Source: Ignavibacteria bacterium RIFCSPLOWO2_12_FULL_56_21 (GTDB lineage: Bacteria; Bacteroidota; Ignavibacteria; UBA10030). From it: a stretch of DNA of 64,000 nucleotides. The stretch spans positions 4,053 through 68,052 of the forward strand of contig MHAK01000075.1 in NCBI GenBank assembly GCA_001802945.1. Direction: 5' to 3'. How positions within the stretch are numbered: position 1 is the first letter of the stretch; every line of letters begins with the position of its first letter. Under the pieces are notes generated by a model that was not told the origin of the DNA, ran no database searches, and was given only the letters and a program-made list of their open reading frames with translations. Positions 1-64,000 of the stretch are shown one piece after another. The position numbers were made by a program, and so were the translations under genes.

Positions 1-1647
1 GCTCAAAAGGACCATTTCGGGCTGAACTTCTGCCGTGTCTCCGGGTATGTTCCTTCGGAAAAGGAATCCGAATCGGTTTCCAAGACGTTGGAATACGCGT
101 ACGACGATTGGTGCATCAGCGAGTTCGCACGTCTGATGGGAAAGGAGGATGTGCGCCGCGAATACGCGCGTCGTGCGCAGAATTACCGGAATCTCTTCGA
201 CCCGTCGACGGGATTCATGCGGCCGAAGCGGAACGGCGGATGGGCTGAGCCGTTTCGTCCGCTTGCAGTGACGGTCGATTATACCGAGGCGAACGCATGG
301 CAATATCTCTTCTTCGCGCCGCACGACGTTCCCGGAATGATGGAATTGCACGGCGGTCGCGAAGGATTCGTGAAGAAGCTCGACGAAATGTTCACAACAT
401 CATCGACGCTGGAGGGAAGGCATCAACTCGACATCACGGGCCTCATCGGACAATACGCCCACGGCAACGAGCCGAGTCATCACATTGCGTATCTGTATGC
501 GTATGCAGGGGAACCGTGGAAGACCCAAAAGATGGTCCGACGCATCATGAACGAGTTCTACTCGGAGTGGCCCGACGGCCTGATCGGCAATGAGGACTGC
601 GGACAAATGTCCGCGTGGTACGTTCTCAGCGCGCTCGGGTTCTATCCGGTGAATCCCGGTCAACCCGTGTATGTCTTCGGTGCTCCTCTGTTTGAAGGAT
701 TCAGGGTCTGGAACACGAGACGGGGGAAGGATCTGGTGATGTCCGCTTCGGGAGGAGGGAAAGGACGTCCTTTCATCCAATCAGTACGGTGGAATGGAAA
801 ACCACTGAACCGTTCCTGGTTCACTCACGATGAACTGCTGGCGGGAGGGGAGATCCTTGTGACGATGGGGGAGCGGCAGAATGAGGTGTGGGCGTCGGCT
901 CCGGACGAGGTCCCGCCGAGTCCGGTGCGTGAAGCGATCGCGTTGACTCCGGTCGTGTCCCCCGCCCCGACATCTTTCGAAGATTCTCTCTTGGTCTCAG
1001 TGACGAGCAGAACTCCAGGTGCCGTCGTTCGGTACACGCTGGACGGAAGCGAACCTGATGAGCGATCAACTGCCGGTACTACAGTAGTTGTCCGCGCGAC
1101 CTCGACATTGAAAGCGCGTGCATTTGTATCCGGAGGGAAAGCGAGCGGGACAGTGGCGGCCGAGTTCCGAAAGCACGAAAGAGTGGGAACAGTCGTGTCT
1201 GTTTCTGGTTACAGCCCGCAGTATGCAGCGAGCGGCAAGCAGGCTTTGGTTGATGGCGTCCGCGGAGTGGTGGATTTTCGGGTCGGCGGCTGGCAGGGAT
1301 TCGAGGGGACCGACCTCGAGGCGGTGATCGACCTGGGTGTGATAAGGCCGGTCAATTCAATTGCGGCAAACTTTCTGCACGACAACAATGCCTGGATCTT
1401 CTATCCGATGCGGGTGAAATATGAAGTATCGGAAAACGGAGTGGATTATCGGACAGTGTACGATTCGCCGACTGATGTCTCACCGAAGACGGAGACTGCT
1501 TTCATTAAAGATGTGACCGCCGCCTTACAGAACGAAAAGGCCCGATTCGTCCGTGTATCCGTCCGGAATATTGGCACGTGTCCGCCTTGGCATAAAGGAA
1601 ACGGCGGTAAAGCCTGGCTTTTCGTAGATGAAGTAGTCGTGCGGTAG
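1..1647 (+). CDS. Glycoside hydrolase family 92 (alpha-mannosidase-like), C-terminal part. The 5' end lies outside the window. Carries a C-terminal carbohydrate-binding-like extension.
   Basis: Frame 1 is open from base 1 (AQKDHFGLNF...SVSKTLEYAYDDW); the ORF track starts it at 88. GH92-type motifs: EYAYDDWC, ANAWQY, GQYAHGNEPSHHIAYLY, GNEDCGQMSAWYV. The tail has a chitobiase-C/Fn3-like segment (VRYTLDGSEPD) and a discoidin-like segment (GKAWLFVDEVVV). Confidence 0.85.
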   Translation, partial: AQKDHFGLNFCRVSGYVPSEKESESVSKTLEYAYDDWCISEFARLMGKEDVRREYARRAQNYRNLFDPSTGFMRPKRNGGWAEPFRPLAVTVDYTEANAWQYLFFAPHDVPGMMELHGGREGFVKKLDEMFTTSSTLEGRHQLDITGLIGQYAHGNEPSHHIAYLYAYAGEPWKTQKMVRRIMNEFYSEWPDGLIGNEDCGQMSAWYVLSALGFYPVNPGQPVYVFGAPLFEGFRVWNTRRGKDLVMSASGGGKGRPFIQSVRWNGKPLNRSWFTHDELLAGGEILVTMGERQNEVWASAPDEVPPSPVREAIALTPVVSPAPTSFEDSLLVSVTSRTPGAVVRYTLDGSEPDERSTAGTTVVVRATSTLKARAFVSGGKASGTVAAEFRKHERVGTVVSVSGYSPQYAASGKQALVDGVRGVVDFRVGGWQGFEGTDLEAVIDLGVIRPVNSIAANFLHDNNAWIFYPMRVKYEVSENGVDYRTVYDSPTDVSPKTETAFIKDVTAALQNEKARFVRVSVRNIGTCPPWHKGNGGKAWLFVDEVVVR

Positions 1648-1694
1648 AACGCTGCGTGAACGGCTTAGTTCAAAGAACGGCTGCCAATGAGTAA

Positions 1695-3047
1695 TCAAGC
1701 GTTCATTGCCTCATCGATCTTTCTCCAAATCCTTTCTTCCCATGCAAGATGCTCCGGTTTCATCAGAACGGAGCGGAGTGATGTCACTGTCGCCCGGTCC
1801 TTTAGCATGCCGGCATGCTCGAACATTGCTGCAGGAAGCTCGGCAAGGGCAAGATGCAGTCCGGTACGAGCCGCAGCTTCGAAAACGCGGCGGGATTTTG
1901 TGGAAGCCTCAGAGCAGCTCTTTGCTCGCACTGTCCACGTGAGAATATCCAGCTCCGGCGCGAATGGCGTGACGAAGCGTTTGTCAGCCTCCATGCGCCG
2001 ATGCAGCGCAATGGCGGCCGATCGACCTGCAGTGAGTCCCGCGCCAAATGTCCCGCCTTTCTCAAGCGGAAGGAGGCGCTGCGTCGCCCACAGCGCGACC
2101 GCTGCGGCTCCCGGACGGGAACACTCAAGGCTGATTTCCCCCAGGTGCAATTCCCTCGATGTGAAGTAGGTGTACGGTGAATCGTGCTTGTACAACGTGC
2201 CGACTGCCGGATCTCGGAAAAGAACGCAACCGCAGCCGTACGGCTGAAGCCCGTGCTTGTGCGGGTCGATGACGATTGAATCCGCCGCGCCCATAAGGTC
2301 AAAAGCCGATCGTGCGGCGGATTCAAGATTGTCGGCCAACGTGAAATACCCGCCGTAGGCGGCATCGACGTGCAACCGGAAGCGATAATCGCTCCGGAGT
2401 TTGAGGATGTCGGGAAGCGGGTCGACCGATCCGGTCGCGGTGGTCCCGAGCGTTGCGACGACCGTTCCCACATCTCCTTTCGCAAGCCGTTTTTCCAATT
2501 CAACCATGTCCAACCGACCGTTCCTGTCCGAAGCGACGGGTTCGAACGGAAGCCCGAGAACGGCGCTGATCCTCCCTTGCGTGTAATGCGCCTGGTCGGA
2601 GGCGAGGATGACGGACTTGTTCGTAAGTTGTCCGGCAATCCACAGCGCTTCGAGGTTTGCCATTGTTCCGCCGGACGTCAAATGTCCAAGGTGCGACGAA
2701 TATCCCGCCAACCTGGCAAGCTGAGCGACTGCTTCAGCCTCCATCACTGAACTCGCACGTCCCCCGTCGAGCGCATGGTTGTTCGGATTGATCCACATGG
2801 AGAGTGCATATGCAAGACGGGCAACCGGATGCGGCGGCTTGAGCATCTGTCCCGCATACAGCGGATGAAAGTACGGAAACTCACGGCCCATTCTGGAGGC
2901 GACTTCAAGTAAGACCTCCGCGATAGCCTTTGTGTCGCGGGTCGGACGGTCGACGGAAGGAAGTCCGGCATATTCCGACTGCAGCCGTTCAAGCGCCTGT
3001 CGTAGAAGGTCCGTAGAGTCGATGTCAAAGTGCGAAGGAGGTTTCAT
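1695..3047 (-). CDS. PLP-dependent group II amino-acid decarboxylase (Glu/Tyr/DOPA-decarboxylase fold)
   Basis: Motifs LTSGGTMANLEALW, HVDAAYGGYF and DPHKHGLQPYGCGCVLFRD (PLP lysine in the D-P-H-K context). I chose the ATG at 3047 (MKPPSHFDID...). The track's TTG at 3188 would overlap the chrA stop at 3154. Confidence 0.8.
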   Translation of the reverse strand: MKPPSHFDIDSTDLLRQALERLQSEYAGLPSVDRPTRDTKAIAEVLLEVASRMGREFPYFHPLYAGQMLKPPHPVARLAYALSMWINPNNHALDGGRASSVMEAEAVAQLARLAGYSSHLGHLTSGGTMANLEALWIAGQLTNKSVILASDQAHYTQGRISAVLGLPFEPVASDRNGRLDMVELEKRLAKGDVGTVVATLGTTATGSVDPLPDILKLRSDYRFRLHVDAAYGGYFTLADNLESAARSAFDLMGAADSIVIDPHKHGLQPYGCGCVLFRDPAVGTLYKHDSPYTYFTSRELHLGEISLECSRPGAAAVALWATQRLLPLEKGGTFGAGLTAGRSAAIALHRRMEADKRFVTPFAPELDILTWTVRAKSCSEASTKSRRVFEAAARTGLHLALAELPAAMFEHAGMLKDRATVTSLRSVLMKPEHLAWEERIWRKIDEAMNA

Positions 3048-3153
3048 TTTGATCACGAAATTGTATACTTCTTGGCGATCTTGGCTTCCTTGGCAACTTG
3101 GCGTTACATGCTTTGACTCATCACTACTCTTGTCAGCATCATGCCGAAACTGA

Positions 3154-4377
3154 CTACAAGATTGCCCAGCCTGCGACGGCCCCTCCAAGGACGATCCAGA
3201 CAGAGTTCACATTGAAACGCACGATGCATGCCAAAGCAACGAGTGTAAGAAGTGCGGATGTCCAGGATGCGATCGCTGCAAGAGACAATCTGACCGTTAC
3301 GGCCATAATGAGCGCCACGGATGAGGCCGTCACCGCGTCGAGGAACGACGTAAAGTACGGATTCCGCTGAAGACGCGGCAATATTGGATTGAGCAGCGCG
3401 ACATACACAAATGAAGGGAGGAAGATGGCGGCGGTCGCGACGATTGCCCCCGGTATGCCGAGGATCTGGAAGCCGACGAATGTCGCCGTCGACAGCACGG
3501 GCCCGGGGGTGAATTGGCCCACCGCAATTGCATCGAGGAGTTGTTGTTGTGTCAACCATCCACGGTTGTCAACGAACTCCCCCTGCAGGAATGCCACGAG
3601 AACGTACCCGCTGCCATAGAGCACCGCGCCGATCTTCAGGAACGACAGCCCTAGACCGGCAAGCGTGATCCCGGACCCCGTTGCGGCGGCGAGTGTGGGT
3701 GCGGCCATCCAGAGCATTGCGCCCGATCCTTGAACGCCGGTCCGTCGTTTGTTCCACATCGTCCATGCCGTTCCAGCGAGACCGCCGGTTGCCAGACAGA
3801 CGATCTCTCCAACTCCTGCGAGTGATGCGCCGAGAACGCCTGCGCCGACTCCCCACAAGACCGGCGTCGTGAACGCGGTTTTTCCGAAACGATACGCCGC
3901 CGCGGCGATGATTGCAAGGACTGCCGGTTTTGTACCGCGCAGGAATGGTTCGACAGAAGGAAGCGCACCGTACTGGCCGTACGACCAGGCGATCACTCCG
4001 GTGACGAGGACCGCTGGCAGAATGAACGACGCCCCGGCGACGATCAGTCCAAGCCAGCCGGCGCGAAGAAAGCCGATGTGAATGGCCATCTCCGTGGAAT
4101 TCGGGCCGGGGATAATGTTTGTGGCACCGACCAGCTTCAGGAACGATTCCCGCGTGAGCCAGGAACGTTTTCCGATCACTTCATCTTCCATCATCGCGAT
4201 GTGAGCGGCCGGACCGCCGAAACCGATCGCTCCGAGTCGGAGGAATACGCCTGCAACCTCAAGCAGAGGGGCCTTCATGGGTGCGGTGCCGGAGACCACT
4301 GCTGGTTCATTACGGGAGGTGTTGTTAGATGAACGACGACCAAAAGGAATGTCGTCAACCCTTTTTCGAAATGCCAC
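3154..4377 (-). CDS. chrA: Chromate ion transporter (CHR family), two-repeat long form
   Basis: Two CHR repeats: LRLGAIGFGGPAAHIAMMEDEVIGKRSWLTRESFLKLVGATNIIPGPNSTEMA and FLKIGAVLYGSGYVLVAFLQGEFVDNRGWLTQQQLLDAIAVGQFTPGPVLSTATFVG. Polytopic hydrophobic profile. GTG start at 4377 is preceded by a purine-rich GAGGAAGAGGAAG; an alternative ATG lies at 4278. Confidence 0.85.
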   Translation of the reverse strand: MAFRKRVDDIPFGRRSSNNTSRNEPAVVSGTAPMKAPLLEVAGVFLRLGAIGFGGPAAHIAMMEDEVIGKRSWLTRESFLKLVGATNIIPGPNSTEMAIHIGFLRAGWLGLIVAGASFILPAVLVTGVIAWSYGQYGALPSVEPFLRGTKPAVLAIIAAAAYRFGKTAFTTPVLWGVGAGVLGASLAGVGEIVCLATGGLAGTAWTMWNKRRTGVQGSGAMLWMAAPTLAAATGSGITLAGLGLSFLKIGAVLYGSGYVLVAFLQGEFVDNRGWLTQQQLLDAIAVGQFTPGPVLSTATFVGFQILGIPGAIVATAAIFLPSFVYVALLNPILPRLQRNPYFTSFLDAVTASSVALIMAVTVRLSLAAIASWTSALLTLVALACIVRFNVNSVWIVLGGAVAGWAIL

Positions 4378-4426
4378 CGATTGTCATCTTCCTCTTCCTC
4401 TCCTTATCTTGCTCCGTTCATTCACC

Positions 4427-4466
4427 ATTCGTGTCAATTCGTAAAGATTCGTGTAGATTCGTGGAA
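4427..4466 (+). repeat. Four tandem 10-bp direct repeats (ATTCGTGTCA ATTCGTAAAG ATTCGTGTAG ATTCGTGGAA) in the divergent chrA/glycosidase intergenic region
   Basis: Read directly from the sequence. Exact 10-bp phasing. Same TTCGTG core as the decamer arrays flanking the GxxExxY cassette at 42164-42203 and 42663-42702. Confidence 0.8.
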
Positions 4467-4534
4467 CAATCTTTTCATAAGATCCGACCTTGCTCCACAG
4501 GGACGAACCAAAAAACACATCCCCTCCCATCACC

Positions 4535-7500
4535 ATGACCACTCTGACCCGCCGTTCATTTCTTACCTCCGCAGGACTTGCCGCAGCCGCAACGACGGTG
4601 GCCGGCTCCGATCTTTTTGCATTCCTCCCACCCTCGTCCAGAAAAGTGGCGGTGTTCTGGGACAACGGTTTTCCCGCCGCAGATGGTCTTGACGTGTCGC
4701 GCGACGATCTTTCCGCAGCACTTCAGGGACTCGACGTCACGTTCCTGCCGGCAGAAAAGCTCGGTTCCGACTTGCCGACTTCTTCTTTCCATCTGCTCGT
4801 GCTTCCGTATGGCTCTGCCTTTCCGCGGGACGCATGGAAGGAAATCCTGGGATTTCTGGAGCGGGGAGGAAATCTCTTGTCGCTCGGCGGGGTTCCATTC
4901 CGTATACCGTGTGCGAAGGCGAATGGAAAATGGAAGAAGGAAGTGGAATCGACGGCATACCACAAGATCCTGGGGATCACCCAGGCACAAGCCGCGGTAT
5001 CCGGACGTTCATTGAAGTCCGCTCTTCCCGACGGATCGCTCAAAGTGCTGGAGCAAGGCTGCAAGGTGCAAAATGTTGCAGCGCTCACATATCGGCTGTC
5101 GTCGACGCGCGACTATGCGGACGAGGACGGATCCGCCGGACAGCGCGACGCGCGTGTTATTCCGCTTGTCCATGCCGTCGATGATGACGGACACGAAGTC
5201 GCTGCGGCGGCAGTTGCAGTCGACAGACTGCTCGGACGTTTCTTCGGTGGTCGCTGGGTCTTCGCACCGTACGAAGGGACGATGACTTCCGATGCAATCC
5301 GCACACTCGCCCACATTGCGCTGCAAGGTTCCCTCGAGGCTTCTGTGGCGCCGTTGTTCGCATGTTACCGTCGTGGCGAGGTTGCGTCCGTCAAGGTGCA
5401 CATCCGAAGGCCGGGTGGATCGCTGGAAGAGATCTTGCCCGATCGCGTCGCAGTCGGCGTGTTCGGCGCGGACGGCAAAAAGGTTGGAGATGTCGACGTT
5501 CGACTGCAGGGATCTGGCACCACAATGTCCGGTGAGGCGGCGCTGTCGGGCGCGAAGTTCGCCCGCTTGAGCAGCGGATTCCACCGGCTCGAGCTTCGAT
5601 GCGAACTGTCGTCGCTCTCGGAAGGAGGGAAGAGATCGGTCGTCGCCCGCTCCGGGTTCTGGAGAGAAGACCGGGCTCTTCTCGCCGCCGGGTCCGCGTT
5701 GACCGCCAATGAGGACTTTCTGTTGCGCGACGGAATGCCGTTCGTCGTCACGGGGACGACCTACATGTCGTCGGACGTCCACAGGAAATTTCTGCTGGAA
5801 CCGAATCCGGGGGCGTGGTACGACGACTTTTCCGCCATGAAAAAGGCGGGCGTCAACGTCGTGCGTACGGGCGTCTGGACCGGATGGAAAAATTTTATGC
5901 TTGATGTCGGCCGGATGAACGAGGCGTCGCTCCGGGGTCTCGATGCCTTCATCCATACGGCACGTGCATTCGACATTCCCGTCATCTTCACGTTCTTTGC
6001 ATTCCTGCCGGAGCGCTGGGGAGGCGTGAACCCGTACTTCGACCCGCGGGCCCTCGAGGCACAAAAGGAATTCATCGGTGCGATCGTCCGACGATACAAC
6101 GACGTCAAGGACATCGTGTGGGATTTCATCAACGAGCCTTCGTTCTCGTCCCCCGGAAGGCTCTGGAGCACGCGTCCCAATTACGACCAGCATGAACGGG
6201 CCGCATGGGCGGAATGGCTGAAGAAGACGTATCCGGCCCCGTCCGATGACGCCCGTGCGGCCATGCTCCAGGAGTTGTGGCGTTCCACGTCCACGGAACC
6301 TCTCTCCCTGCCTTTACCCGAAGAATTCAACGATGCGAATATTTTCGGCGATCGGCGGCCGTTGAAGGCAGTGGATTATCGCATCTTTGCGCAGGAAGCA
6401 TTTGCCGACTGGGTACAGGCCATGACCGCCTGCGTGAAAGCGAACGGCGGAACGCATCAACTCGTTACCGTCGGACAGGATGAAGGCGGAACGTATGAGC
6501 GGCCCGGCCCGCAATTCTACGCAGATGCCGTTGACTTTACCTGTCTCCACAATTGGTGGTACAACGACAATCTTCTTTGGGACGGCATCGTTACGAAAGC
6601 GCCTGGAAAAGCGAACCTGGTGGAAGAGACGGGGATCATGTTCTATGAACGTCCGGACGGAACGGCGTGGAGGTCGGACCAGGATACTGCAGAGCTTCTT
6701 GAACGCAAACTTGTGATTGCTGTCGGAGGGGGTGGGGCAGGATTTATACAGTGGATTTGGAACACAAATCCCTACATGGATTCGGAAAACGAGGCTGCAA
6801 TCGGATTTTTGCGCGTGGACGGAAGCGAGAAGCCGGAGCTGGGCGTGTTCCGGCGCACTGCATCTTTTCTGCGGAAACACCAACATGTCTTTGTCGGCCG
6901 GCAGCGCGAGCAAGTACTTCTCGTTCTGCCCCATTCACATATGTTCTCCGTCCGCAATTATGCGACGGAAGCGACACAACGCGCAGTACGAGTGTTGCAC
7001 GAATCATGCGGCACAGCGGTACGGTCGGTGTCCGAATACCGGCTCGACCGGATCACGGAAGCACCCCCGATCATCGTTGTGCCGTCGGTGCAATACTTCG
7101 ACACCGCCGCGTGGGACCGGCTGATTGCGCTCGTCCGCAGCGGTTCGACCCTCATCGTCACTGGCGTCATCGACAGGGACGCCCATTGGATGCCGGCGGA
7201 AAGGTCGTCGATGTTCGGAAAGCGTACCGGCCTGCGACCCGTGGCGTCCGATGAATATGTAGTGATCGATGCAAGAAGGCACGAGTTAACGTTTCGCAAT
7301 GAAAAGATCGAACGGCTCCACATGTCGACGGTGGAAGGAGAAAAAGAGGCGCGGGTGATGGTGTATGAGCCGACGGACATTCTGCCCGGGGAAAGAAAGG
7401 CGGGGAGCGGGAAGGTCGTATGGTGCCCTCTGCCGCTGGAACTTGCGGTGGAAGAGGAACCGACAACCGCACTCTACCGGTATTCCATGAACCTGGCGGG

Positions 7501-7732
7501 AGTACGTCCGGACCATACCGTTCGTGCCAATCCGTTGCGGGCGCTTATCCGGACGACGAAGTTCGCGTCATGCACGCTGTACATGGTCGTGAACGAAAGT
7601 GAACAGGAAGGAACGGTCAGCGTGAAGGACGAACGATCGGGCGCGATCCTGGAAGTGTTCATGCAACCTCAGCGGTCCACTTTTGTGCTTCAGGATGCGA
7701 ACAGCGGCAACATGATCGACAAAATGGAGTGA
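4535..7732 (+). CDS. Secreted (Tat-signal) clan GH-A glycoside hydrolase, GH5-like catalytic core with large flanking domains
   Basis: Twin-arginine leader MTTLTRRSFLTSAGLAAAATTVAG from the ATG at 4535 (track start is 4490). TIM-barrel GH-A signatures: GVNVVRTGVW, DIVWDFINEPSF (acid/base NEP) and KANLVEETGI (nucleophile Glu). Family assignment below clan level is uncertain. Confidence 0.7.
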   Translation: MTTLTRRSFLTSAGLAAAATTVAGSDLFAFLPPSSRKVAVFWDNGFPAADGLDVSRDDLSAALQGLDVTFLPAEKLGSDLPTSSFHLLVLPYGSAFPRDAWKEILGFLERGGNLLSLGGVPFRIPCAKANGKWKKEVESTAYHKILGITQAQAAVSGRSLKSALPDGSLKVLEQGCKVQNVAALTYRLSSTRDYADEDGSAGQRDARVIPLVHAVDDDGHEVAAAAVAVDRLLGRFFGGRWVFAPYEGTMTSDAIRTLAHIALQGSLEASVAPLFACYRRGEVASVKVHIRRPGGSLEEILPDRVAVGVFGADGKKVGDVDVRLQGSGTTMSGEAALSGAKFARLSSGFHRLELRCELSSLSEGGKRSVVARSGFWREDRALLAAGSALTANEDFLLRDGMPFVVTGTTYMSSDVHRKFLLEPNPGAWYDDFSAMKKAGVNVVRTGVWTGWKNFMLDVGRMNEASLRGLDAFIHTARAFDIPVIFTFFAFLPERWGGVNPYFDPRALEAQKEFIGAIVRRYNDVKDIVWDFINEPSFSSPGRLWSTRPNYDQHERAAWAEWLKKTYPAPSDDARAAMLQELWRSTSTEPLSLPLPEEFNDANIFGDRRPLKAVDYRIFAQEAFADWVQAMTACVKANGGTHQLVTVGQDEGGTYERPGPQFYADAVDFTCLHNWWYNDNLLWDGIVTKAPGKANLVEETGIMFYERPDGTAWRSDQDTAELLERKLVIAVGGGGAGFIQWIWNTNPYMDSENEAAIGFLRVDGSEKPELGVFRRTASFLRKHQHVFVGRQREQVLLVLPHSHMFSVRNYATEATQRAVRVLHESCGTAVRSVSEYRLDRITEAPPIIVVPSVQYFDTAAWDRLIALVRSGSTLIVTGVIDRDAHWMPAERSSMFGKRTGLRPVASDEYVVIDARRHELTFRNEKIERLHMSTVEGEKEARVMVYEPTDILPGERKAGSGKVVWCPLPLELAVEEEPTTALYRYSMNLAGVRPDHTVRANPLRALIRTTKFASCTLYMVVNESEQEGTVSVKDERSGAILEVFMQPQRSTFVLQDANSGNMIDKME

Positions 7733-8421
7733 TGAACATACTTCTGGAAATAGCGATTGACGGCATCTCCGAAGGGCTTGCAGCCGTGCGTGCAGGTGCG
7801 GATCGGCTGGAGGTCTGTTCGCGGTTGGATGTCGGAGGATTGACGCCTGAGGAGAAGCTCGTGCAGTCGCTCCGGAAGGCGATGCGTATCCCGATCTATT
7901 GCATGGTTCGGCCGCGGGAGGGAGGTTTTGTGTATTCGCCCGCCGAGTTTCAGCTTATGCTGGCCGACGTCGAAAAATTCAAATCGTGGAAATCTGACGG
8001 CATTGTGGCGGGTTTCCTCAAGGCCGACGGGGCCATCGATACTGCACAGACAATAGAGTTCGTCCGCGCTGCGGCTCCACTGCCGGTGACGTTTCACCGG
8101 GCGTTCGACGAGACACCCGACCTCTTGCATGCGCTGGAGAACGTGATAGAGTGCGGCGTTGCAAGGATCCTGACGTCGGGGGGAAAAGCGAACGCGTTTG
8201 CGGGCAAGTATATGCTCCGCGAGCTGGTCCTGCGGGCCCGTGAGAGAGTCGAGATCCTCGCCGGAGGCGGCGTGCGTCCGTGGAATGTGCGTCGCATCAT
8301 CGACTCGACAGGAGTCGCGGAAGTGCATTCCGCGGCCCGGGATGAAAAAGGATTGTTCCAGGAATCCGTGGTTGCCGAACTGCGAAAAGAGATCCCCGCC
8401 GACAAGCGGCGCTCGGGGTAG
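7729..8421 (+). CDS. cutC: Copper homeostasis protein CutC family
   Basis: N-terminus LLEIAIDGISEGLAAVRAGADRLEVCSRLDVGGLTP, then VTFHRAFDE and ILTSGG, all typical of CutC TIM-barrel proteins. ATGA start/stop overlap with the upstream glycosidase. Confidence 0.85.
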   Translation: MMNILLEIAIDGISEGLAAVRAGADRLEVCSRLDVGGLTPEEKLVQSLRKAMRIPIYCMVRPREGGFVYSPAEFQLMLADVEKFKSWKSDGIVAGFLKADGAIDTAQTIEFVRAAAPLPVTFHRAFDETPDLLHALENVIECGVARILTSGGKANAFAGKYMLRELVLRARERVEILAGGGVRPWNVRRIIDSTGVAEVHSAARDEKGLFQESVVAELRKEIPADKRRSG

Positions 8422-8457
8422 GAGTGGAGAGGGCAGACTCCCCGATCACCCCCCCAG

Positions 8458-9717
8458 TTACTGCTTCGTTTCCCACGTCCTTATAAACGCGATAACATCC
8501 TTCAACTGATCTTCCGAGAATGTCTTCTCAAACGGAGGCATCCGCAGTCCCAGGTTTCCCCCCCGAATGAACGTCAGAAGTTCTTGTTCATTTAGGCTGC
8601 CGGCAACCTCGGCAAGCTTCACGTTCGTGAATCCCGTCCCTTTTCCTTCCGCACCATGACACCGAAGGCAGGCGCTGCCATAGATATCCTTTCCCCGCGC
8701 CGCTCCTGAACCCGTTGTGATCGCCTGGCTGTATGTGTGCGCCGCTTCCGGCCTCGGAATGGCCGGCAATGTCTTCAGATATGCGTAGACGGCCTTGACG
8801 TCCATGCTGTCCCAGAATGCGAAGAGCGGATACGGCATATGGGGCACGAGCGTCCTTCCATCGGGCCTGACACCGTATTGTACCGCTTGGAGAAAATCGT
8901 TCTCTGTCCATGCCCCGATGCCCGTTTCTTTGTCCGGCGTAAGGTTCGACGCATAGGTCCAGATACCGTCTCCTTCGGCTTCGCCAAAATTGATCGAACT
9001 GCCGGCGAAACCGCTGTCTGGATAGAATGACCCATCCATCAGGTTGCGCACCGAGTGGCAGTCAGAGCACAATCCGGCGTTCGAAGAGACATATTTTCCC
9101 CATTCGGGAGTGACGCCTCTCGGCGGCGTAATGATTGGAGTAGCGATCTCGGGTGCCGGTTTCAGAATACCGACCGTGAAGAACGCCTTCGTCACAAATG
9201 TAAGATCATGCTCGGGTATCGCGTTCGATACGGGAGGGATCGACCGAAGATACGCCACGATGGCCAGCGCATCGTCGTCGCTCATACCATGGAAATTGGC
9301 GACAGGCATGAGTGGAAAAAGTTTGCGGCCATTCTTCGAAACGCCTTCGCGCACCGCGCGTACGATCTCGCCGTCCGTCCATCCGCCGATACCGGTCGCA
9401 CTGTCGGGCGTGATATTCGGAGTATAGAACATTCCGAATCCTGGTCCGATCTTGCGCAGGTCGAACGGCTTTCCACCCGAGGGGGGGCTGTTGGGGTCGG
9501 CGACAGAGCTGTGACATTCCCAGCATCCGAGTCCGTACTTGAAGAGGAATTCGCCGCGTGCGACGGCCGACGGTTCATGGGAAACGGCCATGACCGGCAA
9601 TCGCCGGTCGGAGGGGCTGTCCCACGCGAGGACCACATACATCATGAATCCGAGCACGAGAGCCACGATGACGGCCAGGATTCCGAGGAAAATGCGAACA
9701 GCGCGGCGGAGGGTCAT
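8458..9717 (-). CDS. Membrane-anchored tri-haem c-type cytochrome
   Basis: Three CxxCH motifs (CWECH, CSDCH, CLRCH). N-terminal TM helix IFLGILAVIVALVLGFMMYVVLA. Layout resembles the cytochrome c subunits of membrane dehydrogenases. Confidence 0.8.
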   Translation of the reverse strand: MTLRRAVRIFLGILAVIVALVLGFMMYVVLAWDSPSDRRLPVMAVSHEPSAVARGEFLFKYGLGCWECHSSVADPNSPPSGGKPFDLRKIGPGFGMFYTPNITPDSATGIGGWTDGEIVRAVREGVSKNGRKLFPLMPVANFHGMSDDDALAIVAYLRSIPPVSNAIPEHDLTFVTKAFFTVGILKPAPEIATPIITPPRGVTPEWGKYVSSNAGLCSDCHSVRNLMDGSFYPDSGFAGSSINFGEAEGDGIWTYASNLTPDKETGIGAWTENDFLQAVQYGVRPDGRTLVPHMPYPLFAFWDSMDVKAVYAYLKTLPAIPRPEAAHTYSQAITTGSGAARGKDIYGSACLRCHGAEGKGTGFTNVKLAEVAGSLNEQELLTFIRGGNLGLRMPPFEKTFSEDQLKDVIAFIRTWETKQ

Positions 9718-9879
9718 GCCTTCAACTCCAGTAGGTTGTGTGGGGCGTGAATTGAGCGACGCAAAAATAGGAAAAGGAGGTCGTTTGATGCAAGGGAAAT
9801 CAGGAGGAGAATGAAGCAGTCGGAAGGGCCTTCAGGCATTGCCAAAAAAAGGTCTCTTTCGCAGTTCCGGCGCAGGTTT

Positions 9880-9988
9880 CTAGTGCCGCTCCCACTATTA
9901 AAGTTTGTGTGGGAGCGAGCACTAGTGCACGTTTCCAATGCTTTAAATCAAGTGGAATGCAAGGTTAATTATTGGAAACGGCACTAGT
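9880..9988 (-). promoter_or_regulatory. Two overlapping imperfect inverted repeats (mutually exclusive stem-loops) in an AT-rich spacer between the PP2C gene stop and the cytochrome c start
   Basis: SL1: CTAGTGCCGCTCCCAC (9880-9895) pairs with GTGGGAGCGAGCACTAG (9909-9925). SL2: ACTAGTGCACGTTTCCAAT (9921-9939) pairs with ATTGGAAACGGCACTAGT (9971-9988). Both use the ACTAG at 9921-9925. Function unknown. Confidence 0.4.
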
Positions 9989-11678
9989 TCCGGCGCGCGA
10001 TGAGGAGCGTTAGATCGTCCCGCAACGGCAGATCGCCGCAAAACGCGCGAACAGACCTTTCGATGGCATCGGCGAGGTGGGTCGCAGTAAGGCTTCTATT
10101 GCGGAGCACGCATTCTTCCAGACGTTCCTGTCCATACAGTTCGCCCGCCGCATCCACCGCCTCAGTCACGCCGTCCGAAAAAACTACAACGGTATCGCCC
10201 GGGGACATCGGCACAGCCTCCTCTTCAAAGAAGAGGTCGTCGAGGATGCCGAGAATGGTCCCCCCCATGGTCAATCTGCGAAGCTCTCCCGAGGATGTCA
10301 CAAGGATCGGCTGTTCATGTCCCGCGCTCGAATACACGAGCCAATGCTTGGACGCGTCGATGATGCCGTAGAACAGGGTCACGAATTTTCCTTCGGAAAT
10401 GCTTTGACGAAGAAGTCTGTTCGTCCTTTGGAGTATCCTGCGGGGAGTCGCCCCGACCAGCTGGTTACTGCGGAGGATCGCCTGAAGGTTCGCCATGAGC
10501 AGCGCCGCCGGCAATCCTTTTCCCGTGACATCTCCCAAACACAAGGCCGTGCGAAACTCATCGATGGCGATGAAGTCGAAATAGTCGCCGCCGACCCATT
10601 GCGCCGACGTCGTCCGGCCGACGATATCGTATCCTTCAATATTTGGGGGAGCCTGGGGAAGCAGGCTCATTTGCACATTGCGGGCGGCTGACAGTTCCTT
10701 CTCGAGCGCGATCGACTGGCGCTCGAGTGCATAAAAGCGCGCATTTTCGAGCGCGAGCGCGCTGTGGACGGATAATGCGGAAATGAGCTCTTCGTCTTCC
10801 TGCGTAAACACTCCTTCCCGCTTATTGAGAAGCTGGAGTACGCCGATCGTGCGGCCGTCTTTGTTCCTTACCGGCAGACACAGGATAGACCGTGTGCGGT
10901 AGCCCGAGCGTGCATCGAATTCCGGATTGAAGCGCGGGTCGAGATACGCGTCGTCGATGCGAAGGCTCTCGCCCGAGGCGGCGACGGTGCCGGCAATGCC
11001 GCGGCCTACCGGAAGACGGATCTCGACGAGCTTGGAGCCGCGGAGAATCTTCGACCAAAGCTCATGTTTCGCCTCATCGAGAATATACAGCGTGCCTCCC
11101 TCGGCGTCGACCGTTTTCAGCGCGGCGTCGAGGATGATCTGGAGGAGGAGGTCGAGATCGAGCGTGGAATTGACGTTGCGGGCTGCGTCGATCAGGCGGC
11201 GAAGCTTAAGTACTTCGGCGGCATCGGCGGTGGCAATGCGTCCGATCTGATGGACGTGATGATGACTGAGCGCCCGCAATCGCACACTAAGGACCTGCAG
11301 CAATCGCTGGGCGACATCGGGATGTTCGGTCAGGAGTTCCACAAAGGCGGTCCGGGGAAGCTCATACGTAACGACGTTGTCCAGAGCGATAACATCGGAT
11401 GAGCTGTGACGTCCGTCGAGAAGTTCCAGTTCCCCGAAGAAATCGCCGATGTGGCGGATGGCGAGGAGAGTTTGTTCTCCGCTGCGGTCAGCGCTGAGCT
11501 TGACGCGCCCCTCGGCAATGAGATTGATGCCGTCCGGAACCGTGTTGCGTCCCAGGATCGTCGTCCCGGCCGGCCAGCGCCTTTCGATGAGCAAAGGACG
11601 TAATCGCTCGAACGTGTCGTCGCCGACAGTCTCAAACAGAAGATTGTACCGGACCCGGTCGCCGGGAGATCGATGCAT
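9984..11678 (-). CDS. Cyclic-nucleotide-binding + GAF + PP2C (SpoIIE/RsbU-type) serine phosphatase
   Basis: N-terminal cNMP-binding fold (GDFFGELELLDG). GAF region (LDLDLLLQIILDAALKTVDAEGGTLYILDE...GIAGTVAASGE). PP2C/SpoIIE block (GGDYFDF...GDVTGKGLPAALLMANL...SAGHEQPIL...VVFSDGVTEA...DDLTLLIARR). Confidence 0.85.
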   Translation of the reverse strand: MHRSPGDRVRYNLLFETVGDDTFERLRPLLIERRWPAGTTILGRNTVPDGINLIAEGRVKLSADRSGEQTLLAIRHIGDFFGELELLDGRHSSSDVIALDNVVTYELPRTAFVELLTEHPDVAQRLLQVLSVRLRALSHHHVHQIGRIATADAAEVLKLRRLIDAARNVNSTLDLDLLLQIILDAALKTVDAEGGTLYILDEAKHELWSKILRGSKLVEIRLPVGRGIAGTVAASGESLRIDDAYLDPRFNPEFDARSGYRTRSILCLPVRNKDGRTIGVLQLLNKREGVFTQEDEELISALSVHSALALENARFYALERQSIALEKELSAARNVQMSLLPQAPPNIEGYDIVGRTTSAQWVGGDYFDFIAIDEFRTALCLGDVTGKGLPAALLMANLQAILRSNQLVGATPRRILQRTNRLLRQSISEGKFVTLFYGIIDASKHWLVYSSAGHEQPILVTSSGELRRLTMGGTILGILDDLFFEEEAVPMSPGDTVVVFSDGVTEAVDAAGELYGQERLEECVLRNRSLTATHLADAIERSVRAFCGDLPLRDDLTLLIARRN

Positions 11679-11696
11679 GGGTGGAGGCGAACCCGA

Positions 11697-12143
11697 TTAG
11701 CGCAGGTTGGTGGGAGATTGGGATGGTCCCTGCTTCCGTCCCGACTGTAGCTTCTCGCCGATCCAGGCACCAAAGAGGCTGAGCAGACCGACGATGACGG
11801 CCGTCACTATCATTGGCATCAACGTCTGTGCGCCGCGTACGTGCGGTGAGGAAAAATGAAACACAAAAAACCAGCCAACCATGAGAAAAACGCCGGCAAC
11901 TGCGGGTTCTCGGATCGTCACTCCGGGCGAGAGGAAGCCGGCCACTCCGGCAACGATGACGACTCCGGCGAAAGACCAGATACCCACGAAGAGATTTCCG
12001 ATCTCCGGCGGCAAGACGCCGCTTAGGAGACCTCCGACGAGATAGATCGGCAAGAAATACAGGAACAAGAAGAGTACGAGCGTCAATCCTACCCAATTCC
12101 AGTCGAAGCCCGGATGCTCAGGTTGTAGTGCAGGTTGATCCAT
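11697..12143 (-). CDS. Hypothetical integral membrane protein (about 4 TM helices)
   Basis: 148-aa ORF, 18 nt upstream of the PP2C gene on the same strand. Four clear hydrophobic stretches. No recognisable motif. Confidence 0.5.
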   Translation of the reverse strand: MDQPALQPEHPGFDWNWVGLTLVLFLFLYFLPIYLVGGLLSGVLPPEIGNLFVGIWSFAGVVIVAGVAGFLSPGVTIREPAVAGVFLMVGWFFVFHFSSPHVRGAQTLMPMIVTAVIVGLLSLFGAWIGEKLQSGRKQGPSQSPTNLR

Positions 12144-12190
12144 CTCGATCTCCAGGTGGACGGTTGGCGCATGAAGATACGTGAATCTTC

Positions 12191-12628
12191 TCAGAAAAAC
12201 TTTACGCGGCAGTGTTTACAGCGTTGGCCGGGCCAGGGAGAAACGCCCATGTACCGACCGCAGTTTGTGCATCGCCACAGGACCCAGTCAACGAGCACGA
12301 CTCCGATGAACATCAATCCGATGAGGCCAAAGGACACCTCCGGGCCGTTAATCTCGTAGTTTGGTCCGAGGACAACCGCGGTCAATGCGAACCCGAAAAA
12401 GAAGAAAATTCGAAAGACCATATTGCTGGTCATTTTCTGCTTCGCCTTCGGAGCCGGCTTTTGCAACTTGGGGGCGTATCGGGCCGACGAGAACTGGCCC
12501 CCTCCCGGGGCCGGCGGTTTCTGGCCGGGTACCGCAGGAGGACGCATTCCGGGCGGGACTGGCGGACGCATGCCGGGCGGCACGGGGGGCCGCTTTCCCG
12601 GAGGGCCGGATGGAGGGCGTAAAGCCAT
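12191..12628 (-). CDS. Hypothetical membrane protein: Pro-rich N-terminus, 2 TM helices, C-terminal zinc ribbon (WRCxxCG...CxxC)
   Basis: N-terminus has an 8-aa repeat (PPGKRPPV PPGMRPPV PPGMRPPA VPGQKPPA). C-terminus WRCTNCGRYMGVSPWPGQRCKHCRVKFF. Paralogous to both halves of the 12721-13302 product. Confidence 0.6.
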   Translation of the reverse strand: MALRPPSGPPGKRPPVPPGMRPPVPPGMRPPAVPGQKPPAPGGGQFSSARYAPKLQKPAPKAKQKMTSNMVFRIFFFFGFALTAVVLGPNYEINGPEVSFGLIGLMFIGVVLVDWVLWRCTNCGRYMGVSPWPGQRCKHCRVKFF

Positions 12629-12720
12629 GAAGCTAAGGTAAGGGATATTTCGGATTTATGAAGTGGGGTGATTGGTTAAACGGTCAACTGATTACTCCAT
12701 ACTCTCCGCGATCTTCGCTT

Positions 12721-13302
12721 TCATCCCCATAAACCACTGCCGCACTTCTTGCACGTCATCCCCGGCCAGATGCCGCGCGGAAGATATCCTCTGCAGTTCG
12801 GACACCTCCACAACCGCCATTCGATCCATGCGGTTATGGCGGCAGTACCGAACACGATCCAAAGAAATGTGCTTTCGGGTATTTGTCCGTGCGCGGCAAG
12901 GATGATGAACAACACGAGTAAAGCGGTGCCTGCGAGAAAGCGGACAAGGACGATCATCAAGATCGATCGTCGCGGTCGAAGCTCCACCTCGATACCCGTG
13001 TTTTGTTCCGCCGTGGTGTCGAGTCCGAAGATCGCTTCGCCGCACCGTTCGCAATAATCGGGACGGACCGCATTCCCAGGATACTTGCCGCACTGAGGAC
13101 ACCGCCAAAAAGCCAGCGTCAATCCGGCATAGCCAAGGGCAAAAAAGGCGAACAGCATCATGCCCGGCGTGACAGTCAGGATGCCGGCAAGCCAGATAAC
13201 ATGGGACAGGAGTGCGCCGATCAACGTGGTCAAACGCAGTCGGTATATCCAAACGATCTTCCGGGGAAGCTCGCTTTCACCGGAGAAGAGTCCTGAGAAC
13301 AT
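12721..13302 (-). CDS. Hypothetical membrane protein with an internally duplicated 2TM + zinc-ribbon module
   Basis: Two copies of the module: ...LTLAFWRCPQCGKYPGNAVRPDYCERCGEAIFG and ...WIEWRLWRCPNCRGYLPRGIWPGMTCKKCGSGLWG, each preceded by two hydrophobic helices. Confidence 0.6.
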   Translation of the reverse strand: MFSGLFSGESELPRKIVWIYRLRLTTLIGALLSHVIWLAGILTVTPGMMLFAFFALGYAGLTLAFWRCPQCGKYPGNAVRPDYCERCGEAIFGLDTTAEQNTGIEVELRPRRSILMIVLVRFLAGTALLVLFIILAAHGQIPESTFLWIVFGTAAITAWIEWRLWRCPNCRGYLPRGIWPGMTCKKCGSGLWG

Positions 13303-13373
13303 TGAGAGAGGGAGATCCGGAAATGGAATGTTGGAATAGTGGAAAGGTGCAACTGTTTTCCTGCATCTGTCCC

Positions 13374-13610
13374 CTATTTCATTTTCAACACTGCCAGTAG
13401 TTTGCGCTTTGATCGTTCAGGAAGCTTTGGTGTCTGTTCAATGCGATACAAATGCACGGTCTTCTTTACGCTGTCGAGGTATGCGTAACAATTCGGGCAT
13501 TCCCGGATGTGCTTCTTGATCGCGCGGCAGCGGGCGGTGTCGAGCTGAGAGTCCAGATTGTCGCAAATGTGCTTCGCGACCTGGGAGCATTTGATGAGTT
13601 TCTTCTTCAT
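13374..13610 (-). CDS. Small soluble zinc-binding anti-sigma factor (ZAS, zf-HC2 type)
   Basis: 78 aa, no TM segment. H-x3-C-x2-C motif (HIRECPNC) plus upstream Cys residues (C8, C17, C28). 4-nt overlap with the upstream ECF sigma gene. Confidence 0.75.
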   Translation of the reverse strand: MKKKLIKCSQVAKHICDNLDSQLDTARCRAIKKHIRECPNCYAYLDSVKKTVHLYRIEQTPKLPERSKRKLLAVLKMK

Positions 13611-14230
13611 GATCTCATGTATCCGTCAAGTTGGTTGCGCAGGAACGCCCGGGCGCGATGAAGCCGCGATTTCACGGCGGGGACGCTCAATTTCAGGATC
13701 TTGGCTGTTTCTTCCGCCGACCGTTCCTCGACGTCCCTCAGCAGGAACACCATACGATAATCCGTCGGCAGTTTTGCTATCGCACGGTCGAGAGTGGCGC
13801 GCATCTCGTGCTGCAGTACGCCGTCCAAAGGCGTCGAGCGCCACGCGGGAAGCGTTTGCACTATGTGCCCTTCATCGTCCCGGCCCGGATTGTCGGTGAA
13901 TCCTTCTGGCGCGTCGATACTGACTGAAGCGCGCGAAAGCTTCGACTTCCGGGTTTTCATCAGATAGTTGTTCGCCACGATCCGGTAGAGCCAGGTCGAG
14001 AACTTTGATTTGCCGTCGAACTGGTTCAGCTTACGGAAAACGTTGACGAACGTGTCCTGATAGAGCTCCTCAGCCATTTCCCTGTTGCGGGAGAGCTTGA
14101 AGGCGAATTTGAAGACCAGGTCCTGATAACGTCTCACGAGACTTTCAAAAGCCTGCGAGTCACCGCCCCGGGCACGGGAGATGAGCGCAAGATCTTCGCG
14201 TGTGTCGTATGTGGTGCCGGATGACTTCAT
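13607..14230 (-). CDS. ECF-type RNA polymerase sigma factor (sigma-70 family, regions 2 and 4)
   Basis: Region 2: FESLVRRYQDLVFKFAFKL...AEELYQDTFVNVFRKL...FSTWLYRIVANNYL. Region 4: LPTDYRMVFLLRDVEERSAEETAKILKLSVPAVKSRLHRARAFLR. ATG at 14230 is preferred over the track start at 14302. Confidence 0.85.
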   Translation of the reverse strand: MKSSGTTYDTREDLALISRARGGDSQAFESLVRRYQDLVFKFAFKLSRNREMAEELYQDTFVNVFRKLNQFDGKSKFSTWLYRIVANNYLMKTRKSKLSRASVSIDAPEGFTDNPGRDDEGHIVQTLPAWRSTPLDGVLQHEMRATLDRAIAKLPTDYRMVFLLRDVEERSAEETAKILKLSVPAVKSRLHRARAFLRNQLDGYMRS

Positions 14231-14395
14231 GAGTTGGATGATGAAAGGATACGGAAGGATTCCCGAAATTAATATAGCCGGCGAATCCTTTCCACCCTTC
14301 ATGCATCATACTTGAGAATCCCGCTGAATGCGTGCACGAGAGAATGAGCAGCAAAACCTAGGATATTGAAACGAATTACCATCAAGGAGTACCAC

Positions 14396-14764
14396 ATGTC
14401 GATCCATCTCAATCGTGAACAGTTCATTCAGAAAGTCTTCGATTACGAGAAGAACAAAGAATGGAAATACCAGGGCGACCTCCCGGCGGTCATCGATTTC
14501 TGGGCTCCATGGTGCGGTCCCTGCCGCATGGTCGGTCCCATTCTCGATGAGCTCTCCAAAGAGTATGAAGGGAAGATCCACGTCTACAAAGTGAATGTTG
14601 ACGACGAACAGGAAGTTGCCGGGGTCTTTGGCATCAGAAGCATTCCGTCGATGCTGTTCGTTCCGGCCGCGGGCGAGCCAAAAATGGCCGTCGGCGCGCT
14701 CCCCAGAGATGCTTTAAAACAGGCGATCGAGGATGAACTCCTGAAAGTTCAAGCTGCATCGTAA
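14396..14764 (+). CDS. trxA: Thioredoxin
   Basis: Active site WAPWCGPC, then VYKVNVDDEQEVAGVFGIRSIPSMLF. ATG at 14396 is preceded by AAGGAG at 14384-14389; the track's TTG at 14366 is less likely. Divergent from the sigma/ZAS operon. Confidence 0.9.
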   Translation: MSIHLNREQFIQKVFDYEKNKEWKYQGDLPAVIDFWAPWCGPCRMVGPILDELSKEYEGKIHVYKVNVDDEQEVAGVFGIRSIPSMLFVPAAGEPKMAVGALPRDALKQAIEDELLKVQAAS

Positions 14765-14921
14765 CGCACATGGATCTTGACCTTTATCCAGTATTCCTTG
14801 GCGCCTTGGCATGATACGATCTTCTTAGGTCGTGGGGTTCCCCGGCCTCGCCCGAGGCCGGTCTCGGCCGAGGGCGGGCTTGGCGGTATTCTTCAATCAA
14901 AGTAGGTGCGTGAGTATCCTG

Positions 14922-14957
14922 CCCTCCGGTCTGCAAAAAACCGGGGGGCTTTTTTTT
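14922..14957 (+). terminator. Rho-independent terminator downstream of thioredoxin
   Basis: Stem CCCTCCGG (14922-14929) pairs with CCGGGGGG (14941-14948), with one G-U pair, followed by C + T8 (14949-14957). An A6 run in the loop makes it potentially bidirectional. Confidence 0.7.
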
Positions 14958-14993
14958 GTACCTTTGTCTTTCTCACCGGAGACGACGTCGAAA

Positions 14994-15361
14994 ATGTCCA
15001 GAATCTTTTCCATCGCACTTTTTACTCTGCTCGGCCCGGGAATGTTGTCCGCACAAACGCCGTCGCCGACGGCTTTGGATTCCCTCTACCTCAAGAACGC
15101 AGCCTACGCCCGACTGACGTCCTTCTGGGACATCTACCCCGCGCAAAAAGCGGACGTTGTGATGCTGGGAAATTCGATCACCCAAGGCGTCGCCTGGAAC
15201 GAACTCCTCCAGCGTCCGATGATCCTGAATCGTGGGATCTCCGGAGACAACCTGGTCGGATTTCTTCACCGCATGAAATATATCACCCGCCTGCCGGCTA
15301 TACCGTTTGGAGCGAGATGCTTGAGCCGGTTCTGGTCAAATACGGCAGTGCGCGTCCCTGA
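14994..15361 (+). pseudogene. SGNH/GDSL hydrolase remnant with an internal frame-shifting deletion
   Basis: From the ATG at 14994: signal-like MSRIFSIALFTLLGPGMLSAQ, block I VVMLGNSITQG, block II NRGISGD. The frame then degenerates after HRMKYI. A different frame continues with a block V-like end, HPPAGYTVWSEMLEPVLVKYGSARP*. The GxND block is absent, and the 368-nt span is not a multiple of 3. Confidence 0.5.
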
Positions 15362-15412
15362 GCATTGTGCGAAGTATCACTCGGATTGCTTTCGGCCTAA
15401 TTCCTCGCTAAT

Positions 15413-18400
15413 GTGACCATCCACCGGGAAATCCACATTACCTTCGTGCTTCGAACACTCCCCCTCATAGCCGCGATATCCCTTCTTTTCTCCTTCCGGA
15501 GTCAAGGCCAGGTAGCTTATTCGTCGGCCGGCGATCCCTTCCTTTCGTATTCTTGGACGGTCAACAACGGACTTCCACAAACAAGTGTGAACGCGATCCT
15601 TCAAAACGCCGAAGGATACCTCTGGCTCGGCACATATGGGGGGCTTGTGCGTTTTGACGGCGTTCAGTTCAAAGTGCTTTCGAAGGTGAGCATCGGCGAG
15701 TTGCAGACCTACCGCGTCCTCAGCCTGCTCGAAGGGAAGGACAGCTCGCTTTGGATCGGCACCGAAGCATCGGGTCTCCTTCTCTTTAAGAAAGGGCTCT
15801 TCACGCCGATCCAATTCGAAGGCGGGCGTGATTTCGAGGGTCCAGTGGGTACGTTGTCGATGGATTCCACAGGAACCATATGGGTGGGAATGCAACGCGG
15901 GGGTCTTTTCAGGGTTGTCAATGACGGCAAGGGAGGGTACACACTTCTGCATACGCCGTTGCAGCCGCAATTTTCCAGGCCGGGAGTGACGTGCCTCTGG
16001 AGCGACTTAGATGGAAGTTTGTGGATCGGCGGTACAGGTGCTCTTGCGCATCTCCAGGGAGCGGCTGTCACGACGTACACATTGTCGGTGATAGATTCCT
16101 CGGTTAACGTCGTCGCAATGTCCCGTGACATCGCGGATGTCGTCTGGTGTACGACAAGCGACCGAAGGATCTTTCGGATTGTCGGGGAGGCCGCCGAGCG
16201 GTATCCTGAGGAGCGGCTGCACGATTCGTACGCATTTGACGAAGTTGTTGACCGCACCCGCCCCGAGCGTTTTCTGGCTTCCATCACGGGCCTGCTGCGA
16301 TACCATCAGGGCCGGTTCTATAGCATGGGAACGCCGCAATGGAACAATGGGTGGACTTTACGAACGAACTTCATCGACAGGGAAAACAATATCTGGTTCG
16401 GGTCGAACACCGAAGGGCTGATGCGCTTCCGGCGGGCGACATTTACAATGCACTCCGTGCTCGGACCCGTACAAAACATCACATCGCTCTCGCGGGGTGC
16501 CGGCGGAGTGATCTGGGTCGGATTGAATTGCGGCGGTGTAGGAGTGTTGAATGTCAACGGAACGCCCATGAGGCATCCTGTTTCCGACCTGATGGAGGAG
16601 CACTGCGTCTGGAGCGTGCTCGAAGACCGACGCGGTATGCTCTGGATCGGCACGTGGGGTTCCGGTGTGTTCGAACTTGATCCGCGGCGGCCTGGGGCCA
16701 CCGTGCGCCGTCATTCACGCACGACTGGTTTTCCGGCCGATGTCGTGGTGGCCGCATTGGAATCCGCCGACGGCGCCATCTGGTTCGGAACGATTGACGC
16801 GGGGCTCATTCGGTACTCCGCCGGCTCCGTTCGTGCATGGACCACCGCCCACGGACTCCCCGGCAATGAAGTGCGAGCACTGTACGAAGAAGCGCCCGGC
16901 CGCCTGTGGATCGGGACAAATCGTGGTCTCGCTCTTCTTCAAAACGATTCCGTGATGACTTTCGGAAACGGTACAGGCATGCCGGCCGCCGCCGTACGTG
17001 TGATCACAAAGGACTCTGCCGGGACACTGTGGATCGGAACATACGGTTCGGGCATCGTTGGGTCGGATGGTGAGCGATTCGTGCCGATAACATCGAATGA
17101 AGGCCTGTATGACAATGTGGTCTCGCACATCGTTCAGGACCGGAATGGTTTCCTGTGGATGGGATGCAATCGCGGCATCTGGAAGAGCCCCGTTGCAGAA
17201 CTCCGCGCGGTCTTCGACGGACGGCTTTCGCGGGTGACAAGCATTTTCTACGGGCTGGATGACGGACTGGAGACTCTTGAAACGAACGGTGGATTCCTTC
17301 CTACAAACCTCCGCACCGAAGATGGAGACGTTTGGATTCCGACGACCCACGGCGTTGCGCGGGTACATCTCGCGGAAATTCGGGCAAACGTACTTCCTCC
17401 CCCGGTGCACATCGAACGCATCACTCTGGACGGCATCGAGACGGATCACTCACGACCGATCGATGTGCACTATGATGTGCAGGATGTCGCAATCCAGTAC
17501 GCAGCCCTCAGTTTTGTTGCGCCACAGAAGATCCAGTTCCGGTACAGGCTTGCAGGATTCAATCGGGATTGGGTCCAGGCGGGCGACCGTCGGGCTGCCT
17601 ACTTTTCCCATGTCACTCCGGGAACGTACAAGTTTCAAGTTGTGGCAGCGAACAACGACGGCATTTGGAACGAAGACGGAGCCGAGGTAACGATCACGTT
17701 TGATGCTCCTTACTGGGAAACGTGGTGGTTTCGACTCCTCATCGTGGTCGCTCTCATGAGTATGGGTATGCTCGTCGTTTCATCGCGCCTTCGCAGCATC
17801 CGGGTCCAGAAGGAGCACCAGGAGGACACATCCCGTCAGCTCATCGAGAGCCAGGAAGAAGAACGTCAGCGGATCGCCGGGGAACTGCATGACGGACTTG
17901 GCCAGGAGCTCATCGTTGCAAAGAATCGTGCGCTGCTCGCAGCCCACTACTTGCCGGAGGACTCCGAAGCCCGGAAAGAGATCGTGCAAGTGGCCGACGC
18001 CCTGACGAATGCGCTCAAGAACGTTCGCTCCATCGCGTACAATTTGCGTCCGTTCCAGCTTGACCGGCTCGGGCTCACGGAAACGCTTCGTTCGACTGTT
18101 CGCACCATCCAACCGGCGACATCGATCACGTTTGAAACGGAAATTACCAACGTCGACGGCCTGTTGCCGCGTGAGGCGGAAATCGGGCTTTTCCGGATAC
18201 TTCAGGAAGCATTGAACAACGTCGTCAAGCATTCCGCCGCAACGCGGGCATCGGTCATCATTACGAAGGACGAAGAGACCGTCGTCTTACGAGTGCAGGA
18301 CGACGGCAAGGGATTCGAACACGGCGTTACGGCGGGGGGCAAGCCGGCTTACGGATTCGGCCTTTCGGGGATCATCGAGCGTGTCCGCATGATGGACGGG

Positions 18401-18490
18401 ATGTATAAGATCGCATCCGTTCCGGGAGGTGGGACGACCGTAGCTGTACGGATACCGGTGAGCATTCCTAAGCCGCCGCTAGCCCTGTAG
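15413..18490 (+). CDS. Sensor histidine kinase with periplasmic beta-propeller repeats + Y_Y_Y domain, HisKA_3/HATPase (NarL-class)
   Basis: Many two-component-regulator propeller repeats (LWIGT/WFGT/LWMGC). Y_Y_Y region: IQFRYRLAGFNRDWVQAGDRRAAYFSHVTPGTYKFQVVAANNDGIWNE. A TM helix, then the H-box IAGELHDGLGQELIVAK. ATPase lid: YGFGLSGIIERVRMMDG. Confidence 0.85.
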   Translation: MTIHREIHITFVLRTLPLIAAISLLFSFRSQGQVAYSSAGDPFLSYSWTVNNGLPQTSVNAILQNAEGYLWLGTYGGLVRFDGVQFKVLSKVSIGELQTYRVLSLLEGKDSSLWIGTEASGLLLFKKGLFTPIQFEGGRDFEGPVGTLSMDSTGTIWVGMQRGGLFRVVNDGKGGYTLLHTPLQPQFSRPGVTCLWSDLDGSLWIGGTGALAHLQGAAVTTYTLSVIDSSVNVVAMSRDIADVVWCTTSDRRIFRIVGEAAERYPEERLHDSYAFDEVVDRTRPERFLASITGLLRYHQGRFYSMGTPQWNNGWTLRTNFIDRENNIWFGSNTEGLMRFRRATFTMHSVLGPVQNITSLSRGAGGVIWVGLNCGGVGVLNVNGTPMRHPVSDLMEEHCVWSVLEDRRGMLWIGTWGSGVFELDPRRPGATVRRHSRTTGFPADVVVAALESADGAIWFGTIDAGLIRYSAGSVRAWTTAHGLPGNEVRALYEEAPGRLWIGTNRGLALLQNDSVMTFGNGTGMPAAAVRVITKDSAGTLWIGTYGSGIVGSDGERFVPITSNEGLYDNVVSHIVQDRNGFLWMGCNRGIWKSPVAELRAVFDGRLSRVTSIFYGLDDGLETLETNGGFLPTNLRTEDGDVWIPTTHGVARVHLAEIRANVLPPPVHIERITLDGIETDHSRPIDVHYDVQDVAIQYAALSFVAPQKIQFRYRLAGFNRDWVQAGDRRAAYFSHVTPGTYKFQVVAANNDGIWNEDGAEVTITFDAPYWETWWFRLLIVVALMSMGMLVVSSRLRSIRVQKEHQEDTSRQLIESQEEERQRIAGELHDGLGQELIVAKNRALLAAHYLPEDSEARKEIVQVADALTNALKNVRSIAYNLRPFQLDRLGLTETLRSTVRTIQPATSITFETEITNVDGLLPREAEIGLFRILQEALNNVVKHSAATRASVIITKDEETVVLRVQDDGKGFEHGVTAGGKPAYGFGLSGIIERVRMMDGMYKIASVPGGGTTVAVRIPVSIPKPPLAL

Positions 18491-18628
18491 AATGGAGTGC
18501 ATGCTGCCGGACGTGCTGATGCCGAAGTCCTGGCGCCCCTCTGCTTTCATGTGTACAGTCCCTTTAATGCGGACCCCGGTGACCGGCGTGTCTGCGTCGC
18601 ACATCTAAATGGACTCACAAAAAATTCC

Positions 18629-19294
18629 GTGACCTCAGGATTAACCAAACGGCAGACCATTCTGGTTGCAGACGACCACCCGGTCTTTCGGAGAGGTTTG
18701 GTGCAGATTCTGGAGGAGCAATTCCCCCGAGCCAGACTCATCGAGGCGGGGAACGGCTCGGAAGCGCTCATCGCCGTCCATGAGCACAAGCCGACCATCG
18801 CCATACTCGATGTCGATATGCCGAAACGCAACGGCCTTGAGGTGGCTGCAGAGATCCGCCGCCGCGGACTGTCCATTGCGGTCGTCATTTTGACGATGCA
18901 CGACAACGAGGAGTTCTTCAATCGCGCGATGGACATTGGCGTCATGGGGTATTTGCTGAAAGACAGCGTCGTCAGCGAGATCACGTCGTGCCTTCAGACC
19001 GTGTCGGCCGGGAGACATTACTACACCCCGTCCCTCGGCGAGTATTGGGTCCGACGCGACCAAAACAAGCAACAACAGAAGTCGATCCAGGTCGGACTTT
19101 CGGCACTCACGCCGACCGAACGGAATATTCTGAAGCTCATTGCCGGGAATAAAACGACCCGGGAAATCGCGGAAGACCTCTTCATAAGCCCGAAAACAGT
19201 AGAAAATCACCGATCAAACATCGCCGGGAAACTCGGCTTGCGGGGGAATAACGCCGTTCTCCGCTTTGCGCTCGAGAACAAGTCCCGGTTGTGA
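18629..19294 (+). CDS. LuxR/NarL-family response regulator
   Basis: Receiver: ILVADDHPVFRRGL...ILDVDMPKRNGLEV...VILTMHD. HTH: LTPTERNILKLIAGNKTTREIAEDLFISPKTVENHRSNIAGKLG. The track ORF starts at 18497; an in-frame GTG at 18629 gives a canonical receiver N-terminus, so the start is uncertain. Confidence 0.85.
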   Translation: MTSGLTKRQTILVADDHPVFRRGLVQILEEQFPRARLIEAGNGSEALIAVHEHKPTIAILDVDMPKRNGLEVAAEIRRRGLSIAVVILTMHDNEEFFNRAMDIGVMGYLLKDSVVSEITSCLQTVSAGRHYYTPSLGEYWVRRDQNKQQQKSIQVGLSALTPTERNILKLIAGNKTTREIAEDLFISPKTVENHRSNIAGKLGLRGNNAVLRFALENKSRL

Positions 19295-19426
19295 CCCGCA
19301 TCACGTGATCCAGGGACTCGGTAGGGGCTGCCACCTACGAGGATGAGGAATCGCCCCCATTGAAGCCCCTGTCTATTCTCACGTTATTAAAGGGTCCAAT
19401 TCGAATCATCCACAGGAGAAGTCCGC

Positions 19427-19795
19427 GTGAAGGTGTTGGTCGTTGACACGAATCCGTCCCTCCGGGGAATGATCAAGTCGATTCTTGCGCTCGGTCACGC
19501 GGACGTCGCTGAGGCCGGCGACGGTAAGACCGCCCTGCAACTGTATTCCACGTACAAGCCGGACTGGGTTCTCATGGACTTGTCCCTCAAAGGCATGGAC
19601 GGATTGGATGTGACCCGGCAATTAAAGAAGGTGCATCCCGAAGCGAAGATCGTTCTCGTCACCGATCAGGACAGTCTTACATTGCGAAGAAAGGCACGGG
19701 AGGCAGGCGCCGGCGGAGTGATGTTGAAGGAGAATCTCTTCCAGGAACTTGCCCGTACACAATTTCTTCCCTCACAAACACGAACAAAGCCTTAA
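19427..19795 (+). CDS. Single-domain CheY-like response regulator
   Basis: KVLVVDTNPSLRGMI...DWVLMDLSLKGMDGLDV...KIVLVTDQD...GVMLKE. GTG start is preceded by CAGGAGAA. Confidence 0.85.
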   Translation: MKVLVVDTNPSLRGMIKSILALGHADVAEAGDGKTALQLYSTYKPDWVLMDLSLKGMDGLDVTRQLKKVHPEAKIVLVTDQDSLTLRRKAREAGAGGVMLKENLFQELARTQFLPSQTRTKP

Positions 19796-19823
19796 GGGAG
19801 AGGGAAATCACACGCGATAATCC

Positions 19824-20339
19824 ATGGGCCAAACTATTATCTCGGCCGGTCTTATTGTCATCGTGACCATAGCGGTCATCAATGCCAATAGACTTGTGAT
19901 CAACAGTCAGACGACGAAGCTGGAAGGTATCGCTCGTCTTCAGGCGGCGGACCTGGCGATGGAGTTGATCTCCGAAGCACGCCTCCGGAAGTTCGATGAG
20001 AACGCAGACACAGTATCGTATCAGGCGGTCACAGCGTTCACGTATTACTCGTCGCTCGGCCGGGACATGGGCGAGACTTCCGTACCGATCCCGGACACGC
20101 TTCCGTACCGATCGAAGGTCTATTATGACGACTTCGACGACTTCAACGGATACAAGCGGACCGCCTCTACGACAACGGTTTCAGGGTATGCTTTGACGTG
20201 CAAAGTGTTCTATTCCACGCAGTCCAGTCCCGACGCGTCGACGACCAGCAAACAATATTTGAAAACCATGCAAGTCCAGGTGTCGCATCCGCTGTATCTG
20301 ACGCGCGCCATCACCATCAGCGTGACAAAGACATACTAG
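19824..20339 (+). CDS. Pseudopilin/minor-pilin-like protein with a non-canonical N-terminus
   Basis: N-terminal hydrophobic helix MGQTIISAGLIVIVTIAVINA, followed by an amphipathic helix and a beta-rich domain. YYDDFDDFNGY resembles motifs seen in minor pilins. No G-F-T-L-x-E prepilin motif. Confidence 0.45.
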   Translation: MGQTIISAGLIVIVTIAVINANRLVINSQTTKLEGIARLQAADLAMELISEARLRKFDENADTVSYQAVTAFTYYSSLGRDMGETSVPIPDTLPYRSKVYYDDFDDFNGYKRTASTTTVSGYALTCKVFYSTQSSPDASTTSKQYLKTMQVQVSHPLYLTRAITISVTKTY

Positions 20340-20340
20340 C

Positions 20341-20892
20341 GTGGGCGCAATCCTCGATATCATAGGGTCGTATGTTTTCAAAGCCGCAATGGTGGGCATC
20401 ATCCTTGCCACGTCCATTTCGCTGAATGACGTCATGGTGGAAAAGGGACAAGTAACAAACCTGGAGAAGAACCTGAACGTTGCGATGTCGGTTCTGGAAT
20501 GGGACCTTCGAAACATCGGATACAACTATCTCACCTCCGCGATCCTCGTCGCCCAATCTAATGAGCTGCAGTACTACGCCGACGTGGACAATAACGGCAG
20601 CATCGAGACCGTGCGATACTATCTTACAGCGGTGTCTACAACATTGGCAGGAGAACCAGTTACGCGGTACGAACTGGTCCGGACAGTCAATGGCGTGGGC
20701 AACACCACCGTTCAAAGGATAGTCTCATTGGAATTCTCATACCAGGATGCTTCGGGAAATGCCACGACCGTTCCTTCGTCCGTGCGCGGCATCAAGGTCA
20801 ACATCACCGTGGATTCACCCGTGACAGTTGACGATCGTATACTCACGGCATCGAGAGACTTCACAATCTTTCCTGCAAATTTGTCGTTATGA
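20341..20892 (+). CDS. PilW/GspJ-like minor pseudopilin with a non-canonical N-terminus
   Basis: GTG start 1 nt after the upstream stop. Hydrophobic N-terminus (AAMVGIILATSISL). The body fits the PilW-like pattern: LEWDLRNIGYN...LQYYADVDNNGSIETVRYYL...YELVRTVNG...IVSLEFSYQDASGNATT...VRGIKVNITV. Confidence 0.5.
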   Translation: MGAILDIIGSYVFKAAMVGIILATSISLNDVMVEKGQVTNLEKNLNVAMSVLEWDLRNIGYNYLTSAILVAQSNELQYYADVDNNGSIETVRYYLTAVSTTLAGEPVTRYELVRTVNGVGNTTVQRIVSLEFSYQDASGNATTVPSSVRGIKVNITVDSPVTVDDRILTASRDFTIFPANLSL

Positions 20893-21353
20893 GGAATTCA
20901 TCGGTCATCTTTGTCGGCGGATTCACGCTCGTCTTCGGTTTCTTTGCCGTCCAGTCGTTCAACGCGGATGCTCGAGCGCTCCGGACTGCGGACATACGGG
21001 CCCAGCAGCTTCAGGCGGATCTGATCGCCATGACCGGGTGCTACCTTTCCACGTACTATATGGCGACGCCGAGCGATTTCGACGGCTGGACAAAGACGAA
21101 CAAGACATGTAACGGCGGCAAGCTGGATTACGAAATCACAGTGCTCGCAACGGACGGCGGAGGAAATCCGACTCGGTGCATGGTCGTGTCCACCGGGAAA
21201 ATGGGCTCAAACACCATGGGATGGATCACCGTTACGAAACGGGCGGAGATCATCAAGGGGGTCAACGGCAGAGGCAAATACGCCCAGTGGAACCAGTGGA
21301 CGATCCAAAAAGTCTATACCGACCCCTATACACTTGCCGATATCCTGGAGTAA
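20889..21353 (+). CDS. PilX/GspK-like pseudopilin-like protein
   Basis: ATGA overlap with the upstream gene. The N-terminus MRNSSVIFVGGFTLVFGFFAV contains G-F-T-L but has Phe instead of Glu at +5. Confidence 0.4.
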   Translation: MRNSSVIFVGGFTLVFGFFAVQSFNADARALRTADIRAQQLQADLIAMTGCYLSTYYMATPSDFDGWTKTNKTCNGGKLDYEITVLATDGGGNPTRCMVVSTGKMGSNTMGWITVTKRAEIIKGVNGRGKYAQWNQWTIQKVYTDPYTLADILE

Positions 21354-21406
21354 GGCGTTTCCTCTTCCAAATGGGTTCCATACTCGTCGTACTGAAACCG
21401 CTACTT

Positions 21407-21446
21407 GAGCCAGAGAGCGCAACTCTGGCTCTTTCCGTTGTTTTTC
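21407..21446 (+). terminator. Rho-independent terminator after the pseudopilin-like operon
   Basis: Perfect 9-bp stem GAGCCAGAG (21407-21415) / CTCTGGCTC (21423-21431), 7-nt loop, then TTTCCGTTGTTTTTCG. Confidence 0.75.
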
Positions 21447-21513
21447 GTTAGGTTACATCGTTTCAGGCGGTAGCCGTCCATTAATCTACGATACCACTCT
21501 TTAGACACCCCCC

Positions 21514-23118
21514 ATGGCGTCCTGGGAAGAGAAGAAAATTGGCAACGTTGTCGATGTTACGAGCACGACAGTCCAGATTATGCTCGATCCAGACATCGGT
21601 TCTCTGACCCGGAAGATCGGAGAGAAGACGTACTTTGTCGGCCAGATCGGGACATACGTACTTGTGCCGATCGGTCAGTCGTATGTCATCGGCATTGTGT
21701 CGGAATCCCGCAGATTGCCTGGGCTGAACGGTGAAGTCGGTTCGTATCGCATTGTGACGACATTGATCGGCACCATTCGTAAGGGCAAATACGAACCGGG
21801 TGTCTCCGTCCTTCCCAGCGTGGATATGCCGGTGTATCTGCTCGAGGACAAGGACATCCGGGGGGCGTTTTCGGCGTTCCAGCAGTTCAATTTTTCGATC
21901 GGCAATCTGTCCATGTTCGAAAACGAACGAGCCTACCTGAATCCGAACAAGTTCTTTGGGAAGCATATCGCAATCCTTGGGAGCAGTGGTTCGGGCAAGT
22001 CACACACGGTCGCCTCCGTTCTGCAAAAAGTGACATCCCTTCCGGAAACGCATGTCGTCATTTTGGACCTTCACAACGAGTACAGGCAGGCATTTCCAGA
22101 GTCGGGCCAATATTGTGAGATCTCGTCGCTGGAATTGCCGTATTGGCTGTTGAATTTCGACGAGATCAGGGAGATGTTCATAGACCCGAACGACGAGAAC
22201 GCTTCGATTCAGATGTCGCTGCTCCAGGATCTGATTGCAGCTTCGAAGAAGGAGAAGAACCCCCGATTGGCGGAAGTCCTGACCATCGACTCGCCGGTGA
22301 ATTTCGACCTCGCGTATATCCGGGGCCGGCTCCATTTTCTGGATACGGAAAAATCGACGGGCACGGGGGGCGGACGGGAGGGACCGTTTTTCGGTAAACT
22401 AACCCGGCTTGTCGCCCGCGTCGACACCAAGATGAACGATTCGCGGTATGCGTTCATGTTCAAGCCGAAACTGTTCGCGGAGACCGAATCGGCTGTATCC
22501 CTGCTGATGATGCTGTTCGGCCTGAGCGGCAAGTCCCGCGTGACGATCATGGACCTGAGCGGCGTGCCGTCGGACATTCTGAAGACGATCGTCGCGCTCC
22601 TTGCGCGGTTGACCTTCGACTTCAATTTCTGGAACCCGAACCGTTCGGAGCTTCCGATCCTGCTCGTGTTCGAGGAAGCGCACAACTATCTCTCGTTATC
22701 GGCGGAAGGATCCGTAGCTGCGCGCAAGACGGTGGAACGCATTGCGAAAGAAGGACGGAAGTACGGCGTCTCATGTATGATCGTCAGCCAGCGGCCGGCG
22801 GAAATCTCCGAAACGATCCTGTCGCAGTGCAGCAATTTCGTGCTCCTGCGATTGTTGAACCCGAATGACCAGATGTACATTAAGCGGCTCGTCCCCGAAT
22901 CCTTCAGCGGACTGGAAGCCGCGATCTCCCTCTTGCGGCAGGGGGAAGGGATCATCGTCGGAGACGCGATCCCCATGCCGCAGCGGGTGCAGATCGATCC
23001 ACCCGACCCGCCGCCGCTGAGCTCGGATGTGTTGTTCTTCGACAAGTGGAAGAAGAGCTCAGCGAAGACCGACCCTCACGAAGTACTCGAACGCTGGTGG
23101 AACCAGCAACGCAATTGA
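21514..23118 (+). CDS. HerA/FtsK-superfamily ATPase (DUF87-type 'helicase HerA' family)
   Basis: HAS-barrel-like N-terminus (GNVVDVTSTTVQIML...VGQIGTYVLVPIGQSYVIGIVSE). Walker A HIAILGSSGSGKSH. LPYWLLNFDEIREMF. Walker B ILLVFEEAHNYL. KEGRKYGVSCMIVSQRPAEISETILSQCSNFVLLRLLNPNDQ. LRQGEGIIVGDAIPMPQRVQI. Confidence 0.85.
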   Translation: MASWEEKKIGNVVDVTSTTVQIMLDPDIGSLTRKIGEKTYFVGQIGTYVLVPIGQSYVIGIVSESRRLPGLNGEVGSYRIVTTLIGTIRKGKYEPGVSVLPSVDMPVYLLEDKDIRGAFSAFQQFNFSIGNLSMFENERAYLNPNKFFGKHIAILGSSGSGKSHTVASVLQKVTSLPETHVVILDLHNEYRQAFPESGQYCEISSLELPYWLLNFDEIREMFIDPNDENASIQMSLLQDLIAASKKEKNPRLAEVLTIDSPVNFDLAYIRGRLHFLDTEKSTGTGGGREGPFFGKLTRLVARVDTKMNDSRYAFMFKPKLFAETESAVSLLMMLFGLSGKSRVTIMDLSGVPSDILKTIVALLARLTFDFNFWNPNRSELPILLVFEEAHNYLSLSAEGSVAARKTVERIAKEGRKYGVSCMIVSQRPAEISETILSQCSNFVLLRLLNPNDQMYIKRLVPESFSGLEAAISLLRQGEGIIVGDAIPMPQRVQIDPPDPPPLSSDVLFFDKWKKSSAKTDPHEVLERWWNQQRN

Positions 23119-23208
23119 GTTCCGCGTCGAAAAGATTTTACCGCGTATGAACGCGTATAGACGCGATTTGAGTTTTTCGTGCTCAGCCAATCCTAGACAT
23201 CGCTCCTC

Positions 23209-24564
23209 ATGGCTCGCATAGCCACCAGAGTTGAATACCGTATCTCTGCGCAGGACCGTGCCGGTCGGCCTCTGGTGAAGTACGTCATGGCCTCGACCTA
23301 CTTCGAGGCGAGGGGGAAGGCCAAGGATTGGGTCCAGCGCAACGGCGGCGAACTGCTGCGCGTGGACAAGAAGCGGCTGTATGTGTACAAAGCGCGCCGC
23401 GGCGAGAAGATGATCACGGGCACGCAGAGCGCGTATTCCCGTGCCGAGGTTGTGGCGGCGCTCAAACGTATCGGCTACCAGGTCCAGTCGGTCTATACCC
23501 CGTTCAAGTTCAATTTTTCCGCTCCAGCCGCGGATATTGTGGGCTTTGTAAGCCAGAGCGCCAAGTTGCTCGAACAGAAGCTGTCATTCAACGATGTCCT
23601 GGTCCTGATGTCCGACAACATCAGCAACAAGACGCTGAACCAGGCCATCAAGGATATCATCAACGACCTCCGGAACGGACTTGATTCACGCGAGGCCTTT
23701 ATGCGTCAATCGGGCGTGCTGGGCTTTCATACGGCTCTGCTGCTTGGGATCGCAACAAAAAGCGGCGACGTTGCGGCGATCTTCCGGAGCGTGGCGCAGC
23801 TCGTCGAACGCCGCGCGGAGTTCTCCAAAGGGCTCAAATCAGCGCTCCTCATGCCCGCTGTCACCTCGCTTACGCTCATGGGGGCGATCATCTTCTATGC
23901 GCTCTACCTTGTGCCGCAGATGATGGAAATGCTCGGACCGATGATGGACAAGATCCCTCCGGTCACGAAATTCACGCTCGAGGCCAGCGATTTTGTCAAA
24001 GTGAATTACGGCTGGATGATTGTTGTGATGGTTGCGGCCGTTGGCTCGTTTTACGCCTGGCTCTCGACGGTCAATGGAAGACTGGCGTTCGACAAGTACA
24101 TCGTCCGCGTGCCGTATGTCGGGAACATCCTGAGGAACACGTCGATCGAGATCTTCACACGCGTTCTGGGCATCATCTACACGTCGGCGGGAGAGAACAT
24201 TGAAGCCATTCAGGTGGCGGCGGACGCCAGCGGCAACAGTTGGTTCGCGAGGCAGATCAGGGTCGTGTCCGCGCCGATGATGCTGACGCAGGGCGTCGAA
24301 CTGGGCAAGGCGCTGACGGCGACGGACTTCATTCCGGAAATGGCGCTGTCGCGGTTCCGCACTGCGGCGGAGACCGGTTCCGTCAAGGTGACGGCGCAAC
24401 AGCTCGCCGACTACTACGAAACGGAGAACAGCTTTGCAATGAAGAACCTTGTCAGCATCATCGAGCTGGGCGTGACCGTGATCATCATGGGATCGCTCGT
24501 GTTCCTGACGCTGCTGTCCTCCGAGACCGCAGGCATCGACGTCAACAAGATCGGCGCCAGTTGA
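23209..24564 (+). CDS. Type II secretion/type IV pilus platform protein (GspF/PilC family) with a duplicated N-terminal domain
   Basis: Two cytoplasmic T2SSF-type helical domains separated by TM helices (LNQAIKDIINDLRNGLDSREAF...; ALLMPAVTSLTLMGAIIFYALYLVPQM...; FTRVLGIIYTSAGENIEAIQVAADASGN...ALSRFRTAAETGS...). Two tandem N-terminal copies of the usual 'Y-x-A-x-D/R-x-G' beta-alpha module. Confidence 0.85.
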   Translation: MARIATRVEYRISAQDRAGRPLVKYVMASTYFEARGKAKDWVQRNGGELLRVDKKRLYVYKARRGEKMITGTQSAYSRAEVVAALKRIGYQVQSVYTPFKFNFSAPAADIVGFVSQSAKLLEQKLSFNDVLVLMSDNISNKTLNQAIKDIINDLRNGLDSREAFMRQSGVLGFHTALLLGIATKSGDVAAIFRSVAQLVERRAEFSKGLKSALLMPAVTSLTLMGAIIFYALYLVPQMMEMLGPMMDKIPPVTKFTLEASDFVKVNYGWMIVVMVAAVGSFYAWLSTVNGRLAFDKYIVRVPYVGNILRNTSIEIFTRVLGIIYTSAGENIEAIQVAADASGNSWFARQIRVVSAPMMLTQGVELGKALTATDFIPEMALSRFRTAAETGSVKVTAQQLADYYETENSFAMKNLVSIIELGVTVIIMGSLVFLTLLSSETAGIDVNKIGAS

Positions 24565-24566
24565 CC

Positions 24567-26366
24567 ATGGAACAACAACCCATCGTTCCGAAAGCCATTC
24601 GGCGCGACCTGGCCACGATCCTGGTCGAGCGCGGCATTGTCACGCAGGGTGTGCTCGACGAGGCAATGGCCGTGATGGCACACGACCCCGCCCCGTCGCC
24701 GCGGCGTCTGGCGAGGATCCTGGCCGACCAGTTCAAGGTCGATGCGGACAAGCTCTACCGCGAAGTTGCGCAGTTCTACGCCTTTCGTTCGCTTGACCTG
24801 ATGGGGGAGACAATCGACGATGAACGCATCGCATTCATACGGGCGATGCTCGAATATCTTCCTCCACATCTGCAGGACCGCGCGGCGGACGCACAAGTGA
24901 TACCCTACGGCGTCGATCCCGCGAACGTCAATCGTCTGCTCCTCGTATCGCCGGACCCGACGCGCCGGGAGGTCTATGAGGTTGCCAAAGGCACCGGCTA
25001 TAAGTCGTTCGAAATCTGTTTCGTTCCGCCGAGCCAATGGCAGGACCTCTGGCGTAAGGTCGTCGTGTCGCGCCCCACGGCGACCCAGGGCCAGTATACC
25101 TCCGGTCCTCTCGAAGAGATGGAGGATGAGGAAGACGAAGGATTTGAAAAAGAGATCGAGCAGGAGATCAGCCGGAGCGGTCTGATCTCGCTCATCGAGA
25201 ACATCCTTGTCGACGGCGTTCGCATGGGGGCAAGCGACATACACGTCATCCCGCGCGGCGAGAAGATCACGGAGTTCCATCTTCGCATTGACGGAAGGCT
25301 CACGATGTGGCTGCGGTACACGGAAGCACGAACGGAAGCGGTGTCCGCCGTGCTGAAGGACCGCGCCAAAGGTCTTGACCGTTTCGAACGAAGCATGGCC
25401 CAGGACGGCTTCGCGCAAATGACCATCGACGGGAAGACGATCCGATTCCGCGTGTCTGTGCTGCCGACGGTCGGGAAAGAACTGAAGAGCAAGTACGAAT
25501 CGATCGTCATACGTATTCTTCAGGAACCGAACCTGTCGATACGTATTGAAGATCTGGGTTTTGGCGCGTATGCGGAAAAGTGCCTGCGCAAGGCGATCGG
25601 CAAACCCCACGGCATCATCATCGTCACCGGCCCGACGGGCAGTGGGAAGAGCACGACCCTCGTCGCGGCGCTGCGCGCGATCATGGACCCCTCGCTCAAC
25701 ATCCTCACTGTCGAGGATCCCGTCGAATACTTCATCGATGGCGCGCGTCAGATCAAGCTCAATCCAAAGCTCGATTTTGAAGGGGCTCTCCGCTCGATCC
25801 TCCGCCACGATCCCGACGTGGTCATGGTGGGTGAAATGCGCGACCGGATCACCGCGGAAATCGCCATCAAGCTCGCGAACACAGGCCATCTCACGCTGTC
25901 GACGCTCCATACGAACGACGCTGTGAGCGTCATTGCGCGCCTGATGAAAATGGGGATCGAGACGTTCCTCATCGCCTATGCGATCAATCTCGTCGTGGCG
26001 CAGCGCCTCGTGCGAAAGCTGTGTCCGAAATGCAAGGCACCGCTCCCGGCATCCGAGTACGACGAATTGAACGCCCTCGGCCTGACAAAAGAGGAGATCG
26101 GCTCCGGCTCGTATTTCGTACCCGTCGGTTGTTCCGACTGCATCGGCGGATATCGCGGCCGTGTGGCCATCCATGAAGCTCTCTATTTTACGAAGGACAT
26201 CCGCAAGGTCATCATACATTCCGAATCGTATATCGACGAGGACAAATTGCGGGAGCAGGCGCTGAAGGACGGTATGCTATCGCTCCGTCAGGCAGCGTTG
26301 AAGCTCTTGAGAGAAGGTCTCACAACTGTTGAGGAAGTGGTCAGCGTGACGTCCGATGAAGACTAG
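24567..26366 (+). CDS. GspE/PilB-family type IV filament assembly ATPase
   Basis: ATG at 24567, 2 nt after the GspF stop. The track's extension back to 24240 overlaps GspF and is Arg/Asp-rich noise. T2SSE_N-like N-terminus (LATILVERGIVTQGVLDEAM). Walker A GIIIVTGPTGSGKSTT. Walker B DPDVVMVGEMRD. His box TGHLTLSTLHTND. Tetra-Cys site CPKCK...CSDCIGGYRGR. Confidence 0.9.
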   Translation: MEQQPIVPKAIRRDLATILVERGIVTQGVLDEAMAVMAHDPAPSPRRLARILADQFKVDADKLYREVAQFYAFRSLDLMGETIDDERIAFIRAMLEYLPPHLQDRAADAQVIPYGVDPANVNRLLLVSPDPTRREVYEVAKGTGYKSFEICFVPPSQWQDLWRKVVVSRPTATQGQYTSGPLEEMEDEEDEGFEKEIEQEISRSGLISLIENILVDGVRMGASDIHVIPRGEKITEFHLRIDGRLTMWLRYTEARTEAVSAVLKDRAKGLDRFERSMAQDGFAQMTIDGKTIRFRVSVLPTVGKELKSKYESIVIRILQEPNLSIRIEDLGFGAYAEKCLRKAIGKPHGIIIVTGPTGSGKSTTLVAALRAIMDPSLNILTVEDPVEYFIDGARQIKLNPKLDFEGALRSILRHDPDVVMVGEMRDRITAEIAIKLANTGHLTLSTLHTNDAVSVIARLMKMGIETFLIAYAINLVVAQRLVRKLCPKCKAPLPASEYDELNALGLTKEEIGSGSYFVPVGCSDCIGGYRGRVAIHEALYFTKDIRKVIIHSESYIDEDKLREQALKDGMLSLRQAALKLLREGLTTVEEVVSVTSDED

Positions 26367-26480
26367 AGCTGGTCTTAAGAATAGTTTCTCGTTACGTTTT
26401 CGTCGTTGCGTGTGTGGCGAGAACCTTTTTGCATTGGGTCCTGCTGCAGCACCCGGGACGGTATTTCGTGTTCGGACCGC

Positions 26481-27863
26481 ATGGTAGTCCGTTCCGACAT
26501 ACAACAGCAGGCAGGAGAGATCGCGCGGGCAAAGGCCGCGGCGAAAGAGTGCCTCATTGCCGCAGACAAGTTCCTCAAGGACCGGCAGTTCGACAAGGCT
26601 CGTGTGCAGGTGGACAAGGCACGGGCGATTGACCCGGCCAATCCGTACATCTCTGCGTTCGAGGAACGCATCAAGATCTTCGAACAGCAATTGAAGTCCC
26701 AGCAGACGCCGGCCGCCGCGCCCGCACCTCCGACGCCTCAAAACTCTCCGCCGACATCGTCGCAGCCAAAATCCGTCGAAGTACCGCGGAGCCCGGCTCC
26801 GGTGCCGGCCTCTCCACCCGCCGCCAGTCCAGCGTCCTCCAAACCGGCGGTCACTCCGATTTCAACCGTGCCTCCGCGAACGTCAGGGCCGTCTCCAAGT
26901 GTCGAGATCCCCGCCCCGCGCAAGATTGAGACGCCCGTGCAAACTGCGGAACCGGTTCATCCGCCGGCAGTCAACCGGGCAGTGACGCCGGCATCTCAGT
27001 CACACGCGCCGGCAGGCGCTTCCCCGCAACCTGCCGCAGGAGGGGAAGACCTAAAATACAAGATGGACGAGATGAGCCGGCAGATCGCCGAGCTTTCACA
27101 GGCCCTTGTGTCCGAACGCCGTACGCGCGACGAGATCCTCAAGAAGCAACTGGAGAACACGGTTGCCCAATTTCGGGAGACGTTACGAAAGTCATGGAGT
27201 TTGGGCGCGCCCAAGGAAGCGGTGCAGGAAGAGCTCCATCAGTTGGCGCGTTCGCTCAATCTGGACAACGACGTGATAACGTCCGTGACCCGCGAGGTCA
27301 AGCTGGAGATGTACGGCAGGGCAGTCAAGGAGATGCTCGCAAAACGGAAGCTCATCCGCAGTTCATCGTCGACGATGGAATGGCTCCGCAAGGTGTATCA
27401 GGTGTCGTTGTCGGAATACCTGGAATACGAGTCCCGCTTCTTGCTCGACCTCGTCACCGACCAGTTTCGCGGAACGCTGCTGCTCGTCGCCGGTTCGGAC
27501 CCGGTTCGGCGGGACATGGCGACGCGTCTCAAGTCCTCGGGCTTTGCCGTTGTGGCGGCGAGCACCCCGGAAGAGGCGCTCGAGAAGATCGAGCGCGTCA
27601 GTCCGACGATCATCGTCACGGAAACGCAATTTCCCGGGCGGGCGGTGAGCGGTGTGATGTTCCTGCAGCTCCTTCGTGCGAACTCTAAATTCTCTTTCGT
27701 ACCCGTGTTGCTTGTGTGCGACGCCCAGGAAGCGGTGACGCTCACGTCGTCTGAGCTGCGGGAGATCGAGGGGGTCGTGAAAACGCCGGTGGACTTCGAT
27801 GAGCTGAACGCCGTGATCAATGAAAAGCTGTCAAAACTTCGAAACTATATTTCCAACATGTAG
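26481..27863 (+). CDS. Multidomain hypothetical protein: TPR-like N-terminus, long Pro/Ala/Ser linker, helical region, C-terminal receiver-like domain with Glu at the phospho-acceptor position
   Basis: ATG at 26481 (MVVRSDIQQQ...). About 110 aa of linker (TPAAAPAPPTPQNSPP...). Receiver-like end: LLLVAGSD...TIIVTETQFPG...VPVLLVCDA...VVKTPVDFDEL, where the conserved Asp (D-x3-P) is Glu. Confidence 0.6.
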   Translation: MVVRSDIQQQAGEIARAKAAAKECLIAADKFLKDRQFDKARVQVDKARAIDPANPYISAFEERIKIFEQQLKSQQTPAAAPAPPTPQNSPPTSSQPKSVEVPRSPAPVPASPPAASPASSKPAVTPISTVPPRTSGPSPSVEIPAPRKIETPVQTAEPVHPPAVNRAVTPASQSHAPAGASPQPAAGGEDLKYKMDEMSRQIAELSQALVSERRTRDEILKKQLENTVAQFRETLRKSWSLGAPKEAVQEELHQLARSLNLDNDVITSVTREVKLEMYGRAVKEMLAKRKLIRSSSSTMEWLRKVYQVSLSEYLEYESRFLLDLVTDQFRGTLLLVAGSDPVRRDMATRLKSSGFAVVAASTPEEALEKIERVSPTIIVTETQFPGRAVSGVMFLQLLRANSKFSFVPVLLVCDAQEAVTLTSSELREIEGVVKTPVDFDELNAVINEKLSKLRNYISNM

Positions 27864-27908
27864 TTCAGACAATGCCCGTGGTCGTTCGGGCGCATCAGCG
27901 AGGATGGT

Positions 27909-28283
27909 ATGCCGAAGCAAATTCTGTTGGCGGAAGATGATGAGGACAACAGGGACCTGATGGTGTTCGTTGTCGATCGGAGCGGTCTGGACCTGGAGCT
28001 TTTGCTGGCCGAGAACGGTCAGGAAGCGGTGGATATCGCCCGGGCAAAGAAGCCGTTACTGATCCTGATGGACATGCAAATGCCGGTCATGGACGGGTTC
28101 ACAGCCACCAAGATACTCAAAGCCGACCCGGAGACGACGGCAATCCCCATCATTGCATTCACTGCACAGGCGCGCGGTGAAGACAAGGACATAACACGTT
28201 CGATCGGGTGCGTTGAACACTATACAAAACCGATGGACCCCGAAGAGCTCATTGGGCTCATTCGCAGATACATTGGAGAATAA
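27909..28283 (+). CDS. Single-domain response regulator (CheY-like)
   Basis: ILLAEDDEDNRDLM...LILMDMQMPVMDGF...IIAFTAQA...YTKPMD. Confidence 0.9.
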   Translation: MPKQILLAEDDEDNRDLMVFVVDRSGLDLELLLAENGQEAVDIARAKKPLLILMDMQMPVMDGFTATKILKADPETTAIPIIAFTAQARGEDKDITRSIGCVEHYTKPMDPEELIGLIRRYIGE

Positions 28284-28303
28284 TTGCCGCGAGGGATAAG
28301 AAC

Positions 28304-31231
28304 ATGCAGATACGATCACGTGTGTATCTAAAGGTCCTGGGAAATTTCGGGATCCTCCTCGTCGTCCTGGTGGCCATGACCTATTTGGCGACGAGGGTCT
28401 TGAACCAGATGGAATTCAGCTACACGACGGCTGCAAACGACCTCGAAGCGCTGAATTCGCTCGAACGGGTCCGGAATAACGTGGTCGAGATTCCCGAGTA
28501 CCTTTCGCTGTACCTTTCCACGGGAGACAAAGACGCCAAGAATGCATTCGTGCAAGGATGGCAGAACTTCGACTCGGATATTGCAACCCTCAAGAAATGG
28601 TCGTCCGATTCTCTCACCGTCGAGTCGCTGAGTCAAGTCCGCAATCTCTTTTTTGCCTGGGTGGAGTATGTTGCCGATCCGAAGGTCCGCATCTATGAAG
28701 GGAACATGTCGCGAGACTCCGTCATCGCCATCGAACGCGAAGTACGGGCCATTGAGGCGGATAGCAAGTACCTTTTCCACGCACGCGCACAGATGACGTT
28801 GCTGTTCCAGAAGCGATTGTCGTCTCAGGCAATAATGATCGAAAGTGCGACGAATCTCGGCGCCGGACTCAGCGGCTTCATCACCAAGGTCAATGTCCTG
28901 TTCGCCGTATTTGCCATCGCACTCGGGTTCTATCTGACATGGTCGATCACGAAACCGCTTGGCCAGTTGAAGGATGGGACCCGTAATATCATGGAGTCGA
29001 AGTTCATTCCGCTTGCGATCAACCGCACGGACGAATTTGGCGAATTGGCGGACGATTTCAACCTGATGTCAACAATGCTCCGGGAGAACTATACAAAGAT
29101 ACGGGCCTATTCCGACCTCATGACGGCACTGAACGAGAACGAAACGATGAACGGCGTGCTGTCGAAGACGCTGGACCTCCTGTGCCAGCAGGTGCAGGCC
29201 GTCAACGGTGCGTTCTATTTGTTCGACCGCGAGACCAACCGGATGACGATCCGCGGCGGGTTCGCTCTGCGCGCCGACCGGACGGCGATCTCTTCGTTCG
29301 CCGTCGGGGAGGGAATCCCCGGTGAATGTGCGCGTCTGAAGAAAGCGATCGAGGTCACGGAGCTACCGGACCTCGTGCAATTTCCTGTCGATACGGGTCT
29401 GAATACCATTGTGCCCCGGTATATCTACGCGTCCCCGGTCATGTTCCAGGACAATCTGGTCGGCGTCCTCATCCTCGGCGCGACCAAACCTTTCGATGAA
29501 TTCACGAAGAGCCTCGTGTTCAGCGCGGCCCCGCAAGTCGGCGTCGCCATCACGAACGCCCTGAACTTCGAAGCGACCCAGGCGCTGACGCGGGAACTGA
29601 CTTCGAAACATGCGGAATTGAATCAGAAGAACAGCGAGCTCGAACGGGCCTACCAGGTCAAGTCCGACTTCCTGTCAAACATGTCGCACGAGCTCCGGAC
29701 GCCGCTCAATTCCATCATCGGATTCACGTCGATCCTCCTGAGCGACCGCGGCGACCCGCTGACTGCGGACCAGAAGAAGGCGATGGAGAAGGTGCATAAG
29801 AACGGCAAGCACCTGTTGCAGCTCATCAATGACATCCTCGACTTCTCGAAGATCGAGTCGGGACGGATGCACGTCAGCGTCGAGACCGACACCGTGGAGA
29901 ACGTCGTATCGGGGGCGACGGCCACTGCAGAGCATCTGATACGTCAGAAGAACCTCGAGCTCAAAGAGAATCTGCAGCCGAACCTGCCGCTGTTGCAAAC
30001 GGATACGCTCAAGGTGAAGCAGATCATCGTCAACTTGTTGAGCAATGCGGCGAAGTTCACCGACCAAGGGGCGATCGAGATCAAAGCATGGCTCGACGGA
30101 GGCATGGTGCGCATCTCCGTCAAGGATGACGGAATCGGCATTGAAGCAAAGAACATCGGAAAGATCTTCGAGGAATTTCAGCAGATCGACAGCAGTCATT
30201 CCCGAAAATACAAAGGGACCGGCCTCGGTCTGCCAATCGCGCGACGACTCGCCCTGTTGTTAGGAGGAGACCTCGTCGCCACCAGCGAGTACGGACACGG
30301 CTCGACCTTTACGCTCTCGATCCCGCCGGACCTTCCCAAGAGTACTGGCGACAAAGCGGACATCACAAGGAGGCCGCCCGCTGCAGCGACCCCGGCTCCC
30401 CAACCGGTCGGCCAGGCCGTAGCGGCAGCCGTCAAAGCTTCCAGCCCGACGCCCCCGCCGGCGGCGAAAGAGCCCGTTCCCACTCCGGTGCAACCGACGG
30501 CAGCGAACGGCCAGAAAAAAGTGCTGTGCATCGACGACGAACCCGACGTCATCGAGATCCTCCGCAATTATCTTGTACCGGAAGGCTACACCGTCTACGC
30601 GGCGTATTCGCCGACGGAGGGAATGAAACTGGCGGAGGAAGTCAATCCTCATGTCATCACGCTCGACATCATGATGCCGGAAAAGGACGGGTGGCAGGTG
30701 CTTCGCGAACTGAAGGCGAACCCGAAGACACGGGACATTCCCGTCCTTATCCATTCAATGATCGACAACAAGCCGCTTGCATTCTCGCTCGGAGCGTTGG
30801 ACTATCTTCCGAAGCCGGCGGACGCATCGACGGTACTCAAGCTGGTGAACAAGGCGGTAAAGACGAAGGACAAGCAGATTCTTGTCATCGACGACGACCC
30901 CGACTACAGGACCGTCCTGCAGGAGATCCTTCACCAGGCCGGATTTAACGTCGAGATCGCGGGCAGCGGCAAGGAGGCCATGGAGAAGATCCGGAGCTTC
31001 CGTCCCGCTCTGATTCTTCTCGACCTCCGCATGCCGGAAATGGACGGCTTCGAATTGCTGCGGCGCTTCCGGGAAGTCGATCAGTGGAAATCGATTCCCA
31101 TCATCATTCTTTCCGGTCAGGACCTCACGCCGGACCAGGTGGACGAGATCAATCGACAGATGATCGACTACATCCGAAAGTCCGACCTGACCGTTGAATC
31201 CATCACTCAAACCATCAAACGCGTCCTCTGA
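28304..31231 (+). CDS. Hybrid sensor histidine kinase (sensor + HAMP + GAF + HisKA + HATPase + two receiver domains)
   Basis: TM/HAMP (WSITKPLGQLKDGTRNI...). GAF (VNGAFYLFDRE...GIPGECA). H-box FLSNMSHELRTPLNSIIGF. N/G boxes (LLSNAAKFT, DDGIGI, GTGLGLPIARRL). Two receivers (VLCIDDEPD...ITLDIMMPEKDG; ILVIDDDPD...ILLDLRMPEMDG). Confidence 0.9.
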   Translation: MQIRSRVYLKVLGNFGILLVVLVAMTYLATRVLNQMEFSYTTAANDLEALNSLERVRNNVVEIPEYLSLYLSTGDKDAKNAFVQGWQNFDSDIATLKKWSSDSLTVESLSQVRNLFFAWVEYVADPKVRIYEGNMSRDSVIAIEREVRAIEADSKYLFHARAQMTLLFQKRLSSQAIMIESATNLGAGLSGFITKVNVLFAVFAIALGFYLTWSITKPLGQLKDGTRNIMESKFIPLAINRTDEFGELADDFNLMSTMLRENYTKIRAYSDLMTALNENETMNGVLSKTLDLLCQQVQAVNGAFYLFDRETNRMTIRGGFALRADRTAISSFAVGEGIPGECARLKKAIEVTELPDLVQFPVDTGLNTIVPRYIYASPVMFQDNLVGVLILGATKPFDEFTKSLVFSAAPQVGVAITNALNFEATQALTRELTSKHAELNQKNSELERAYQVKSDFLSNMSHELRTPLNSIIGFTSILLSDRGDPLTADQKKAMEKVHKNGKHLLQLINDILDFSKIESGRMHVSVETDTVENVVSGATATAEHLIRQKNLELKENLQPNLPLLQTDTLKVKQIIVNLLSNAAKFTDQGAIEIKAWLDGGMVRISVKDDGIGIEAKNIGKIFEEFQQIDSSHSRKYKGTGLGLPIARRLALLLGGDLVATSEYGHGSTFTLSIPPDLPKSTGDKADITRRPPAAATPAPQPVGQAVAAAVKASSPTPPPAAKEPVPTPVQPTAANGQKKVLCIDDEPDVIEILRNYLVPEGYTVYAAYSPTEGMKLAEEVNPHVITLDIMMPEKDGWQVLRELKANPKTRDIPVLIHSMIDNKPLAFSLGALDYLPKPADASTVLKLVNKAVKTKDKQILVIDDDPDYRTVLQEILHQAGFNVEIAGSGKEAMEKIRSFRPALILLDLRMPEMDGFELLRRFREVDQWKSIPIIILSGQDLTPDQVDEINRQMIDYIRKSDLTVESITQTIKRVL

Positions 31232-31247
31232 AACGGAAGAACGACCT

Positions 31248-32402
31248 ATGACCGACGCCGGCACATCCGGCCGTCTGAACGACCAGCCGAAAGTATTGGC
31301 CGTAGACGACACGGAAGACAATCTGGACCTCCTGGAGTTCGCCCTCCGAAAGAAATCTATGGACATCGTCCGCGCCTCGAGCGGCGCGGAATGTCTCGAA
31401 ATGGCCGTCAAGCACAAGCCGGATATCATCCTCCTGGATATCCAAATGCCGGACATGGACGGATTTGAAACCCTGCGTCGTCTGCGTCATAACCCCGAGA
31501 CGATGAAGATCCCCGTCATTTTTCTGACGGCCGCAAAACGCGACCCAAAGAGTATAGAAGAAGGGCTGCTCCTGGGTGCGAGCGAGTATCTCACAAAACC
31601 GATCGACATGGACGAGCTATTCGTCCGCATCAATTCGATCTTCAAACTTTACAAGATCGAACGAGAGCTCGAGGAGACGAAGGCGAAATTCATGGCCATG
31701 CTCGTGCATGACCTGCGGAGCCCGTTGGGGGGAATCAAGAGCGTCTTTGAGCTCCTCATCGATCTGAGCAAGGAAGGGAAGGCAAGCGGGCCGGAGATCC
31801 TCCAGATCATCGAAAGCGCTCTCTTGTCGAGCACGGGTCTTCTGGACCTCGTCAATGATCTCCTGGACCTGTCGAAATACCAGGCCGGGCAGGTTCGGCT
31901 CGACCGGGCAACGGTTGACATTGGAGCGGTGATCGAGATGTCGGTCAGCGGGTTTTCCGTCTCCTTTTCGAACAAGGAAGTGAAGTTGGCAAAGGAATAT
32001 GGACAGGGATTACCGATGGTGAGTCTTGACCCGCGAAAGATCTCCCAGGTCATTACCAACCTTGTCAGCAACGCCCTGAAGTTCACCCCAAAAGGGGGCA
32101 CCGTCACAATACAAACATTCCCGGGCAAGCTGCCGGGAATCGCACAGCAAGGTGCAGTCTCGGTCTCCATTGCGGATACCGGCATCGGCATCAAAGCGGA
32201 GGAGATTCCGCTGCTGTTCTCGCATTATCGGCAGGCGTCGTCGGCCAAACACGTCAAGGACAAGGGAACCGGGCTCGGTTTAGCGATCTGTAAGCTCATC
32301 GTTGAAGCGCATGGCGGCACGATCGGCATTTCCAGTATTCTCGGCAAGGGGACGACATTCACGTTCACGCTGCCGGTCGCGCAGTCGACATCACAGTCAT
32401 AA
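31248..32402 (+). CDS. Response-regulator/histidine-kinase hybrid (N-terminal receiver + HisKA + HATPase)
   Basis: ATG at 31248. Receiver VLAVDDTEDNL...ILLDIQMPDMDGF...IFLTAAK...YLTKPID. H-box FMAMLVHDLRSPLGGI. ATPase LVSNALKFTP, DTGIGI, GTGLGLAICKLIVEAHGG. Confidence 0.9.
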   Translation: MTDAGTSGRLNDQPKVLAVDDTEDNLDLLEFALRKKSMDIVRASSGAECLEMAVKHKPDIILLDIQMPDMDGFETLRRLRHNPETMKIPVIFLTAAKRDPKSIEEGLLLGASEYLTKPIDMDELFVRINSIFKLYKIERELEETKAKFMAMLVHDLRSPLGGIKSVFELLIDLSKEGKASGPEILQIIESALLSSTGLLDLVNDLLDLSKYQAGQVRLDRATVDIGAVIEMSVSGFSVSFSNKEVKLAKEYGQGLPMVSLDPRKISQVITNLVSNALKFTPKGGTVTIQTFPGKLPGIAQQGAVSVSIADTGIGIKAEEIPLLFSHYRQASSAKHVKDKGTGLGLAICKLIVEAHGGTIGISSILGKGTTFTFTLPVAQSTSQS

Positions 32403-32412
32403 GAGGACGCTC

Positions 32413-33501
32413 ATGGACAGTAGTATCCTGGTAGTTGACGACGAATCGACGCTCCGATTGACGACGAAGGCGCGGTTGCAGGCAAAAGGCTTCGACGTCG
32501 ACGTGGCAGAGGACGGCGAGATCGCGCTGGAAAAGCTCCGAGGAAAGACGTTCGATATCGTGCTTCTCGATATCAATATGCCCCGGCTCAACGGGCTTCA
32601 GACGCTGGAAGCCATCGTCCGTGAGTATCCGGCAACGGACGTCGTCATGCTTACGAGTTTTGCGGATTTTTCCCTGGCGATTGAATGTCTGAAGAAGGGG
32701 GCAAAGGACTATCTGGTCAAGCCGATCGATGCGCAGGAATTGGTCACTCGTCTGACATCGCTGTTACGTGCGCAAATATCGGAACGGTCGCTCGCCACTT
32801 ACAAGGAGTTCTGGCGGTCCACGATACTCTTCGACGTTTTCAGCCACCTCAACAGCATCAATACGATCCTCGAGTACACGAAGAAGTCTTTCGGCGAGCT
32901 GAAACGATCGGACGACGAAAAACTTGTGACCACGGCGCAGGAATTGACGGAAGGGGTCATCAATATCCTGAAAGGTTCGGTGCAGATCGGAGAGCTTGCC
33001 GAAGGAACGCTGCTCACGCAGCAGAACGATACGATGTTGAACACGCTGGTGCAGACTGCGGTGGAACGGTTCCGACCGGTTGCGGCACGCCAGCATTTGA
33101 CTCTGGACTTCCGCTCGGCGAGCGACGTGCCGATGGTGAAATGCGACATGGACCGGATCAACCAGGTTGTCCGTTGCGTTCTGGAGATCGGCACGTGGCA
33201 ATCGTGGAACAAGGCGACAGCCCAAGTGACCGTAGATGGCCGCACATCGGGGCTCTCGGGACAGGCCGGTTCGTGGGTGGGAGTCCGTGTGGAGTATCCG
33301 GGCGATTCTGTGTTGACCGATGAGGTGAAGAAGGTCGTCAACGCGTCCGAAGCGGAATGGAAAGCGCTCAAAGATCAGGTGTCGATCGGCGCCTTCAATC
33401 TCTCGATCGCCAAACGGGTTGTCGAGGCGCACGGCGGCGAGTTCCGGATCGAGGCAGACGGGAAACGCACGGTCGTCCAATTTACGCTCCCGGCGGCTTG
33501 A
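32413..33501 (+). CDS. Response regulator with a degenerate histidine-kinase-like C-terminal domain
   Basis: ATG at 32413. Canonical receiver (ILVVDDESTLRL...VLLDINMPRLNGL...VMLTSFAD...YLVKPID). The C-terminal half ends like a HATPase (FNLSIAKRVVEAHGGEFRIEADGKRTVVQFTLP), but the H-box (VFSHLNSINT) and N/G1 boxes are degenerate. Confidence 0.75.
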   Translation: MDSSILVVDDESTLRLTTKARLQAKGFDVDVAEDGEIALEKLRGKTFDIVLLDINMPRLNGLQTLEAIVREYPATDVVMLTSFADFSLAIECLKKGAKDYLVKPIDAQELVTRLTSLLRAQISERSLATYKEFWRSTILFDVFSHLNSINTILEYTKKSFGELKRSDDEKLVTTAQELTEGVINILKGSVQIGELAEGTLLTQQNDTMLNTLVQTAVERFRPVAARQHLTLDFRSASDVPMVKCDMDRINQVVRCVLEIGTWQSWNKATAQVTVDGRTSGLSGQAGSWVGVRVEYPGDSVLTDEVKKVVNASEAEWKALKDQVSIGAFNLSIAKRVVEAHGGEFRIEADGKRTVVQFTLPAA

Positions 33502-34244
33502 ACACGACCGTGTCGGACACGACAAACGATACTTCACAGCTCGAATTTCGATACCACTTCACATTCGAAAACGGAGATCAGCGGGAATTCCACATTCGGC
33601 TTGACGGCGCGACGCTGCGCCTGCTGAACGTCTCTCCCTCTCCGCCCCCCGCCTGGACGGCCCTGGAATTCTCGAAATGCGTTAATTGCCCCCTGCAAAG
33701 AGAGTCCCACTGTCCTATTGCCGTCAACCTCAGTTCCGTCATCAAGGAGTTCGAAGCGACGCAGTCGTATACGAACGCCAAAGTGATGGTAGAGACGACC
33801 GAGCGCAACTATGCGAAAGACACGACGGTACAACGCGCGCTCAGTTCGATCATCGGTATTATCATGGTGACAAGCGGTTGTCCAATCATGGACAGACTGC
33901 GCCCGAATGTCGCATTCCACCTGCCGTTTGCGAGTCCATTGGAGACCTCGTACCGTTCGGTTGCTATGTATCTCACCGCCCAGGCAATTCGCAAGCTTCG
34001 CGGCGAAGAGCCGGACTGGGACATGAACGGTCTGGTCGAGATCTATGAACAGGTATCAAAGGTCAACAAGGGAATGGCCCGCCGGATCAAGCAGGCGATG
34101 GCCACCGATGCGGGTGCGAATGCCATTGTCATTCTTCACGCATTCGGCGATTCGGTGACGATCCTCGTGGAAACTCGCCTGAAGGAACTGGAGGGATTCT
34201 TTTCGACCTTGTTGGATGGGGGAAAAGGGAACTCGGGAGCGTAA
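33498..34244 (+). CDS. Hypothetical protein with a Cys cluster, last gene of the phosphorelay operon
   Basis: Open frame with TTG at 33498 (overlaps the upstream TGA) or GTG at 33510. Motif CVNCPLQRESHCP. Codon usage resembles neighbouring genes. I recognise no family. Confidence 0.5.
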   Translation: MNTTVSDTTNDTSQLEFRYHFTFENGDQREFHIRLDGATLRLLNVSPSPPPAWTALEFSKCVNCPLQRESHCPIAVNLSSVIKEFEATQSYTNAKVMVETTERNYAKDTTVQRALSSIIGIIMVTSGCPIMDRLRPNVAFHLPFASPLETSYRSVAMYLTAQAIRKLRGEEPDWDMNGLVEIYEQVSKVNKGMARRIKQAMATDAGANAIVILHAFGDSVTILVETRLKELEGFFSTLLDGGKGNSGA

Positions 34245-34335
34245 ACGCCGGCACGTCGACCCCTCATTTCTCGTTCTCCGCACCGACTACTGCGTACTGT
34301 CTACTTTCCAAAATTCACTCAGATATTTCCGCGCT

Positions 34336-35046
34336 TCACTGCAGATTATGGTGCACGGCCTGCACGTCCTCGTCCGCTTCGACTGACTCGATGAACTCAA
34401 GAACCTGTTTCGCCTGGTCTTCGGGCAGCTCCTTGCGGACTGTCGGAAGATAGTGCAATTCTGAGCTTATGGCCTCGACTTTCAGGCTTTCCAGTGCCCG
34501 GTGCAATTTGCCAAAATTCTCGAAGGACGAGGTCAGAACAAACTCGTCGTCGATCTTCTCGAAATCCTCGAGACCGTGGTCGATCAATTCCAGCTCGACA
34601 GCGTCCGGATCGACGATGGCGGAGGCTTTGACTTTGGTCACGCCTTTGCGTTCGAACAGAAAGGCCACCGAACCGCTATTGCCGATCGAAGCGCCTCCGT
34701 CACGGAAAATATGCCGAAGGTTGGCGATCGTCCGGTTGGGGTTGTCTGTCGCACACTCGATCATCACAGCGATGCCGTGCGGAGCATAGCCCTCATACAG
34801 CACTTCTTCAAATCCGCTCGCGTCCTTCGCCGCCGCCCGATGAATGGCGGCTTCCACACGGTCCTTCGGCATATTGACGCCTTTGGCGTTCTGAACGGCC
34901 ATGCGAAGGCGCGGATTGTGCGCAGGGTCGGTTCCCCCAGTACGAACGGCAATGGCGATCTCGCGTCCGATCTTGGTGAAAGCCTTCGCCATCCGGTCGT
35001 ACCGGGCGAACATCTTGTATTTCCGTTTTTCGAATATGCGTCCCAT
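34336..35046 (-). CDS. YebC/PmpR-family transcriptional regulator
   Basis: MGRIFEKRKYKMFARYDRMAKAFTKIGREIAIAVRTGGTDPAHNPRLRMAVQNAKGVNMPKDRVEAAI is the hallmark N-terminus of this family. Length is 236 aa. Confidence 0.9.
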   Translation of the reverse strand: MGRIFEKRKYKMFARYDRMAKAFTKIGREIAIAVRTGGTDPAHNPRLRMAVQNAKGVNMPKDRVEAAIHRAAAKDASGFEEVLYEGYAPHGIAVMIECATDNPNRTIANLRHIFRDGGASIGNSGSVAFLFERKGVTKVKASAIVDPDAVELELIDHGLEDFEKIDDEFVLTSSFENFGKLHRALESLKVEAISSELHYLPTVRKELPEDQAKQVLEFIESVEADEDVQAVHHNLQ

Positions 35047-35225
35047 AAGCGGCTCGTATCCGTCAATTACCCTGGAATGTCGGCTTTGGTCCTCTCAACA
35101 CATTTTTCACTTCACCCTTGTCACTTTTCACATGATAAGATACCACATTTTCCCCGCGTTGGAAACGCCCGTTTGACTCTTCTTTCGGTGTTCGCTATGT
35201 TCATCGATTCCAAGAAAAGCGACTG

Positions 35226-35651
35226 ATGGGTTCAATCGCTAGTCCGCTGCTTGATGTACGCGTTCCCCGGTCGTTGTCGGCCCTGGAGGGTCTGATTGCG
35301 TCCGTCCGCTCGGCCCTGCGACCCGCGAAGCCGCATGCTGTTGCGCTCAAGAACATCGAGTTTGGGATAGAGGAGATTTTCACCAATATGGTGAAATACA
35401 ATCCGCAGGGATCGCCAAACGTAGACGTGCAGATGGTGTTGGACACTGGCCGGGTCCGCGTGGACCTGATCGATCCCGATTCCAACGAGTTCAATCCTTG
35501 GTCCCGTCCAACGCCGGAGATCACGGCGCCGCTCGAGGACCGCCGGCCTGGGGGGCTGGGGATCCATCTTGTCAAAGAGATGCTCACAGAGGTCGGTTAC
35601 GAATATGACAACAGGAAGAGCATTGTCACGCTCATTCAAGTCATCCACTAA
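35226..35651 (+). CDS. Anti-sigma regulatory factor, RsbW/SpoIIAB-like serine kinase (HATPase_c_2)
   Basis: 141 aa. EEIFTNMVKYN (N-box-like) and RRPGGLGIHLVKEMLTEVGYEY (G-box region). Confidence 0.8.
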   Translation: MGSIASPLLDVRVPRSLSALEGLIASVRSALRPAKPHAVALKNIEFGIEEIFTNMVKYNPQGSPNVDVQMVLDTGRVRVDLIDPDSNEFNPWSRPTPEITAPLEDRRPGGLGIHLVKEMLTEVGYEYDNRKSIVTLIQVIH

Positions 35652-35659
35652 GGAATAGT

Positions 35660-35944
35660 ATGTTTACCATTACTGTGGCGGAGAAGGACCGAATTGTGCT
35701 GACGGGCCGGCTTGACGCATCGCAGACTGAAGAAGCGGCGCGTGTACTGGCCACGGTGACGATGTCGGCCGTCGTCGATTTTAAGGATCTCGAGTACATT
35801 TCGTCGGCGGGGCTGGGAACGCTGCTGGCGGCGCAAAAGCGGCTGAAAGAAAAGGGCCAGGCCTTGAAGCTGGTGAATTTAAACGGACATGTTCGGGATG
35901 TGTTCAAATTCGCGCGTTTTGATCTTGTATTTCAAATCGAATGA
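35660..35944 (+). CDS. STAS-domain anti-sigma-factor antagonist (RsbV/SpoIIAA-like)
   Basis: 94 aa. VVDFKDLEYISSAGLGTLLAAQKRLKEKGQALKLVNLNGHVRDVFKFARFD, with the phosphorylatable Ser in the Y-I-S-S-A-G-L context. Confidence 0.85.
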   Translation: MFTITVAEKDRIVLTGRLDASQTEEAARVLATVTMSAVVDFKDLEYISSAGLGTLLAAQKRLKEKGQALKLVNLNGHVRDVFKFARFDLVFQIE

Positions 35945-36089
35945 TCCCTTTTCCCACAGAAACGGTGTCTTCCCTTCAAATAGAGCGAAATGGCGATTTT
36001 CCTCTGAATTTCAGCAACCTCCCCGTTGATAAACGGAGAGAGTTTTGGATACATTTTACCAACTTTCAGGTTCCCCCCGTGTATATTGC

Positions 36090-36635
36090 ATGAACGACGC
36101 TGAAGATGTTGAGCTCGTCCGCAAATGTGCGGCCGGCAATACTCTCGCGTTTGGGGAATTGGTAGAGCGGTACACGCCCCAGGTATTCAGCGCGACGTAC
36201 CGGATCCTTTGGGATCGGGAAGAAGCCGCGGACGCTACGCAGCAGGCCTTCCTGAAGGCGTTCGAAAACCTCGGCAGCTACGACGAACGAAAGCGTTTCT
36301 TCACTTGGTTGTATACGATAGCAGTGCGGACAGCACTGAACGCCGCGCGACAACGGCGAGATCACGAGGAACTTGACGAGGACGAGCCTTCCACCGGCGC
36401 CCTCGACCACGACGGACTGGAATCAAACGACCGTCAGCGAATCATCCGGACGGCGCTGTCACGGCTTCCTGCAGACCTTCGAGCACCGCTTGTGCTCTTT
36501 CATTATGACGATTGCTCATACCGCGAGATCGCGGAGCTTGTGGGGACAACCGAGGCACGCGTGAGGTCCCGGATCTTTGAGGCCCGGAAGCGGATGAAGA
36601 AACTCCTAGAACGATCGGGATATGAACGTGATTGA
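36090..36635 (+). CDS. ECF-type RNA polymerase sigma factor
   Basis: ATG at 36090. Region 2: FGELVERYTPQVFSATYRIL...AADATQQAFLKAFENL...FFTWLYTIAVRTALN. Region 4: LPADLRAPLVLFHYDDCSYREIAELVGTTEARVRSRIFEARKRM. Confidence 0.85.
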   Translation: MNDAEDVELVRKCAAGNTLAFGELVERYTPQVFSATYRILWDREEAADATQQAFLKAFENLGSYDERKRFFTWLYTIAVRTALNAARQRRDHEELDEDEPSTGALDHDGLESNDRQRIIRTALSRLPADLRAPLVLFHYDDCSYREIAELVGTTEARVRSRIFEARKRMKKLLERSGYERD

Positions 36636-37848
36636 CCATCAGCTTCAAGACATTCTTGCCCGCCGTGTGCGTGGCAAAGCATCTGCCGGCGATGAGCGAA
36701 TACTCGCCGCGGCCCTCGATTCCTCCCCAGAACTGCGGAAGGAAGCCGAAACGTTTGAACGGATCTTCCGAGACATCACAACCCTGCACGTTCCCGATCC
36801 ACCGTCGAATATGCGTGCAAGCGTATTATCTGCGTTGCCGGGACGGGGAGCCAAGAAATATATTGTTGTTCCATTGTACTCACATTTCAAGGAGGCTGTC
36901 ATGGACAGGAAAAAGTATGCTGCGCTGGTGGGGATCGCGGCCGTCGCCGTTGCGGTCATCATCGTCATCTCCCAGAATTATCCGCCCCCGGCGGGCGAGG
37001 AGAGCGCCGGCACCATCGGCGGCGCGAAGAAGGCCGAAAAGTATCGTTCTGAGCAAATGGGTTCCGGCGATGTCGTCCTGAAGAATGAATCCTTTCAGCG
37101 GCTGTTGCAGGACGATGAGTTCCAGAAGCTGATCGGGAATCCGGAATTCCAAAACGCCCTGAGCAATGCCGCGTTCTGGCAGGCCCTGGCTTCCGCGGAA
37201 TTGCGCGAAGCGCTCGCGAGCCAGGCCGTGCGCGATGCGTTGTCGAGCGCGGCGGTGAGAGATGCGCTTGCCGGACAGGCGATGCGTGATGCACTCGCTT
37301 CACAGGCAGTTCGCGATGCCCTCGCAAGCTCGGCAGTCCGCGAAGCGCTATCGAGCGCTGCGTTGCGTGATGCATTGCAGAGCTCAGCTGTTCGCGATGC
37401 CCTGTCAAGCGCGGAGTTGAGAAGTGCGCTGAAGAACGCTGAAGCGCGTGAAGCGTTGAAGAACGCCGAAGTACGCGAGGCGCTCAAGAATGCCGAAGTA
37501 CGTGAAGCATTGTCCAGTGCAGCCGTCCGCGAAGCCCTTTCCAGCGCGGCCATGCGTGAAGCCCTGTCGAACGCCCAGGTCCGCGAAGCGCTTGCAAGCG
37601 CCGAACTTCGTGAAGCGCTGAAGAACGCAGAGGTTCGCGAAGCCCTTGCCAATTCGTCTGTGCGCGAAGCGCTGGCGAGTGCCGAGGTTCGCGAGGCCCT
37701 TGCGAACGCGGAAGTCCGCTCGATGCTGGCAAACAGCGAGATGCGCCAGTCGCTGGCAAATGCGGAAGTGCGCGAAGCACTAAGCAGCGCCGCGCTGCGC
37801 GATGCGCTGAAGAACGGCGAGCTGCAATCGTCGCTGAGGAGCGAATAG
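36622..37848 (+). CDS. Putative single-pass anti-sigma factor whose entire extracytoplasmic part is a nonapeptide-repeat array
   Basis: 14-nt overlap with the ECF sigma gene. About 95-aa cytoplasmic N-domain, TM helix AALVGIAAVAVAVIIVI, then 28 x 9-aa repeats to the stop. Confidence 0.65.
   Translation: MNVIDHQLQDILARRVRGKASAGDERILAAALDSSPELRKEAETFERIFRDITTLHVPDPPSNMRASVLSALPGRGAKKYIVVPLYSHFKEAVMDRKKYAALVGIAAVAVAVIIVISQNYPPPAGEESAGTIGGAKKAEKYRSEQMGSGDVVLKNESFQRLLQDDEFQKLIGNPEFQNALSNAAFWQALASAELREALASQAVRDALSSAAVRDALAGQAMRDALASQAVRDALASSAVREALSSAALRDALQSSAVRDALSSAELRSALKNAEAREALKNAEVREALKNAEVREALSSAAVREALSSAAMREALSNAQVREALASAELREALKNAEVREALANSSVREALASAEVREALANAEVRSMLANSEMRQSLANAEVREALSSAALRDALKNGELQSSLRSE
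37090..37845 (+). repeat. 28 tandem, in-frame 27-nt repeats encoding the nonapeptide x-(V/L/M)-R-(E/D)-A-L-x-x-x
   Basis: Counted directly: aa 157-408 split into 28 units with no indel (SFQRLLQDD, EFQKLIGNP, ... AVRDALSSA, EVREALKNA, ... ELQSSLRSE). 28 x 27 = 756 nt = 37090..37845. Confidence 0.9.
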
Positions 37849-37920
37849 GGCGGAGTAGAGCGGGAGGATGTGAGACGCGAGATATGAGAAGTGAAAAGAA
37901 GGGATGCTGTATGACAAGGA

Positions 37921-37948
37921 GCCCCGGGAATTCTCCCGGGGCTTTTTG
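37921..37948 (+). terminator. Rho-independent terminator after the sigma/anti-sigma operon
   Basis: GCCCCGGGA (37921-37929), loop ATTC, TCCCGGGGC (37934-37942), then TTTTTG. Confidence 0.8.
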
Positions 37949-38165
37949 TTGAACGAAGCCAAACCGCATCACGAATAACGCATTGCGTATTATGCATCAC
38001 GGTTCACAAAACCCCCTCTTCCGTATCTCCAACCCCGGATTTCCAGGGAAATGCCATATAACCGTTTGACCACGTAACGATTTAGCTTATCTCCAATACC
38101 TCTTCACCCTTGCCTTTCGTAGCAAAGATTGACAAACTTTGGCCTCCGCGCCGCCAAGGAGGCTC

Positions 38166-41126
38166 ATGAACCTACTGTTCGGTAACATCCCCACCCGCAA
38201 GTCCAGCGCGCGATTCGCGCTGCTCCTGCTGATTGTCTTCGCCCCGCCGTTGCAGGGACAGAAGCTGTATTCCCTCCAGACGAAACGGATGAACCTCGTC
38301 TCCTACGACGCGGCCGCCTCGTATGTCCTTCCCCATGTGGGCCGATGTTTCGAGAACGCCATTTCCTTCCACGAAAAGCTGTTCGGTTATCAGTGCGAAG
38401 GACAGATCGCCGTTCTGCTCAATGATTTCAACGATTTCGGCAATGGCGCCGCGGGCGTTGTCCCCCAAAACCTCGTCAGCCTCGGCATGTCCCCCATCAG
38501 CATGTCCTTCGAAACGCTCCCGTCGAATGAGCGGTTCAACTGGATCATGAACCACGAGCTGGTGCATATCGTCTCCCTCGACCAGGCAGCCGGCCGCGAC
38601 AGATTTTTTCGTTCGATCTTCTTTGGGAAGGTCTCGCCGAAACACGAACAACCCCTCTCGATGATCTATTCGTACTACACGGCTCCACGCACCTATTCCA
38701 CGCGATGGTATCGCGAAGGACTCGCAGTCTTCATCGAAACATGGATGGCCGGAGGGCTGGGACGCGCGCTCGGGTCCTACGATGAAATGGTCTTCCGCAC
38801 GATGGTCCGCGATTCCGCGTTCTTTTACGACCCGATCGGACTCGAATCGGAGGGAACAAAGGTCGATTTCCAGGTCGGCGCCAACGCATATCTCTACGGC
38901 ACGAGATTCATGACGTACCTTGTGTACACCTACGGACCGGCAAAATTCATGGAGTGGATCCGAAGGGTCGACGGCAGCGAAGCACACTACGCCGCGCAGT
39001 TTGAAAAGGTCTATGGCCGTCCCATGGATGAGGAATGGGAGACGTGGATCGCGTTCGAACACACATGGCAGAACATGAATTTGGATTCCATCCGTACGAC
39101 GTCGGTAACCCCTGTACGTCCGATCACCCACCAGGTACTCGGATCGGTCTCGAGGTCCATACTCGACAGCTCGGCGGGAGTCCTGTATGCCGGCGTCAAT
39201 TATCCGGGACAGGTCGCGCATCTCGCAGCCATATCGTTGAAGGATGGAAACGTCCGGCCGATCTGCGAGGTCACGGGAGGAGCCCTCTACGATGTCACAT
39301 CCCTCGCGTACGATCCGGTGTCCTCGACCCTGTTCTACACAACGAACAACAATTCGTGGAGAAATTTGGAAAGCTACAATCTGAAGACCGGCAAGCGAGG
39401 TCAGATCATGCACGAGGGCCGGGTAGGTGACATTGTATTCCGACCCGAGGACCGGTCGTTGTGGGGGATCCGACACTTCAACGGCATAGCAACCATAGTC
39501 CGTATTCCCCCTCCACACAATGAATGGAAACAGGTCCATTCATTCCCGTACGGGAAAGTCCTGTTCGACATCGATATTTCCCCCGACGGAAAGAATCTGT
39601 CGGGTACATTGACCGATGAGAGAGGAAGGCAACAGTTGGTGGAATTCAGCATCGACAGCCTGCTGTCAGGAAATGCAGTCATGACGTCGCTGTTCGATTT
39701 TGAAAACAGTGTGCCGGCTTCCTTTGTATATGCGCCGCGTGAAAACGCGATGTACGGCACCTCCTACTTCACGGGAGTGTCAAACGTCTATCGGTACGAC
39801 CGTGCAACAAAGGAAATGGACATAGTCACGAACAGCGAATCGGGCTTCTTCCGTCCGATCCCATATGGCACGGACTCTTTGATCGTCTTCGCCTTCAGCG
39901 GAAAAGGCTTCGTGCCGTCCCTCGTTGCGAACAGGAAACAGACGAACGTTGGCGCCATCACCTTCCTCGGGAATTCGACGATCGTTCGATATCCGGAATT
40001 GCAGGAGTGGAATGTCGGTTCTCCGGCGAGAGTGCCGTTCGATTCCCTCACCACCTTCGACGGCGCGTACTCACCGATGTCGCATGTGTCGCTCGTGTCC
40101 GCGTATCCGATGGCTGAAGGGTACAAAGATGCCGTCGCTGCGGGATGGCGATTCAATTTCGCCGACCGGCTGTATTTGAACACGATCGACGTCGACGTGT
40201 CCTATTCATCGCATTCGTATTTGAAGTCCGACGAACGGCTTCATGTCGCCACACGGTATCGCGGCTGGGGATGGACGGTGACGGCGGCGTATAACGGTGC
40301 AGATTTCTACGACCTGTTCGGTCCGGTGAAGACGGGTCGCAAAGGATACTGGGCGAAAGTGGAAAAACGCTCGACGTTGCTCTTCAACGAGCCGGAAATC
40401 CTTGAATCACATCTGTCGGTTGCGGGTTACGGCGGTCTGGAACGATTGCCCGAGGCTCAGAACATAGCGGCCTCCTTCGACCGCATGTATACAATCAGCG
40501 GCGGGATTCAATACAAATTCCTTCGGAAGTCCCTGGGGGGAGTGGAGGATGAAAAAGGGACGACGTGGTATGCCCACGTGGACAACCGGTTCGTCCGTTC
40601 GCAGGTGTTTACCCTCCTGGACGGAGGCTTCGACATCGGCATTCCTTTGCCCCTGGGTCATTCATCGATATGGCTCCGTTCGGCGGCCGGGACGTCGTTC
40701 GGCGGCCGGTCCGATCCGTTCGCAAACTTCTATTTCGGCGGTTTTGGCAACAACTATGTCGACTATCGGGATTCCAAGAGGTACCGCGAGACCGGAAGTT
40801 TTCCTGGTCTCGCCATCGACGGCGTCGGCGGCGGGAATTTCGGCAAAGGGATGGTCGAATGGGTTGCCCCGCCTATTCGATTTCGCAGATTCGGACTTCC
40901 GAAGTTGTATGCCTCGTTCATCCATTGTTCGGCGTTTCTGTCGGGAATCGTGACGAACGCCGATAGGAGCGCGTTGCGAGCATCCGCCCTCAGTGCCGGC
41001 GTTCAAGCGGATGTACGTCTCGTTGCGTTCTCATCGCTCGATGCAACGTTCTCAGTGGGCTATGCGATTGCGTCGGAATCGGGCAATCGAACGGATGAGG
41101 TCATGGCATCGCTGAGAATCCAATGA
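38166..41126 (+). CDS. Large secreted/outer-membrane protein: gluzincin-like HExxH domain + beta-propeller region + C-terminal Omp85-like beta-barrel
   Basis: ATG at 38166 preceded by AAGGAGG. Signal-like FALLLLIVFAPPLQGQ. WIMNHELVHIV (HExxH) plus downstream REGLAVFIE. TolB-like repeats (LFYTTNNNSWRNLESYNL..., DISPDGKNLSGTL). The C-terminal third has alternating beta-strand character with FYFGGFGNNYVDY. Confidence 0.6.
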   Translation: MNLLFGNIPTRKSSARFALLLLIVFAPPLQGQKLYSLQTKRMNLVSYDAAASYVLPHVGRCFENAISFHEKLFGYQCEGQIAVLLNDFNDFGNGAAGVVPQNLVSLGMSPISMSFETLPSNERFNWIMNHELVHIVSLDQAAGRDRFFRSIFFGKVSPKHEQPLSMIYSYYTAPRTYSTRWYREGLAVFIETWMAGGLGRALGSYDEMVFRTMVRDSAFFYDPIGLESEGTKVDFQVGANAYLYGTRFMTYLVYTYGPAKFMEWIRRVDGSEAHYAAQFEKVYGRPMDEEWETWIAFEHTWQNMNLDSIRTTSVTPVRPITHQVLGSVSRSILDSSAGVLYAGVNYPGQVAHLAAISLKDGNVRPICEVTGGALYDVTSLAYDPVSSTLFYTTNNNSWRNLESYNLKTGKRGQIMHEGRVGDIVFRPEDRSLWGIRHFNGIATIVRIPPPHNEWKQVHSFPYGKVLFDIDISPDGKNLSGTLTDERGRQQLVEFSIDSLLSGNAVMTSLFDFENSVPASFVYAPRENAMYGTSYFTGVSNVYRYDRATKEMDIVTNSESGFFRPIPYGTDSLIVFAFSGKGFVPSLVANRKQTNVGAITFLGNSTIVRYPELQEWNVGSPARVPFDSLTTFDGAYSPMSHVSLVSAYPMAEGYKDAVAAGWRFNFADRLYLNTIDVDVSYSSHSYLKSDERLHVATRYRGWGWTVTAAYNGADFYDLFGPVKTGRKGYWAKVEKRSTLLFNEPEILESHLSVAGYGGLERLPEAQNIAASFDRMYTISGGIQYKFLRKSLGGVEDEKGTTWYAHVDNRFVRSQVFTLLDGGFDIGIPLPLGHSSIWLRSAAGTSFGGRSDPFANFYFGGFGNNYVDYRDSKRYRETGSFPGLAIDGVGGGNFGKGMVEWVAPPIRFRRFGLPKLYASFIHCSAFLSGIVTNADRSALRASALSAGVQADVRLVAFSSLDATFSVGYAIASESGNRTDEVMASLRIQ

Positions 41127-42142
41127 CGACTGCTGTGCAGGTGCTGTTGTCGGTCGGGGCGAGCATCTTGCCGGTCGCGGTGTTTCTCGGCGGTCTTGTC
41201 GTTCTCGACAGTTACAAGCTGGTCAGACGGAACGACGTCCTGTTGTCGCTGGCCGTCGGAGCGGTCGCAGCCTTTGCTTCGCTGGCGGTGTACAAAGCCG
41301 TCCTGGCCCTTTCCGGCATCGCTCTCGAAACGTACATTCGGTATGTGGCTCCTTTGGTGGAAGAATCGTTGAAGGCCGCGTATATCATTGTTCTCCTGCG
41401 GCGCAAGTCGGTTGGATTTCTTGTCGATGCCGGAATCATCGGTTTTGCCCTGGGGGCGGGTTTTGCCATCGTCGAGAACACGACGTATGTGATGGAACTG
41501 GCGTCCGCTAGTCCGGCGGTGTGGATCGTCCGAGGATTCGGGACGGCCGTCATGCACGGTGGAACGACGGCGCTGGTAGCGATCGTAGCCAAGAGCGTGG
41601 CCGACGCCAGGTCGACGGAAAACATGCTCATCGCGCTGCCGGGCCTGGGTATTGCGGCGGTGCTTCACTCGTTCTTCAATCATTTCTTCTTCACTCCGAT
41701 CATCAATACTGCCGTGATCCTCCTGGGCATTCCGCTGGCGCTTGGAGGCGCATTCATGGAGAGTGAGAAACGGACCCAGGAATGGCTGGGAGCGGGGTTC
41801 GACAGCGACGCCAATCTGCTTGCCACCATTCTCAAGGGTAATGTTGCGCAAACGCCGGTCGGTCAATTTCTTGATTCGCTGCAGCAGAGGTTCACGCCGG
41901 AGGTGGTCGTCGATCTTCTCTGTTATCTCCGTCTCCATTGTGAGTTGGCGATCCAGGCGAAGGGCGTTCTCATGATGCGGTCGACGGGATTCGACGTCCC
42001 TCTTGATCCTACGGTTTCCGACAAGTTCAAGGAGCTGACGTACCTCGAGCACTCGATCGGAGCGACGGGGAAGCTTGCGCTGCGGCCGATCATTCGCAGC
42101 TCGAGCCAGGATGTGTGGCAGCTGCGGGTGCTGCAGGCGTAG
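41123..42142 (+). CDS. PrsW-family intramembrane metalloprotease
   Basis: ATGA overlap with the upstream gene. Polytopic. Signature EESLKAAYIIVLLRR, GFALGAGFAIVENTTYV and GFGTAVMHGGTTALVA. Confidence 0.8.
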   Translation: MTTAVQVLLSVGASILPVAVFLGGLVVLDSYKLVRRNDVLLSLAVGAVAAFASLAVYKAVLALSGIALETYIRYVAPLVEESLKAAYIIVLLRRKSVGFLVDAGIIGFALGAGFAIVENTTYVMELASASPAVWIVRGFGTAVMHGGTTALVAIVAKSVADARSTENMLIALPGLGIAAVLHSFFNHFFFTPIINTAVILLGIPLALGGAFMESEKRTQEWLGAGFDSDANLLATILKGNVAQTPVGQFLDSLQQRFTPEVVVDLLCYLRLHCELAIQAKGVLMMRSTGFDVPLDPTVSDKFKELTYLEHSIGATGKLALRPIIRSSSQDVWQLRVLQA

Positions 42143-42163
42143 GGGGCCGATGTAGAAGAAATA

Positions 42164-42203
42164 ATCCACGAAGGACCACGAATATGAACTAAGCACCACG
42201 AAT
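42164..42203 (-). repeat. Left decamer array (4 x 10 bp) flanking the GxxExxY cassette
   Basis: Minus strand reads ATTCGTGGTG CTTAGTTCAT ATTCGTGGTC CTTCGTGGAT. Inverted relative to the array at 42663-42702. Includes a perfect 14-bp inverted repeat: CCACGAAGGACCAC (42166-42179) versus GTGGTCCTTCGTGG (42687-42700). Confidence 0.85.
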
Positions 42204-42244
42204 GTGATTTGCTAGTACTTTCGTTCAAGAAGGGGGGTGATAAA

Positions 42245-42628
42245 GTGAATCACGTAGATCTGTTGTTCAAGGAGGAAGTGTATCGCATTATTGGCGCAGC
42301 AATAGAGGTACACTCGGAACTGGGTCCCGGATTCCTTGAAGCGGTATATCACGAGGCACTGGAGATTGTCTTCACTGAAAAAGGAATTCCATTCAAGTCA
42401 CACGAAAAACTCTCCATACCATTTAGGGGCCGTATTCTCAAGAAGAAACACGAAGCTGATTTCGTCTGTTTTGAGGAGATAGTAGTGGATATCAAGGCTG
42501 CGACAAGACTCATCTCAGATGACGATGCAGTCATGCTCAATTACCTAAGAACTACTCGCAAACGGCTTGGAATATTGATCAATTTTGGCAGCACCAAAAA
42601 ACTGGAATGGAAGCGACTAATCAGCTAA
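42245..42628 (+). CDS. GxxExxY protein (PD-(D/E)XK-like small protein family)
   Basis: GTG at 42245 after AAGGGGGGTGA. VYRIIGAAIEVHSELGPGFLEAVYHEALEIVFTEKGIPF...EADFVCFEEIVVDIKA...MLNYLRTTRKRLGILINFG...EWKRLI. Visibly lower GC than both neighbouring genes. Confidence 0.85.
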   Translation: MNHVDLLFKEEVYRIIGAAIEVHSELGPGFLEAVYHEALEIVFTEKGIPFKSHEKLSIPFRGRILKKKHEADFVCFEEIVVDIKAATRLISDDDAVMLNYLRTTRKRLGILINFGSTKKLEWKRLIS

Positions 42629-42662
42629 ACGTCCTCTACATTGTTCAGTCGTTCACTTTTCT

Positions 42663-42702
42663 CTTCGTGTACCTTAGTGATTCTTAGTGGTCCTTCGTGG
42701 AC
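42663..42702 (+). repeat. Right decamer array (4 x 10 bp) flanking the GxxExxY cassette
   Basis: CTTCGTGTAC CTTAGTGATT CTTAGTGGTC CTTCGTGGAC, read directly from the sequence. Confidence 0.85.
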
Positions 42703-42725
42703 AATCTCCTTCACAGGCTTCTACG

Positions 42726-43973
42726 ATGCAAAAGCTGACCGCCGACCGACTTGAGTTGCTGATCGAGTCCTCGAAGATTCTGAACTCGACCCTCGACCTG
42801 GACAAACTGCTCTCGATCATTCTCGATTTGACCGCGCGCAACCTGGAGGCGGAGCGGGGAACGATCTACCTTCTCGACGAAGAGCGCAACGAACTGTGGT
42901 CGAAGGTTGTCAAGGGGGACGGGCTGGCTGAGATCCGCCTCCCGGTGGGGAACGGCATTGCGGGAGCTGTTGCCCTGACGGGAGAGACAGTCAATCTTAA
43001 GAACGTGCAAAGCGACCCTCGATTCGACCGGTCGTTCGACGCACGGTCGGGGTACACAACGAATTCGATGCTCTGCATGCCGATGAAGAACAATCAGGGA
43101 AAAATCATCGGCGTATACCAGGTGATCAACGACAGGTCGGGAGGGTTCGACCGGGCGGACGAGATGTTCCTCGCGGCGTTCTCAGAGCAGGTCTCCGTGG
43201 CGATCGAGAACGCGCGACTGCACAGCGCTGCCTTGGAACATGAGAGGACCACCAAAGAGCTTCAGATCGCCGCGCAAATCCAGCAGCGGCTTATTCCCAA
43301 GACGCTCCCGGTGATCGCGGGATACGAGACTGCCGCCAGTGCGCTGCCCAGCAAGGCGATCGGCGGCGATTTTTACGACGTCGTCCCGATCGAGAAGAGC
43401 ATCGTGGTGTTTGCGATTGCAGACGTCTCGGGGAAAGGCATACCGGCCGCGCTGCTTGTCTCGACACTCCATGCCTCGTTCCGCGCGTATCTGGAAAGTT
43501 CGATCGGCCTCGTCGAGCTTGCCCGGAAACTGAACGACCTGGTACATGACAACAGTCCGGAGGAGCAGTACATCACGTTCTTCTTAATGGCACTGGACAC
43601 GGTGTCGCACAAGATCTCGTATGTCAACGCCGGACACTGTTTTCCGCTCATCCGACGGAGGTCGGACGGATCTTTCCTTGAGCTGCAGGCGAGCGGTCTG
43701 CCGCTCGGACTGATGCGTGACATGGGATATGAGTTGGGAACGGTCAACATCGAACCCGGCGACGTTCTGACGATGTATACCGACGGCATTACCGAAGCCA
43801 TCAACTCCAAGGACGAACAGTTTGAGGAATGTCGGCTCAAGTCGGCTCTTTCCGGAGCGGCTGGAAAGCCCGCAGTCGACGTTCACGCCCGCATCGTGTC
43901 GGACCTTTCGGCATTTGTCGGCACGACCCCCGCGGCGGACGATGCGACGATTGTTATACTGAAGAGAACATAG
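42726..43973 (+). CDS. GAF + PP2C (SpoIIE/RsbU-type) serine phosphatase
   Basis: ATG at 42726. GAF: LDLDKLLSIILDLTARNLEAERGTIYLLDE...GIAGAVALTGE...MLCMPM. PP2C: GGDFYDV...ADVSGKGIPAALLVSTL...NAGHCFPLI...TMYTDGITEA...DDATIVILKR. Paralogue of the C-terminal two-thirds of the 9984-11678 product. Confidence 0.85.
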   Translation: MQKLTADRLELLIESSKILNSTLDLDKLLSIILDLTARNLEAERGTIYLLDEERNELWSKVVKGDGLAEIRLPVGNGIAGAVALTGETVNLKNVQSDPRFDRSFDARSGYTTNSMLCMPMKNNQGKIIGVYQVINDRSGGFDRADEMFLAAFSEQVSVAIENARLHSAALEHERTTKELQIAAQIQQRLIPKTLPVIAGYETAASALPSKAIGGDFYDVVPIEKSIVVFAIADVSGKGIPAALLVSTLHASFRAYLESSIGLVELARKLNDLVHDNSPEEQYITFFLMALDTVSHKISYVNAGHCFPLIRRRSDGSFLELQASGLPLGLMRDMGYELGTVNIEPGDVLTMYTDGITEAINSKDEQFEECRLKSALSGAAGKPAVDVHARIVSDLSAFVGTTPAADDATIVILKRT

Positions 43974-44009
43974 AAGGTAAGAGGTGAGAGGCAAAAGGGG
44001 GGAGGATAA

Positions 44010-44107
44010 CTGCCAACTGCCAAGTGCCAACGGCCAAACGCCAGCTGCCAAGAGCCAACTGCCATCTCACAATTGCCAATCGTCAATCTTCAATCGACAA
44101 TACCAAA
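44010..44107 (+). repeat. 14 tandem heptanucleotide repeats (consensus CTGCCAA, decaying 3'-ward)
   Basis: CTGCCAA CTGCCAA GTGCCAA CGGCCAA ACGCCAG CTGCCAA GAGCCAA CTGCCAT CTCACAA TTGCCAA TCGTCAA TCTTCAA TCGACAA TACCAAA. Intergenic, between convergent genes. Confidence 0.9.
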
Positions 44108-44124
44108 GACTCTCATGAAAAGTC

Positions 44125-44158
44125 CGGCCCGGAGAGCATACCGGGCCGTTGTGTTTTT
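44125..44158 (+). terminator. Probable rho-independent terminator after the heptamer tract
   Basis: CGGCCCGG (44125-44132), loop AGAGCATA, CCGGGCCG (44141-44148), then TTGTGTTTTT. Confidence 0.6.
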
Positions 44159-44310
44159 GCCTGCCGCGGGTGTGACCGACCTTTTCCATGCCGAGCTCCG
44201 AAATATCCATCTGCCGGACGTTGCCGCTGCCGTTGAGGGTGCCGCAGTGAGAAGAGGTCGGGAAGAGACGGAAGATTTCCAGCACACTTGCGTGTGGATG
44301 GAACGAAGGG

Positions 44311-45570
44311 TCAATGTTCCGGTGCGTTGGAGGAAGTTGTCCGCAATCGATCCCAGACGAGCATCATCCCGTGCGCAGCGAACGGTAGGAGCGCGATTTT
44401 CATCATCGTTTGGTAGCGGGGGAGGGAAAAAAAGAGGACAGCCGTGGCCGTCGATGCTGCAAGGAACAGCGCGACGGGCCAATGATCGCGCCAAAAGTGA
44501 ACTTGGCGGATTCCCACGGCGGCAAACAGGAGGAGAAAGACCCAGGGAATTCGGTACAGAAGTCTTCCGCTTCGAAGATCGGAGGGGTTCCACAACCAGA
44601 AATGGGCAAGTTTGACGAAGGAATTCTCGATCTCTTGAACAGGGTGCTTCAGCATGAAGTCGATGGCCCGGTTCAAATACAGTCGGTTCAGTTCCAGTTC
44701 GAACCGTGGCCCGCCCGGGATCGCACTTGCCTCGCGCCACATTGCTTCATCCGCCCATGCACCAAGCTCGAGACTGTTGTGACCACGGTACAGATTCTGT
44801 CCGAAGTTTGTGGTAAGGGGAATGAAAGCATGGAGATCGACTGCGTTGCGGACCTGCCAGGGGAGGAAAGACAACGCAAGTACCGCAAAAAAGGCCGCTG
44901 CGCTTCGGTAGTGTTTTTGCACGAGAACTGATGCCAGGAACACGACGCAAAAGAGTGCGAATTCCGAACGGAGGTAGATTAGTCCTGCGCACCCCAAAGC
45001 GGCATAGACTGCTCTTCTCAGTGATGAAGTTTCAAGCGAAAAAGAGTAGAGGAGAGGAAGGGTTGCGAGGAATCCTGCATGAAACACGACCGTCGGCGTC
45101 ATGGAGCCCGCAGCATACACAAACTCGGGCAGAAGGGCGGCGAGAAGTGCAGCAAGGAGGGCGGTACGTGCTGGAAAGTGCATCAGCATCCACCTGTACA
45201 TCAAGACGACGGCACTGCAGGCAATGAGCGACTGAAACACGACGATAAGCGCGTTGCGAAGGACGACATTGTCGACGAAGAAAAAGGGGAAAAGAAACAC
45301 GACGTATGCCGGAGGCATATGGGCGGAAGGATACGACGTTGATGAAGGGGAAGAAAGTTGCGTGACCACGGAGCCATTGTGCCAAAAGAGAGAGTATCCT
45401 TTCCCAAGATGAAGATTCTTGGCGATCTCACCGTATTCCCAATAGTGTTCGGCCGTGAGATCGAATACCGTACATGTGTACAGCGCTCTTGCAAGCAGAG
45501 CCATTCCACACACGATGAGAAGGGATCGCTTCCAGGGTTCCACGGTCACCGAATGTGTTGAGCTGTTCAT
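44311..45570 (-). CDS. Polytopic membrane glycosyltransferase, GT39/ArnT (PMT_2)-like
   Basis: About 10 TM helices. N-terminal LLIVCGMALLARALY...EYGEIAKNLHLGKGYS...HMPPAYVVFLFPFFF resembles undecaprenyl/dolichyl-phosphate-sugar transferases. Family call is by pattern only. Confidence 0.55.
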   Translation of the reverse strand: MNSSTHSVTVEPWKRSLLIVCGMALLARALYTCTVFDLTAEHYWEYGEIAKNLHLGKGYSLFWHNGSVVTQLSSPSSTSYPSAHMPPAYVVFLFPFFFVDNVVLRNALIVVFQSLIACSAVVLMYRWMLMHFPARTALLAALLAALLPEFVYAAGSMTPTVVFHAGFLATLPLLYSFSLETSSLRRAVYAALGCAGLIYLRSEFALFCVVFLASVLVQKHYRSAAAFFAVLALSFLPWQVRNAVDLHAFIPLTTNFGQNLYRGHNSLELGAWADEAMWREASAIPGGPRFELELNRLYLNRAIDFMLKHPVQEIENSFVKLAHFWLWNPSDLRSGRLLYRIPWVFLLLFAAVGIRQVHFWRDHWPVALFLAASTATAVLFFSLPRYQTMMKIALLPFAAHGMMLVWDRLRTTSSNAPEH

Positions 45571-45621
45571 CTACCTCGATCCAGTTGCCAGGACGGGGCG
45601 GTCGATCCGCACATTGCGCTC

Positions 45622-47634
45622 CTATTTCACTGGAGTGATGCTAACCAGCACAACTCCATGATACGGAACCTCCGCCGTAAACGTCTCCTCGAACGTCCCG
45701 AGGTCCTTTTGACGCCAGACGTCTCGCACGGTGAATGCCTTGTGCGTTCCGGACTTGGGCAGCGACATTGTCACACTCTTGCGAGTCACCCGGTCCCAGT
45801 TGAAAGCTGTGACGGGGTCCCGCAGATCGTCCCCGGTAAAGAAGAGACCTGCGGCATACGAACCGTCCTCAAGCTCCTTCAGCCATACTTCTGTGCCGCC
45901 GTCGTGCTCGATCTGCCGGGCCTGGCGGCCGAGCGCATCCTGCTGAATCCCGAGCACTTCATCGTTCGTCAGGAGTCCCAGCGTGAACTCATCCAAGCGC
46001 GCCAGGTCGCAGCCGAGAAGCAGTGGAGCGGACAGCAAGGCCCAGAGGCTGATGTGCGTGTATTGTTCGTCGGGCGTCAGCCGTGTCGGATGCAGGTCCG
46101 GACCCCAGCCGACCAGGCCGACGACAAGCATATCGGGGTCATTCCAATGTCCAGGACCCGCAAATGGATGCCACCTGTCCTGCGAAAACCCGATGCGGCT
46201 CATGCTCGCCCAGGTGTCAATGATATCGCCAGTGGTGCGCCAGCAGTTGGCCGTGCGGGCCCACGTGTCCGCATTTTCGAACGGTGCAGAATTCGACAGA
46301 CTATACACGATATCCCGGCCGGACTCCCTCAGCGCTTTCTGCATTCGCACCACTGCCTCGACGTTGTTGGGATTCCAATCGTACTTCAGATAGTCGATTC
46401 CCCACTCCGCCCACTGCTTGGCGTCCCGTTGTTCAAATGTATACGCACCATGCCTCCAGTGGCGTGAATTGGCCATCGAATCCTTCGTCCACACGCCTTC
46501 AGGACTGTCGCTCGATCCTCCGGCATAGAGCGCATATGATGTGATCCATGGCGTAGAATAGATGCCGAGCTTGAGGCCAAGGGAGTGAATCTCGTCGGAA
46601 AGCGACTTCATATCGGGAAACTTGTGGTTTGGCTGAATGGCTCCGAAGTATCCTCCGCGAAGGCCCTGCCACGTGTCGTCGATGTTAATGTACATCCATC
46701 CGTGATCGCGGAGACCCTTCTCCACCATGGCCCCGGCGGATGCGCGCACCTTGTCTGCATCCACCGAACCGGCCCAGCAATTCCAACTGTTCCAGCCGAG
46801 AGGCGGCGTGAGAGCGACCTTGTCGCCGATGACGATTCTTAGAGATCGTTCGTCCTTTCCGAGGCCGTTTGTTACAACAAGCGTCACTGTGTACGTCCCT
46901 GCATTCCCCACAGTTCCGGAAATGTGTCCGGTTGTCGGGTCGCATGCCAATCCTTTTGGCAGGTCTGTGACCGAATACGTCATCGGGCGGTTCCCCGTTG
47001 CCGGAATAGTATAGAGGAAGGGGCTTCCAGGTCGCGCCCCAAAGATCGTTGGTCCGTTGATCTTTGGCGTCTCCTTCGCTGGAGGCGTCAGGATGGACGG
47101 TGCAACATCTTGTGCTTGTGCAGCAACCGCAAGTTCTTTCGCGGTCCGGCTTTCCTTCATTTCTATGACGGCGTCACACCAATCAGCATGGTCGTAATTG
47201 ATATTGTCCCCGCCATCGGTGACGAGAAGTCCCAGAAGCCGGATGCCGCTCAGGTCGACATCTGCGGAGCGCGCAGAGTCGCCCGCCTTCATCACGCCGC
47301 TACGCCAGAGAATTCGTTTGTCTCCCAAAACGACAAATTCGGACGATCCGCGCTTTCGTGTTTCATCATCGATGCCCACATGGGACCGGAAGCGTGTACC
47401 GGCCGCATTCAGGTTGATCAACATGCGGCTGAAGGCATGCGTTCCGACTCCATGTTCAAACGTTCGTCCTGCAATGGCAAGCCGGTTGCCGTCTACTGAA
47501 ACGTTCGCCTTTGGAGAACCCCAGCCGACATCCATAGTGGACAGATCGAGCTGATGAAGCCCGACTGTGTGTACTTGACAAAGAAGTGCGGGAGAGACGA
47601 ACAGCAGAAATGCGAAGGCAAGTTTCATGATCAT
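45622..47634 (-). CDS. GH27 alpha-galactosidase / alpha-N-acetylgalactosaminidase with N-terminal NPCBM domain and Ig-like domain
   Basis: Signal peptide. NPCBM-like: LDLSTMDVGWGSPKANVSVDGNRLAIAGRTFEHGVGTHA...HVGIDDE. He_PIG-like Ig: YSVTDLPKGLACDPTTGHISGTVGNAGTYTVTLVVTN. GH27 core: PPLGWNSWNCW, YINIDDTWQ, GIDYLKYDWN. Confidence 0.85.
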   Translation of the reverse strand: MIMKLAFAFLLFVSPALLCQVHTVGLHQLDLSTMDVGWGSPKANVSVDGNRLAIAGRTFEHGVGTHAFSRMLINLNAAGTRFRSHVGIDDETRKRGSSEFVVLGDKRILWRSGVMKAGDSARSADVDLSGIRLLGLLVTDGGDNINYDHADWCDAVIEMKESRTAKELAVAAQAQDVAPSILTPPAKETPKINGPTIFGARPGSPFLYTIPATGNRPMTYSVTDLPKGLACDPTTGHISGTVGNAGTYTVTLVVTNGLGKDERSLRIVIGDKVALTPPLGWNSWNCWAGSVDADKVRASAGAMVEKGLRDHGWMYINIDDTWQGLRGGYFGAIQPNHKFPDMKSLSDEIHSLGLKLGIYSTPWITSYALYAGGSSDSPEGVWTKDSMANSRHWRHGAYTFEQRDAKQWAEWGIDYLKYDWNPNNVEAVVRMQKALRESGRDIVYSLSNSAPFENADTWARTANCWRTTGDIIDTWASMSRIGFSQDRWHPFAGPGHWNDPDMLVVGLVGWGPDLHPTRLTPDEQYTHISLWALLSAPLLLGCDLARLDEFTLGLLTNDEVLGIQQDALGRQARQIEHDGGTEVWLKELEDGSYAAGLFFTGDDLRDPVTAFNWDRVTRKSVTMSLPKSGTHKAFTVRDVWRQKDLGTFEETFTAEVPYHGVVLVSITPVK

Positions 47635-47654
47635 AGTTCCTTCCTATGCGTGTG

Positions 47655-49856
47655 TCAAAAGAGGTGTCCAAAGTTCAGATAGAACCCGGTCGTTTCGCTT
47701 CCGAAACCCAGGTCGGCCCTCACGACGAAAGTATCCATGAAAAACCGCACACCGACGACGGAGTTCGAATGCCAGCCTTCAATGCTCACCTTTTCCGCAT
47801 CCTGCCACACCCGGCCCGCATCAAGACCGGCGACCATACCGAACCGCCAGATCAAAGGGAATCGCAGTTCGACGTTCGCCACGCCTGCAATGCGATCGAG
47901 GAATCTGTCCTGCGGGGATCCGCGCAGGGTCTGGTTTCCGCCGATCGATAGCAACGTTTGGACCGGGAAGTTGGAGCCCATAAGGGCCTGTGCGCCGCAA
48001 CGCGCCGCAAGAATTGTTTTCGGATACAGGAGGGTGGTGTAATACTGAAACCATGCACCCATGCGGGCGGCCGTCCCATCGCTCCACGACGGATCCGGCA
48101 CATATTCCAGCTCGCCCTGCAACACCAGGCCGCGGGAGGGATTAATGTACGAATCGCGGGTATCGTGCCGGAAAGACGCCAACAGTCCGACGGACGAAAC
48201 GCGCCCGTCATTTGGAGGCGGATATTGCCGGAGCCGGCTGGTATCGCTGAAACCGAAATTTCGGATGAATCGGTACCGTATCCCCGCTTGCACGACCGTT
48301 GCGGTGCTGAGTCCGCGCGAAAACGTGAGAGAAATCTCGAAAGGTTCTCGTGAATACATTTCGCGGTCTTTGAATTGCGACGAGTTGCCCACTCCAAAGA
48401 ACGACGAGTTCTTGACGTATTTGTCATAGTCGATTGTAACGTCGATCGCAAGCGGGTAGACAGTTCCCTGCCGCAATTCAAAGTCTGGCATGGAAAATAC
48501 CAGCCGGTACCATCGTTCTCCCTTGGAACTGTTGAAAAGGAGAACGTCAAACGATTCATTCATACCCAATTCGTTGAGGAAGAACGACTTGACGCCGAGG
48601 CCAAGGCCGACGTCGGTGTCGTACGATATGATGGGCAGGACATCGACACCGGGCGCAACTGCTCGGTCCACGGCCTTCGATACTGAAATCTGACCCAGAT
48701 CGAGGTCGGCGACGAGTCCGAAGTGATCGGAGGTGAAAATGGAATCCGCCGGTCTATCAAGGAAACGTTCCGCCGAGATGCGCATGCCCTTCGCAAAATG
48801 TCGTGAGAGGAAAATGTGATCTATGCGTCGGGCCTGAAGGTCGTACCAGGCCTCAAACTCGGCCTCGGGGGAGTTCGGCAAGGAAGCATCGGGAGAAGAG
48901 GGGATATTCGTATTAACGGCCGGGTCCCAGGTTGGCAGTTCTCCCGCTCCTCCAAGTGCGATCGCATCGACGAATCCGGCGGCGAAGATCGGGCTGACCG
49001 TCAGTGATGTAGGAGTGGCATTCAGGTCTCCTCCCAAAATCACAGGATCGTCGCCGACCTCTTTCCGCATGCGTTCGAGGAGTCGTTCGACCATGTGACG
49101 GCGTCGTTGTTCCCCGTCGGCCAGTTGCGCGAGGAGATTTCGTGTTTCCTCGGATGGGAGCGCGCGGTCGGTGCAGATTCGAAGCAAGCGCTCGCGTGAG
49201 GCTTCGGTATCTTCCGGATTTGCTATGAGGTGTGTGTTGATTATGTATGCCCGTCCTGTGGGGAGCGTTATGCGGGCGACGAGCGCAATATTTTCTTCCC
49301 GAAGGTGGAAAGAGACGTCGTCCCCGATCGCGCCGAATCCGGTTGAAAGCAACCACACGTCGGCCGGCTGAAGGTTCAATTCCTTCCTCGCAAGAATGGC
49401 GATCCCTTCGTTCAGATTCGTCGGAATACCGATCGGTCCCACCTTCATGCCCCCTTGTACGCGCTGCGCGACCACGTCGTACCCCAGTGCATCTGCGATG
49501 CGGCGGGAAAGGCTGGAGGATGGATTGACCTCCTGGAGCAGCACGATGTCCGGCGCACGGCGCCGAAGCTCTTCTACAAGAAGGACACGCCGGACTTCCA
49601 GCCGTTCGTCGGACTCGATTCTGCCCATGGAGAGCGTCCCCTCATAGGTCAGTCCTGACCAGATGTTTGCTGTCGCAATGCGAAGACGGGGGCCGGTAAC
49701 GACTGTCGAAGAGTCCCAGAGGGAAGAAATGTTCGGAAGTTCCTCGCGAAAATGCATTTCCAGTCGGCTCCATGCTGCCGGCTGCCGGCCCGACGATCCC
49801 TGAGGCATTCCGCTAAGGAAGATCAACGGCCACAAGATGCTCCGGAGCGACGGCAT
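47655..49856 (-). CDS. Fusion of an endonuclease/exonuclease/phosphatase (EEP) domain to a C-terminal Omp85/surface-antigen beta-barrel
   Basis: EEP: RIATANIWSG...PDIVLLQEVN...LGGDLNATP...SDHFGLVADL. Barrel: LSIGGNQTLRGSPQDRF...ANVELRFPL...GLDAGRVW...VGVRFFMDTFVVRADLGFG...YLNFGHLF, with a terminal Phe. Confidence 0.75.
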   Translation of the reverse strand: MPSLRSILWPLIFLSGMPQGSSGRQPAAWSRLEMHFREELPNISSLWDSSTVVTGPRLRIATANIWSGLTYEGTLSMGRIESDERLEVRRVLLVEELRRRAPDIVLLQEVNPSSSLSRRIADALGYDVVAQRVQGGMKVGPIGIPTNLNEGIAILARKELNLQPADVWLLSTGFGAIGDDVSFHLREENIALVARITLPTGRAYIINTHLIANPEDTEASRERLLRICTDRALPSEETRNLLAQLADGEQRRRHMVERLLERMRKEVGDDPVILGGDLNATPTSLTVSPIFAAGFVDAIALGGAGELPTWDPAVNTNIPSSPDASLPNSPEAEFEAWYDLQARRIDHIFLSRHFAKGMRISAERFLDRPADSIFTSDHFGLVADLDLGQISVSKAVDRAVAPGVDVLPIISYDTDVGLGLGVKSFFLNELGMNESFDVLLFNSSKGERWYRLVFSMPDFELRQGTVYPLAIDVTIDYDKYVKNSSFFGVGNSSQFKDREMYSREPFEISLTFSRGLSTATVVQAGIRYRFIRNFGFSDTSRLRQYPPPNDGRVSSVGLLASFRHDTRDSYINPSRGLVLQGELEYVPDPSWSDGTAARMGAWFQYYTTLLYPKTILAARCGAQALMGSNFPVQTLLSIGGNQTLRGSPQDRFLDRIAGVANVELRFPLIWRFGMVAGLDAGRVWQDAEKVSIEGWHSNSVVGVRFFMDTFVVRADLGFGSETTGFYLNFGHLF

Positions 49857-49859
49857 GTC

Positions 49860-50540
49860 TCATACCACAAACTTGTAACCCACCGTGTGTACGGTCAACA
49901 AGTGTTTTGGGTCGGCAGGTTTGGTCTCGATCTTCTTCCGAAGGTTGAGGATGAACGTATCGACTGTTCGTGTGGTGGGCGTTTCTTCGTAACCCCAGAC
50001 GTCGTCAAGGAGCTTGGCGCGCGACACAACTTCGCCTTCATGAAGGACAAAGTACTTCAGAAGCTCGAACTCCTTCGCCGTCATTCTCAGAGTCTTCTTT
50101 CCTTTTCGCGCTTCCTGCTTTTTGAAATCTATGTACACATCTCCGAACGTGCATTCTTGGATATCCTGTGCACCGGCGTTCCGTCGACGCAGGAGCGCTT
50201 TCACGCGGGCGATGAGTTCGCGGACGCCAAATGGTTTTGTGAGATAGTCGTCTGCGCCGAGCTCGAGTCCGAGCACCTTGTCCACTTCTTCCCCCTTGCC
50301 GGTGAGCATAAGGATGGGCGTTGTATTTTTGCCTTCGCGGAGCGTCCGGCAGACATCAAAGCCGTTCATACCCGGCAGCATCACATCAAGGATGATCGCG
50401 TCGAAGGAACGCTTTTGCGCGGTGCGGAGTCCTTCTGTTCCGTCGGAACACGTCACGGGTTCAAAGTGCTCTGCGGTGAGAGCATCTTTGAGGCCGCGCA
50501 TAATTGTTGCGTCGTCTTCAATAATGAGAATTCGTTGCAT
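49860..50540 (-). CDS. OmpR/PhoB-family response regulator
   Basis: RILIIEDDATIMRGL...IILDVMLPGMNGFDV...ILMLTGKGEEVDKVLGLELGADDYLTKPF. Winged helix: LRMTAKEFELLKYFVLHEGEVVSRAKLLDDVWGY...RTVDTFILNLRKKIE...TVHTVGYKF. Confidence 0.9.
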   Translation of the reverse strand: MQRILIIEDDATIMRGLKDALTAEHFEPVTCSDGTEGLRTAQKRSFDAIILDVMLPGMNGFDVCRTLREGKNTTPILMLTGKGEEVDKVLGLELGADDYLTKPFGVRELIARVKALLRRRNAGAQDIQECTFGDVYIDFKKQEARKGKKTLRMTAKEFELLKYFVLHEGEVVSRAKLLDDVWGYEETPTTRTVDTFILNLRKKIETKPADPKHLLTVHTVGYKFVV

Positions 50541-50603
50541 GGGACCTCAGGGGGTAGAATTATGAAACGGTGAATTGGGACAGTACACAGACAACAGAGA
50601 AGG

Positions 50604-53063
50604 TTATTGTTTGCCAGCAAGCGCAGGCAGGAGAATGGTCACTGTTGTGCCTTTCCCGACAGTGCTTTCGACTGCGACAGTGCCTCCGTGAGCGTCAACT
50701 GTGTGCTTCACGAGGGGCAACCCGAGTCCGGCGCCGCCTGCCTGAGCCGAGCGAGGATCCTTGACCCGATAGAATGGTTCGAAGATCTTCGGCAATTCGG
50801 CCGCGGGTATACCGATGCCTCCATCAATCACTCTCACGATGACCTGATCCTGAAGAGTAGCTGCCTCAATTCGCACGCGTCGGCGTTTGCCGGAATACTT
50901 GAATCCGTTGACGATAAGGTTCACAAGCGCATCCTGCAGAGCGTCGGCATCGGCGCGCACACGCTGCGGCCGGCGGGGGAGACGGCAGGTCAGCACGCCA
51001 TTCAGCATGCGCGCCTGTCCGGACATCGTTTGCACGGCCGCACGCACGACCGTGTTTAGATCGATCGGGGTCAATTGGTATTCCCGCGTTCCCCGTTCGA
51101 TTTTCGCGAAATCGAGCACATTGTTGACCATGCGTGCCAGACGGTCGCTCTCCCGTCCGATGATCTCAGCATATTCCGCACGTTTTGCCGGCGTTAAGCG
51201 GCGTTCGCGCATCATTTCGGCGAACATCTTAATCGACGTCAACGGCGTGCGAAGGTCGTGCGATACACTCGACACGAAATGTGATTTGAGCCTGCTGAGC
51301 TCGTCGCTTTTTTTCCGCTCCTGCTGCTCAAGTGAGACACGATCTTGAAGGTACAAGCGTTCAAATGCCTCAACGGCTCGGGCGACGACGGAGAGCACTG
51401 CGTCGACCTCTTCCGGCGTCAGCGGATCGCGCCCTTCCTTGAGGAGGCCGGCAACGGCGCCGAGCGACTGGCCTGCATCCGTGTTCAGGCCGCACGCGAG
51501 GTCGAAGCCGTGCGATCGCAACCACGCAGCCCGCGATCGGTCTACCGACCGTGAGGCCGCTGTCGTGCGTTCTGCGGCCAGCAAACGTCCTGATCGAAGT
51601 GCTGAGGTCAGGTCGTCGTCGATGCGGATGGAAGGCAAAGCGGTTCCGCCGGCATTCGATGCGGCCTCGAGCGCATTACGGTGCACCCGATACCATGTGA
51701 ACGTCGTGCCCGGCAGGGTCGCATGCAACTCTTTTACAAGTGCGAGGCCAAGCTCCGCTTCCGCTGCAGCCGCGTGAAACTGTGCCGACGCGCGGTTGAG
51801 GATCTTCGCCATGCTCGTGCGCGTGGGATACAACGCTTCGTCCAGGAGACGTTGGAGATCGGTACGGAAGGGTTCGAGCGCCAGGACCAGACCGATCGTC
51901 GTGACGATTAGGGGAAGCGTTTCAGCGAAAACACCCTCGCCCCGCAGGATCGACAGGAACACTAGTACGGTCAGAAGTTGGACGGAAAGCGCCAAAATGC
52001 CGATGAGGACGTTTGCAAGGCGACGATGCACCTCAACTTCCACGCGAAACACATGGTACCGAAGAAATGCGACCGAAAAACAGAGAGGAACCGCGAGCAC
52101 GAAGACGGTGGTAAGCTCTTCGGGCACCAGCATGTTTGATCCGAACGCCTGAGGCAACACAACAAGGAGCGTGAATGGCAACGAACCGATGATCAGGCCC
52201 CACAGGATCCATCGGAGCGCCACGCGCTGTTCAGCGGATCGCTCTTCCAAGTATCCAACGGCGAGAATCAACAGGCTTGCAGCAATGCAAAGGAAAAAGT
52301 ATAAATGGAATGCATCATACCAGTTCTGGAACGAATGGAACACCGCCGCATCGCCCGACGCCACCGAACGCACATGATAGTACGAGAGTGCGACGGTGAA
52401 AATCGCGGATGGGGCGAAGATCAGGGCGAACGCAGAGCGTGACCGGCCGAGCCGGTGGACGGGAAACTGCGTCGTAAAGAGAAGAAAGCCGGCGGCGACG
52501 ACGTTGTAGACCAGAAAAAGTCCGGCTCTGCGCGCGATGCTCCAGGGGTCCGACGCTTGGATCGCGCCCTGTGTGAGCAGAAGAAGCGCTCCCGCAGCGA
52601 TGAGAGTCCAATGGAGCGTCAGCGCGCCGGGGTTATGAATGCGGCGAACCACAAGAAATAACGCGAACGCGAAGATAACAAGTCCGGTCAATGTGAAGAT
52701 CAGAGGGAACCGGAGGGTGGAAGAGAAGGGGACAAGCACGACAGGTATCTCCGTCTGCATGCCACCGCGGTTCAGTCCGATCTGAATTGTTTCCCCGATC
52801 ATCGAGAGATCTGCCAGCAGCTCCAGGTGTTCCGGTCTCTCCACGCTCCGCCCATTCCACGATACGACCTCATCGCCGACAGCAAGATGGTGTGCTTGTC
52901 GTTCGTGCGGTATATCGGCGACAACCATGCGGCCGTTGTCCAGGACCGCAGTGAACGGTATGCCGGCACGCTCAACGATCGTTGGGATGTTCGTCAGGCA
53001 GAAAGATGCGATCAGCAGATCGATCGCCAGGAAGGAGAAGGTCCGATCAGGCCGCCAGTTCAT
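50604..53063 (-). CDS. Sensor histidine kinase with N-terminal PDZ-like domain and a multi-TM sensor region
   Basis: ATG at 53063 preferred (MNWRPDRTF...); the track start is 53207. PDZ-like: LAVGDEVVSWNGRSVE...IGETIQIGLNRGG. About 8 TM helices. H-box FVSSVSHDLRTPLTSI. ATPase: LIVNGFKYSG, DGGIGI, GAGLGLPLVKHTVDAHGG. Confidence 0.8.
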   Translation of the reverse strand: MNWRPDRTFSFLAIDLLIASFCLTNIPTIVERAGIPFTAVLDNGRMVVADIPHERQAHHLAVGDEVVSWNGRSVERPEHLELLADLSMIGETIQIGLNRGGMQTEIPVVLVPFSSTLRFPLIFTLTGLVIFAFALFLVVRRIHNPGALTLHWTLIAAGALLLLTQGAIQASDPWSIARRAGLFLVYNVVAAGFLLFTTQFPVHRLGRSRSAFALIFAPSAIFTVALSYYHVRSVASGDAAVFHSFQNWYDAFHLYFFLCIAASLLILAVGYLEERSAEQRVALRWILWGLIIGSLPFTLLVVLPQAFGSNMLVPEELTTVFVLAVPLCFSVAFLRYHVFRVEVEVHRRLANVLIGILALSVQLLTVLVFLSILRGEGVFAETLPLIVTTIGLVLALEPFRTDLQRLLDEALYPTRTSMAKILNRASAQFHAAAAEAELGLALVKELHATLPGTTFTWYRVHRNALEAASNAGGTALPSIRIDDDLTSALRSGRLLAAERTTAASRSVDRSRAAWLRSHGFDLACGLNTDAGQSLGAVAGLLKEGRDPLTPEEVDAVLSVVARAVEAFERLYLQDRVSLEQQERKKSDELSRLKSHFVSSVSHDLRTPLTSIKMFAEMMRERRLTPAKRAEYAEIIGRESDRLARMVNNVLDFAKIERGTREYQLTPIDLNTVVRAAVQTMSGQARMLNGVLTCRLPRRPQRVRADADALQDALVNLIVNGFKYSGKRRRVRIEAATLQDQVIVRVIDGGIGIPAAELPKIFEPFYRVKDPRSAQAGGAGLGLPLVKHTVDAHGGTVAVESTVGKGTTVTILLPALAGKQ

Positions 53064-53247
53064 TGATCCGCATGGAGAAGGATTGCCGAAGACTGTACGG
53101 AAGTTTGTTGTGGAAGAAAAGACGAAATCCGAACAAACCGGAACGCAAGCCCGGGCATGGCATTTCAGAATTCTCAGGCGTGGGAACATGACATCAGGTC
53201 CGACCAAGGCCTTGGAGCGATGTGGCTTCGAAGCTCAACTTCGCACC

Positions 53248-53273
53248 GCGAGGGGCCGTTGGCAGCCCCTCGC
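53248..53273 (-). terminator. GC-rich hairpin just downstream of the 5'-nucleotidase gene (no U-tract)
   Basis: GCGAGGGGC (53248-53256), loop CGTTGGCA, GCCCCTCGC (53265-53273). The adjacent palindrome GCTTCGAAGC lies at 53225-53234. Terminator function is a guess. Confidence 0.35.
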
Positions 53274-53287
53274 ATGGCGAAACGTGC

Positions 53288-55150
53288 CTACTTCAGCAGA
53301 AGCATGCGCCGCACTAGTGATCCGTTTCCCGACTGTAGCCGACATATGTACATCCCCGACGGCATGTCTGCAGCATTCCATGAAACCGCATATCGGCCGA
53401 CCGGCTGCTCTTCGTTGATGAGCACGGCGACCTCTCTTCCCAGCAAGTCGAACACCGACACCTTCACGTTGCCCGATTCGTTCAGTCTGTATTCGATCTT
53501 CGTGTTCGGATTGAACGGATTCGGATAGTTCTGCTCGAGCGAGAGAGTGGACGGAACCGCGTTAGCCTGGCCGTCATACACGCCGACGGTCATAAGATAA
53601 TTCCGGACCACGGCATACTCTGTCGTGTCTGAAAACACGTACGGATTCAGGATCTCCATGCCGAGCTGCGGAGCAACGAAACCGCTCATCACGGCGAGAA
53701 TGAACTCATTGGTGGTCACACTATAGACCGCCCCGGTATCGAGGAGTGCTCCGCCGATCCAGACAGAATCGAGCCGTCCGAACGGCGGCCGGGATGCGTC
53801 GTACGTAAACCGCAACGGGAATCCGATCGGAAAGTACTCGTCGTTCAGCTCGATGGATGACAATCCCCATTCCAACCCTTTCAACAGATCGAGTCCCGAA
53901 ATAGCGAATGTCGCCATCCGGTATCCCAGGCCGTTGTCGAGATTGTACCCATAGCCAAGCATGCAAAACACATCCGCTCCCACGACGGGCCCGGCTGGAA
54001 GCGGCTGGGCTGTTGCTCCGCCAACCGTGAGACCGATGTCTGTTCCGGTGAGCGACTGAAACGCGCTGGTGACCAGGAGCCCGACAGGCGTCGTGGCCTC
54101 GTGCCGCGCTGTGAGGTCGAGCGCCAGCTCATCCTGTTGCGTGCCGAATACATGAACAACCTCGGAATAAAAGCTGCCAAAATACGGGCCGAAGATCTGA
54201 TCGACTCCTGCCTGCAGTTCATCAACGATCGGAATGATCGTTTCTGCCTCCGGTACATTCTCGTCGAGGGGTATCAACGCATAGTCGAGGAATCGAACGG
54301 TGCCGGCATCGACGGTCAGACGCAGCTGGCCAATGTTCTCATAGAATGCGCCGGCCTGCACAATGCGCGTTGTGTCGCCGGCGGGATTCCGGATGCCGAT
54401 CGGCGTGGCGAAGGCATAATGGTCATGTCCCCCCACGATGACATCGATGCCGGGAACGGATGCTGCAATCTCCTGGTCCAGAGCTGCGCCAAGATGCGAC
54501 AGGAGGATCACAACGTCACATCCGCCCGTTGTGAGGGCCGTGATCTCTTCTTCCAAGATTGTCGGGAGCGCGGTATCGATCACCGCCGGTTGAGGAAGCG
54601 ACAGAATGTTGGTCTCGGGAGTCGTCAGTCCAAACACGCCCACGGTAATGTTTCCCACGGACTTGATAAGGTGGGGTTTGATGTAGGTCTTCAGACCCGT
54701 TACACCGGCTGAATCGAGACAGGTATTGGCGCTGAGCAACGGGTACGTGATGCCGTTGACGAACGATGTGTCGAGCGACGTCTGCAATGCGACCGGAGTG
54801 AGGTCGAATTCGTGATTGCCGACGGCCATCGCATCGAGCCCAAGTTGCTGTAAGATGCGAAACTCCGGTACGCCAAAGTATGCGTTGAACATCGGGTCGC
54901 CGATGAACAGGTCGCCCGCATGGAGAAACAGCACGTTTGGCTGCGACGCGCGCGTCATGCCGACCAACGTCGCTGCGCGTGCAATGCCGCCGATGCTGCC
55001 TCTGAGGTTCACGCCGCGGGGTCCATGCGGAGCGAGGCTGGAATGCGTGTCGTTGATGTGGAGAATTGTCAGCGTATCGGAGTCGGCAACGCATACGCAC
55101 GAAAGGGCGATCGATGCGGCGAACACGCAGATCATACGAACAGGTTTCAT
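53288..55150 (-). CDS. Secreted bifunctional metallophosphoesterase/5'-nucleotidase with a T9SS C-terminal sorting domain
   Basis: ATG at 55150 preceded by AGGAGG. Signal MKPVRMICVFAASIALSCVCVA. Metallophos motifs: ILHINDTHS, GDLFIGDP, GNHEFD, GGHDH. The C-terminal ~80 aa LEQNYPNPFNPNTKIEY...VFDLLGREV...GMYICRLQSG is the Por secretion tail. Confidence 0.85.
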   Translation of the reverse strand: MKPVRMICVFAASIALSCVCVADSDTLTILHINDTHSSLAPHGPRGVNLRGSIGGIARAATLVGMTRASQPNVLFLHAGDLFIGDPMFNAYFGVPEFRILQQLGLDAMAVGNHEFDLTPVALQTSLDTSFVNGITYPLLSANTCLDSAGVTGLKTYIKPHLIKSVGNITVGVFGLTTPETNILSLPQPAVIDTALPTILEEEITALTTGGCDVVILLSHLGAALDQEIAASVPGIDVIVGGHDHYAFATPIGIRNPAGDTTRIVQAGAFYENIGQLRLTVDAGTVRFLDYALIPLDENVPEAETIIPIVDELQAGVDQIFGPYFGSFYSEVVHVFGTQQDELALDLTARHEATTPVGLLVTSAFQSLTGTDIGLTVGGATAQPLPAGPVVGADVFCMLGYGYNLDNGLGYRMATFAISGLDLLKGLEWGLSSIELNDEYFPIGFPLRFTYDASRPPFGRLDSVWIGGALLDTGAVYSVTTNEFILAVMSGFVAPQLGMEILNPYVFSDTTEYAVVRNYLMTVGVYDGQANAVPSTLSLEQNYPNPFNPNTKIEYRLNESGNVKVSVFDLLGREVAVLINEEQPVGRYAVSWNAADMPSGMYICRLQSGNGSLVRRMLLLK

Positions 55151-55281
55151 GGGACACCTCCTGAAATGGGGAAGAATAGAGTGGGAACAGGTGGACCATA
55201 CAAGAATGAAGGATGTGGGCCGTACATGACAGTACATCAACAAGAAGGTAGAAGAGTGAACAGCAAAGACTTTTTGCCGAA

Positions 55282-55977
55282 TCATGCCGATCGGGTGCAT
55301 CGGGCCCGGGCATACAATGTGCCGTCGCGCACGTATAAGACCCGGTCGGCACATGCGATCAGACGTGTATCATGACTTGCCACGACAACGCCGACATTCC
55401 TTCGGCGTGCGCATGCATGGAGCAATTCGATCACTGCCAGTCCTTGCGAGCTTTCCAGACTGGCCGTCGGTTCATCCGCAAGAATGAGCTGAGCGTCGTT
55501 CACGAGCGCCCGGGCGATGGCGACGCGCTGCTGTTCCCCTTGGCTCATCGAATCCGGCCACCTGGCCGACAGTCCGCTGAGACCCAGTTCGCGAAGGAGA
55601 TGCAGCGAACGCTCACGCGCCGCTTTTCGTGCAGTGCCGGCAAATTCAGAGGCGATCGCCACATTCTCAGCCGCCGTGAGGGCGTTGAGAAGTCGAAAAT
55701 TCTGGAAGACGAAGCCGACATGATACGCGCGTAGCTCCTGCTGTTCACGGGCGGAAAGGTCGGCAGGCGACCGGCCAAAGAGTTCAACGCGCCCATGCGT
55801 CGGCTCGAGCAGTCCCGCGATGAGCTGGAGCAGTGTGGTTTTCCCGCTCCCGCTCGGGCCAAGAACCAGGATTACCTCTCCCGCGGCGACCGTCATCGAG
55901 ATGTCTTTGAGGGCCATAATGCCCGAACCATGATTGTAGAGCTTTGAAACATGCGAGAGAGAAACGATTGTGGTCAT
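55282..55977 (-). CDS. ABC transporter ATP-binding protein (MacB/LolD/FtsE-like)
   Basis: Walker A GPSGSGKTTLL, Q-loop, signature SMSQGEQQRVAIARAL, Walker B LILADEPTASLD-like (LILADEPTASLES). Confidence 0.9.
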   Translation of the reverse strand: MTTIVSLSHVSKLYNHGSGIMALKDISMTVAAGEVILVLGPSGSGKTTLLQLIAGLLEPTHGRVELFGRSPADLSAREQQELRAYHVGFVFQNFRLLNALTAAENVAIASEFAGTARKAARERSLHLLRELGLSGLSARWPDSMSQGEQQRVAIARALVNDAQLILADEPTASLESSQGLAVIELLHACARRRNVGVVVASHDTRLIACADRVLYVRDGTLYARARCTRSA

Positions 55978-57089
55978 ACAAATGCCTCTGTCGCGTAAAT
56001 GGTGCGCAACTTGCGCAATGGGACCAGGGCACTCACAAAGGATACGGCGCTGAGCGCCGCAAGAACGAGGACAACGTCCGAGGCCGTGAGAACGGATGCC
56101 ACTTCGGGAGCGACGAAACCGATGAGGGCGGATAACGGGATCGCCGCACCGGCCGCGACGCCGAACGATACTCCGGCCAGGACGTTCGCCTGTGCGAGTA
56201 CAACGCGCGGCAGAAATCCAGGCGGCGCCCCAATCGCCTTGAGCACGGCGAAGTCGCGCCTTCGTTCCAGCACCGTGAGCGTCAACAACAGGCTCACGAT
56301 TGCCGACAGGGCGACGGCACCGATCACGGAAAGCACAATGAGCACCGGCAGGAATCCCGACCGCATCTCCCGCAGGTTGTTGGCCACGAATGCGTCCTGC
56401 GTGTACACAGATACTCCCGGCACTTCGTCGGCTATCGTTGCAGGCAGCGCTTCAACGGAGTGCTTTCCATTCGCCCGGATGATGTACGCCGACACGAGGT
56501 CGGGAGAATTATAGAGCTTTCGCACATCCTCCAGACAGGCGAACGCATATTGTATCACTACCATGTTCGTTCCGCCCGAAATGCCGACGACGCGAAGATG
56601 AAGATCCTGCACTTTCACCGAATTGCCTACCTGCAACCGCCACTTTGCGGCAAATGCCTTGTCGAGAACCACCTCCCCTTGTCTGGCAACGGTTCGACCT
56701 GCGACAATAACGGGCGGACCGCCCAGCCCTGACGCCGGGTCAAAGCCGGCGAGATCCACGGTCGCCGATCCGCGATCGGTTTCCAACGACGTCAGAAGAA
56801 ATATGACGGGGGCCGCTTGCTGCACACCCGGCACTTCGCGAAGGAGCGACCCATGGGCGGTTGTGAGAAGGGAAAATCCGCGGAGGAGATTGGTGGTTTG
56901 TTGTTGCACCACCCAGGCATCCGCCCCCGTTGCGCGGAAGTAGGCGATGGAGCCCTCTTCAACGCCTCGATACAGCGCGAGCAGAAATCCCATAAGAATG
57001 AGCGACAACGCAATGCCGCTCACCGTCAGAAAATGACGCGTGGGCTGACCGCGAAGCAAGAAAAGAGCATATCGGGACATGGCGATCAT
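55974..57089 (-). CDS. ABC transporter permease, FtsX/MacB-type
   Basis: 4-nt overlap with the ATPase gene. N-terminal TM, large periplasmic loop, then a C-terminal 3-TM FtsX-like bundle (LIVLSVIGAVALSAIVSLLLTLTVLERRRDFAVLKAIGA...). Confidence 0.8.
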   Translation of the reverse strand: MIAMSRYALFLLRGQPTRHFLTVSGIALSLILMGFLLALYRGVEEGSIAYFRATGADAWVVQQQTTNLLRGFSLLTTAHGSLLREVPGVQQAAPVIFLLTSLETDRGSATVDLAGFDPASGLGGPPVIVAGRTVARQGEVVLDKAFAAKWRLQVGNSVKVQDLHLRVVGISGGTNMVVIQYAFACLEDVRKLYNSPDLVSAYIIRANGKHSVEALPATIADEVPGVSVYTQDAFVANNLREMRSGFLPVLIVLSVIGAVALSAIVSLLLTLTVLERRRDFAVLKAIGAPPGFLPRVVLAQANVLAGVSFGVAAGAAIPLSALIGFVAPEVASVLTASDVVLVLAALSAVSFVSALVPLRKLRTIYATEAFV

Positions 57090-57101
57090 AGATCGGAAGT
57101 A

Positions 57102-58202
57102 TCACGAGAACATTGGAACTGTGGTCTTCAGTCGTCCCTGGAATCGCTCGAAGATGTCGGCCAGGGTCGGACCCGTCACCGTGATGCCATGATTCTTCAG
57201 CCCAATAACGGCGCGACTGGGGTCCGGAGTATCGTCCAACAGTCGCGACACTTCTTCGGCCAGTTCCCGTGTGCCGCAGGGAAAATTCTGCGGCGTGCAC
57301 ACAATGTCGTCCATCCACGCATGAACGTGGACAATGGCGCCGACGCCGGGATACGTCTCATAAATCAGCGCGTGTTCGACAGCATCCACGCTGACTCGAG
57401 CCCGCGGCTCACCTTCGGGAGGCATCGACACATGCGCAATGCCGCGGTCGAAATCGAATTCGCGCACCATGAGCACGTCCTTTCCTGCTCCCTGCAGCCG
57501 CGCTTTGTTGCAGCCCCGTGCCGTCATCCAAAAGCTTCCGTTCGAGAACTCGGATACCCGTTCTCGCGCGCTGAGATTTCCGTAACTCAACCCGGTCATG
57601 CCGAAGATCTTGTACAGATGATGCAACTCGTCGGGTGAAAGGACCGAATCGAGCGGAAAAGGAAGGGGAAGCACGCCCATGCGGTCGAGGACAGCCCCGT
57701 GACGGCGAACGTCTTCCACCGCCGCCGAACCGTGCCAGTATCGTTCCGGCAAATCGGGAACAAGGTCGTTGTTTGTGGCATAGTGCGCCGTTGCGATCGG
57801 AAACACACGCTCAAAGACTGCGTTCGCCTCGTATGGAAGGTGGTAGAAACCGGCTTCGGGCGTGGTGAAATAGATCTCGCATCCGTCGAGCCTCCGATGG
57901 TCCGGTCTGGGCGGCACGATGGCCACGGCGAGGTTGGAGAGCGACCGGACGAGGGAAGCGTAACAAAATGAACGGAGGTCGGCCGGCGGCCCCGGTATGC
58001 TCAATACAGATATGACAAAAACGCTCTGTGACCGGCGCCGATACGGTGTCGGCGCCGCAGCGTTCGTAAGATTGAGGACAAACTGCAATCCGTTGACGTC
58101 CTCCGATCGTCGGAAACCGTGCTGTTCAAAGGAACCAGCGAGCGTTGAAACGAGCGCATCGCGCAGCGAGTCGCATCCTTCCGTCCGTGTAGTATACGTC
58201 AT
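57102..58202 (-). CDS. Two-domain protein with a C-terminal class II aldolase/adducin-family domain
   Basis: ATG at 58202 (MTYTTRTEG...) forms an ATGA overlap with the upstream decarboxylase stop. C-terminal half: GNLSARE...FWMTARGCNKARL...DAVEHALIYETYPGVGAIVHVHAW...GLKNHGITVTGPTLADIFERF. N-terminal ~170 aa are unassigned. Confidence 0.7.
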   Translation of the reverse strand: MTYTTRTEGCDSLRDALVSTLAGSFEQHGFRRSEDVNGLQFVLNLTNAAAPTPYRRRSQSVFVISVLSIPGPPADLRSFCYASLVRSLSNLAVAIVPPRPDHRRLDGCEIYFTTPEAGFYHLPYEANAVFERVFPIATAHYATNNDLVPDLPERYWHGSAAVEDVRRHGAVLDRMGVLPLPFPLDSVLSPDELHHLYKIFGMTGLSYGNLSARERVSEFSNGSFWMTARGCNKARLQGAGKDVLMVREFDFDRGIAHVSMPPEGEPRARVSVDAVEHALIYETYPGVGAIVHVHAWMDDIVCTPQNFPCGTRELAEEVSRLLDDTPDPSRAVIGLKNHGITVTGPTLADIFERFQGRLKTTVPMFS

Positions 58203-59596
58203 GACATCACCTCGTGAGATTCGATTGCCATCACGTCGCGGCACACCGTATCGTCGAAAGTTTCCCTCCGTCGCAAAAGGGTTTTTCCGTTTCTTCCGAC
58301 TGACACGATGGCCGGACGTGGATGGCCAAAATTTGATTCAAGCGCCGTGAAATATGCGCCGGTGTCCATGAGCGCGATGACATCGCCCGGCGCGAGCGAC
58401 GGCATCGGTAAGTTTCGATACACGATATCGCCGGCGAAGCACCCAGGTCCGAGGATCGTTATGTGTTCGCTCCGGGGACGGGAGACGCCGGTGCACGGCA
58501 ATACGTCGTGCGCCTCGTAGTACGTCGGCATCGTTACAGTGCCGAGTCCGCCGTCGGTGATCGCCCAGGTGCCGGCCCCGGGACGATGCTTCACCGCATG
58601 GACTTTCAGGAGGAGGAACTGATGCGGCCCGGTCACGCATCGTCCGGGTTCGAAGATCACCTCCGGCAGCCGTTCGCCGGCGAATGCATGATGAACGGCA
58701 TGAGCGATGAAACGGATGAACTCACAAGGATCTGCCGAGGGCGCAGAAGGTGCGGGCAGTCGACCGAACGCCTGGTACTTCAGCATCTCGAGGCTCGTGA
58801 ATTCCCGGGAAGTCCGCGACGCAAACCCGCCGCCGATGTCGATCGTGGTCGGAGCGAAACCAAGCATTCGGGCCTCGCGCAGCAGCATCTCGAGGGTCCG
58901 CACCGCCGGGAGATACTCCTGCGGAGAACGGATCCCTGTACCGATGTGGAGATGGTAGCCCGCGAACAGCAGCGAAGGAGCCCGGTGGAAGCGCGCAAGA
59001 GCTAAACGCACCTCGCCTCCCTTCAGGTCGAGGCCGAAAGCGCATCCTGACCGGCTCCCGGTGGCCGAACCGGCATTCATACCGCGTGGCACGATATCGG
59101 GATTCACGCGGAGCAGGACTTCCGGCCGCAGGTCCATCTCAGCGGCCAGCCGTTCGAGCACATCAAGCTCCGCCAGTGAATCGACAGCAATGAACCGAAC
59201 ATGACTCTCAAGACATGCCCGGATGAAACTTTCGGACTTGCACGGGCCGTTGACGATGATGTCGCAGCCGGCATAACCCACCCTGTGCGCCGTATGCAAT
59301 TCAAGTTCGCTCATGACCTCGATGCGCAGTCCCGCTTCCCGCACAAGCCGCACGATGCCCGGGACGCCGTTGCACTTCATGGCAAAATGCACGGCGACAG
59401 GGCCGGTGTATTCATGTTCCGCAGTGCATTGGAGACGGCGTGCAAAAGAGAGAAGTCGATCCTCATGCACAACGTGAAGCGGCGTTCCAAACTCTTCCGC
59501 CAGCGAAGTCAGGGGCACATCGTTCAGGCGCAGTGTCCCTCCGGCGTCGGCAGAGAGGCCCCAGAGGGTCGGATCGGATATCGCAGGTTGTCGCAT
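58199..59596 (-). CDS. PLP-dependent decarboxylase of the Orn/DAP/Arg (alanine-racemase-fold, group IV) family
   Basis: VHFAMKCNGVPGIVRLV (PLP Lys), YHLHIGTGI, IDIGGGFAS, EPGRCVTGP, ILGPGCFAGD. Confidence 0.85.
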   Translation of the reverse strand: MRQPAISDPTLWGLSADAGGTLRLNDVPLTSLAEEFGTPLHVVHEDRLLSFARRLQCTAEHEYTGPVAVHFAMKCNGVPGIVRLVREAGLRIEVMSELELHTAHRVGYAGCDIIVNGPCKSESFIRACLESHVRFIAVDSLAELDVLERLAAEMDLRPEVLLRVNPDIVPRGMNAGSATGSRSGCAFGLDLKGGEVRLALARFHRAPSLLFAGYHLHIGTGIRSPQEYLPAVRTLEMLLREARMLGFAPTTIDIGGGFASRTSREFTSLEMLKYQAFGRLPAPSAPSADPCEFIRFIAHAVHHAFAGERLPEVIFEPGRCVTGPHQFLLLKVHAVKHRPGAGTWAITDGGLGTVTMPTYYEAHDVLPCTGVSRPRSEHITILGPGCFAGDIVYRNLPMPSLAPGDVIALMDTGAYFTALESNFGHPRPAIVSVGRNGKTLLRRRETFDDTVCRDVMAIESHEVMS

Positions 59597-59673
59597 TGTC
59601 GAAAGTCCACTGTTTACACGTGCAATCTACCCGGTGCAAACGGGTCATGTGTCATGGCGGCGTCAAGAGAGCG

Positions 59674-60786
59674 TCAAGGTACCGTCACCGGCCGCGTCAT
59701 GATCGCAAAGTGCTTGTCCTCCGTCATTCCGAACCGCTCTGCCGCATGAAGTGCGATCGCGTTGTCCGGCGACATCCAGGTCGTCTCGAGCTCATCGAAA
59801 TTCCTGGCCATGCGATGGAGGGCGTCGAACAACAGCGCGTGCACGCGTCCGCGCTGCCAGTGCCGTTTGATCCCTACAGCATAGACAATGAGTCGTCGAA
59901 TGTGCGACCGATGCGTGAGAAAATGGAACACTCCGAACGGCGTCGCACGCCCGCCGCGCATCGGTTGGAGAAGGGGATTCACGTCGAGCACGCATTGCAG
60001 CACGCCGACCGGTTCTTCGCCGTGTTCAACGATGACGTTCAAATCCGGACGCGTGACAAGCCGAAGATCGCGCGCGGCAAACCGGTATTCGTCGGACGAA
60101 ACCGGGAGAAAGAAGCAGTTGTCCGCAAATGCGTCGTTGTATACCTCACGGATCCGCTCCAGCTCTGAGGCGAGGTCGGAGAGTCTCACTGGCCGTACGT
60201 GCAGCTGCGGCGCTAGCGCTTGGGGAGCAGGATGCCGATCGAGCCATTCTCGGATATCCGGATTGCGCCGAGTGTGAAGCATTCGTTCGACGATGAATCC
60301 TGTCTGCTCAAGCAGGGGGAGATACTTCTGTGGATGATGTGTCTGAAAGAAGGTGACGTGCTCATCGAATTTGTCCGCCTGCAGGCCGAGTTCCGAATAG
60401 TGATGAGGATGGAAGGGGCCGTGGAGATCGGTTGCGCCGCGCTGACGGCACCATTCGCCGACCGTTGAGAACAACGCACGAACGGCCGCAGCATCGTTGT
60501 CGCTTTCAAAGTAGCCGAACATGGCCGGCAGCCGCCCGCCGGGGAGTGCATACGCTGGATTCACGACCGCTGTGGTTCGTGCGACGGGAATTCCGTCCTT
60601 CAGGCATAGAAATACGCCGAGCTGCGCGGACCGGAAGTACGGATTCTTGCGGCTGTCCAATGTCCTGCGGACATCGCTGTCCAACGACGGGATCCAGAGG
60701 GGATCCTTGCGATACAGTTTGCGGGGAAGGGCGAGAAATCCGCGCCAGTCGCTCCGGGTCGTCACGCGCCGGATCTCATAGTCCAT
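59674..60786 (-). CDS. GNAT-fold N-acyltransferase family protein (uncharacterised ~370-aa subfamily)
   Basis: IRRVTTRSDWRGFLALPRKLYRKDPLWIPSLDSDVRRTLDSRKNPYF...MFGYFESDNDAAAVRALF...WCRQRGATDLHGPF. C-terminal GNAT motif A-like: VYAVGIKRHWQRGRVHALLFDAL. Confidence 0.65.
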   Translation of the reverse strand: MDYEIRRVTTRSDWRGFLALPRKLYRKDPLWIPSLDSDVRRTLDSRKNPYFRSAQLGVFLCLKDGIPVARTTAVVNPAYALPGGRLPAMFGYFESDNDAAAVRALFSTVGEWCRQRGATDLHGPFHPHHYSELGLQADKFDEHVTFFQTHHPQKYLPLLEQTGFIVERMLHTRRNPDIREWLDRHPAPQALAPQLHVRPVRLSDLASELERIREVYNDAFADNCFFLPVSSDEYRFAARDLRLVTRPDLNVIVEHGEEPVGVLQCVLDVNPLLQPMRGGRATPFGVFHFLTHRSHIRRLIVYAVGIKRHWQRGRVHALLFDALHRMARNFDELETTWMSPDNAIALHAAERFGMTEDKHFAIMTRPVTVP

Positions 60787-60789
60787 GGC

Positions 60790-61908
60790 TCATGTGCCTT
60801 TCCGCACTTCTTCGATCCGGTAGGACCTGTAGATGAACGAAAGGTCCTGCGAGTGGAGCCGCCGGGCCTCATCGTCACGGCCGATAATGCACGGTTCCAG
60901 TTCCAGCGGATGACTGCGGGGAACGAGCAGGTTACGATAGGTCAGCACTGCTGAGTCGACTGCTACGCGGACTGTTTCGCGCAGGAGGTCCGTGAACGCC
61001 TGAGCCGGCATCCACTCAAAAATGTTCGTGAAATTGAACCTGGAGATGCTCCCCGCGGGAAGCGATTGAAAATACTCCCGGCAATCGCCGCTGACGATCG
61101 TTATGCGGTCAAGCCGTTGCCGAAGGGTCTTGATATTCTCCCGCCGCAAATAGGCGGGCAGGTGGTCGAGGTCGTAATATCTGCCGAGTAATGCGTAGGA
61201 CAGGTACGTGCTGTCGCGGAGGGGCAACGTTGTCACCGCGCGACGAACGACATCCGCAAAGTGATGGCCAAAGGAGAAGTGCTCTTCCAACTGCGCAAAA
61301 AATGCCGGATCGAAGAACAGAGACATGACTCGACGGCTGAGAAAGATCCGCGTAAATGCTTTCCACCTCCGGTTCGACCAGGAATGGTCGAACAGTTTCT
61401 CCCGAGCATGCCGGTCGTCGATTGTGAACATCCGTTCGACAAGGGACCTTCCGACAAGCATGCGCGTCATGCGGCCGAGAAGGCGCATATACCGTTCATA
61501 CCGCCCGCAGTGGATGATACCCAGCCGGATATCCCCGGGCCGGACGTCCCAGTACGCGAGTGCCTGTTCCGAGAGCTGAGGGCGGAGCGAACGATAGGTG
61601 TCGATCCTGTGTCGCGACGGCGTAACGCCGAAGAAACAGAGGAGTTCCGGATACGGGAGGACGCGGAGCGCTGCGATCTTCAACTCAAGCAGATGATTTT
61701 GGTGCGGATTCAGGTCGAGCGAGATCACCCGCTTCGGATCGTCCAGGAGAAGAGTGAGAGCATTGCAGCCTCCGGAGGTGATCGTAAAGACCACGTCCGA
61801 CGGAGAAATCCGGAACGCTTCCCGATCGAGCTGTGGATCCTCCCAGCATTGCGCATAGAGGACTTCCTGGAAGACTCCATTGCGGCGTTTGGGGAGGGCC
61901 GTTTTCAT
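60790..61908 (-). CDS. DUF3419 family protein (BtaA-like S-adenosylmethionine:diacylglycerol 3-amino-3-carboxypropyl transferase family)
   Basis: ATG at 61908 preceded by GGAGG. The track's 553-aa version adds an Arg/Pro-rich extension overlapping the upstream gene. VLYAQCWEDPQLDREAFRISPSDVVFTITSGGCNALTLLLDDPKRVISLDLNPHQNHLLELKIAAL matches the DUF3419 N-terminal signature as I recall it. Confidence 0.75.
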   Translation of the reverse strand: MKTALPKRRNGVFQEVLYAQCWEDPQLDREAFRISPSDVVFTITSGGCNALTLLLDDPKRVISLDLNPHQNHLLELKIAALRVLPYPELLCFFGVTPSRHRIDTYRSLRPQLSEQALAYWDVRPGDIRLGIIHCGRYERYMRLLGRMTRMLVGRSLVERMFTIDDRHAREKLFDHSWSNRRWKAFTRIFLSRRVMSLFFDPAFFAQLEEHFSFGHHFADVVRRAVTTLPLRDSTYLSYALLGRYYDLDHLPAYLRRENIKTLRQRLDRITIVSGDCREYFQSLPAGSISRFNFTNIFEWMPAQAFTDLLRETVRVAVDSAVLTYRNLLVPRSHPLELEPCIIGRDDEARRLHSQDLSFIYRSYRIEEVRKGT

Positions 61909-62624
61909 GATCGAGCCTCCGAAGTTGCGTGGGGATGCAACCCCTTTTTTGTATGCCAGGCTGCCCAATCGGCCACGGCCGGCAGGCCGACGAGGACGGC
62001 GTGGAAAAACTGTCCGGTGGCGCTTGCGACGATCAGTCCAGGCACAAAAAGCACATAGAGGGCGTTGAAGCGGAATCCATCCCGGTCGATGTGCAGCGTA
62101 TGTGAGTTGCCGCAGAACTTCCTGAATGACCTCCACGTGGGGATCATTCTTGGGACCGTCGATCGATACGCCTCGTACCCATCTCCGTGGTCTTGTGCTA
62201 GCATCTTTTCTTCGAACAGTATGAGATTGCGATAGTGAAGAGCGAGGAGTACCGGATACGCGACTCCAGGAAGGGGCATGCAGAGGGCAAAAGCCGCGGC
62301 GGCAATCAGGTCGGCCAGGTAGATCGGATTGCGTACGAGGTCGTACGGCGGGGCGATGCGGAGCTCTTCGGGCCGGACTTCGAACGACATGACGCGATGA
62401 GACCGCAGAACGGTCCCCGCGGACATGCGCAGCAAGGAAGCGACTGCACATCCGATAGCGGCGATCAGAAAGCCGAATGAACGGGGGGCCGCTGCTCCCA
62501 GGAGAAGCTCGAACACTGTCTGCTTCACATCAGTCAACACATAGGCGCAAAGGCAAGCGGCAAGCACGATGCCGAGCGATATGAAAATGCGGTACTGGAA
62601 TTCCCAGGCAAGCATCGCGTTCAT
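61905..62624 (-). CDS. Membrane methyltransferase of the PEMT/ICMT (phospholipid / isoprenylcysteine carboxyl methyltransferase) family
   Basis: ATG at 62624 (MNAMLAWEF...) gives ATGA overlaps at both ends. About 5 TM helices. C-terminal signature: PYDLVRNPIYLADLI...ALHYRNLILFEEKMLAQDHGDGYEAYRSTVPRMIP. Confidence 0.75.
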   Translation of the reverse strand: MNAMLAWEFQYRIFISLGIVLAACLCAYVLTDVKQTVFELLLGAAAPRSFGFLIAAIGCAVASLLRMSAGTVLRSHRVMSFEVRPEELRIAPPYDLVRNPIYLADLIAAAAFALCMPLPGVAYPVLLALHYRNLILFEEKMLAQDHGDGYEAYRSTVPRMIPTWRSFRKFCGNSHTLHIDRDGFRFNALYVLFVPGLIVASATGQFFHAVLVGLPAVADWAAWHTKKGLHPHATSEARS

Positions 62625-63556
62625 GTGCCCTCCCGAGGAATGCATACCCGTACTGCGGCGGGGACCGCTTCGATCGAGCACGGCGTCACGCCCAGATATT
62701 CGCCGTCAGCCTCGATCTCCACCGAATCTTCGGCGGCAATCGTCAGCGAGCGGACAGGTCGGAGCGAAAAATGCGGGGTGTGCACATGCCGGGCTGAGTA
62801 AATGCGGCGAAGGTTCGCGAGGCGAACGGGGAGCGACTGTTCCTTCATGACGAGAAGGTCGAGTGTTCCGTCGAACGGGTTCGCTCCCGGCGTCAGATTC
62901 ATTCCGCCGCCGGTGAACTGACCGTTGCCGATGACGACGCCAAGCACCCGGTGCGATTCGATCGCATGACCGTCAACTGCGATGGTCAGGTCTTGATTCG
63001 GATGACGGAACAGCATCCTGAATGCGCCGAGAGCGAACGTCATTCGGCCGTTCATTCGTTTCGGTGCGGATTCAACTTCGCGCACGACTGCGGCGCCGAT
63101 TCCAAGCTGGCATTCGTTGACGAATAATCGTCCGCACAGCGTACGTCGCCGGTCCCGGAAGCGAACGTGTCCCAGGTCCATGGCGCGGGAATTGCCCGCG
63201 GCGATGACGCCGATCTGATCACGGAGGCCGCGAGGAAGATTGAGTCCCTGGGCCAATCCTTGTCCGGTGCCGCTACTGAGAATGCCGAGCGTGGGAAGGG
63301 AGGACGTGGGGGCGCCGTTGATGCGGAGTCCGTTGACGACCTCCTGAACAGTACCGTCGCCGCCGACGGCTATGATCGTGCGGATGGAGTGCTCGGAGGC
63401 GAGCCGTAGTGCAGTCGCTTCGGCTTCGCCGCGTACGCACGTGACGTGGATTCGGAGTTCGTTCCCAAGCTGTCCGCGAAGCGCTTCGATCAGCGCCGGG
63501 GCCCGGGTGCCGGTTTTTCCGCCGGCGGAGGCAGGATTGATGATACAGGCAATCAT
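62621..63556 (-). CDS. Diacylglycerol-kinase-family lipid kinase (YegS/BmrU/DgkB-like)
   Basis: IACIINPASAGGKTG...IIAVGGDGTVQEVVNGL (GGDGT motif)...LGILSSGTGQGLAQGL... Confidence 0.85.
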   Translation of the reverse strand: MIACIINPASAGGKTGTRAPALIEALRGQLGNELRIHVTCVRGEAEATALRLASEHSIRTIIAVGGDGTVQEVVNGLRINGAPTSSLPTLGILSSGTGQGLAQGLNLPRGLRDQIGVIAAGNSRAMDLGHVRFRDRRRTLCGRLFVNECQLGIGAAVVREVESAPKRMNGRMTFALGAFRMLFRHPNQDLTIAVDGHAIESHRVLGVVIGNGQFTGGGMNLTPGANPFDGTLDLLVMKEQSLPVRLANLRRIYSARHVHTPHFSLRPVRSLTIAAEDSVEIEADGEYLGVTPCSIEAVPAAVRVCIPREGT

Positions 63557-63683
63557 GACGGCGGCATAATAGCCGGCCCGCCGTCGACAATTGTCAGTTC
63601 AATGGCAGGAATGTGTCAAGAACTTGTCAAGCAGTTGATGAACTTCTTCCTCGATGACCTTTTTGCAGGCAATTGTACGTTCC

Positions 63684-64000
63684 TCATGGATGTTCGATAC
63701 CCTTTGGATAACGGTCTGCGGCCAGATTCAATTGCACCCTGTGTTCAAGCAGTGCCTTCAGTCCGGCGAGCACCAGCGAAAAGCCTTGCGTCGATCCAGT
63801 GGCCTGCAGTACACGTTCGTCGCCGGTTCCCGTAAAACCCGCTCTGTGATGTCCACAAATCCGCCTTGTGATTCTGGATGACCGGAGGGGGTATGTACAG
63901 TCCGATGTGGCGTGATGGAAAGCGAAAGTAGGCAAGCCGACCTTTTAGGCCATAATACGGTATCCCGTAGCTGATCTTTTCATCCGCATCCGGTGCGGCT
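63684..64000 (-). pseudogene. Possible DUF1801/YdhG-like gene fragment running in from the right edge, with an apparent frameshift
   Basis: My translation of one minus-strand frame from 63999: AAPDADEKISYGIPYYGLKGRLAYF..HIGLYIPPPVIQNHKADL, which is DUF1801-like. This frame stops near 63746. The track ORF 63684-63935, in another frame, ends ...GFSLVLAGLKALLEHRVQL. Very tentative. Confidence 0.25.

Follow-up and report, generated by a model that had tools for sequence, protein, structure and literature searches.

To our knowledge, BtaA is the only characterized member of the DUF3419 family. It acts on diacylglycerol, and O-alkylation of that lipid is the only chemistry proven for the family (PMC6302742). 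In the BtaA/BtaB systems that produce DGTS (Rhodobacter, Sinorhizobium; BTA1 in algae), a DUF3419 enzyme is paired or fused with a methyltransferase and the product is a membrane lipid. The operon described here (g1–g8; Table 1) shares the DUF3419 enzyme (g3) and its methyltransferase-like partner (g2), and its product is most likely also a membrane lipid, exported and carrying a head group derived from S-adenosylmethionine (SAM). The partner is of the integral-membrane ICMT/PEMT type, however, whereas BtaB is a soluble class I enzyme. The operon also adds a decarboxylase, a kinase, a ceramide-synthase-type acyltransferase, an aldolase-like protein and a pump, and g3 belongs to a separate clade.

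In the route proposed for microcin C, with in vitro support, a SAM 3-amino-3-carboxypropyl (acp) transferase and a fold-III PLP decarboxylase (MccD/MccE) attach an aminopropyl group to a phosphate oxygen (PMC10491745). This is a characterized precedent for the acp transfer and PLP-dependent decarboxylation that the original prediction had suggested for the present locus. The two-step logic is alike and a GNAT domain occurs in both systems, but MccD has a class I methyltransferase fold unrelated to DUF3419, and the substrate is a peptidyl-nucleotide rather than a lipid. The GNAT domain of MccE has a role in self-immunity.

Bacterial ceramide synthesis (Spt, bCerS/Aca/YghO and CerR), taken together with ceramide kinase, is similar in that g4 is a full-length homologue of YghO and CC_1154, the DAGK_cat family of g1 includes the ceramide kinases, and the products of the known pathway reach the outer membrane. 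It differs in that our cluster is without Spt, a dedicated ACP, an acyl-ACP synthetase and CerR. Phosphatidylhomoserine arises in E. coli as a side product of PssA, and decarboxylation of its homoserine head group to propanolamine gives phosphatidylpropanolamine (PMC12221286). These are the lipids that a phosphate-linked glycerolipid variant of our model would yield, but in E. coli both are trace products, made from CDP-diacylglycerol and free homoserine, whereas the operon route would be dedicated and SAM-dependent and would not rely on CDP-alcohol chemistry.

Organization and conservation of the operon

The operon spans positions 55282–63556 of the window, the 64,000-nt stretch of DNA analysed here. 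Every open reading frame in this interval lies on the minus strand, starts with ATG and ends with TGA. Four junctions are ATGA overlaps (g1/g2, g2/g3, g5/g6 and g7/g8), and the others are gaps of 3 nt (g3/g4), 77 nt (g4/g5) and 12 nt (g6/g7). The junctions match the coupling described previously (ATGA overlaps or gaps of at most 12 nt, with one exception of 77 nt), but the operon contains eight genes, not ten; only eight families had in fact been named. Pfam searches recovered DAGK_cat, DUF3419, Orn_Arg_deC_N, Aldolase_II, MacB_PCD/FtsX and ABC_tran as predicted. The PEMT assignment of g2 falls below the Pfam threshold in the window protein (20.7 bits) and is supported through PF04191 hits recorded for its orthologues, and that of g4 to Acetyltransf is not significant in Pfam (best Acetyltransf_1, E=0.023), its GNAT fold being supported by structure prediction and Foldseek.

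Table 1. Features of the operon and its neighbourhood, with positions in the window
Feature	Position	Strand	Length (aa)	Assignment	Basis
g1	62621..63556	-	311	YegS/Rv2252/BmrU-family soluble lipid kinase	DAGK_cat 73 bits, YegS_C 100 bits
g2	61905..62624	-	239	ICMT/PEMT-family methyltransferase-like integral-membrane protein, ~5 TM	
g3	60790..61908	-	372	DUF3419 (BtaA-family) protein	PF11899 233 bits
g4	59674..60786	-	370	Tandem-GNAT N-acyltransferase, YghO/Aca/bCerS (bacterial ceramide synthase) family	
g5	58199..59596	-	465	Fold-III PLP decarboxylase, LysA-like, distal substrate site changed	Orn_Arg_deC_N 140 bits, Orn_DAP_Arg_deC 46 bits
g6	57102..58202	-	366	Two-domain protein	Aldolase_II 59 bits
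g7	55974..57089	-	371	MacB/LolC/DevC-type permease	MacB_PCD 50 bits, FtsX 32 bits
g8	55282..55977	-	231	ABC ATPase, partner of g7	ABC_tran 123 bits
g9	53288..55150	-		Secreted 5'-nucleotidase/metallophosphoesterase, T9SS sorting domain	Metallophos, 5_nucleotid_C, Por_Secre_tail
Histidine kinase	50604-53207	-	867	Multi-TM histidine kinase	HisKA, HATPase_c
Response regulator	49860-50540	-		OmpR-family response regulator	Response_reg, Trans_reg_C
EEP–Omp85	47655..49856	-		Outer-membrane protein, EEP (endonuclease/exonuclease/phosphatase) and Omp85 barrel fusion	Exo_endo_phos, Omp85
Candidate promoter	63590..63619	-		Sigma-70-like, TTGACA-18-GACAAT	Pattern scan, 10/12 matches

Each of the eight genes has hundreds to thousands of homologues. 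Of the 80 related loci, 52 contain all eight in the same order and on one strand, which bears out the synteny on which the original prediction depended. The remaining loci are either truncated where a contig stops or complete except for the transporter genes, and none of the 80 carries a rearranged cluster. The kinase gene g1 is found wherever the upstream flank suffices. All 80 loci come from metagenome-assembled genomes of uncultured carriers belonging to at least nine phyla, including Ignavibacteriota, Bacteroidota, Acidobacteriota, Gemmatimonadota and Nitrospirota, and the genes flanking the cluster are unrelated from locus to locus. The homologues of each gene and their conserved order show that the operon is not a chance assembly. 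A literature search found no paper on this gene cluster, in keeping with the earlier statement that no characterized pathway has this combination.

Four proteins with links to lipids

Independent links to lipids in g1, g2, g3 and g4 support a lipid-tailoring role. For g1 the link is its score against the NCBIfam lipid-kinase model TIGR00147 (158.7 bits; cut-off 118.65). Its relatives in the PDB are DgkB, YegS and BmrU, and no TM segments are predicted. For g2 it is the integral-membrane, ICMT/PEMT/LmtA-like character of the protein. A few orthologues also have PF04140 hits, and weak NCBIfam matches are to isoprenylcysteine O-methyltransferase (29 bits) and the lipid A 1-phosphate O-methyltransferase LmtA (26 bits), the latter spanning almost the entire domain. 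The motifs VRNPIY (position 97) and FEEKML...GYEAY (137–153) are kept in 71 orthologues, with Asn in place of the His of the RHPxY motif. In most relatives g2 and g3 form a single fused protein, with forms of 607–648 aa predominating.

The lipid link of g3 is its membership of the diacylglycerol-acting BtaA family. The protein is presumed to be a SAM 3-amino-3-carboxypropyl transferase, and its SAM-type motif (ITSGGCN...LD.NP.Q) is conserved. It shares 23–28% identity with btaB-linked BtaA and 33% with a Brevibacillus DUF3419 protein, and a neighbour-joining tree places it in a clade of its own, outside btaB-linked BtaA; no non-lipid function is known for this clade. Members of a sister clade (Brevibacillus, Roseinatronobacter) adjoin a PPDK_N-type kinase-like enzyme of a different fold and a GNAT related to g4, suggesting that phosphorylation and N-acylation accompany this branch of DUF3419.

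The AlphaFold model of g4 (pLDDT 93.6) confirms the expected GNAT fold at the level of prediction, with Foldseek matches to tandem GNATs (5kf1, 7q3a, 2wpw and MshD). Profile alignment to E. coli YghO with hhalign covers 361 columns (probability 100%, E=6e-42); g4 is ~25% identical to YghO and represents a distinct subfamily. Together with CC_1154 of Caulobacter, YghO has been named as the enzyme responsible for N-acylation in dihydroceramide synthesis (PMC9386255). This homology, together with fusions of g4 paralogues to an alpha-oxoamine synthase resembling Spt and to a fatty acyl-AMP ligase, provides its link to lipids. With the family of g4 and the g2–g3 fusion, the case for a lipid product appears stronger than when first proposed; overall, the original prediction holds in part.

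The decarboxylase and the aldolase-fold protein

The closest matches of g5 in the PDB and NCBIfam are LysA and its relatives, including the tethered-substrate enzymes BtrK and FslC (PDB: DAPDC 1twi, 1e-45; DokD, BtrK, FslC). The fold and all PLP-binding and catalytic residues are kept, including the PLP lysine (Lys74), His217, the GGG motif, EPGR (316–319) and the catalytic Cys386. It differs from LysA in scoring 238.5 bits against a cut-off of 297.9, in an insertion of ~45 residues between GGG and EPGR, and at the distal end of the substrate site. There, Phe387 occupies the position of Glu315 in T. maritima DAPDC, and at least 95% of the 68 sequences compared have Phe at this site. Met356, variable among orthologues, takes the position of Arg285, and one distal Arg is thereby lost. 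In DAPDC, Glu315 recognizes the distal ammonium group of diaminopimelate, and a hydrophobic residue at this position is required in the T. maritima enzyme for substrates with hydrophobic side chains (PMC8277567). The Orn/DAP/Arg-type family named earlier for g5 stands, but the comparison with carboxynorspermidine decarboxylase is not supported: g5 is LysA/DAP-decarboxylase-like, and the carboxynorspermidine decarboxylase model is absent from its NCBIfam matches.

The true start of g6 is M15 of the open reading frame (P0121). The protein comprises an N-terminal α/β domain of ~175 aa and a C-terminal class II aldolase/epimerase-fold domain (AlphaFold pLDDT 91; Foldseek matches to AraD, FucA, TqaM, NovR and YgbL). 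Metal- and phosphate-binding motifs are retained, and the conserved motifs are GN.S.R (206–213), SVD (271–273), HxH (292/294) and His338. The link to MtnB drawn previously is a weak one, with a score of 30.7 bits where the cut-off is 137.

The transporter

The g7/g8 pair resembles type VII ABC systems (LolCDE, MacAB, DevBCA). The permease has the four-TM FtsX fold, in which predicted TM1 is followed by a periplasmic MacB_PCD core and TM2–4, and gives weak NCBIfam matches to lolCE and devC. For g8 the best NCBIfam models are DevA (196 bits), FtsE (188), LolD (187) and MacB (180). Unlike those systems, the cluster contains no MacA/DevB adaptor, every one of these equivalog cut-offs is missed, and g7/g8 are absent from some carriers; in several such lineages outer-membrane beta-barrel proteins take their place. 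The cargo of Lol and Dev systems is lipidated or a lipid.

Proposed pathway and alternatives

We assign a probability of roughly one half to the reading that g1–g8 are a self-contained operon, mobile by horizontal transfer, whose enzymes modify a membrane lipid at the cytoplasmic side of the inner membrane before it is extracted in the direction of the outer membrane. Each reaction is assigned from family membership or homology. The acp group would be moved from SAM onto a lipid, the acceptor being either a hydroxyl, as for BtaA, or a phosphate placed by the g1 kinase, as in MccD-type chemistry; we slightly prefer the phosphate. Removal of the carboxyl by g5 would leave a 3-aminopropyl head group, to whose amine g4 may add a fatty acyl chain. 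The g2 domain may methylate the nitrogen, or an oxygen of the phosphate or carboxyl. The role of g6 is the least clear; it would act on a phosphorylated intermediate. The MacB/Lol/DevCA-type pair g7/g8 would then pull the product from the inner membrane.

Phosphatidic acid is a central intermediate, and if it were the acceptor there would seem to be no need for a dedicated kinase. If g4 acylated and g2 methylated nitrogen, both would compete for one amine; one or both assignments must then be mistaken, unless the two enzymes act on different atoms. The sub-threshold PEMT score of g2 in the window protein and the Asn in its RHPxY motif also count against the proposed pathway. DAP decarboxylases act on substrates with a D-centre and the SAM-derived group is L, but BtrK and similar relatives of g5 accept L-substrates. 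The envelope phosphoesterases and PhoR-like kinase encoded nearby in some lineages would be more in keeping with a product free of phosphorus than with a phosphate-linked one.

Such a product, a BtaA-type ether lipid, was the original idea: g3 would alkylate the sn-3 hydroxyl of diacylglycerol, and decarboxylation followed by N-methylation or N-acylation would give a phospholipid substitute for phosphate limitation. We consider this unlikely, even though it calls on the one proven DUF3419 reaction and the neighbours in Ignavibacteriota (a PnpS/PhoR-like system, a 5'-nucleotidase and an EEP phosphatase) resemble a phosphate-scavenging set, and a lipoprotein metallophosphoesterase is encoded downstream of the cluster in fen Bacteroidales. 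It offers no role for the universally conserved g1 or for the phosphate-binding motif of g6, and g3 lies outside the btaB-linked clade. The PhoR/PhoB likeness is below every curated cut-off and generic for such regulators, and the accessory genes occur at only ~10–15% of loci. A betaine lipid proper is likewise unlikely, given the absence of BtaB, the presence of a decarboxylase and a kinase without a role in a plain diacylglycerol-ether scheme.

With a sphingolipid-type product, five of the six enzymes would perform the reaction type of their nearest characterized relatives in one linear order (g4, bCerS; g1, DAGK_cat; g3 and g5, MccD/MccE; g2, PEMT). In this scheme g4 would be a ceramide synthase using a long-chain base made elsewhere, g1 a ceramide kinase, and g3 and g5 would build a phospho-aminopropyl head on ceramide-1-phosphate. 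N-methylation by g2 would yield a homologue of sphingomyelin or ceramide phosphoethanolamine, which g7/g8 would carry to the outer membrane, the known destination of bacterial sphingolipids (PMC11087976). At every locus, however, Spt-like and CerR-like genes are absent in or near the cluster, the sole nearby alpha-oxoamine synthase (L094) being Kbl (679 bits). A block that hops between phyla would be expected to need only universal precursors, and the ~25% identity of g4 to YghO also weighs against this scheme, which we judge distinctly improbable.

Export of a soluble metabolite (polyamine-like, an opine-type metallophore or an osmolyte) through acp transfer, decarboxylation, acetylation and ABC transport, with no lipid involved, has parallels in the acp transferases and fold-III decarboxylases of metallophore and polyamine pathways (NAS/CntL, FslC), and MacB-type pumps also export small molecules. 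It is very unlikely in view of the four lipid-linked families, the fusion of g3 to a five-TM domain, the fatty N-acyltransferase family of g4, the hydrophobic distal pocket of g5 and the lineages in which beta-barrel proteins occur and the pump is wholly absent. Slimmer still is the chance of an envelope donor-lipid cycle, in which a phospho-aminopropyl glycerolipid would pass its head group, outside the inner membrane, to lipid A or to some other molecule of the cell surface and g1 would recycle the freed diacylglycerol (compare DgkA/DgkB after phosphoethanolamine or lipoteichoic acid transfer): it accounts for the ever-present DgkB-like kinase, the recurrent envelope phosphoesterase/phosphotransferase-type proteins with their two-component system, and the weak alignment of g2, over most of its length, with LmtA, but is entirely inferential, with lineage-specific putative transferases, no EptA- or ArnT-type enzyme in the cluster and an unclear role for g4.

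Accessory neighbours and regulation

The candidate promoter ends ~33 nt before the start codon of g1 and is weak evidence, promoter-like sites in the region being no commoner than in shuffled sequence. No Rfam elements were found in 53000–64000. Downstream, g9 lies on the same strand 131 nt past g8, outside the operon, as an accessory and lineage-specific gene; by a strict threshold its orthologue adjoins the cluster in six loci (L011, L014, L022, L027, L028 and L034). The EEP–Omp85 fusion has homologues next to the cluster in L011, L014, L022, L047 and L082. The induction by phosphate limitation raised in the original prediction has circumstantial backing in some lineages, from these envelope phosphoesterases and from a two-component kinase core nearest to PnpS/PhoR, below the cut-offs. 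In 11 loci the cluster is adjoined by an orthologue of the response regulator (at least 50% identity), mostly as a histidine kinase–response regulator pair just upstream, and in Ignavibacteriota and some other carriers the operon is probably under the control of this adjacent two-component system.

Organization and distribution of the operon

The operon consists of eight minus-strand ORFs, named g1 to g8 in order of transcription, all starting with ATG and ending with TGA. ATGA overlaps join the genes at four junctions (g1/g2, g2/g3, g5/g6 and g7/g8) and the remaining junctions have gaps of 3, 77 and 12 nt, so that the ORF coordinates reproduce the overlaps, short gaps and single 77-nt gap of the original prediction. 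That prediction counted ten genes; the interval 55282-63556 contains eight. A ninth gene on the same strand, encoding a T9SS-secreted 5'-nucleotidase-like protein, lies 131 nt downstream of the operon and has its own AGGAGG site. No Rfam element, riboswitches included, was found in positions 53000-64000 at E up to 1. A promoter scan gave one well-placed sigma-70-like site, with a site count not above that of shuffled sequence.

Positions of the operon genes, neighbouring features and compared loci
Feature	Sequence	Position	Strand	Length
g1, lipid kinase	window	62621-63556	-	311 aa
g2, ICMT/PEMT-like protein	window	61905-62624	-	239 aa
g3, DUF3419 protein	window	60790-61908	-	372 aa
g4, tandem GNAT	window	59674-60786	-	370 aa
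g5, PLP decarboxylase	window	58199-59596	-	465 aa
g6, aldolase-like protein	window	57102-58202	-	366 aa
g7, permease	window	55974-57089	-	371 aa
g8, ABC ATPase	window	55282-55977	-	231 aa
5'-nucleotidase-like protein	window	53288-55150	-	
Histidine kinase, paired with OmpR-type regulator	window	49860-53207	-	867 aa (kinase)
EEP phosphatase-Omp85 fusion	window	47655-49856	-	733 aa
Pyridoxal_deC and chromate-transporter-family genes	window	1695-4377	-	
HerA-like ATPase to histidine kinase/regulator run	window	21514-33501	+	
Split decarboxylase gene	L001 (ENA contig)	11113-12556		360 + 140 aa
btaA in two frames	L086 (Sinorhizobium meliloti Ak57, CP090106)	2884-4133		
Second DUF3419 cluster	L087 (Brevibacillus laterosporus B9, NZ_CP011076)	2884-14272		
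Second DUF3419 cluster	L090 (Roseinatronobacter sp. S2 plasmid)	523-8507		
DUF3419 with redox enzyme	L092 (Mycobacterium riyadhense plasmid)	6007-11668		
DUF3419 with redox enzyme	L093 (Xylella fastidiosa pXF-CO33)	4190-8841		
yghO cluster	L098 (E. coli PN43, NZ_MG591698)	1-10119		

A profile of g4 searched against one genome per GTDB species recovered 106 loci, 80 of which are listed. The listed loci are all from MAGs or metagenome assemblies, with no isolate among them, and a look-up of cluster members gave no isolate names. By record title, the carriers belong to Ignavibacteriota, Bacteroidota (Saprospiraceae, Chitinophagaceae, Cyclobacteriaceae and Bacteroidales), Aminicenantes and other Acidobacteriota, Gemmatimonadota, Nitrospirota, Kryptoniota, Calditrichia, WOR-3 and Trueperaceae. 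Two MAGs titled 'uncultured Eubacteriales' (L015 and L045) are colinear with an Aminicenantales MAG (L016), with near-identical match coordinates, and the taxonomic labels look doubtful.

Synteny is conserved: g1 to g8 occur in the same order and on the same strand in 52 of the 80 listed loci (tblastn). Most of the others are broken off by contig ends, and none of the 80 is rearranged. The flanking genes vary by lineage, indicating that the eight genes form a self-contained block.

A DUF3419 protein paired with a putative membrane methyltransferase

The g3 protein matches PF11899 (DUF3419/BtaA family) with 233.2 bits, the alignment covering positions 5-381 of a 385-position profile. It shares 23-28% identity with BtaA proteins of Sinorhizobium (28%, with btaB downstream), Rhizobium and Chondrinema (26%, a 'BtaA family protein' that precedes a class I methyltransferase), and 33-34% with a Brevibacillus DUF3419 protein. 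The original prediction had assigned g3 to the BtaA family. In a small neighbour-joining tree of 20 sequences without bootstrap, the DUF3419 proteins of the present cluster form one tight clade and the btaB-linked BtaA proteins another, the sister of the former being the Brevibacillus/Roseinatronobacter type. Neither the cluster of the window nor that of any related locus encodes a class I methyltransferase, the class of the soluble N-methyltransferase BtaB; the partner is of the ICMT/PEMT type. Judged from its sequence, g3 is thus classified as a DUF3419 protein that is not a BtaA orthologue. The btaA of Sinorhizobium meliloti Ak57, on a 3.7-Mb record labelled pSymB, is unannotated and lies in two overlapping reading frames upstream of an intact btaB; this split reflects either a frameshift or a sequencing error.

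DUF3419 genes occur in at least five genomic settings, one of which is the present cluster and another the pairing with btaB. A further setting, an uncharacterized cluster common to a Firmicute (Brevibacillus) and an alphaproteobacterium (Roseinatronobacter), has the core order UbiA prenyltransferase, PPDK_N/PEP-utilising phosphotransferase, DUF3419, an uncharacterized 439-aa protein, GNAT and AMP-binding enzyme. In Brevibacillus it is preceded by HMG-CoA reductase and followed by a P450. The Brevibacillus GNAT shows weak but detectable kinship to g4. A kinase-like enzyme, DUF3419 and a g4-like GNAT therefore recur in both sister clades, with kinases of unrelated folds, a recurrence that suggests a phosphorylation step in the chemistry. 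The second cluster looks like an isoprenoid-lipid counterpart of the same theme. The two other settings, which also lack a BtaB context, resemble each other: on plasmids of Mycobacterium riyadhense and Xylella fastidiosa, DUF3419 adjoins a haem-oxygenase-like di-iron enzyme (annotated 'iron-containing redox enzyme') and a GNAT, accompanied by an RND pump in the former and by an Asp/Asn beta-hydroxylase in the latter.

The g2 protein has approximately five TM segments and scores 20.7 bits against Pfam PEMT (gathering score 25). The best NCBIfam models for it, both scoring weakly, are those of isoprenylcysteine O-methyltransferase and of LmtA, which methylates lipid A phosphate; the LmtA match spans most of the domain. 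A C-terminal ICMT/PEMT-type motif (VRNPIY ... FEEKML ... GYEAY) is conserved, with Asn replacing the His of RHPxY. In most orthologues g2 and g3 are a single fused protein of 607-648 aa, for most of which PF04191 matches are recorded and for some PF04140. The five closest relatives of the window proteins are the unfused P0242, P0243, P0245 and P0246 (61-67% identity) and the fused P0244 (66%). With four of five unfused and a clean ATGA junction, an assembly frameshift does not account for the separate g2 and g3.

An acyltransferase of the ceramide synthase family

Although a Pfam search of g4 gave no significant match, 39 of 56 family members match Acetyltransf_1 in their C-terminal half. The structure predicted from the 56 homologues (pLDDT 93.6) resembles tandem GNATs, including glucosamine N-acetyltransferase (5kf1), MAB_4324, the clavulanate tandem GNAT and MshD. 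A protein recorded for the MAG 'Ignavibacteria bacterium RIFCSPLOWO2_02_FULL_55_14' is 100% identical to g4. Among plasmid records, tblastn matched g4 to E. coli yghO with 25% identity over 98% of the query (E=4e-25); profile comparison of the g4 family with YghO by hhalign gave a probability of 100% over 361 columns (E=6.3e-42). YghO (ECD_02850) is listed with CC_1154 as Aca, the acyl-CoA N-acyltransferase of dihydroceramide synthesis (PMC9386255); Spt, bCerS and CerR are described as making up the bacterial ceramide pathway (PMC11334938, PMC11087976). The full-length homology makes g4, by sequence, a member of the bCerS/Aca/YghO acyltransferase family, and we infer that it transfers a long-chain acyl group, not acetate, to an amine.

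Relatives of g4 are numerous: an exhaustive search gave 4430 representatives with E no higher than 1e-3, and 265 when the limit was lowered to 1e-30. Among paralogues with ~28-33% identity are fusions with an alpha-oxoamine synthase, for which the best model is a CFB-type serine palmitoyltransferase, and others with a fatty acyl-AMP ligase; these fusions lend indirect support to the use of a fatty acyl group by g4. In the E. coli PN43 record yghO adjoins genes for a fatty acyl-AMP ligase, NAD-dependent epimerase/dehydratase, acyl carrier protein and alpha-oxoamine synthase, and a Streptomyces plasmid carries synthase, g4-like GNAT and epimerase in series. In contrast to these paralogues, g4 is not associated with Spt or CerR, both of which are absent from all cluster loci. 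The one alpha-oxoamine synthase near a cluster, encoded upstream in Ignavibacterium sp. (L094), was identified as Kbl, and its reading as Spt was rejected. In E. coli PN43, yghO is divergent from the sphingolipid-type genes, beyond which lie an 'LPS biosynthesis protein' and LptF/LptG paralogues; this cluster, too, may come with a dedicated lipid exporter.

A LysA-like decarboxylase with an altered distal site

Both domains of the Orn/DAP/Arg decarboxylase fold are present in g5 (Pfam). Its best PDB matches are DAP decarboxylases (1twi, 1e-45), followed by DokD, a D-Orn/Lys decarboxylase, BtrK, a glutamyl-ACP decarboxylase, and FslC, an N-citrylornithine decarboxylase. The features of a fold-III PLP decarboxylase are complete: the PLP lysine (Lys74), the cofactor-stacking His217, the GGG phosphate loop (255-257), the EPGR motif (Glu316/Arg319) and the catalytic Cys386, together with a GAYF motif, are conserved across the orthologues. 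Carboxynorspermidine decarboxylase, to which g5 had been likened, is not represented among its NCBIfam matches.

Alignment with Thermotoga maritima DAPDC (2yxx) locates the differences from LysA at the distal end of the substrate pocket. In the T. maritima enzyme Arg249 and Arg285 bind the distal carboxylate of diaminopimelate and Glu315 its distal ammonium, and activity on hydrophobic D-amino acids required a hydrophobic residue at position 315 (PMC8277567). The EPGR arginine (Arg249) is retained in g5 as Arg319. Arg285 corresponds to Met356, at a position that varies among orthologues, and Glu315 of the CESGD loop to Phe387; among 68 sequences, those of the window protein and its 67 orthologues, the 'CF' pair that includes this residue is at least 95% conserved. 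An ordinary LysA is ruled out by these residues and by the score against the lysA equivalog TIGR01048, 238.5 bits with a cut-off of 297.9. The replacements, read against the residue roles in T. maritima, predict a pocket suited to a substrate with an uncharged far end, which fits an amino acid tethered to a lipid. In one related contig (L001) gene prediction divides the decarboxylase in two; a sibling contig (L002) carries it intact (480 aa), and the split is probably an assembly frameshift.

The lipid kinase, the aldolase-like protein and the pump

The g1 protein exceeds the cut-off of TIGR00147 (YegS/Rv2252/BmrU lipid kinases; 158.7 bits, cut-off 118.65), matches DAGK_cat (73.3 bits) and YegS_C (100.3 bits), and has a conserved GGDGT motif. 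DgkB, YegS and BmrU are its PDB relatives.

The g6 gene starts at M15 of its ORF, and the predicted structure (pLDDT 91) has two parts. The C-terminal half has a class II aldolase fold (PF00596, 59.4 bits), with AraD, FucA, TqaM, NovR and YgbL as the closest structures (Foldseek). Conserved in the orthologues are a GN-S-R motif (SYGNLSAR), of a kind that binds phosphate in the class II aldolase superfamily, an S-V-D triplet resembling the SSD of AraD, an HxH at 292/294 and a third histidine (His338). From this pattern g6 probably binds a metal and a phosphorylated substrate. A link to MtnB of methionine salvage, suggested earlier, was rejected as too weak: TIGR03328 gives 30.7 bits against a cut-off of 137.05, over residues 222-317. 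The N-terminal alpha/beta domain of ~175 residues has no convincing structural match; kinship with the NAD-kinase/DAGK N-domain was rejected, because the Foldseek matches are weak (71 residues, E ~0.02) and an hhalign comparison between the g6 family and g1 orthologues was negative (probability 0.1).

The last two genes encode a four-TM FtsX permease with a periplasmic MacB_PCD domain (g7) and a separate ABC ATPase (g8) nearest to DevA, FtsE, LolD and MacB. There is no membrane-fusion adaptor (MacA/DevB) in the window or the related loci, which makes the pump architecture Lol-like. In approximately seven loci (Trueperaceae, fen Bacteroidales) g1-g6 occur without g7/g8; the fen Bacteroidales have outer-membrane beta-barrel proteins and a lipoprotein metallophosphoesterase in place of the pump.

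Proposed pathway

The sequences show the gene content, the coupling, the conservation, the g2-g3 fusion, the family memberships and the residue patterns described above; from these we infer that the operon tailors a lipid. In the pathway we propose, g3 would move the 3-amino-3-carboxypropyl (acp) group of SAM onto a lipid, and g5 would decarboxylate it to aminopropyl, following the logic of MccD/MccE, a precedent for acp transfer and subsequent decarboxylation (PMC10491745). The resulting amine would be N-acylated by g4 and a methyl group added by g2; g1 would phosphorylate the acceptor or an intermediate, g6 would act on a phosphorylated species and g7/g8 would extract the product. The most novel form of this proposal is a new class of membrane lipid, with a SAM-built 3-aminopropyl ('homo-ethanolamine') head formed by acp transfer and decarboxylation without CDP-alcohol chemistry, a fatty acid amide-linked by the ceramide-synthase-type enzyme, and export to the outer membrane. 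We hold it tentatively, at a probability of about 0.35.

Several variants would fit these sequences alike: a phosphate-linked glycerolipid, a BtaA-like ether lipid, a ceramide-based lipid or a donor-lipid cycle. We slightly prefer phosphate as the acceptor because both sister DUF3419 clades have a conserved kinase, because alkylation of phosphate by SAM is chemically easy, with MccD and LmtA as precedents, and because the lipids that would result, homoserine and propanolamine phospholipids, occur in E. coli, where they are trace species (PMC12221286). Against a phosphate acceptor, phosphatidic acid requires no special kinase, and the neighbours in some lineages resemble a phosphate-scavenging set.

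All the components can be placed in known enzyme families, and DGTS already exemplifies a lipid whose amino head group derives from SAM. No description of the cluster was found in the literature on DUF3419/BtaA and on aminopropyl, homoserine and propanolamine lipids. What appears new, with no paper found that describes it, is that an ICMT/PEMT-DUF3419 membrane fusion and an altered LysA-like decarboxylase occur together with a lipid kinase, an acyltransferase of the ceramide-synthase type, an aldolase-like protein and a pump of Lol-like architecture, a combination confined as far as seen to uncultured bacteria. Bacterial membrane-lipid head-group pathways are few and thought to be well catalogued. 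Installing a SAM-derived group on a lipid and then decarboxylating it would be a new way to an amino head group, and would assign a function to a large DUF3419 branch and to a subfamily of ceramide-synthase-type acyltransferases. If the aminopropyl-lipid reading is true, the product would be an unassigned lipid of environmental lipidomics in many uncultured Ignavibacteriota, Bacteroidota, Acidobacteriota (Aminicenantes), Gemmatimonadota and others, and the operon would provide a gene marker for this class in sediment, aquifer, peat and wastewater bacteria without cultured representatives. The compact eight-gene block lends itself to heterologous expression.

Flanking genes and other features of the window

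In the window the operon is followed by four accessory genes, encoding the 5'-nucleotidase-like protein, a histidine kinase, an OmpR-family regulator and a fusion of an EEP phosphatase to an Omp85 barrel. The same four surround the operon in L011, L014 and L022 in other arrangements, and an orthologous response regulator (at least 50% identity) adjoins it in 11 loci, suggesting co-regulation with the operon in the lineages that have these genes. The kinase core most resembles PnpS and PhoR, the regulator has a generic OmpR/PhoB-like character, and none of the matches reaches its cut-off. Regulation by phosphate limitation and regulation by envelope stress would both fit this set, which proves neither.

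The kinase has a long multi-TM N-terminal sensor region, and orthologous kinase-regulator pairs lie directly upstream of the operon in several other MAGs. The EEP-Omp85 protein has homologues beside the operon in five other loci; a PDB sequence search gave no informative match for its domain type (nuclease or sphingomyelinase), and its substrate may be nucleic acid or the head group of a lipid.

Elsewhere in the window, and unrelated to the operon, a group II PLP decarboxylase gene (Pyridoxal_deC) is directly followed by a chromate-transporter-family gene, the ORF coordinates overlapping. On the opposite strand, genes for a HerA-like ATPase and T2SS/T4P F and E proteins precede closely packed genes for hybrid histidine kinases and response regulators.
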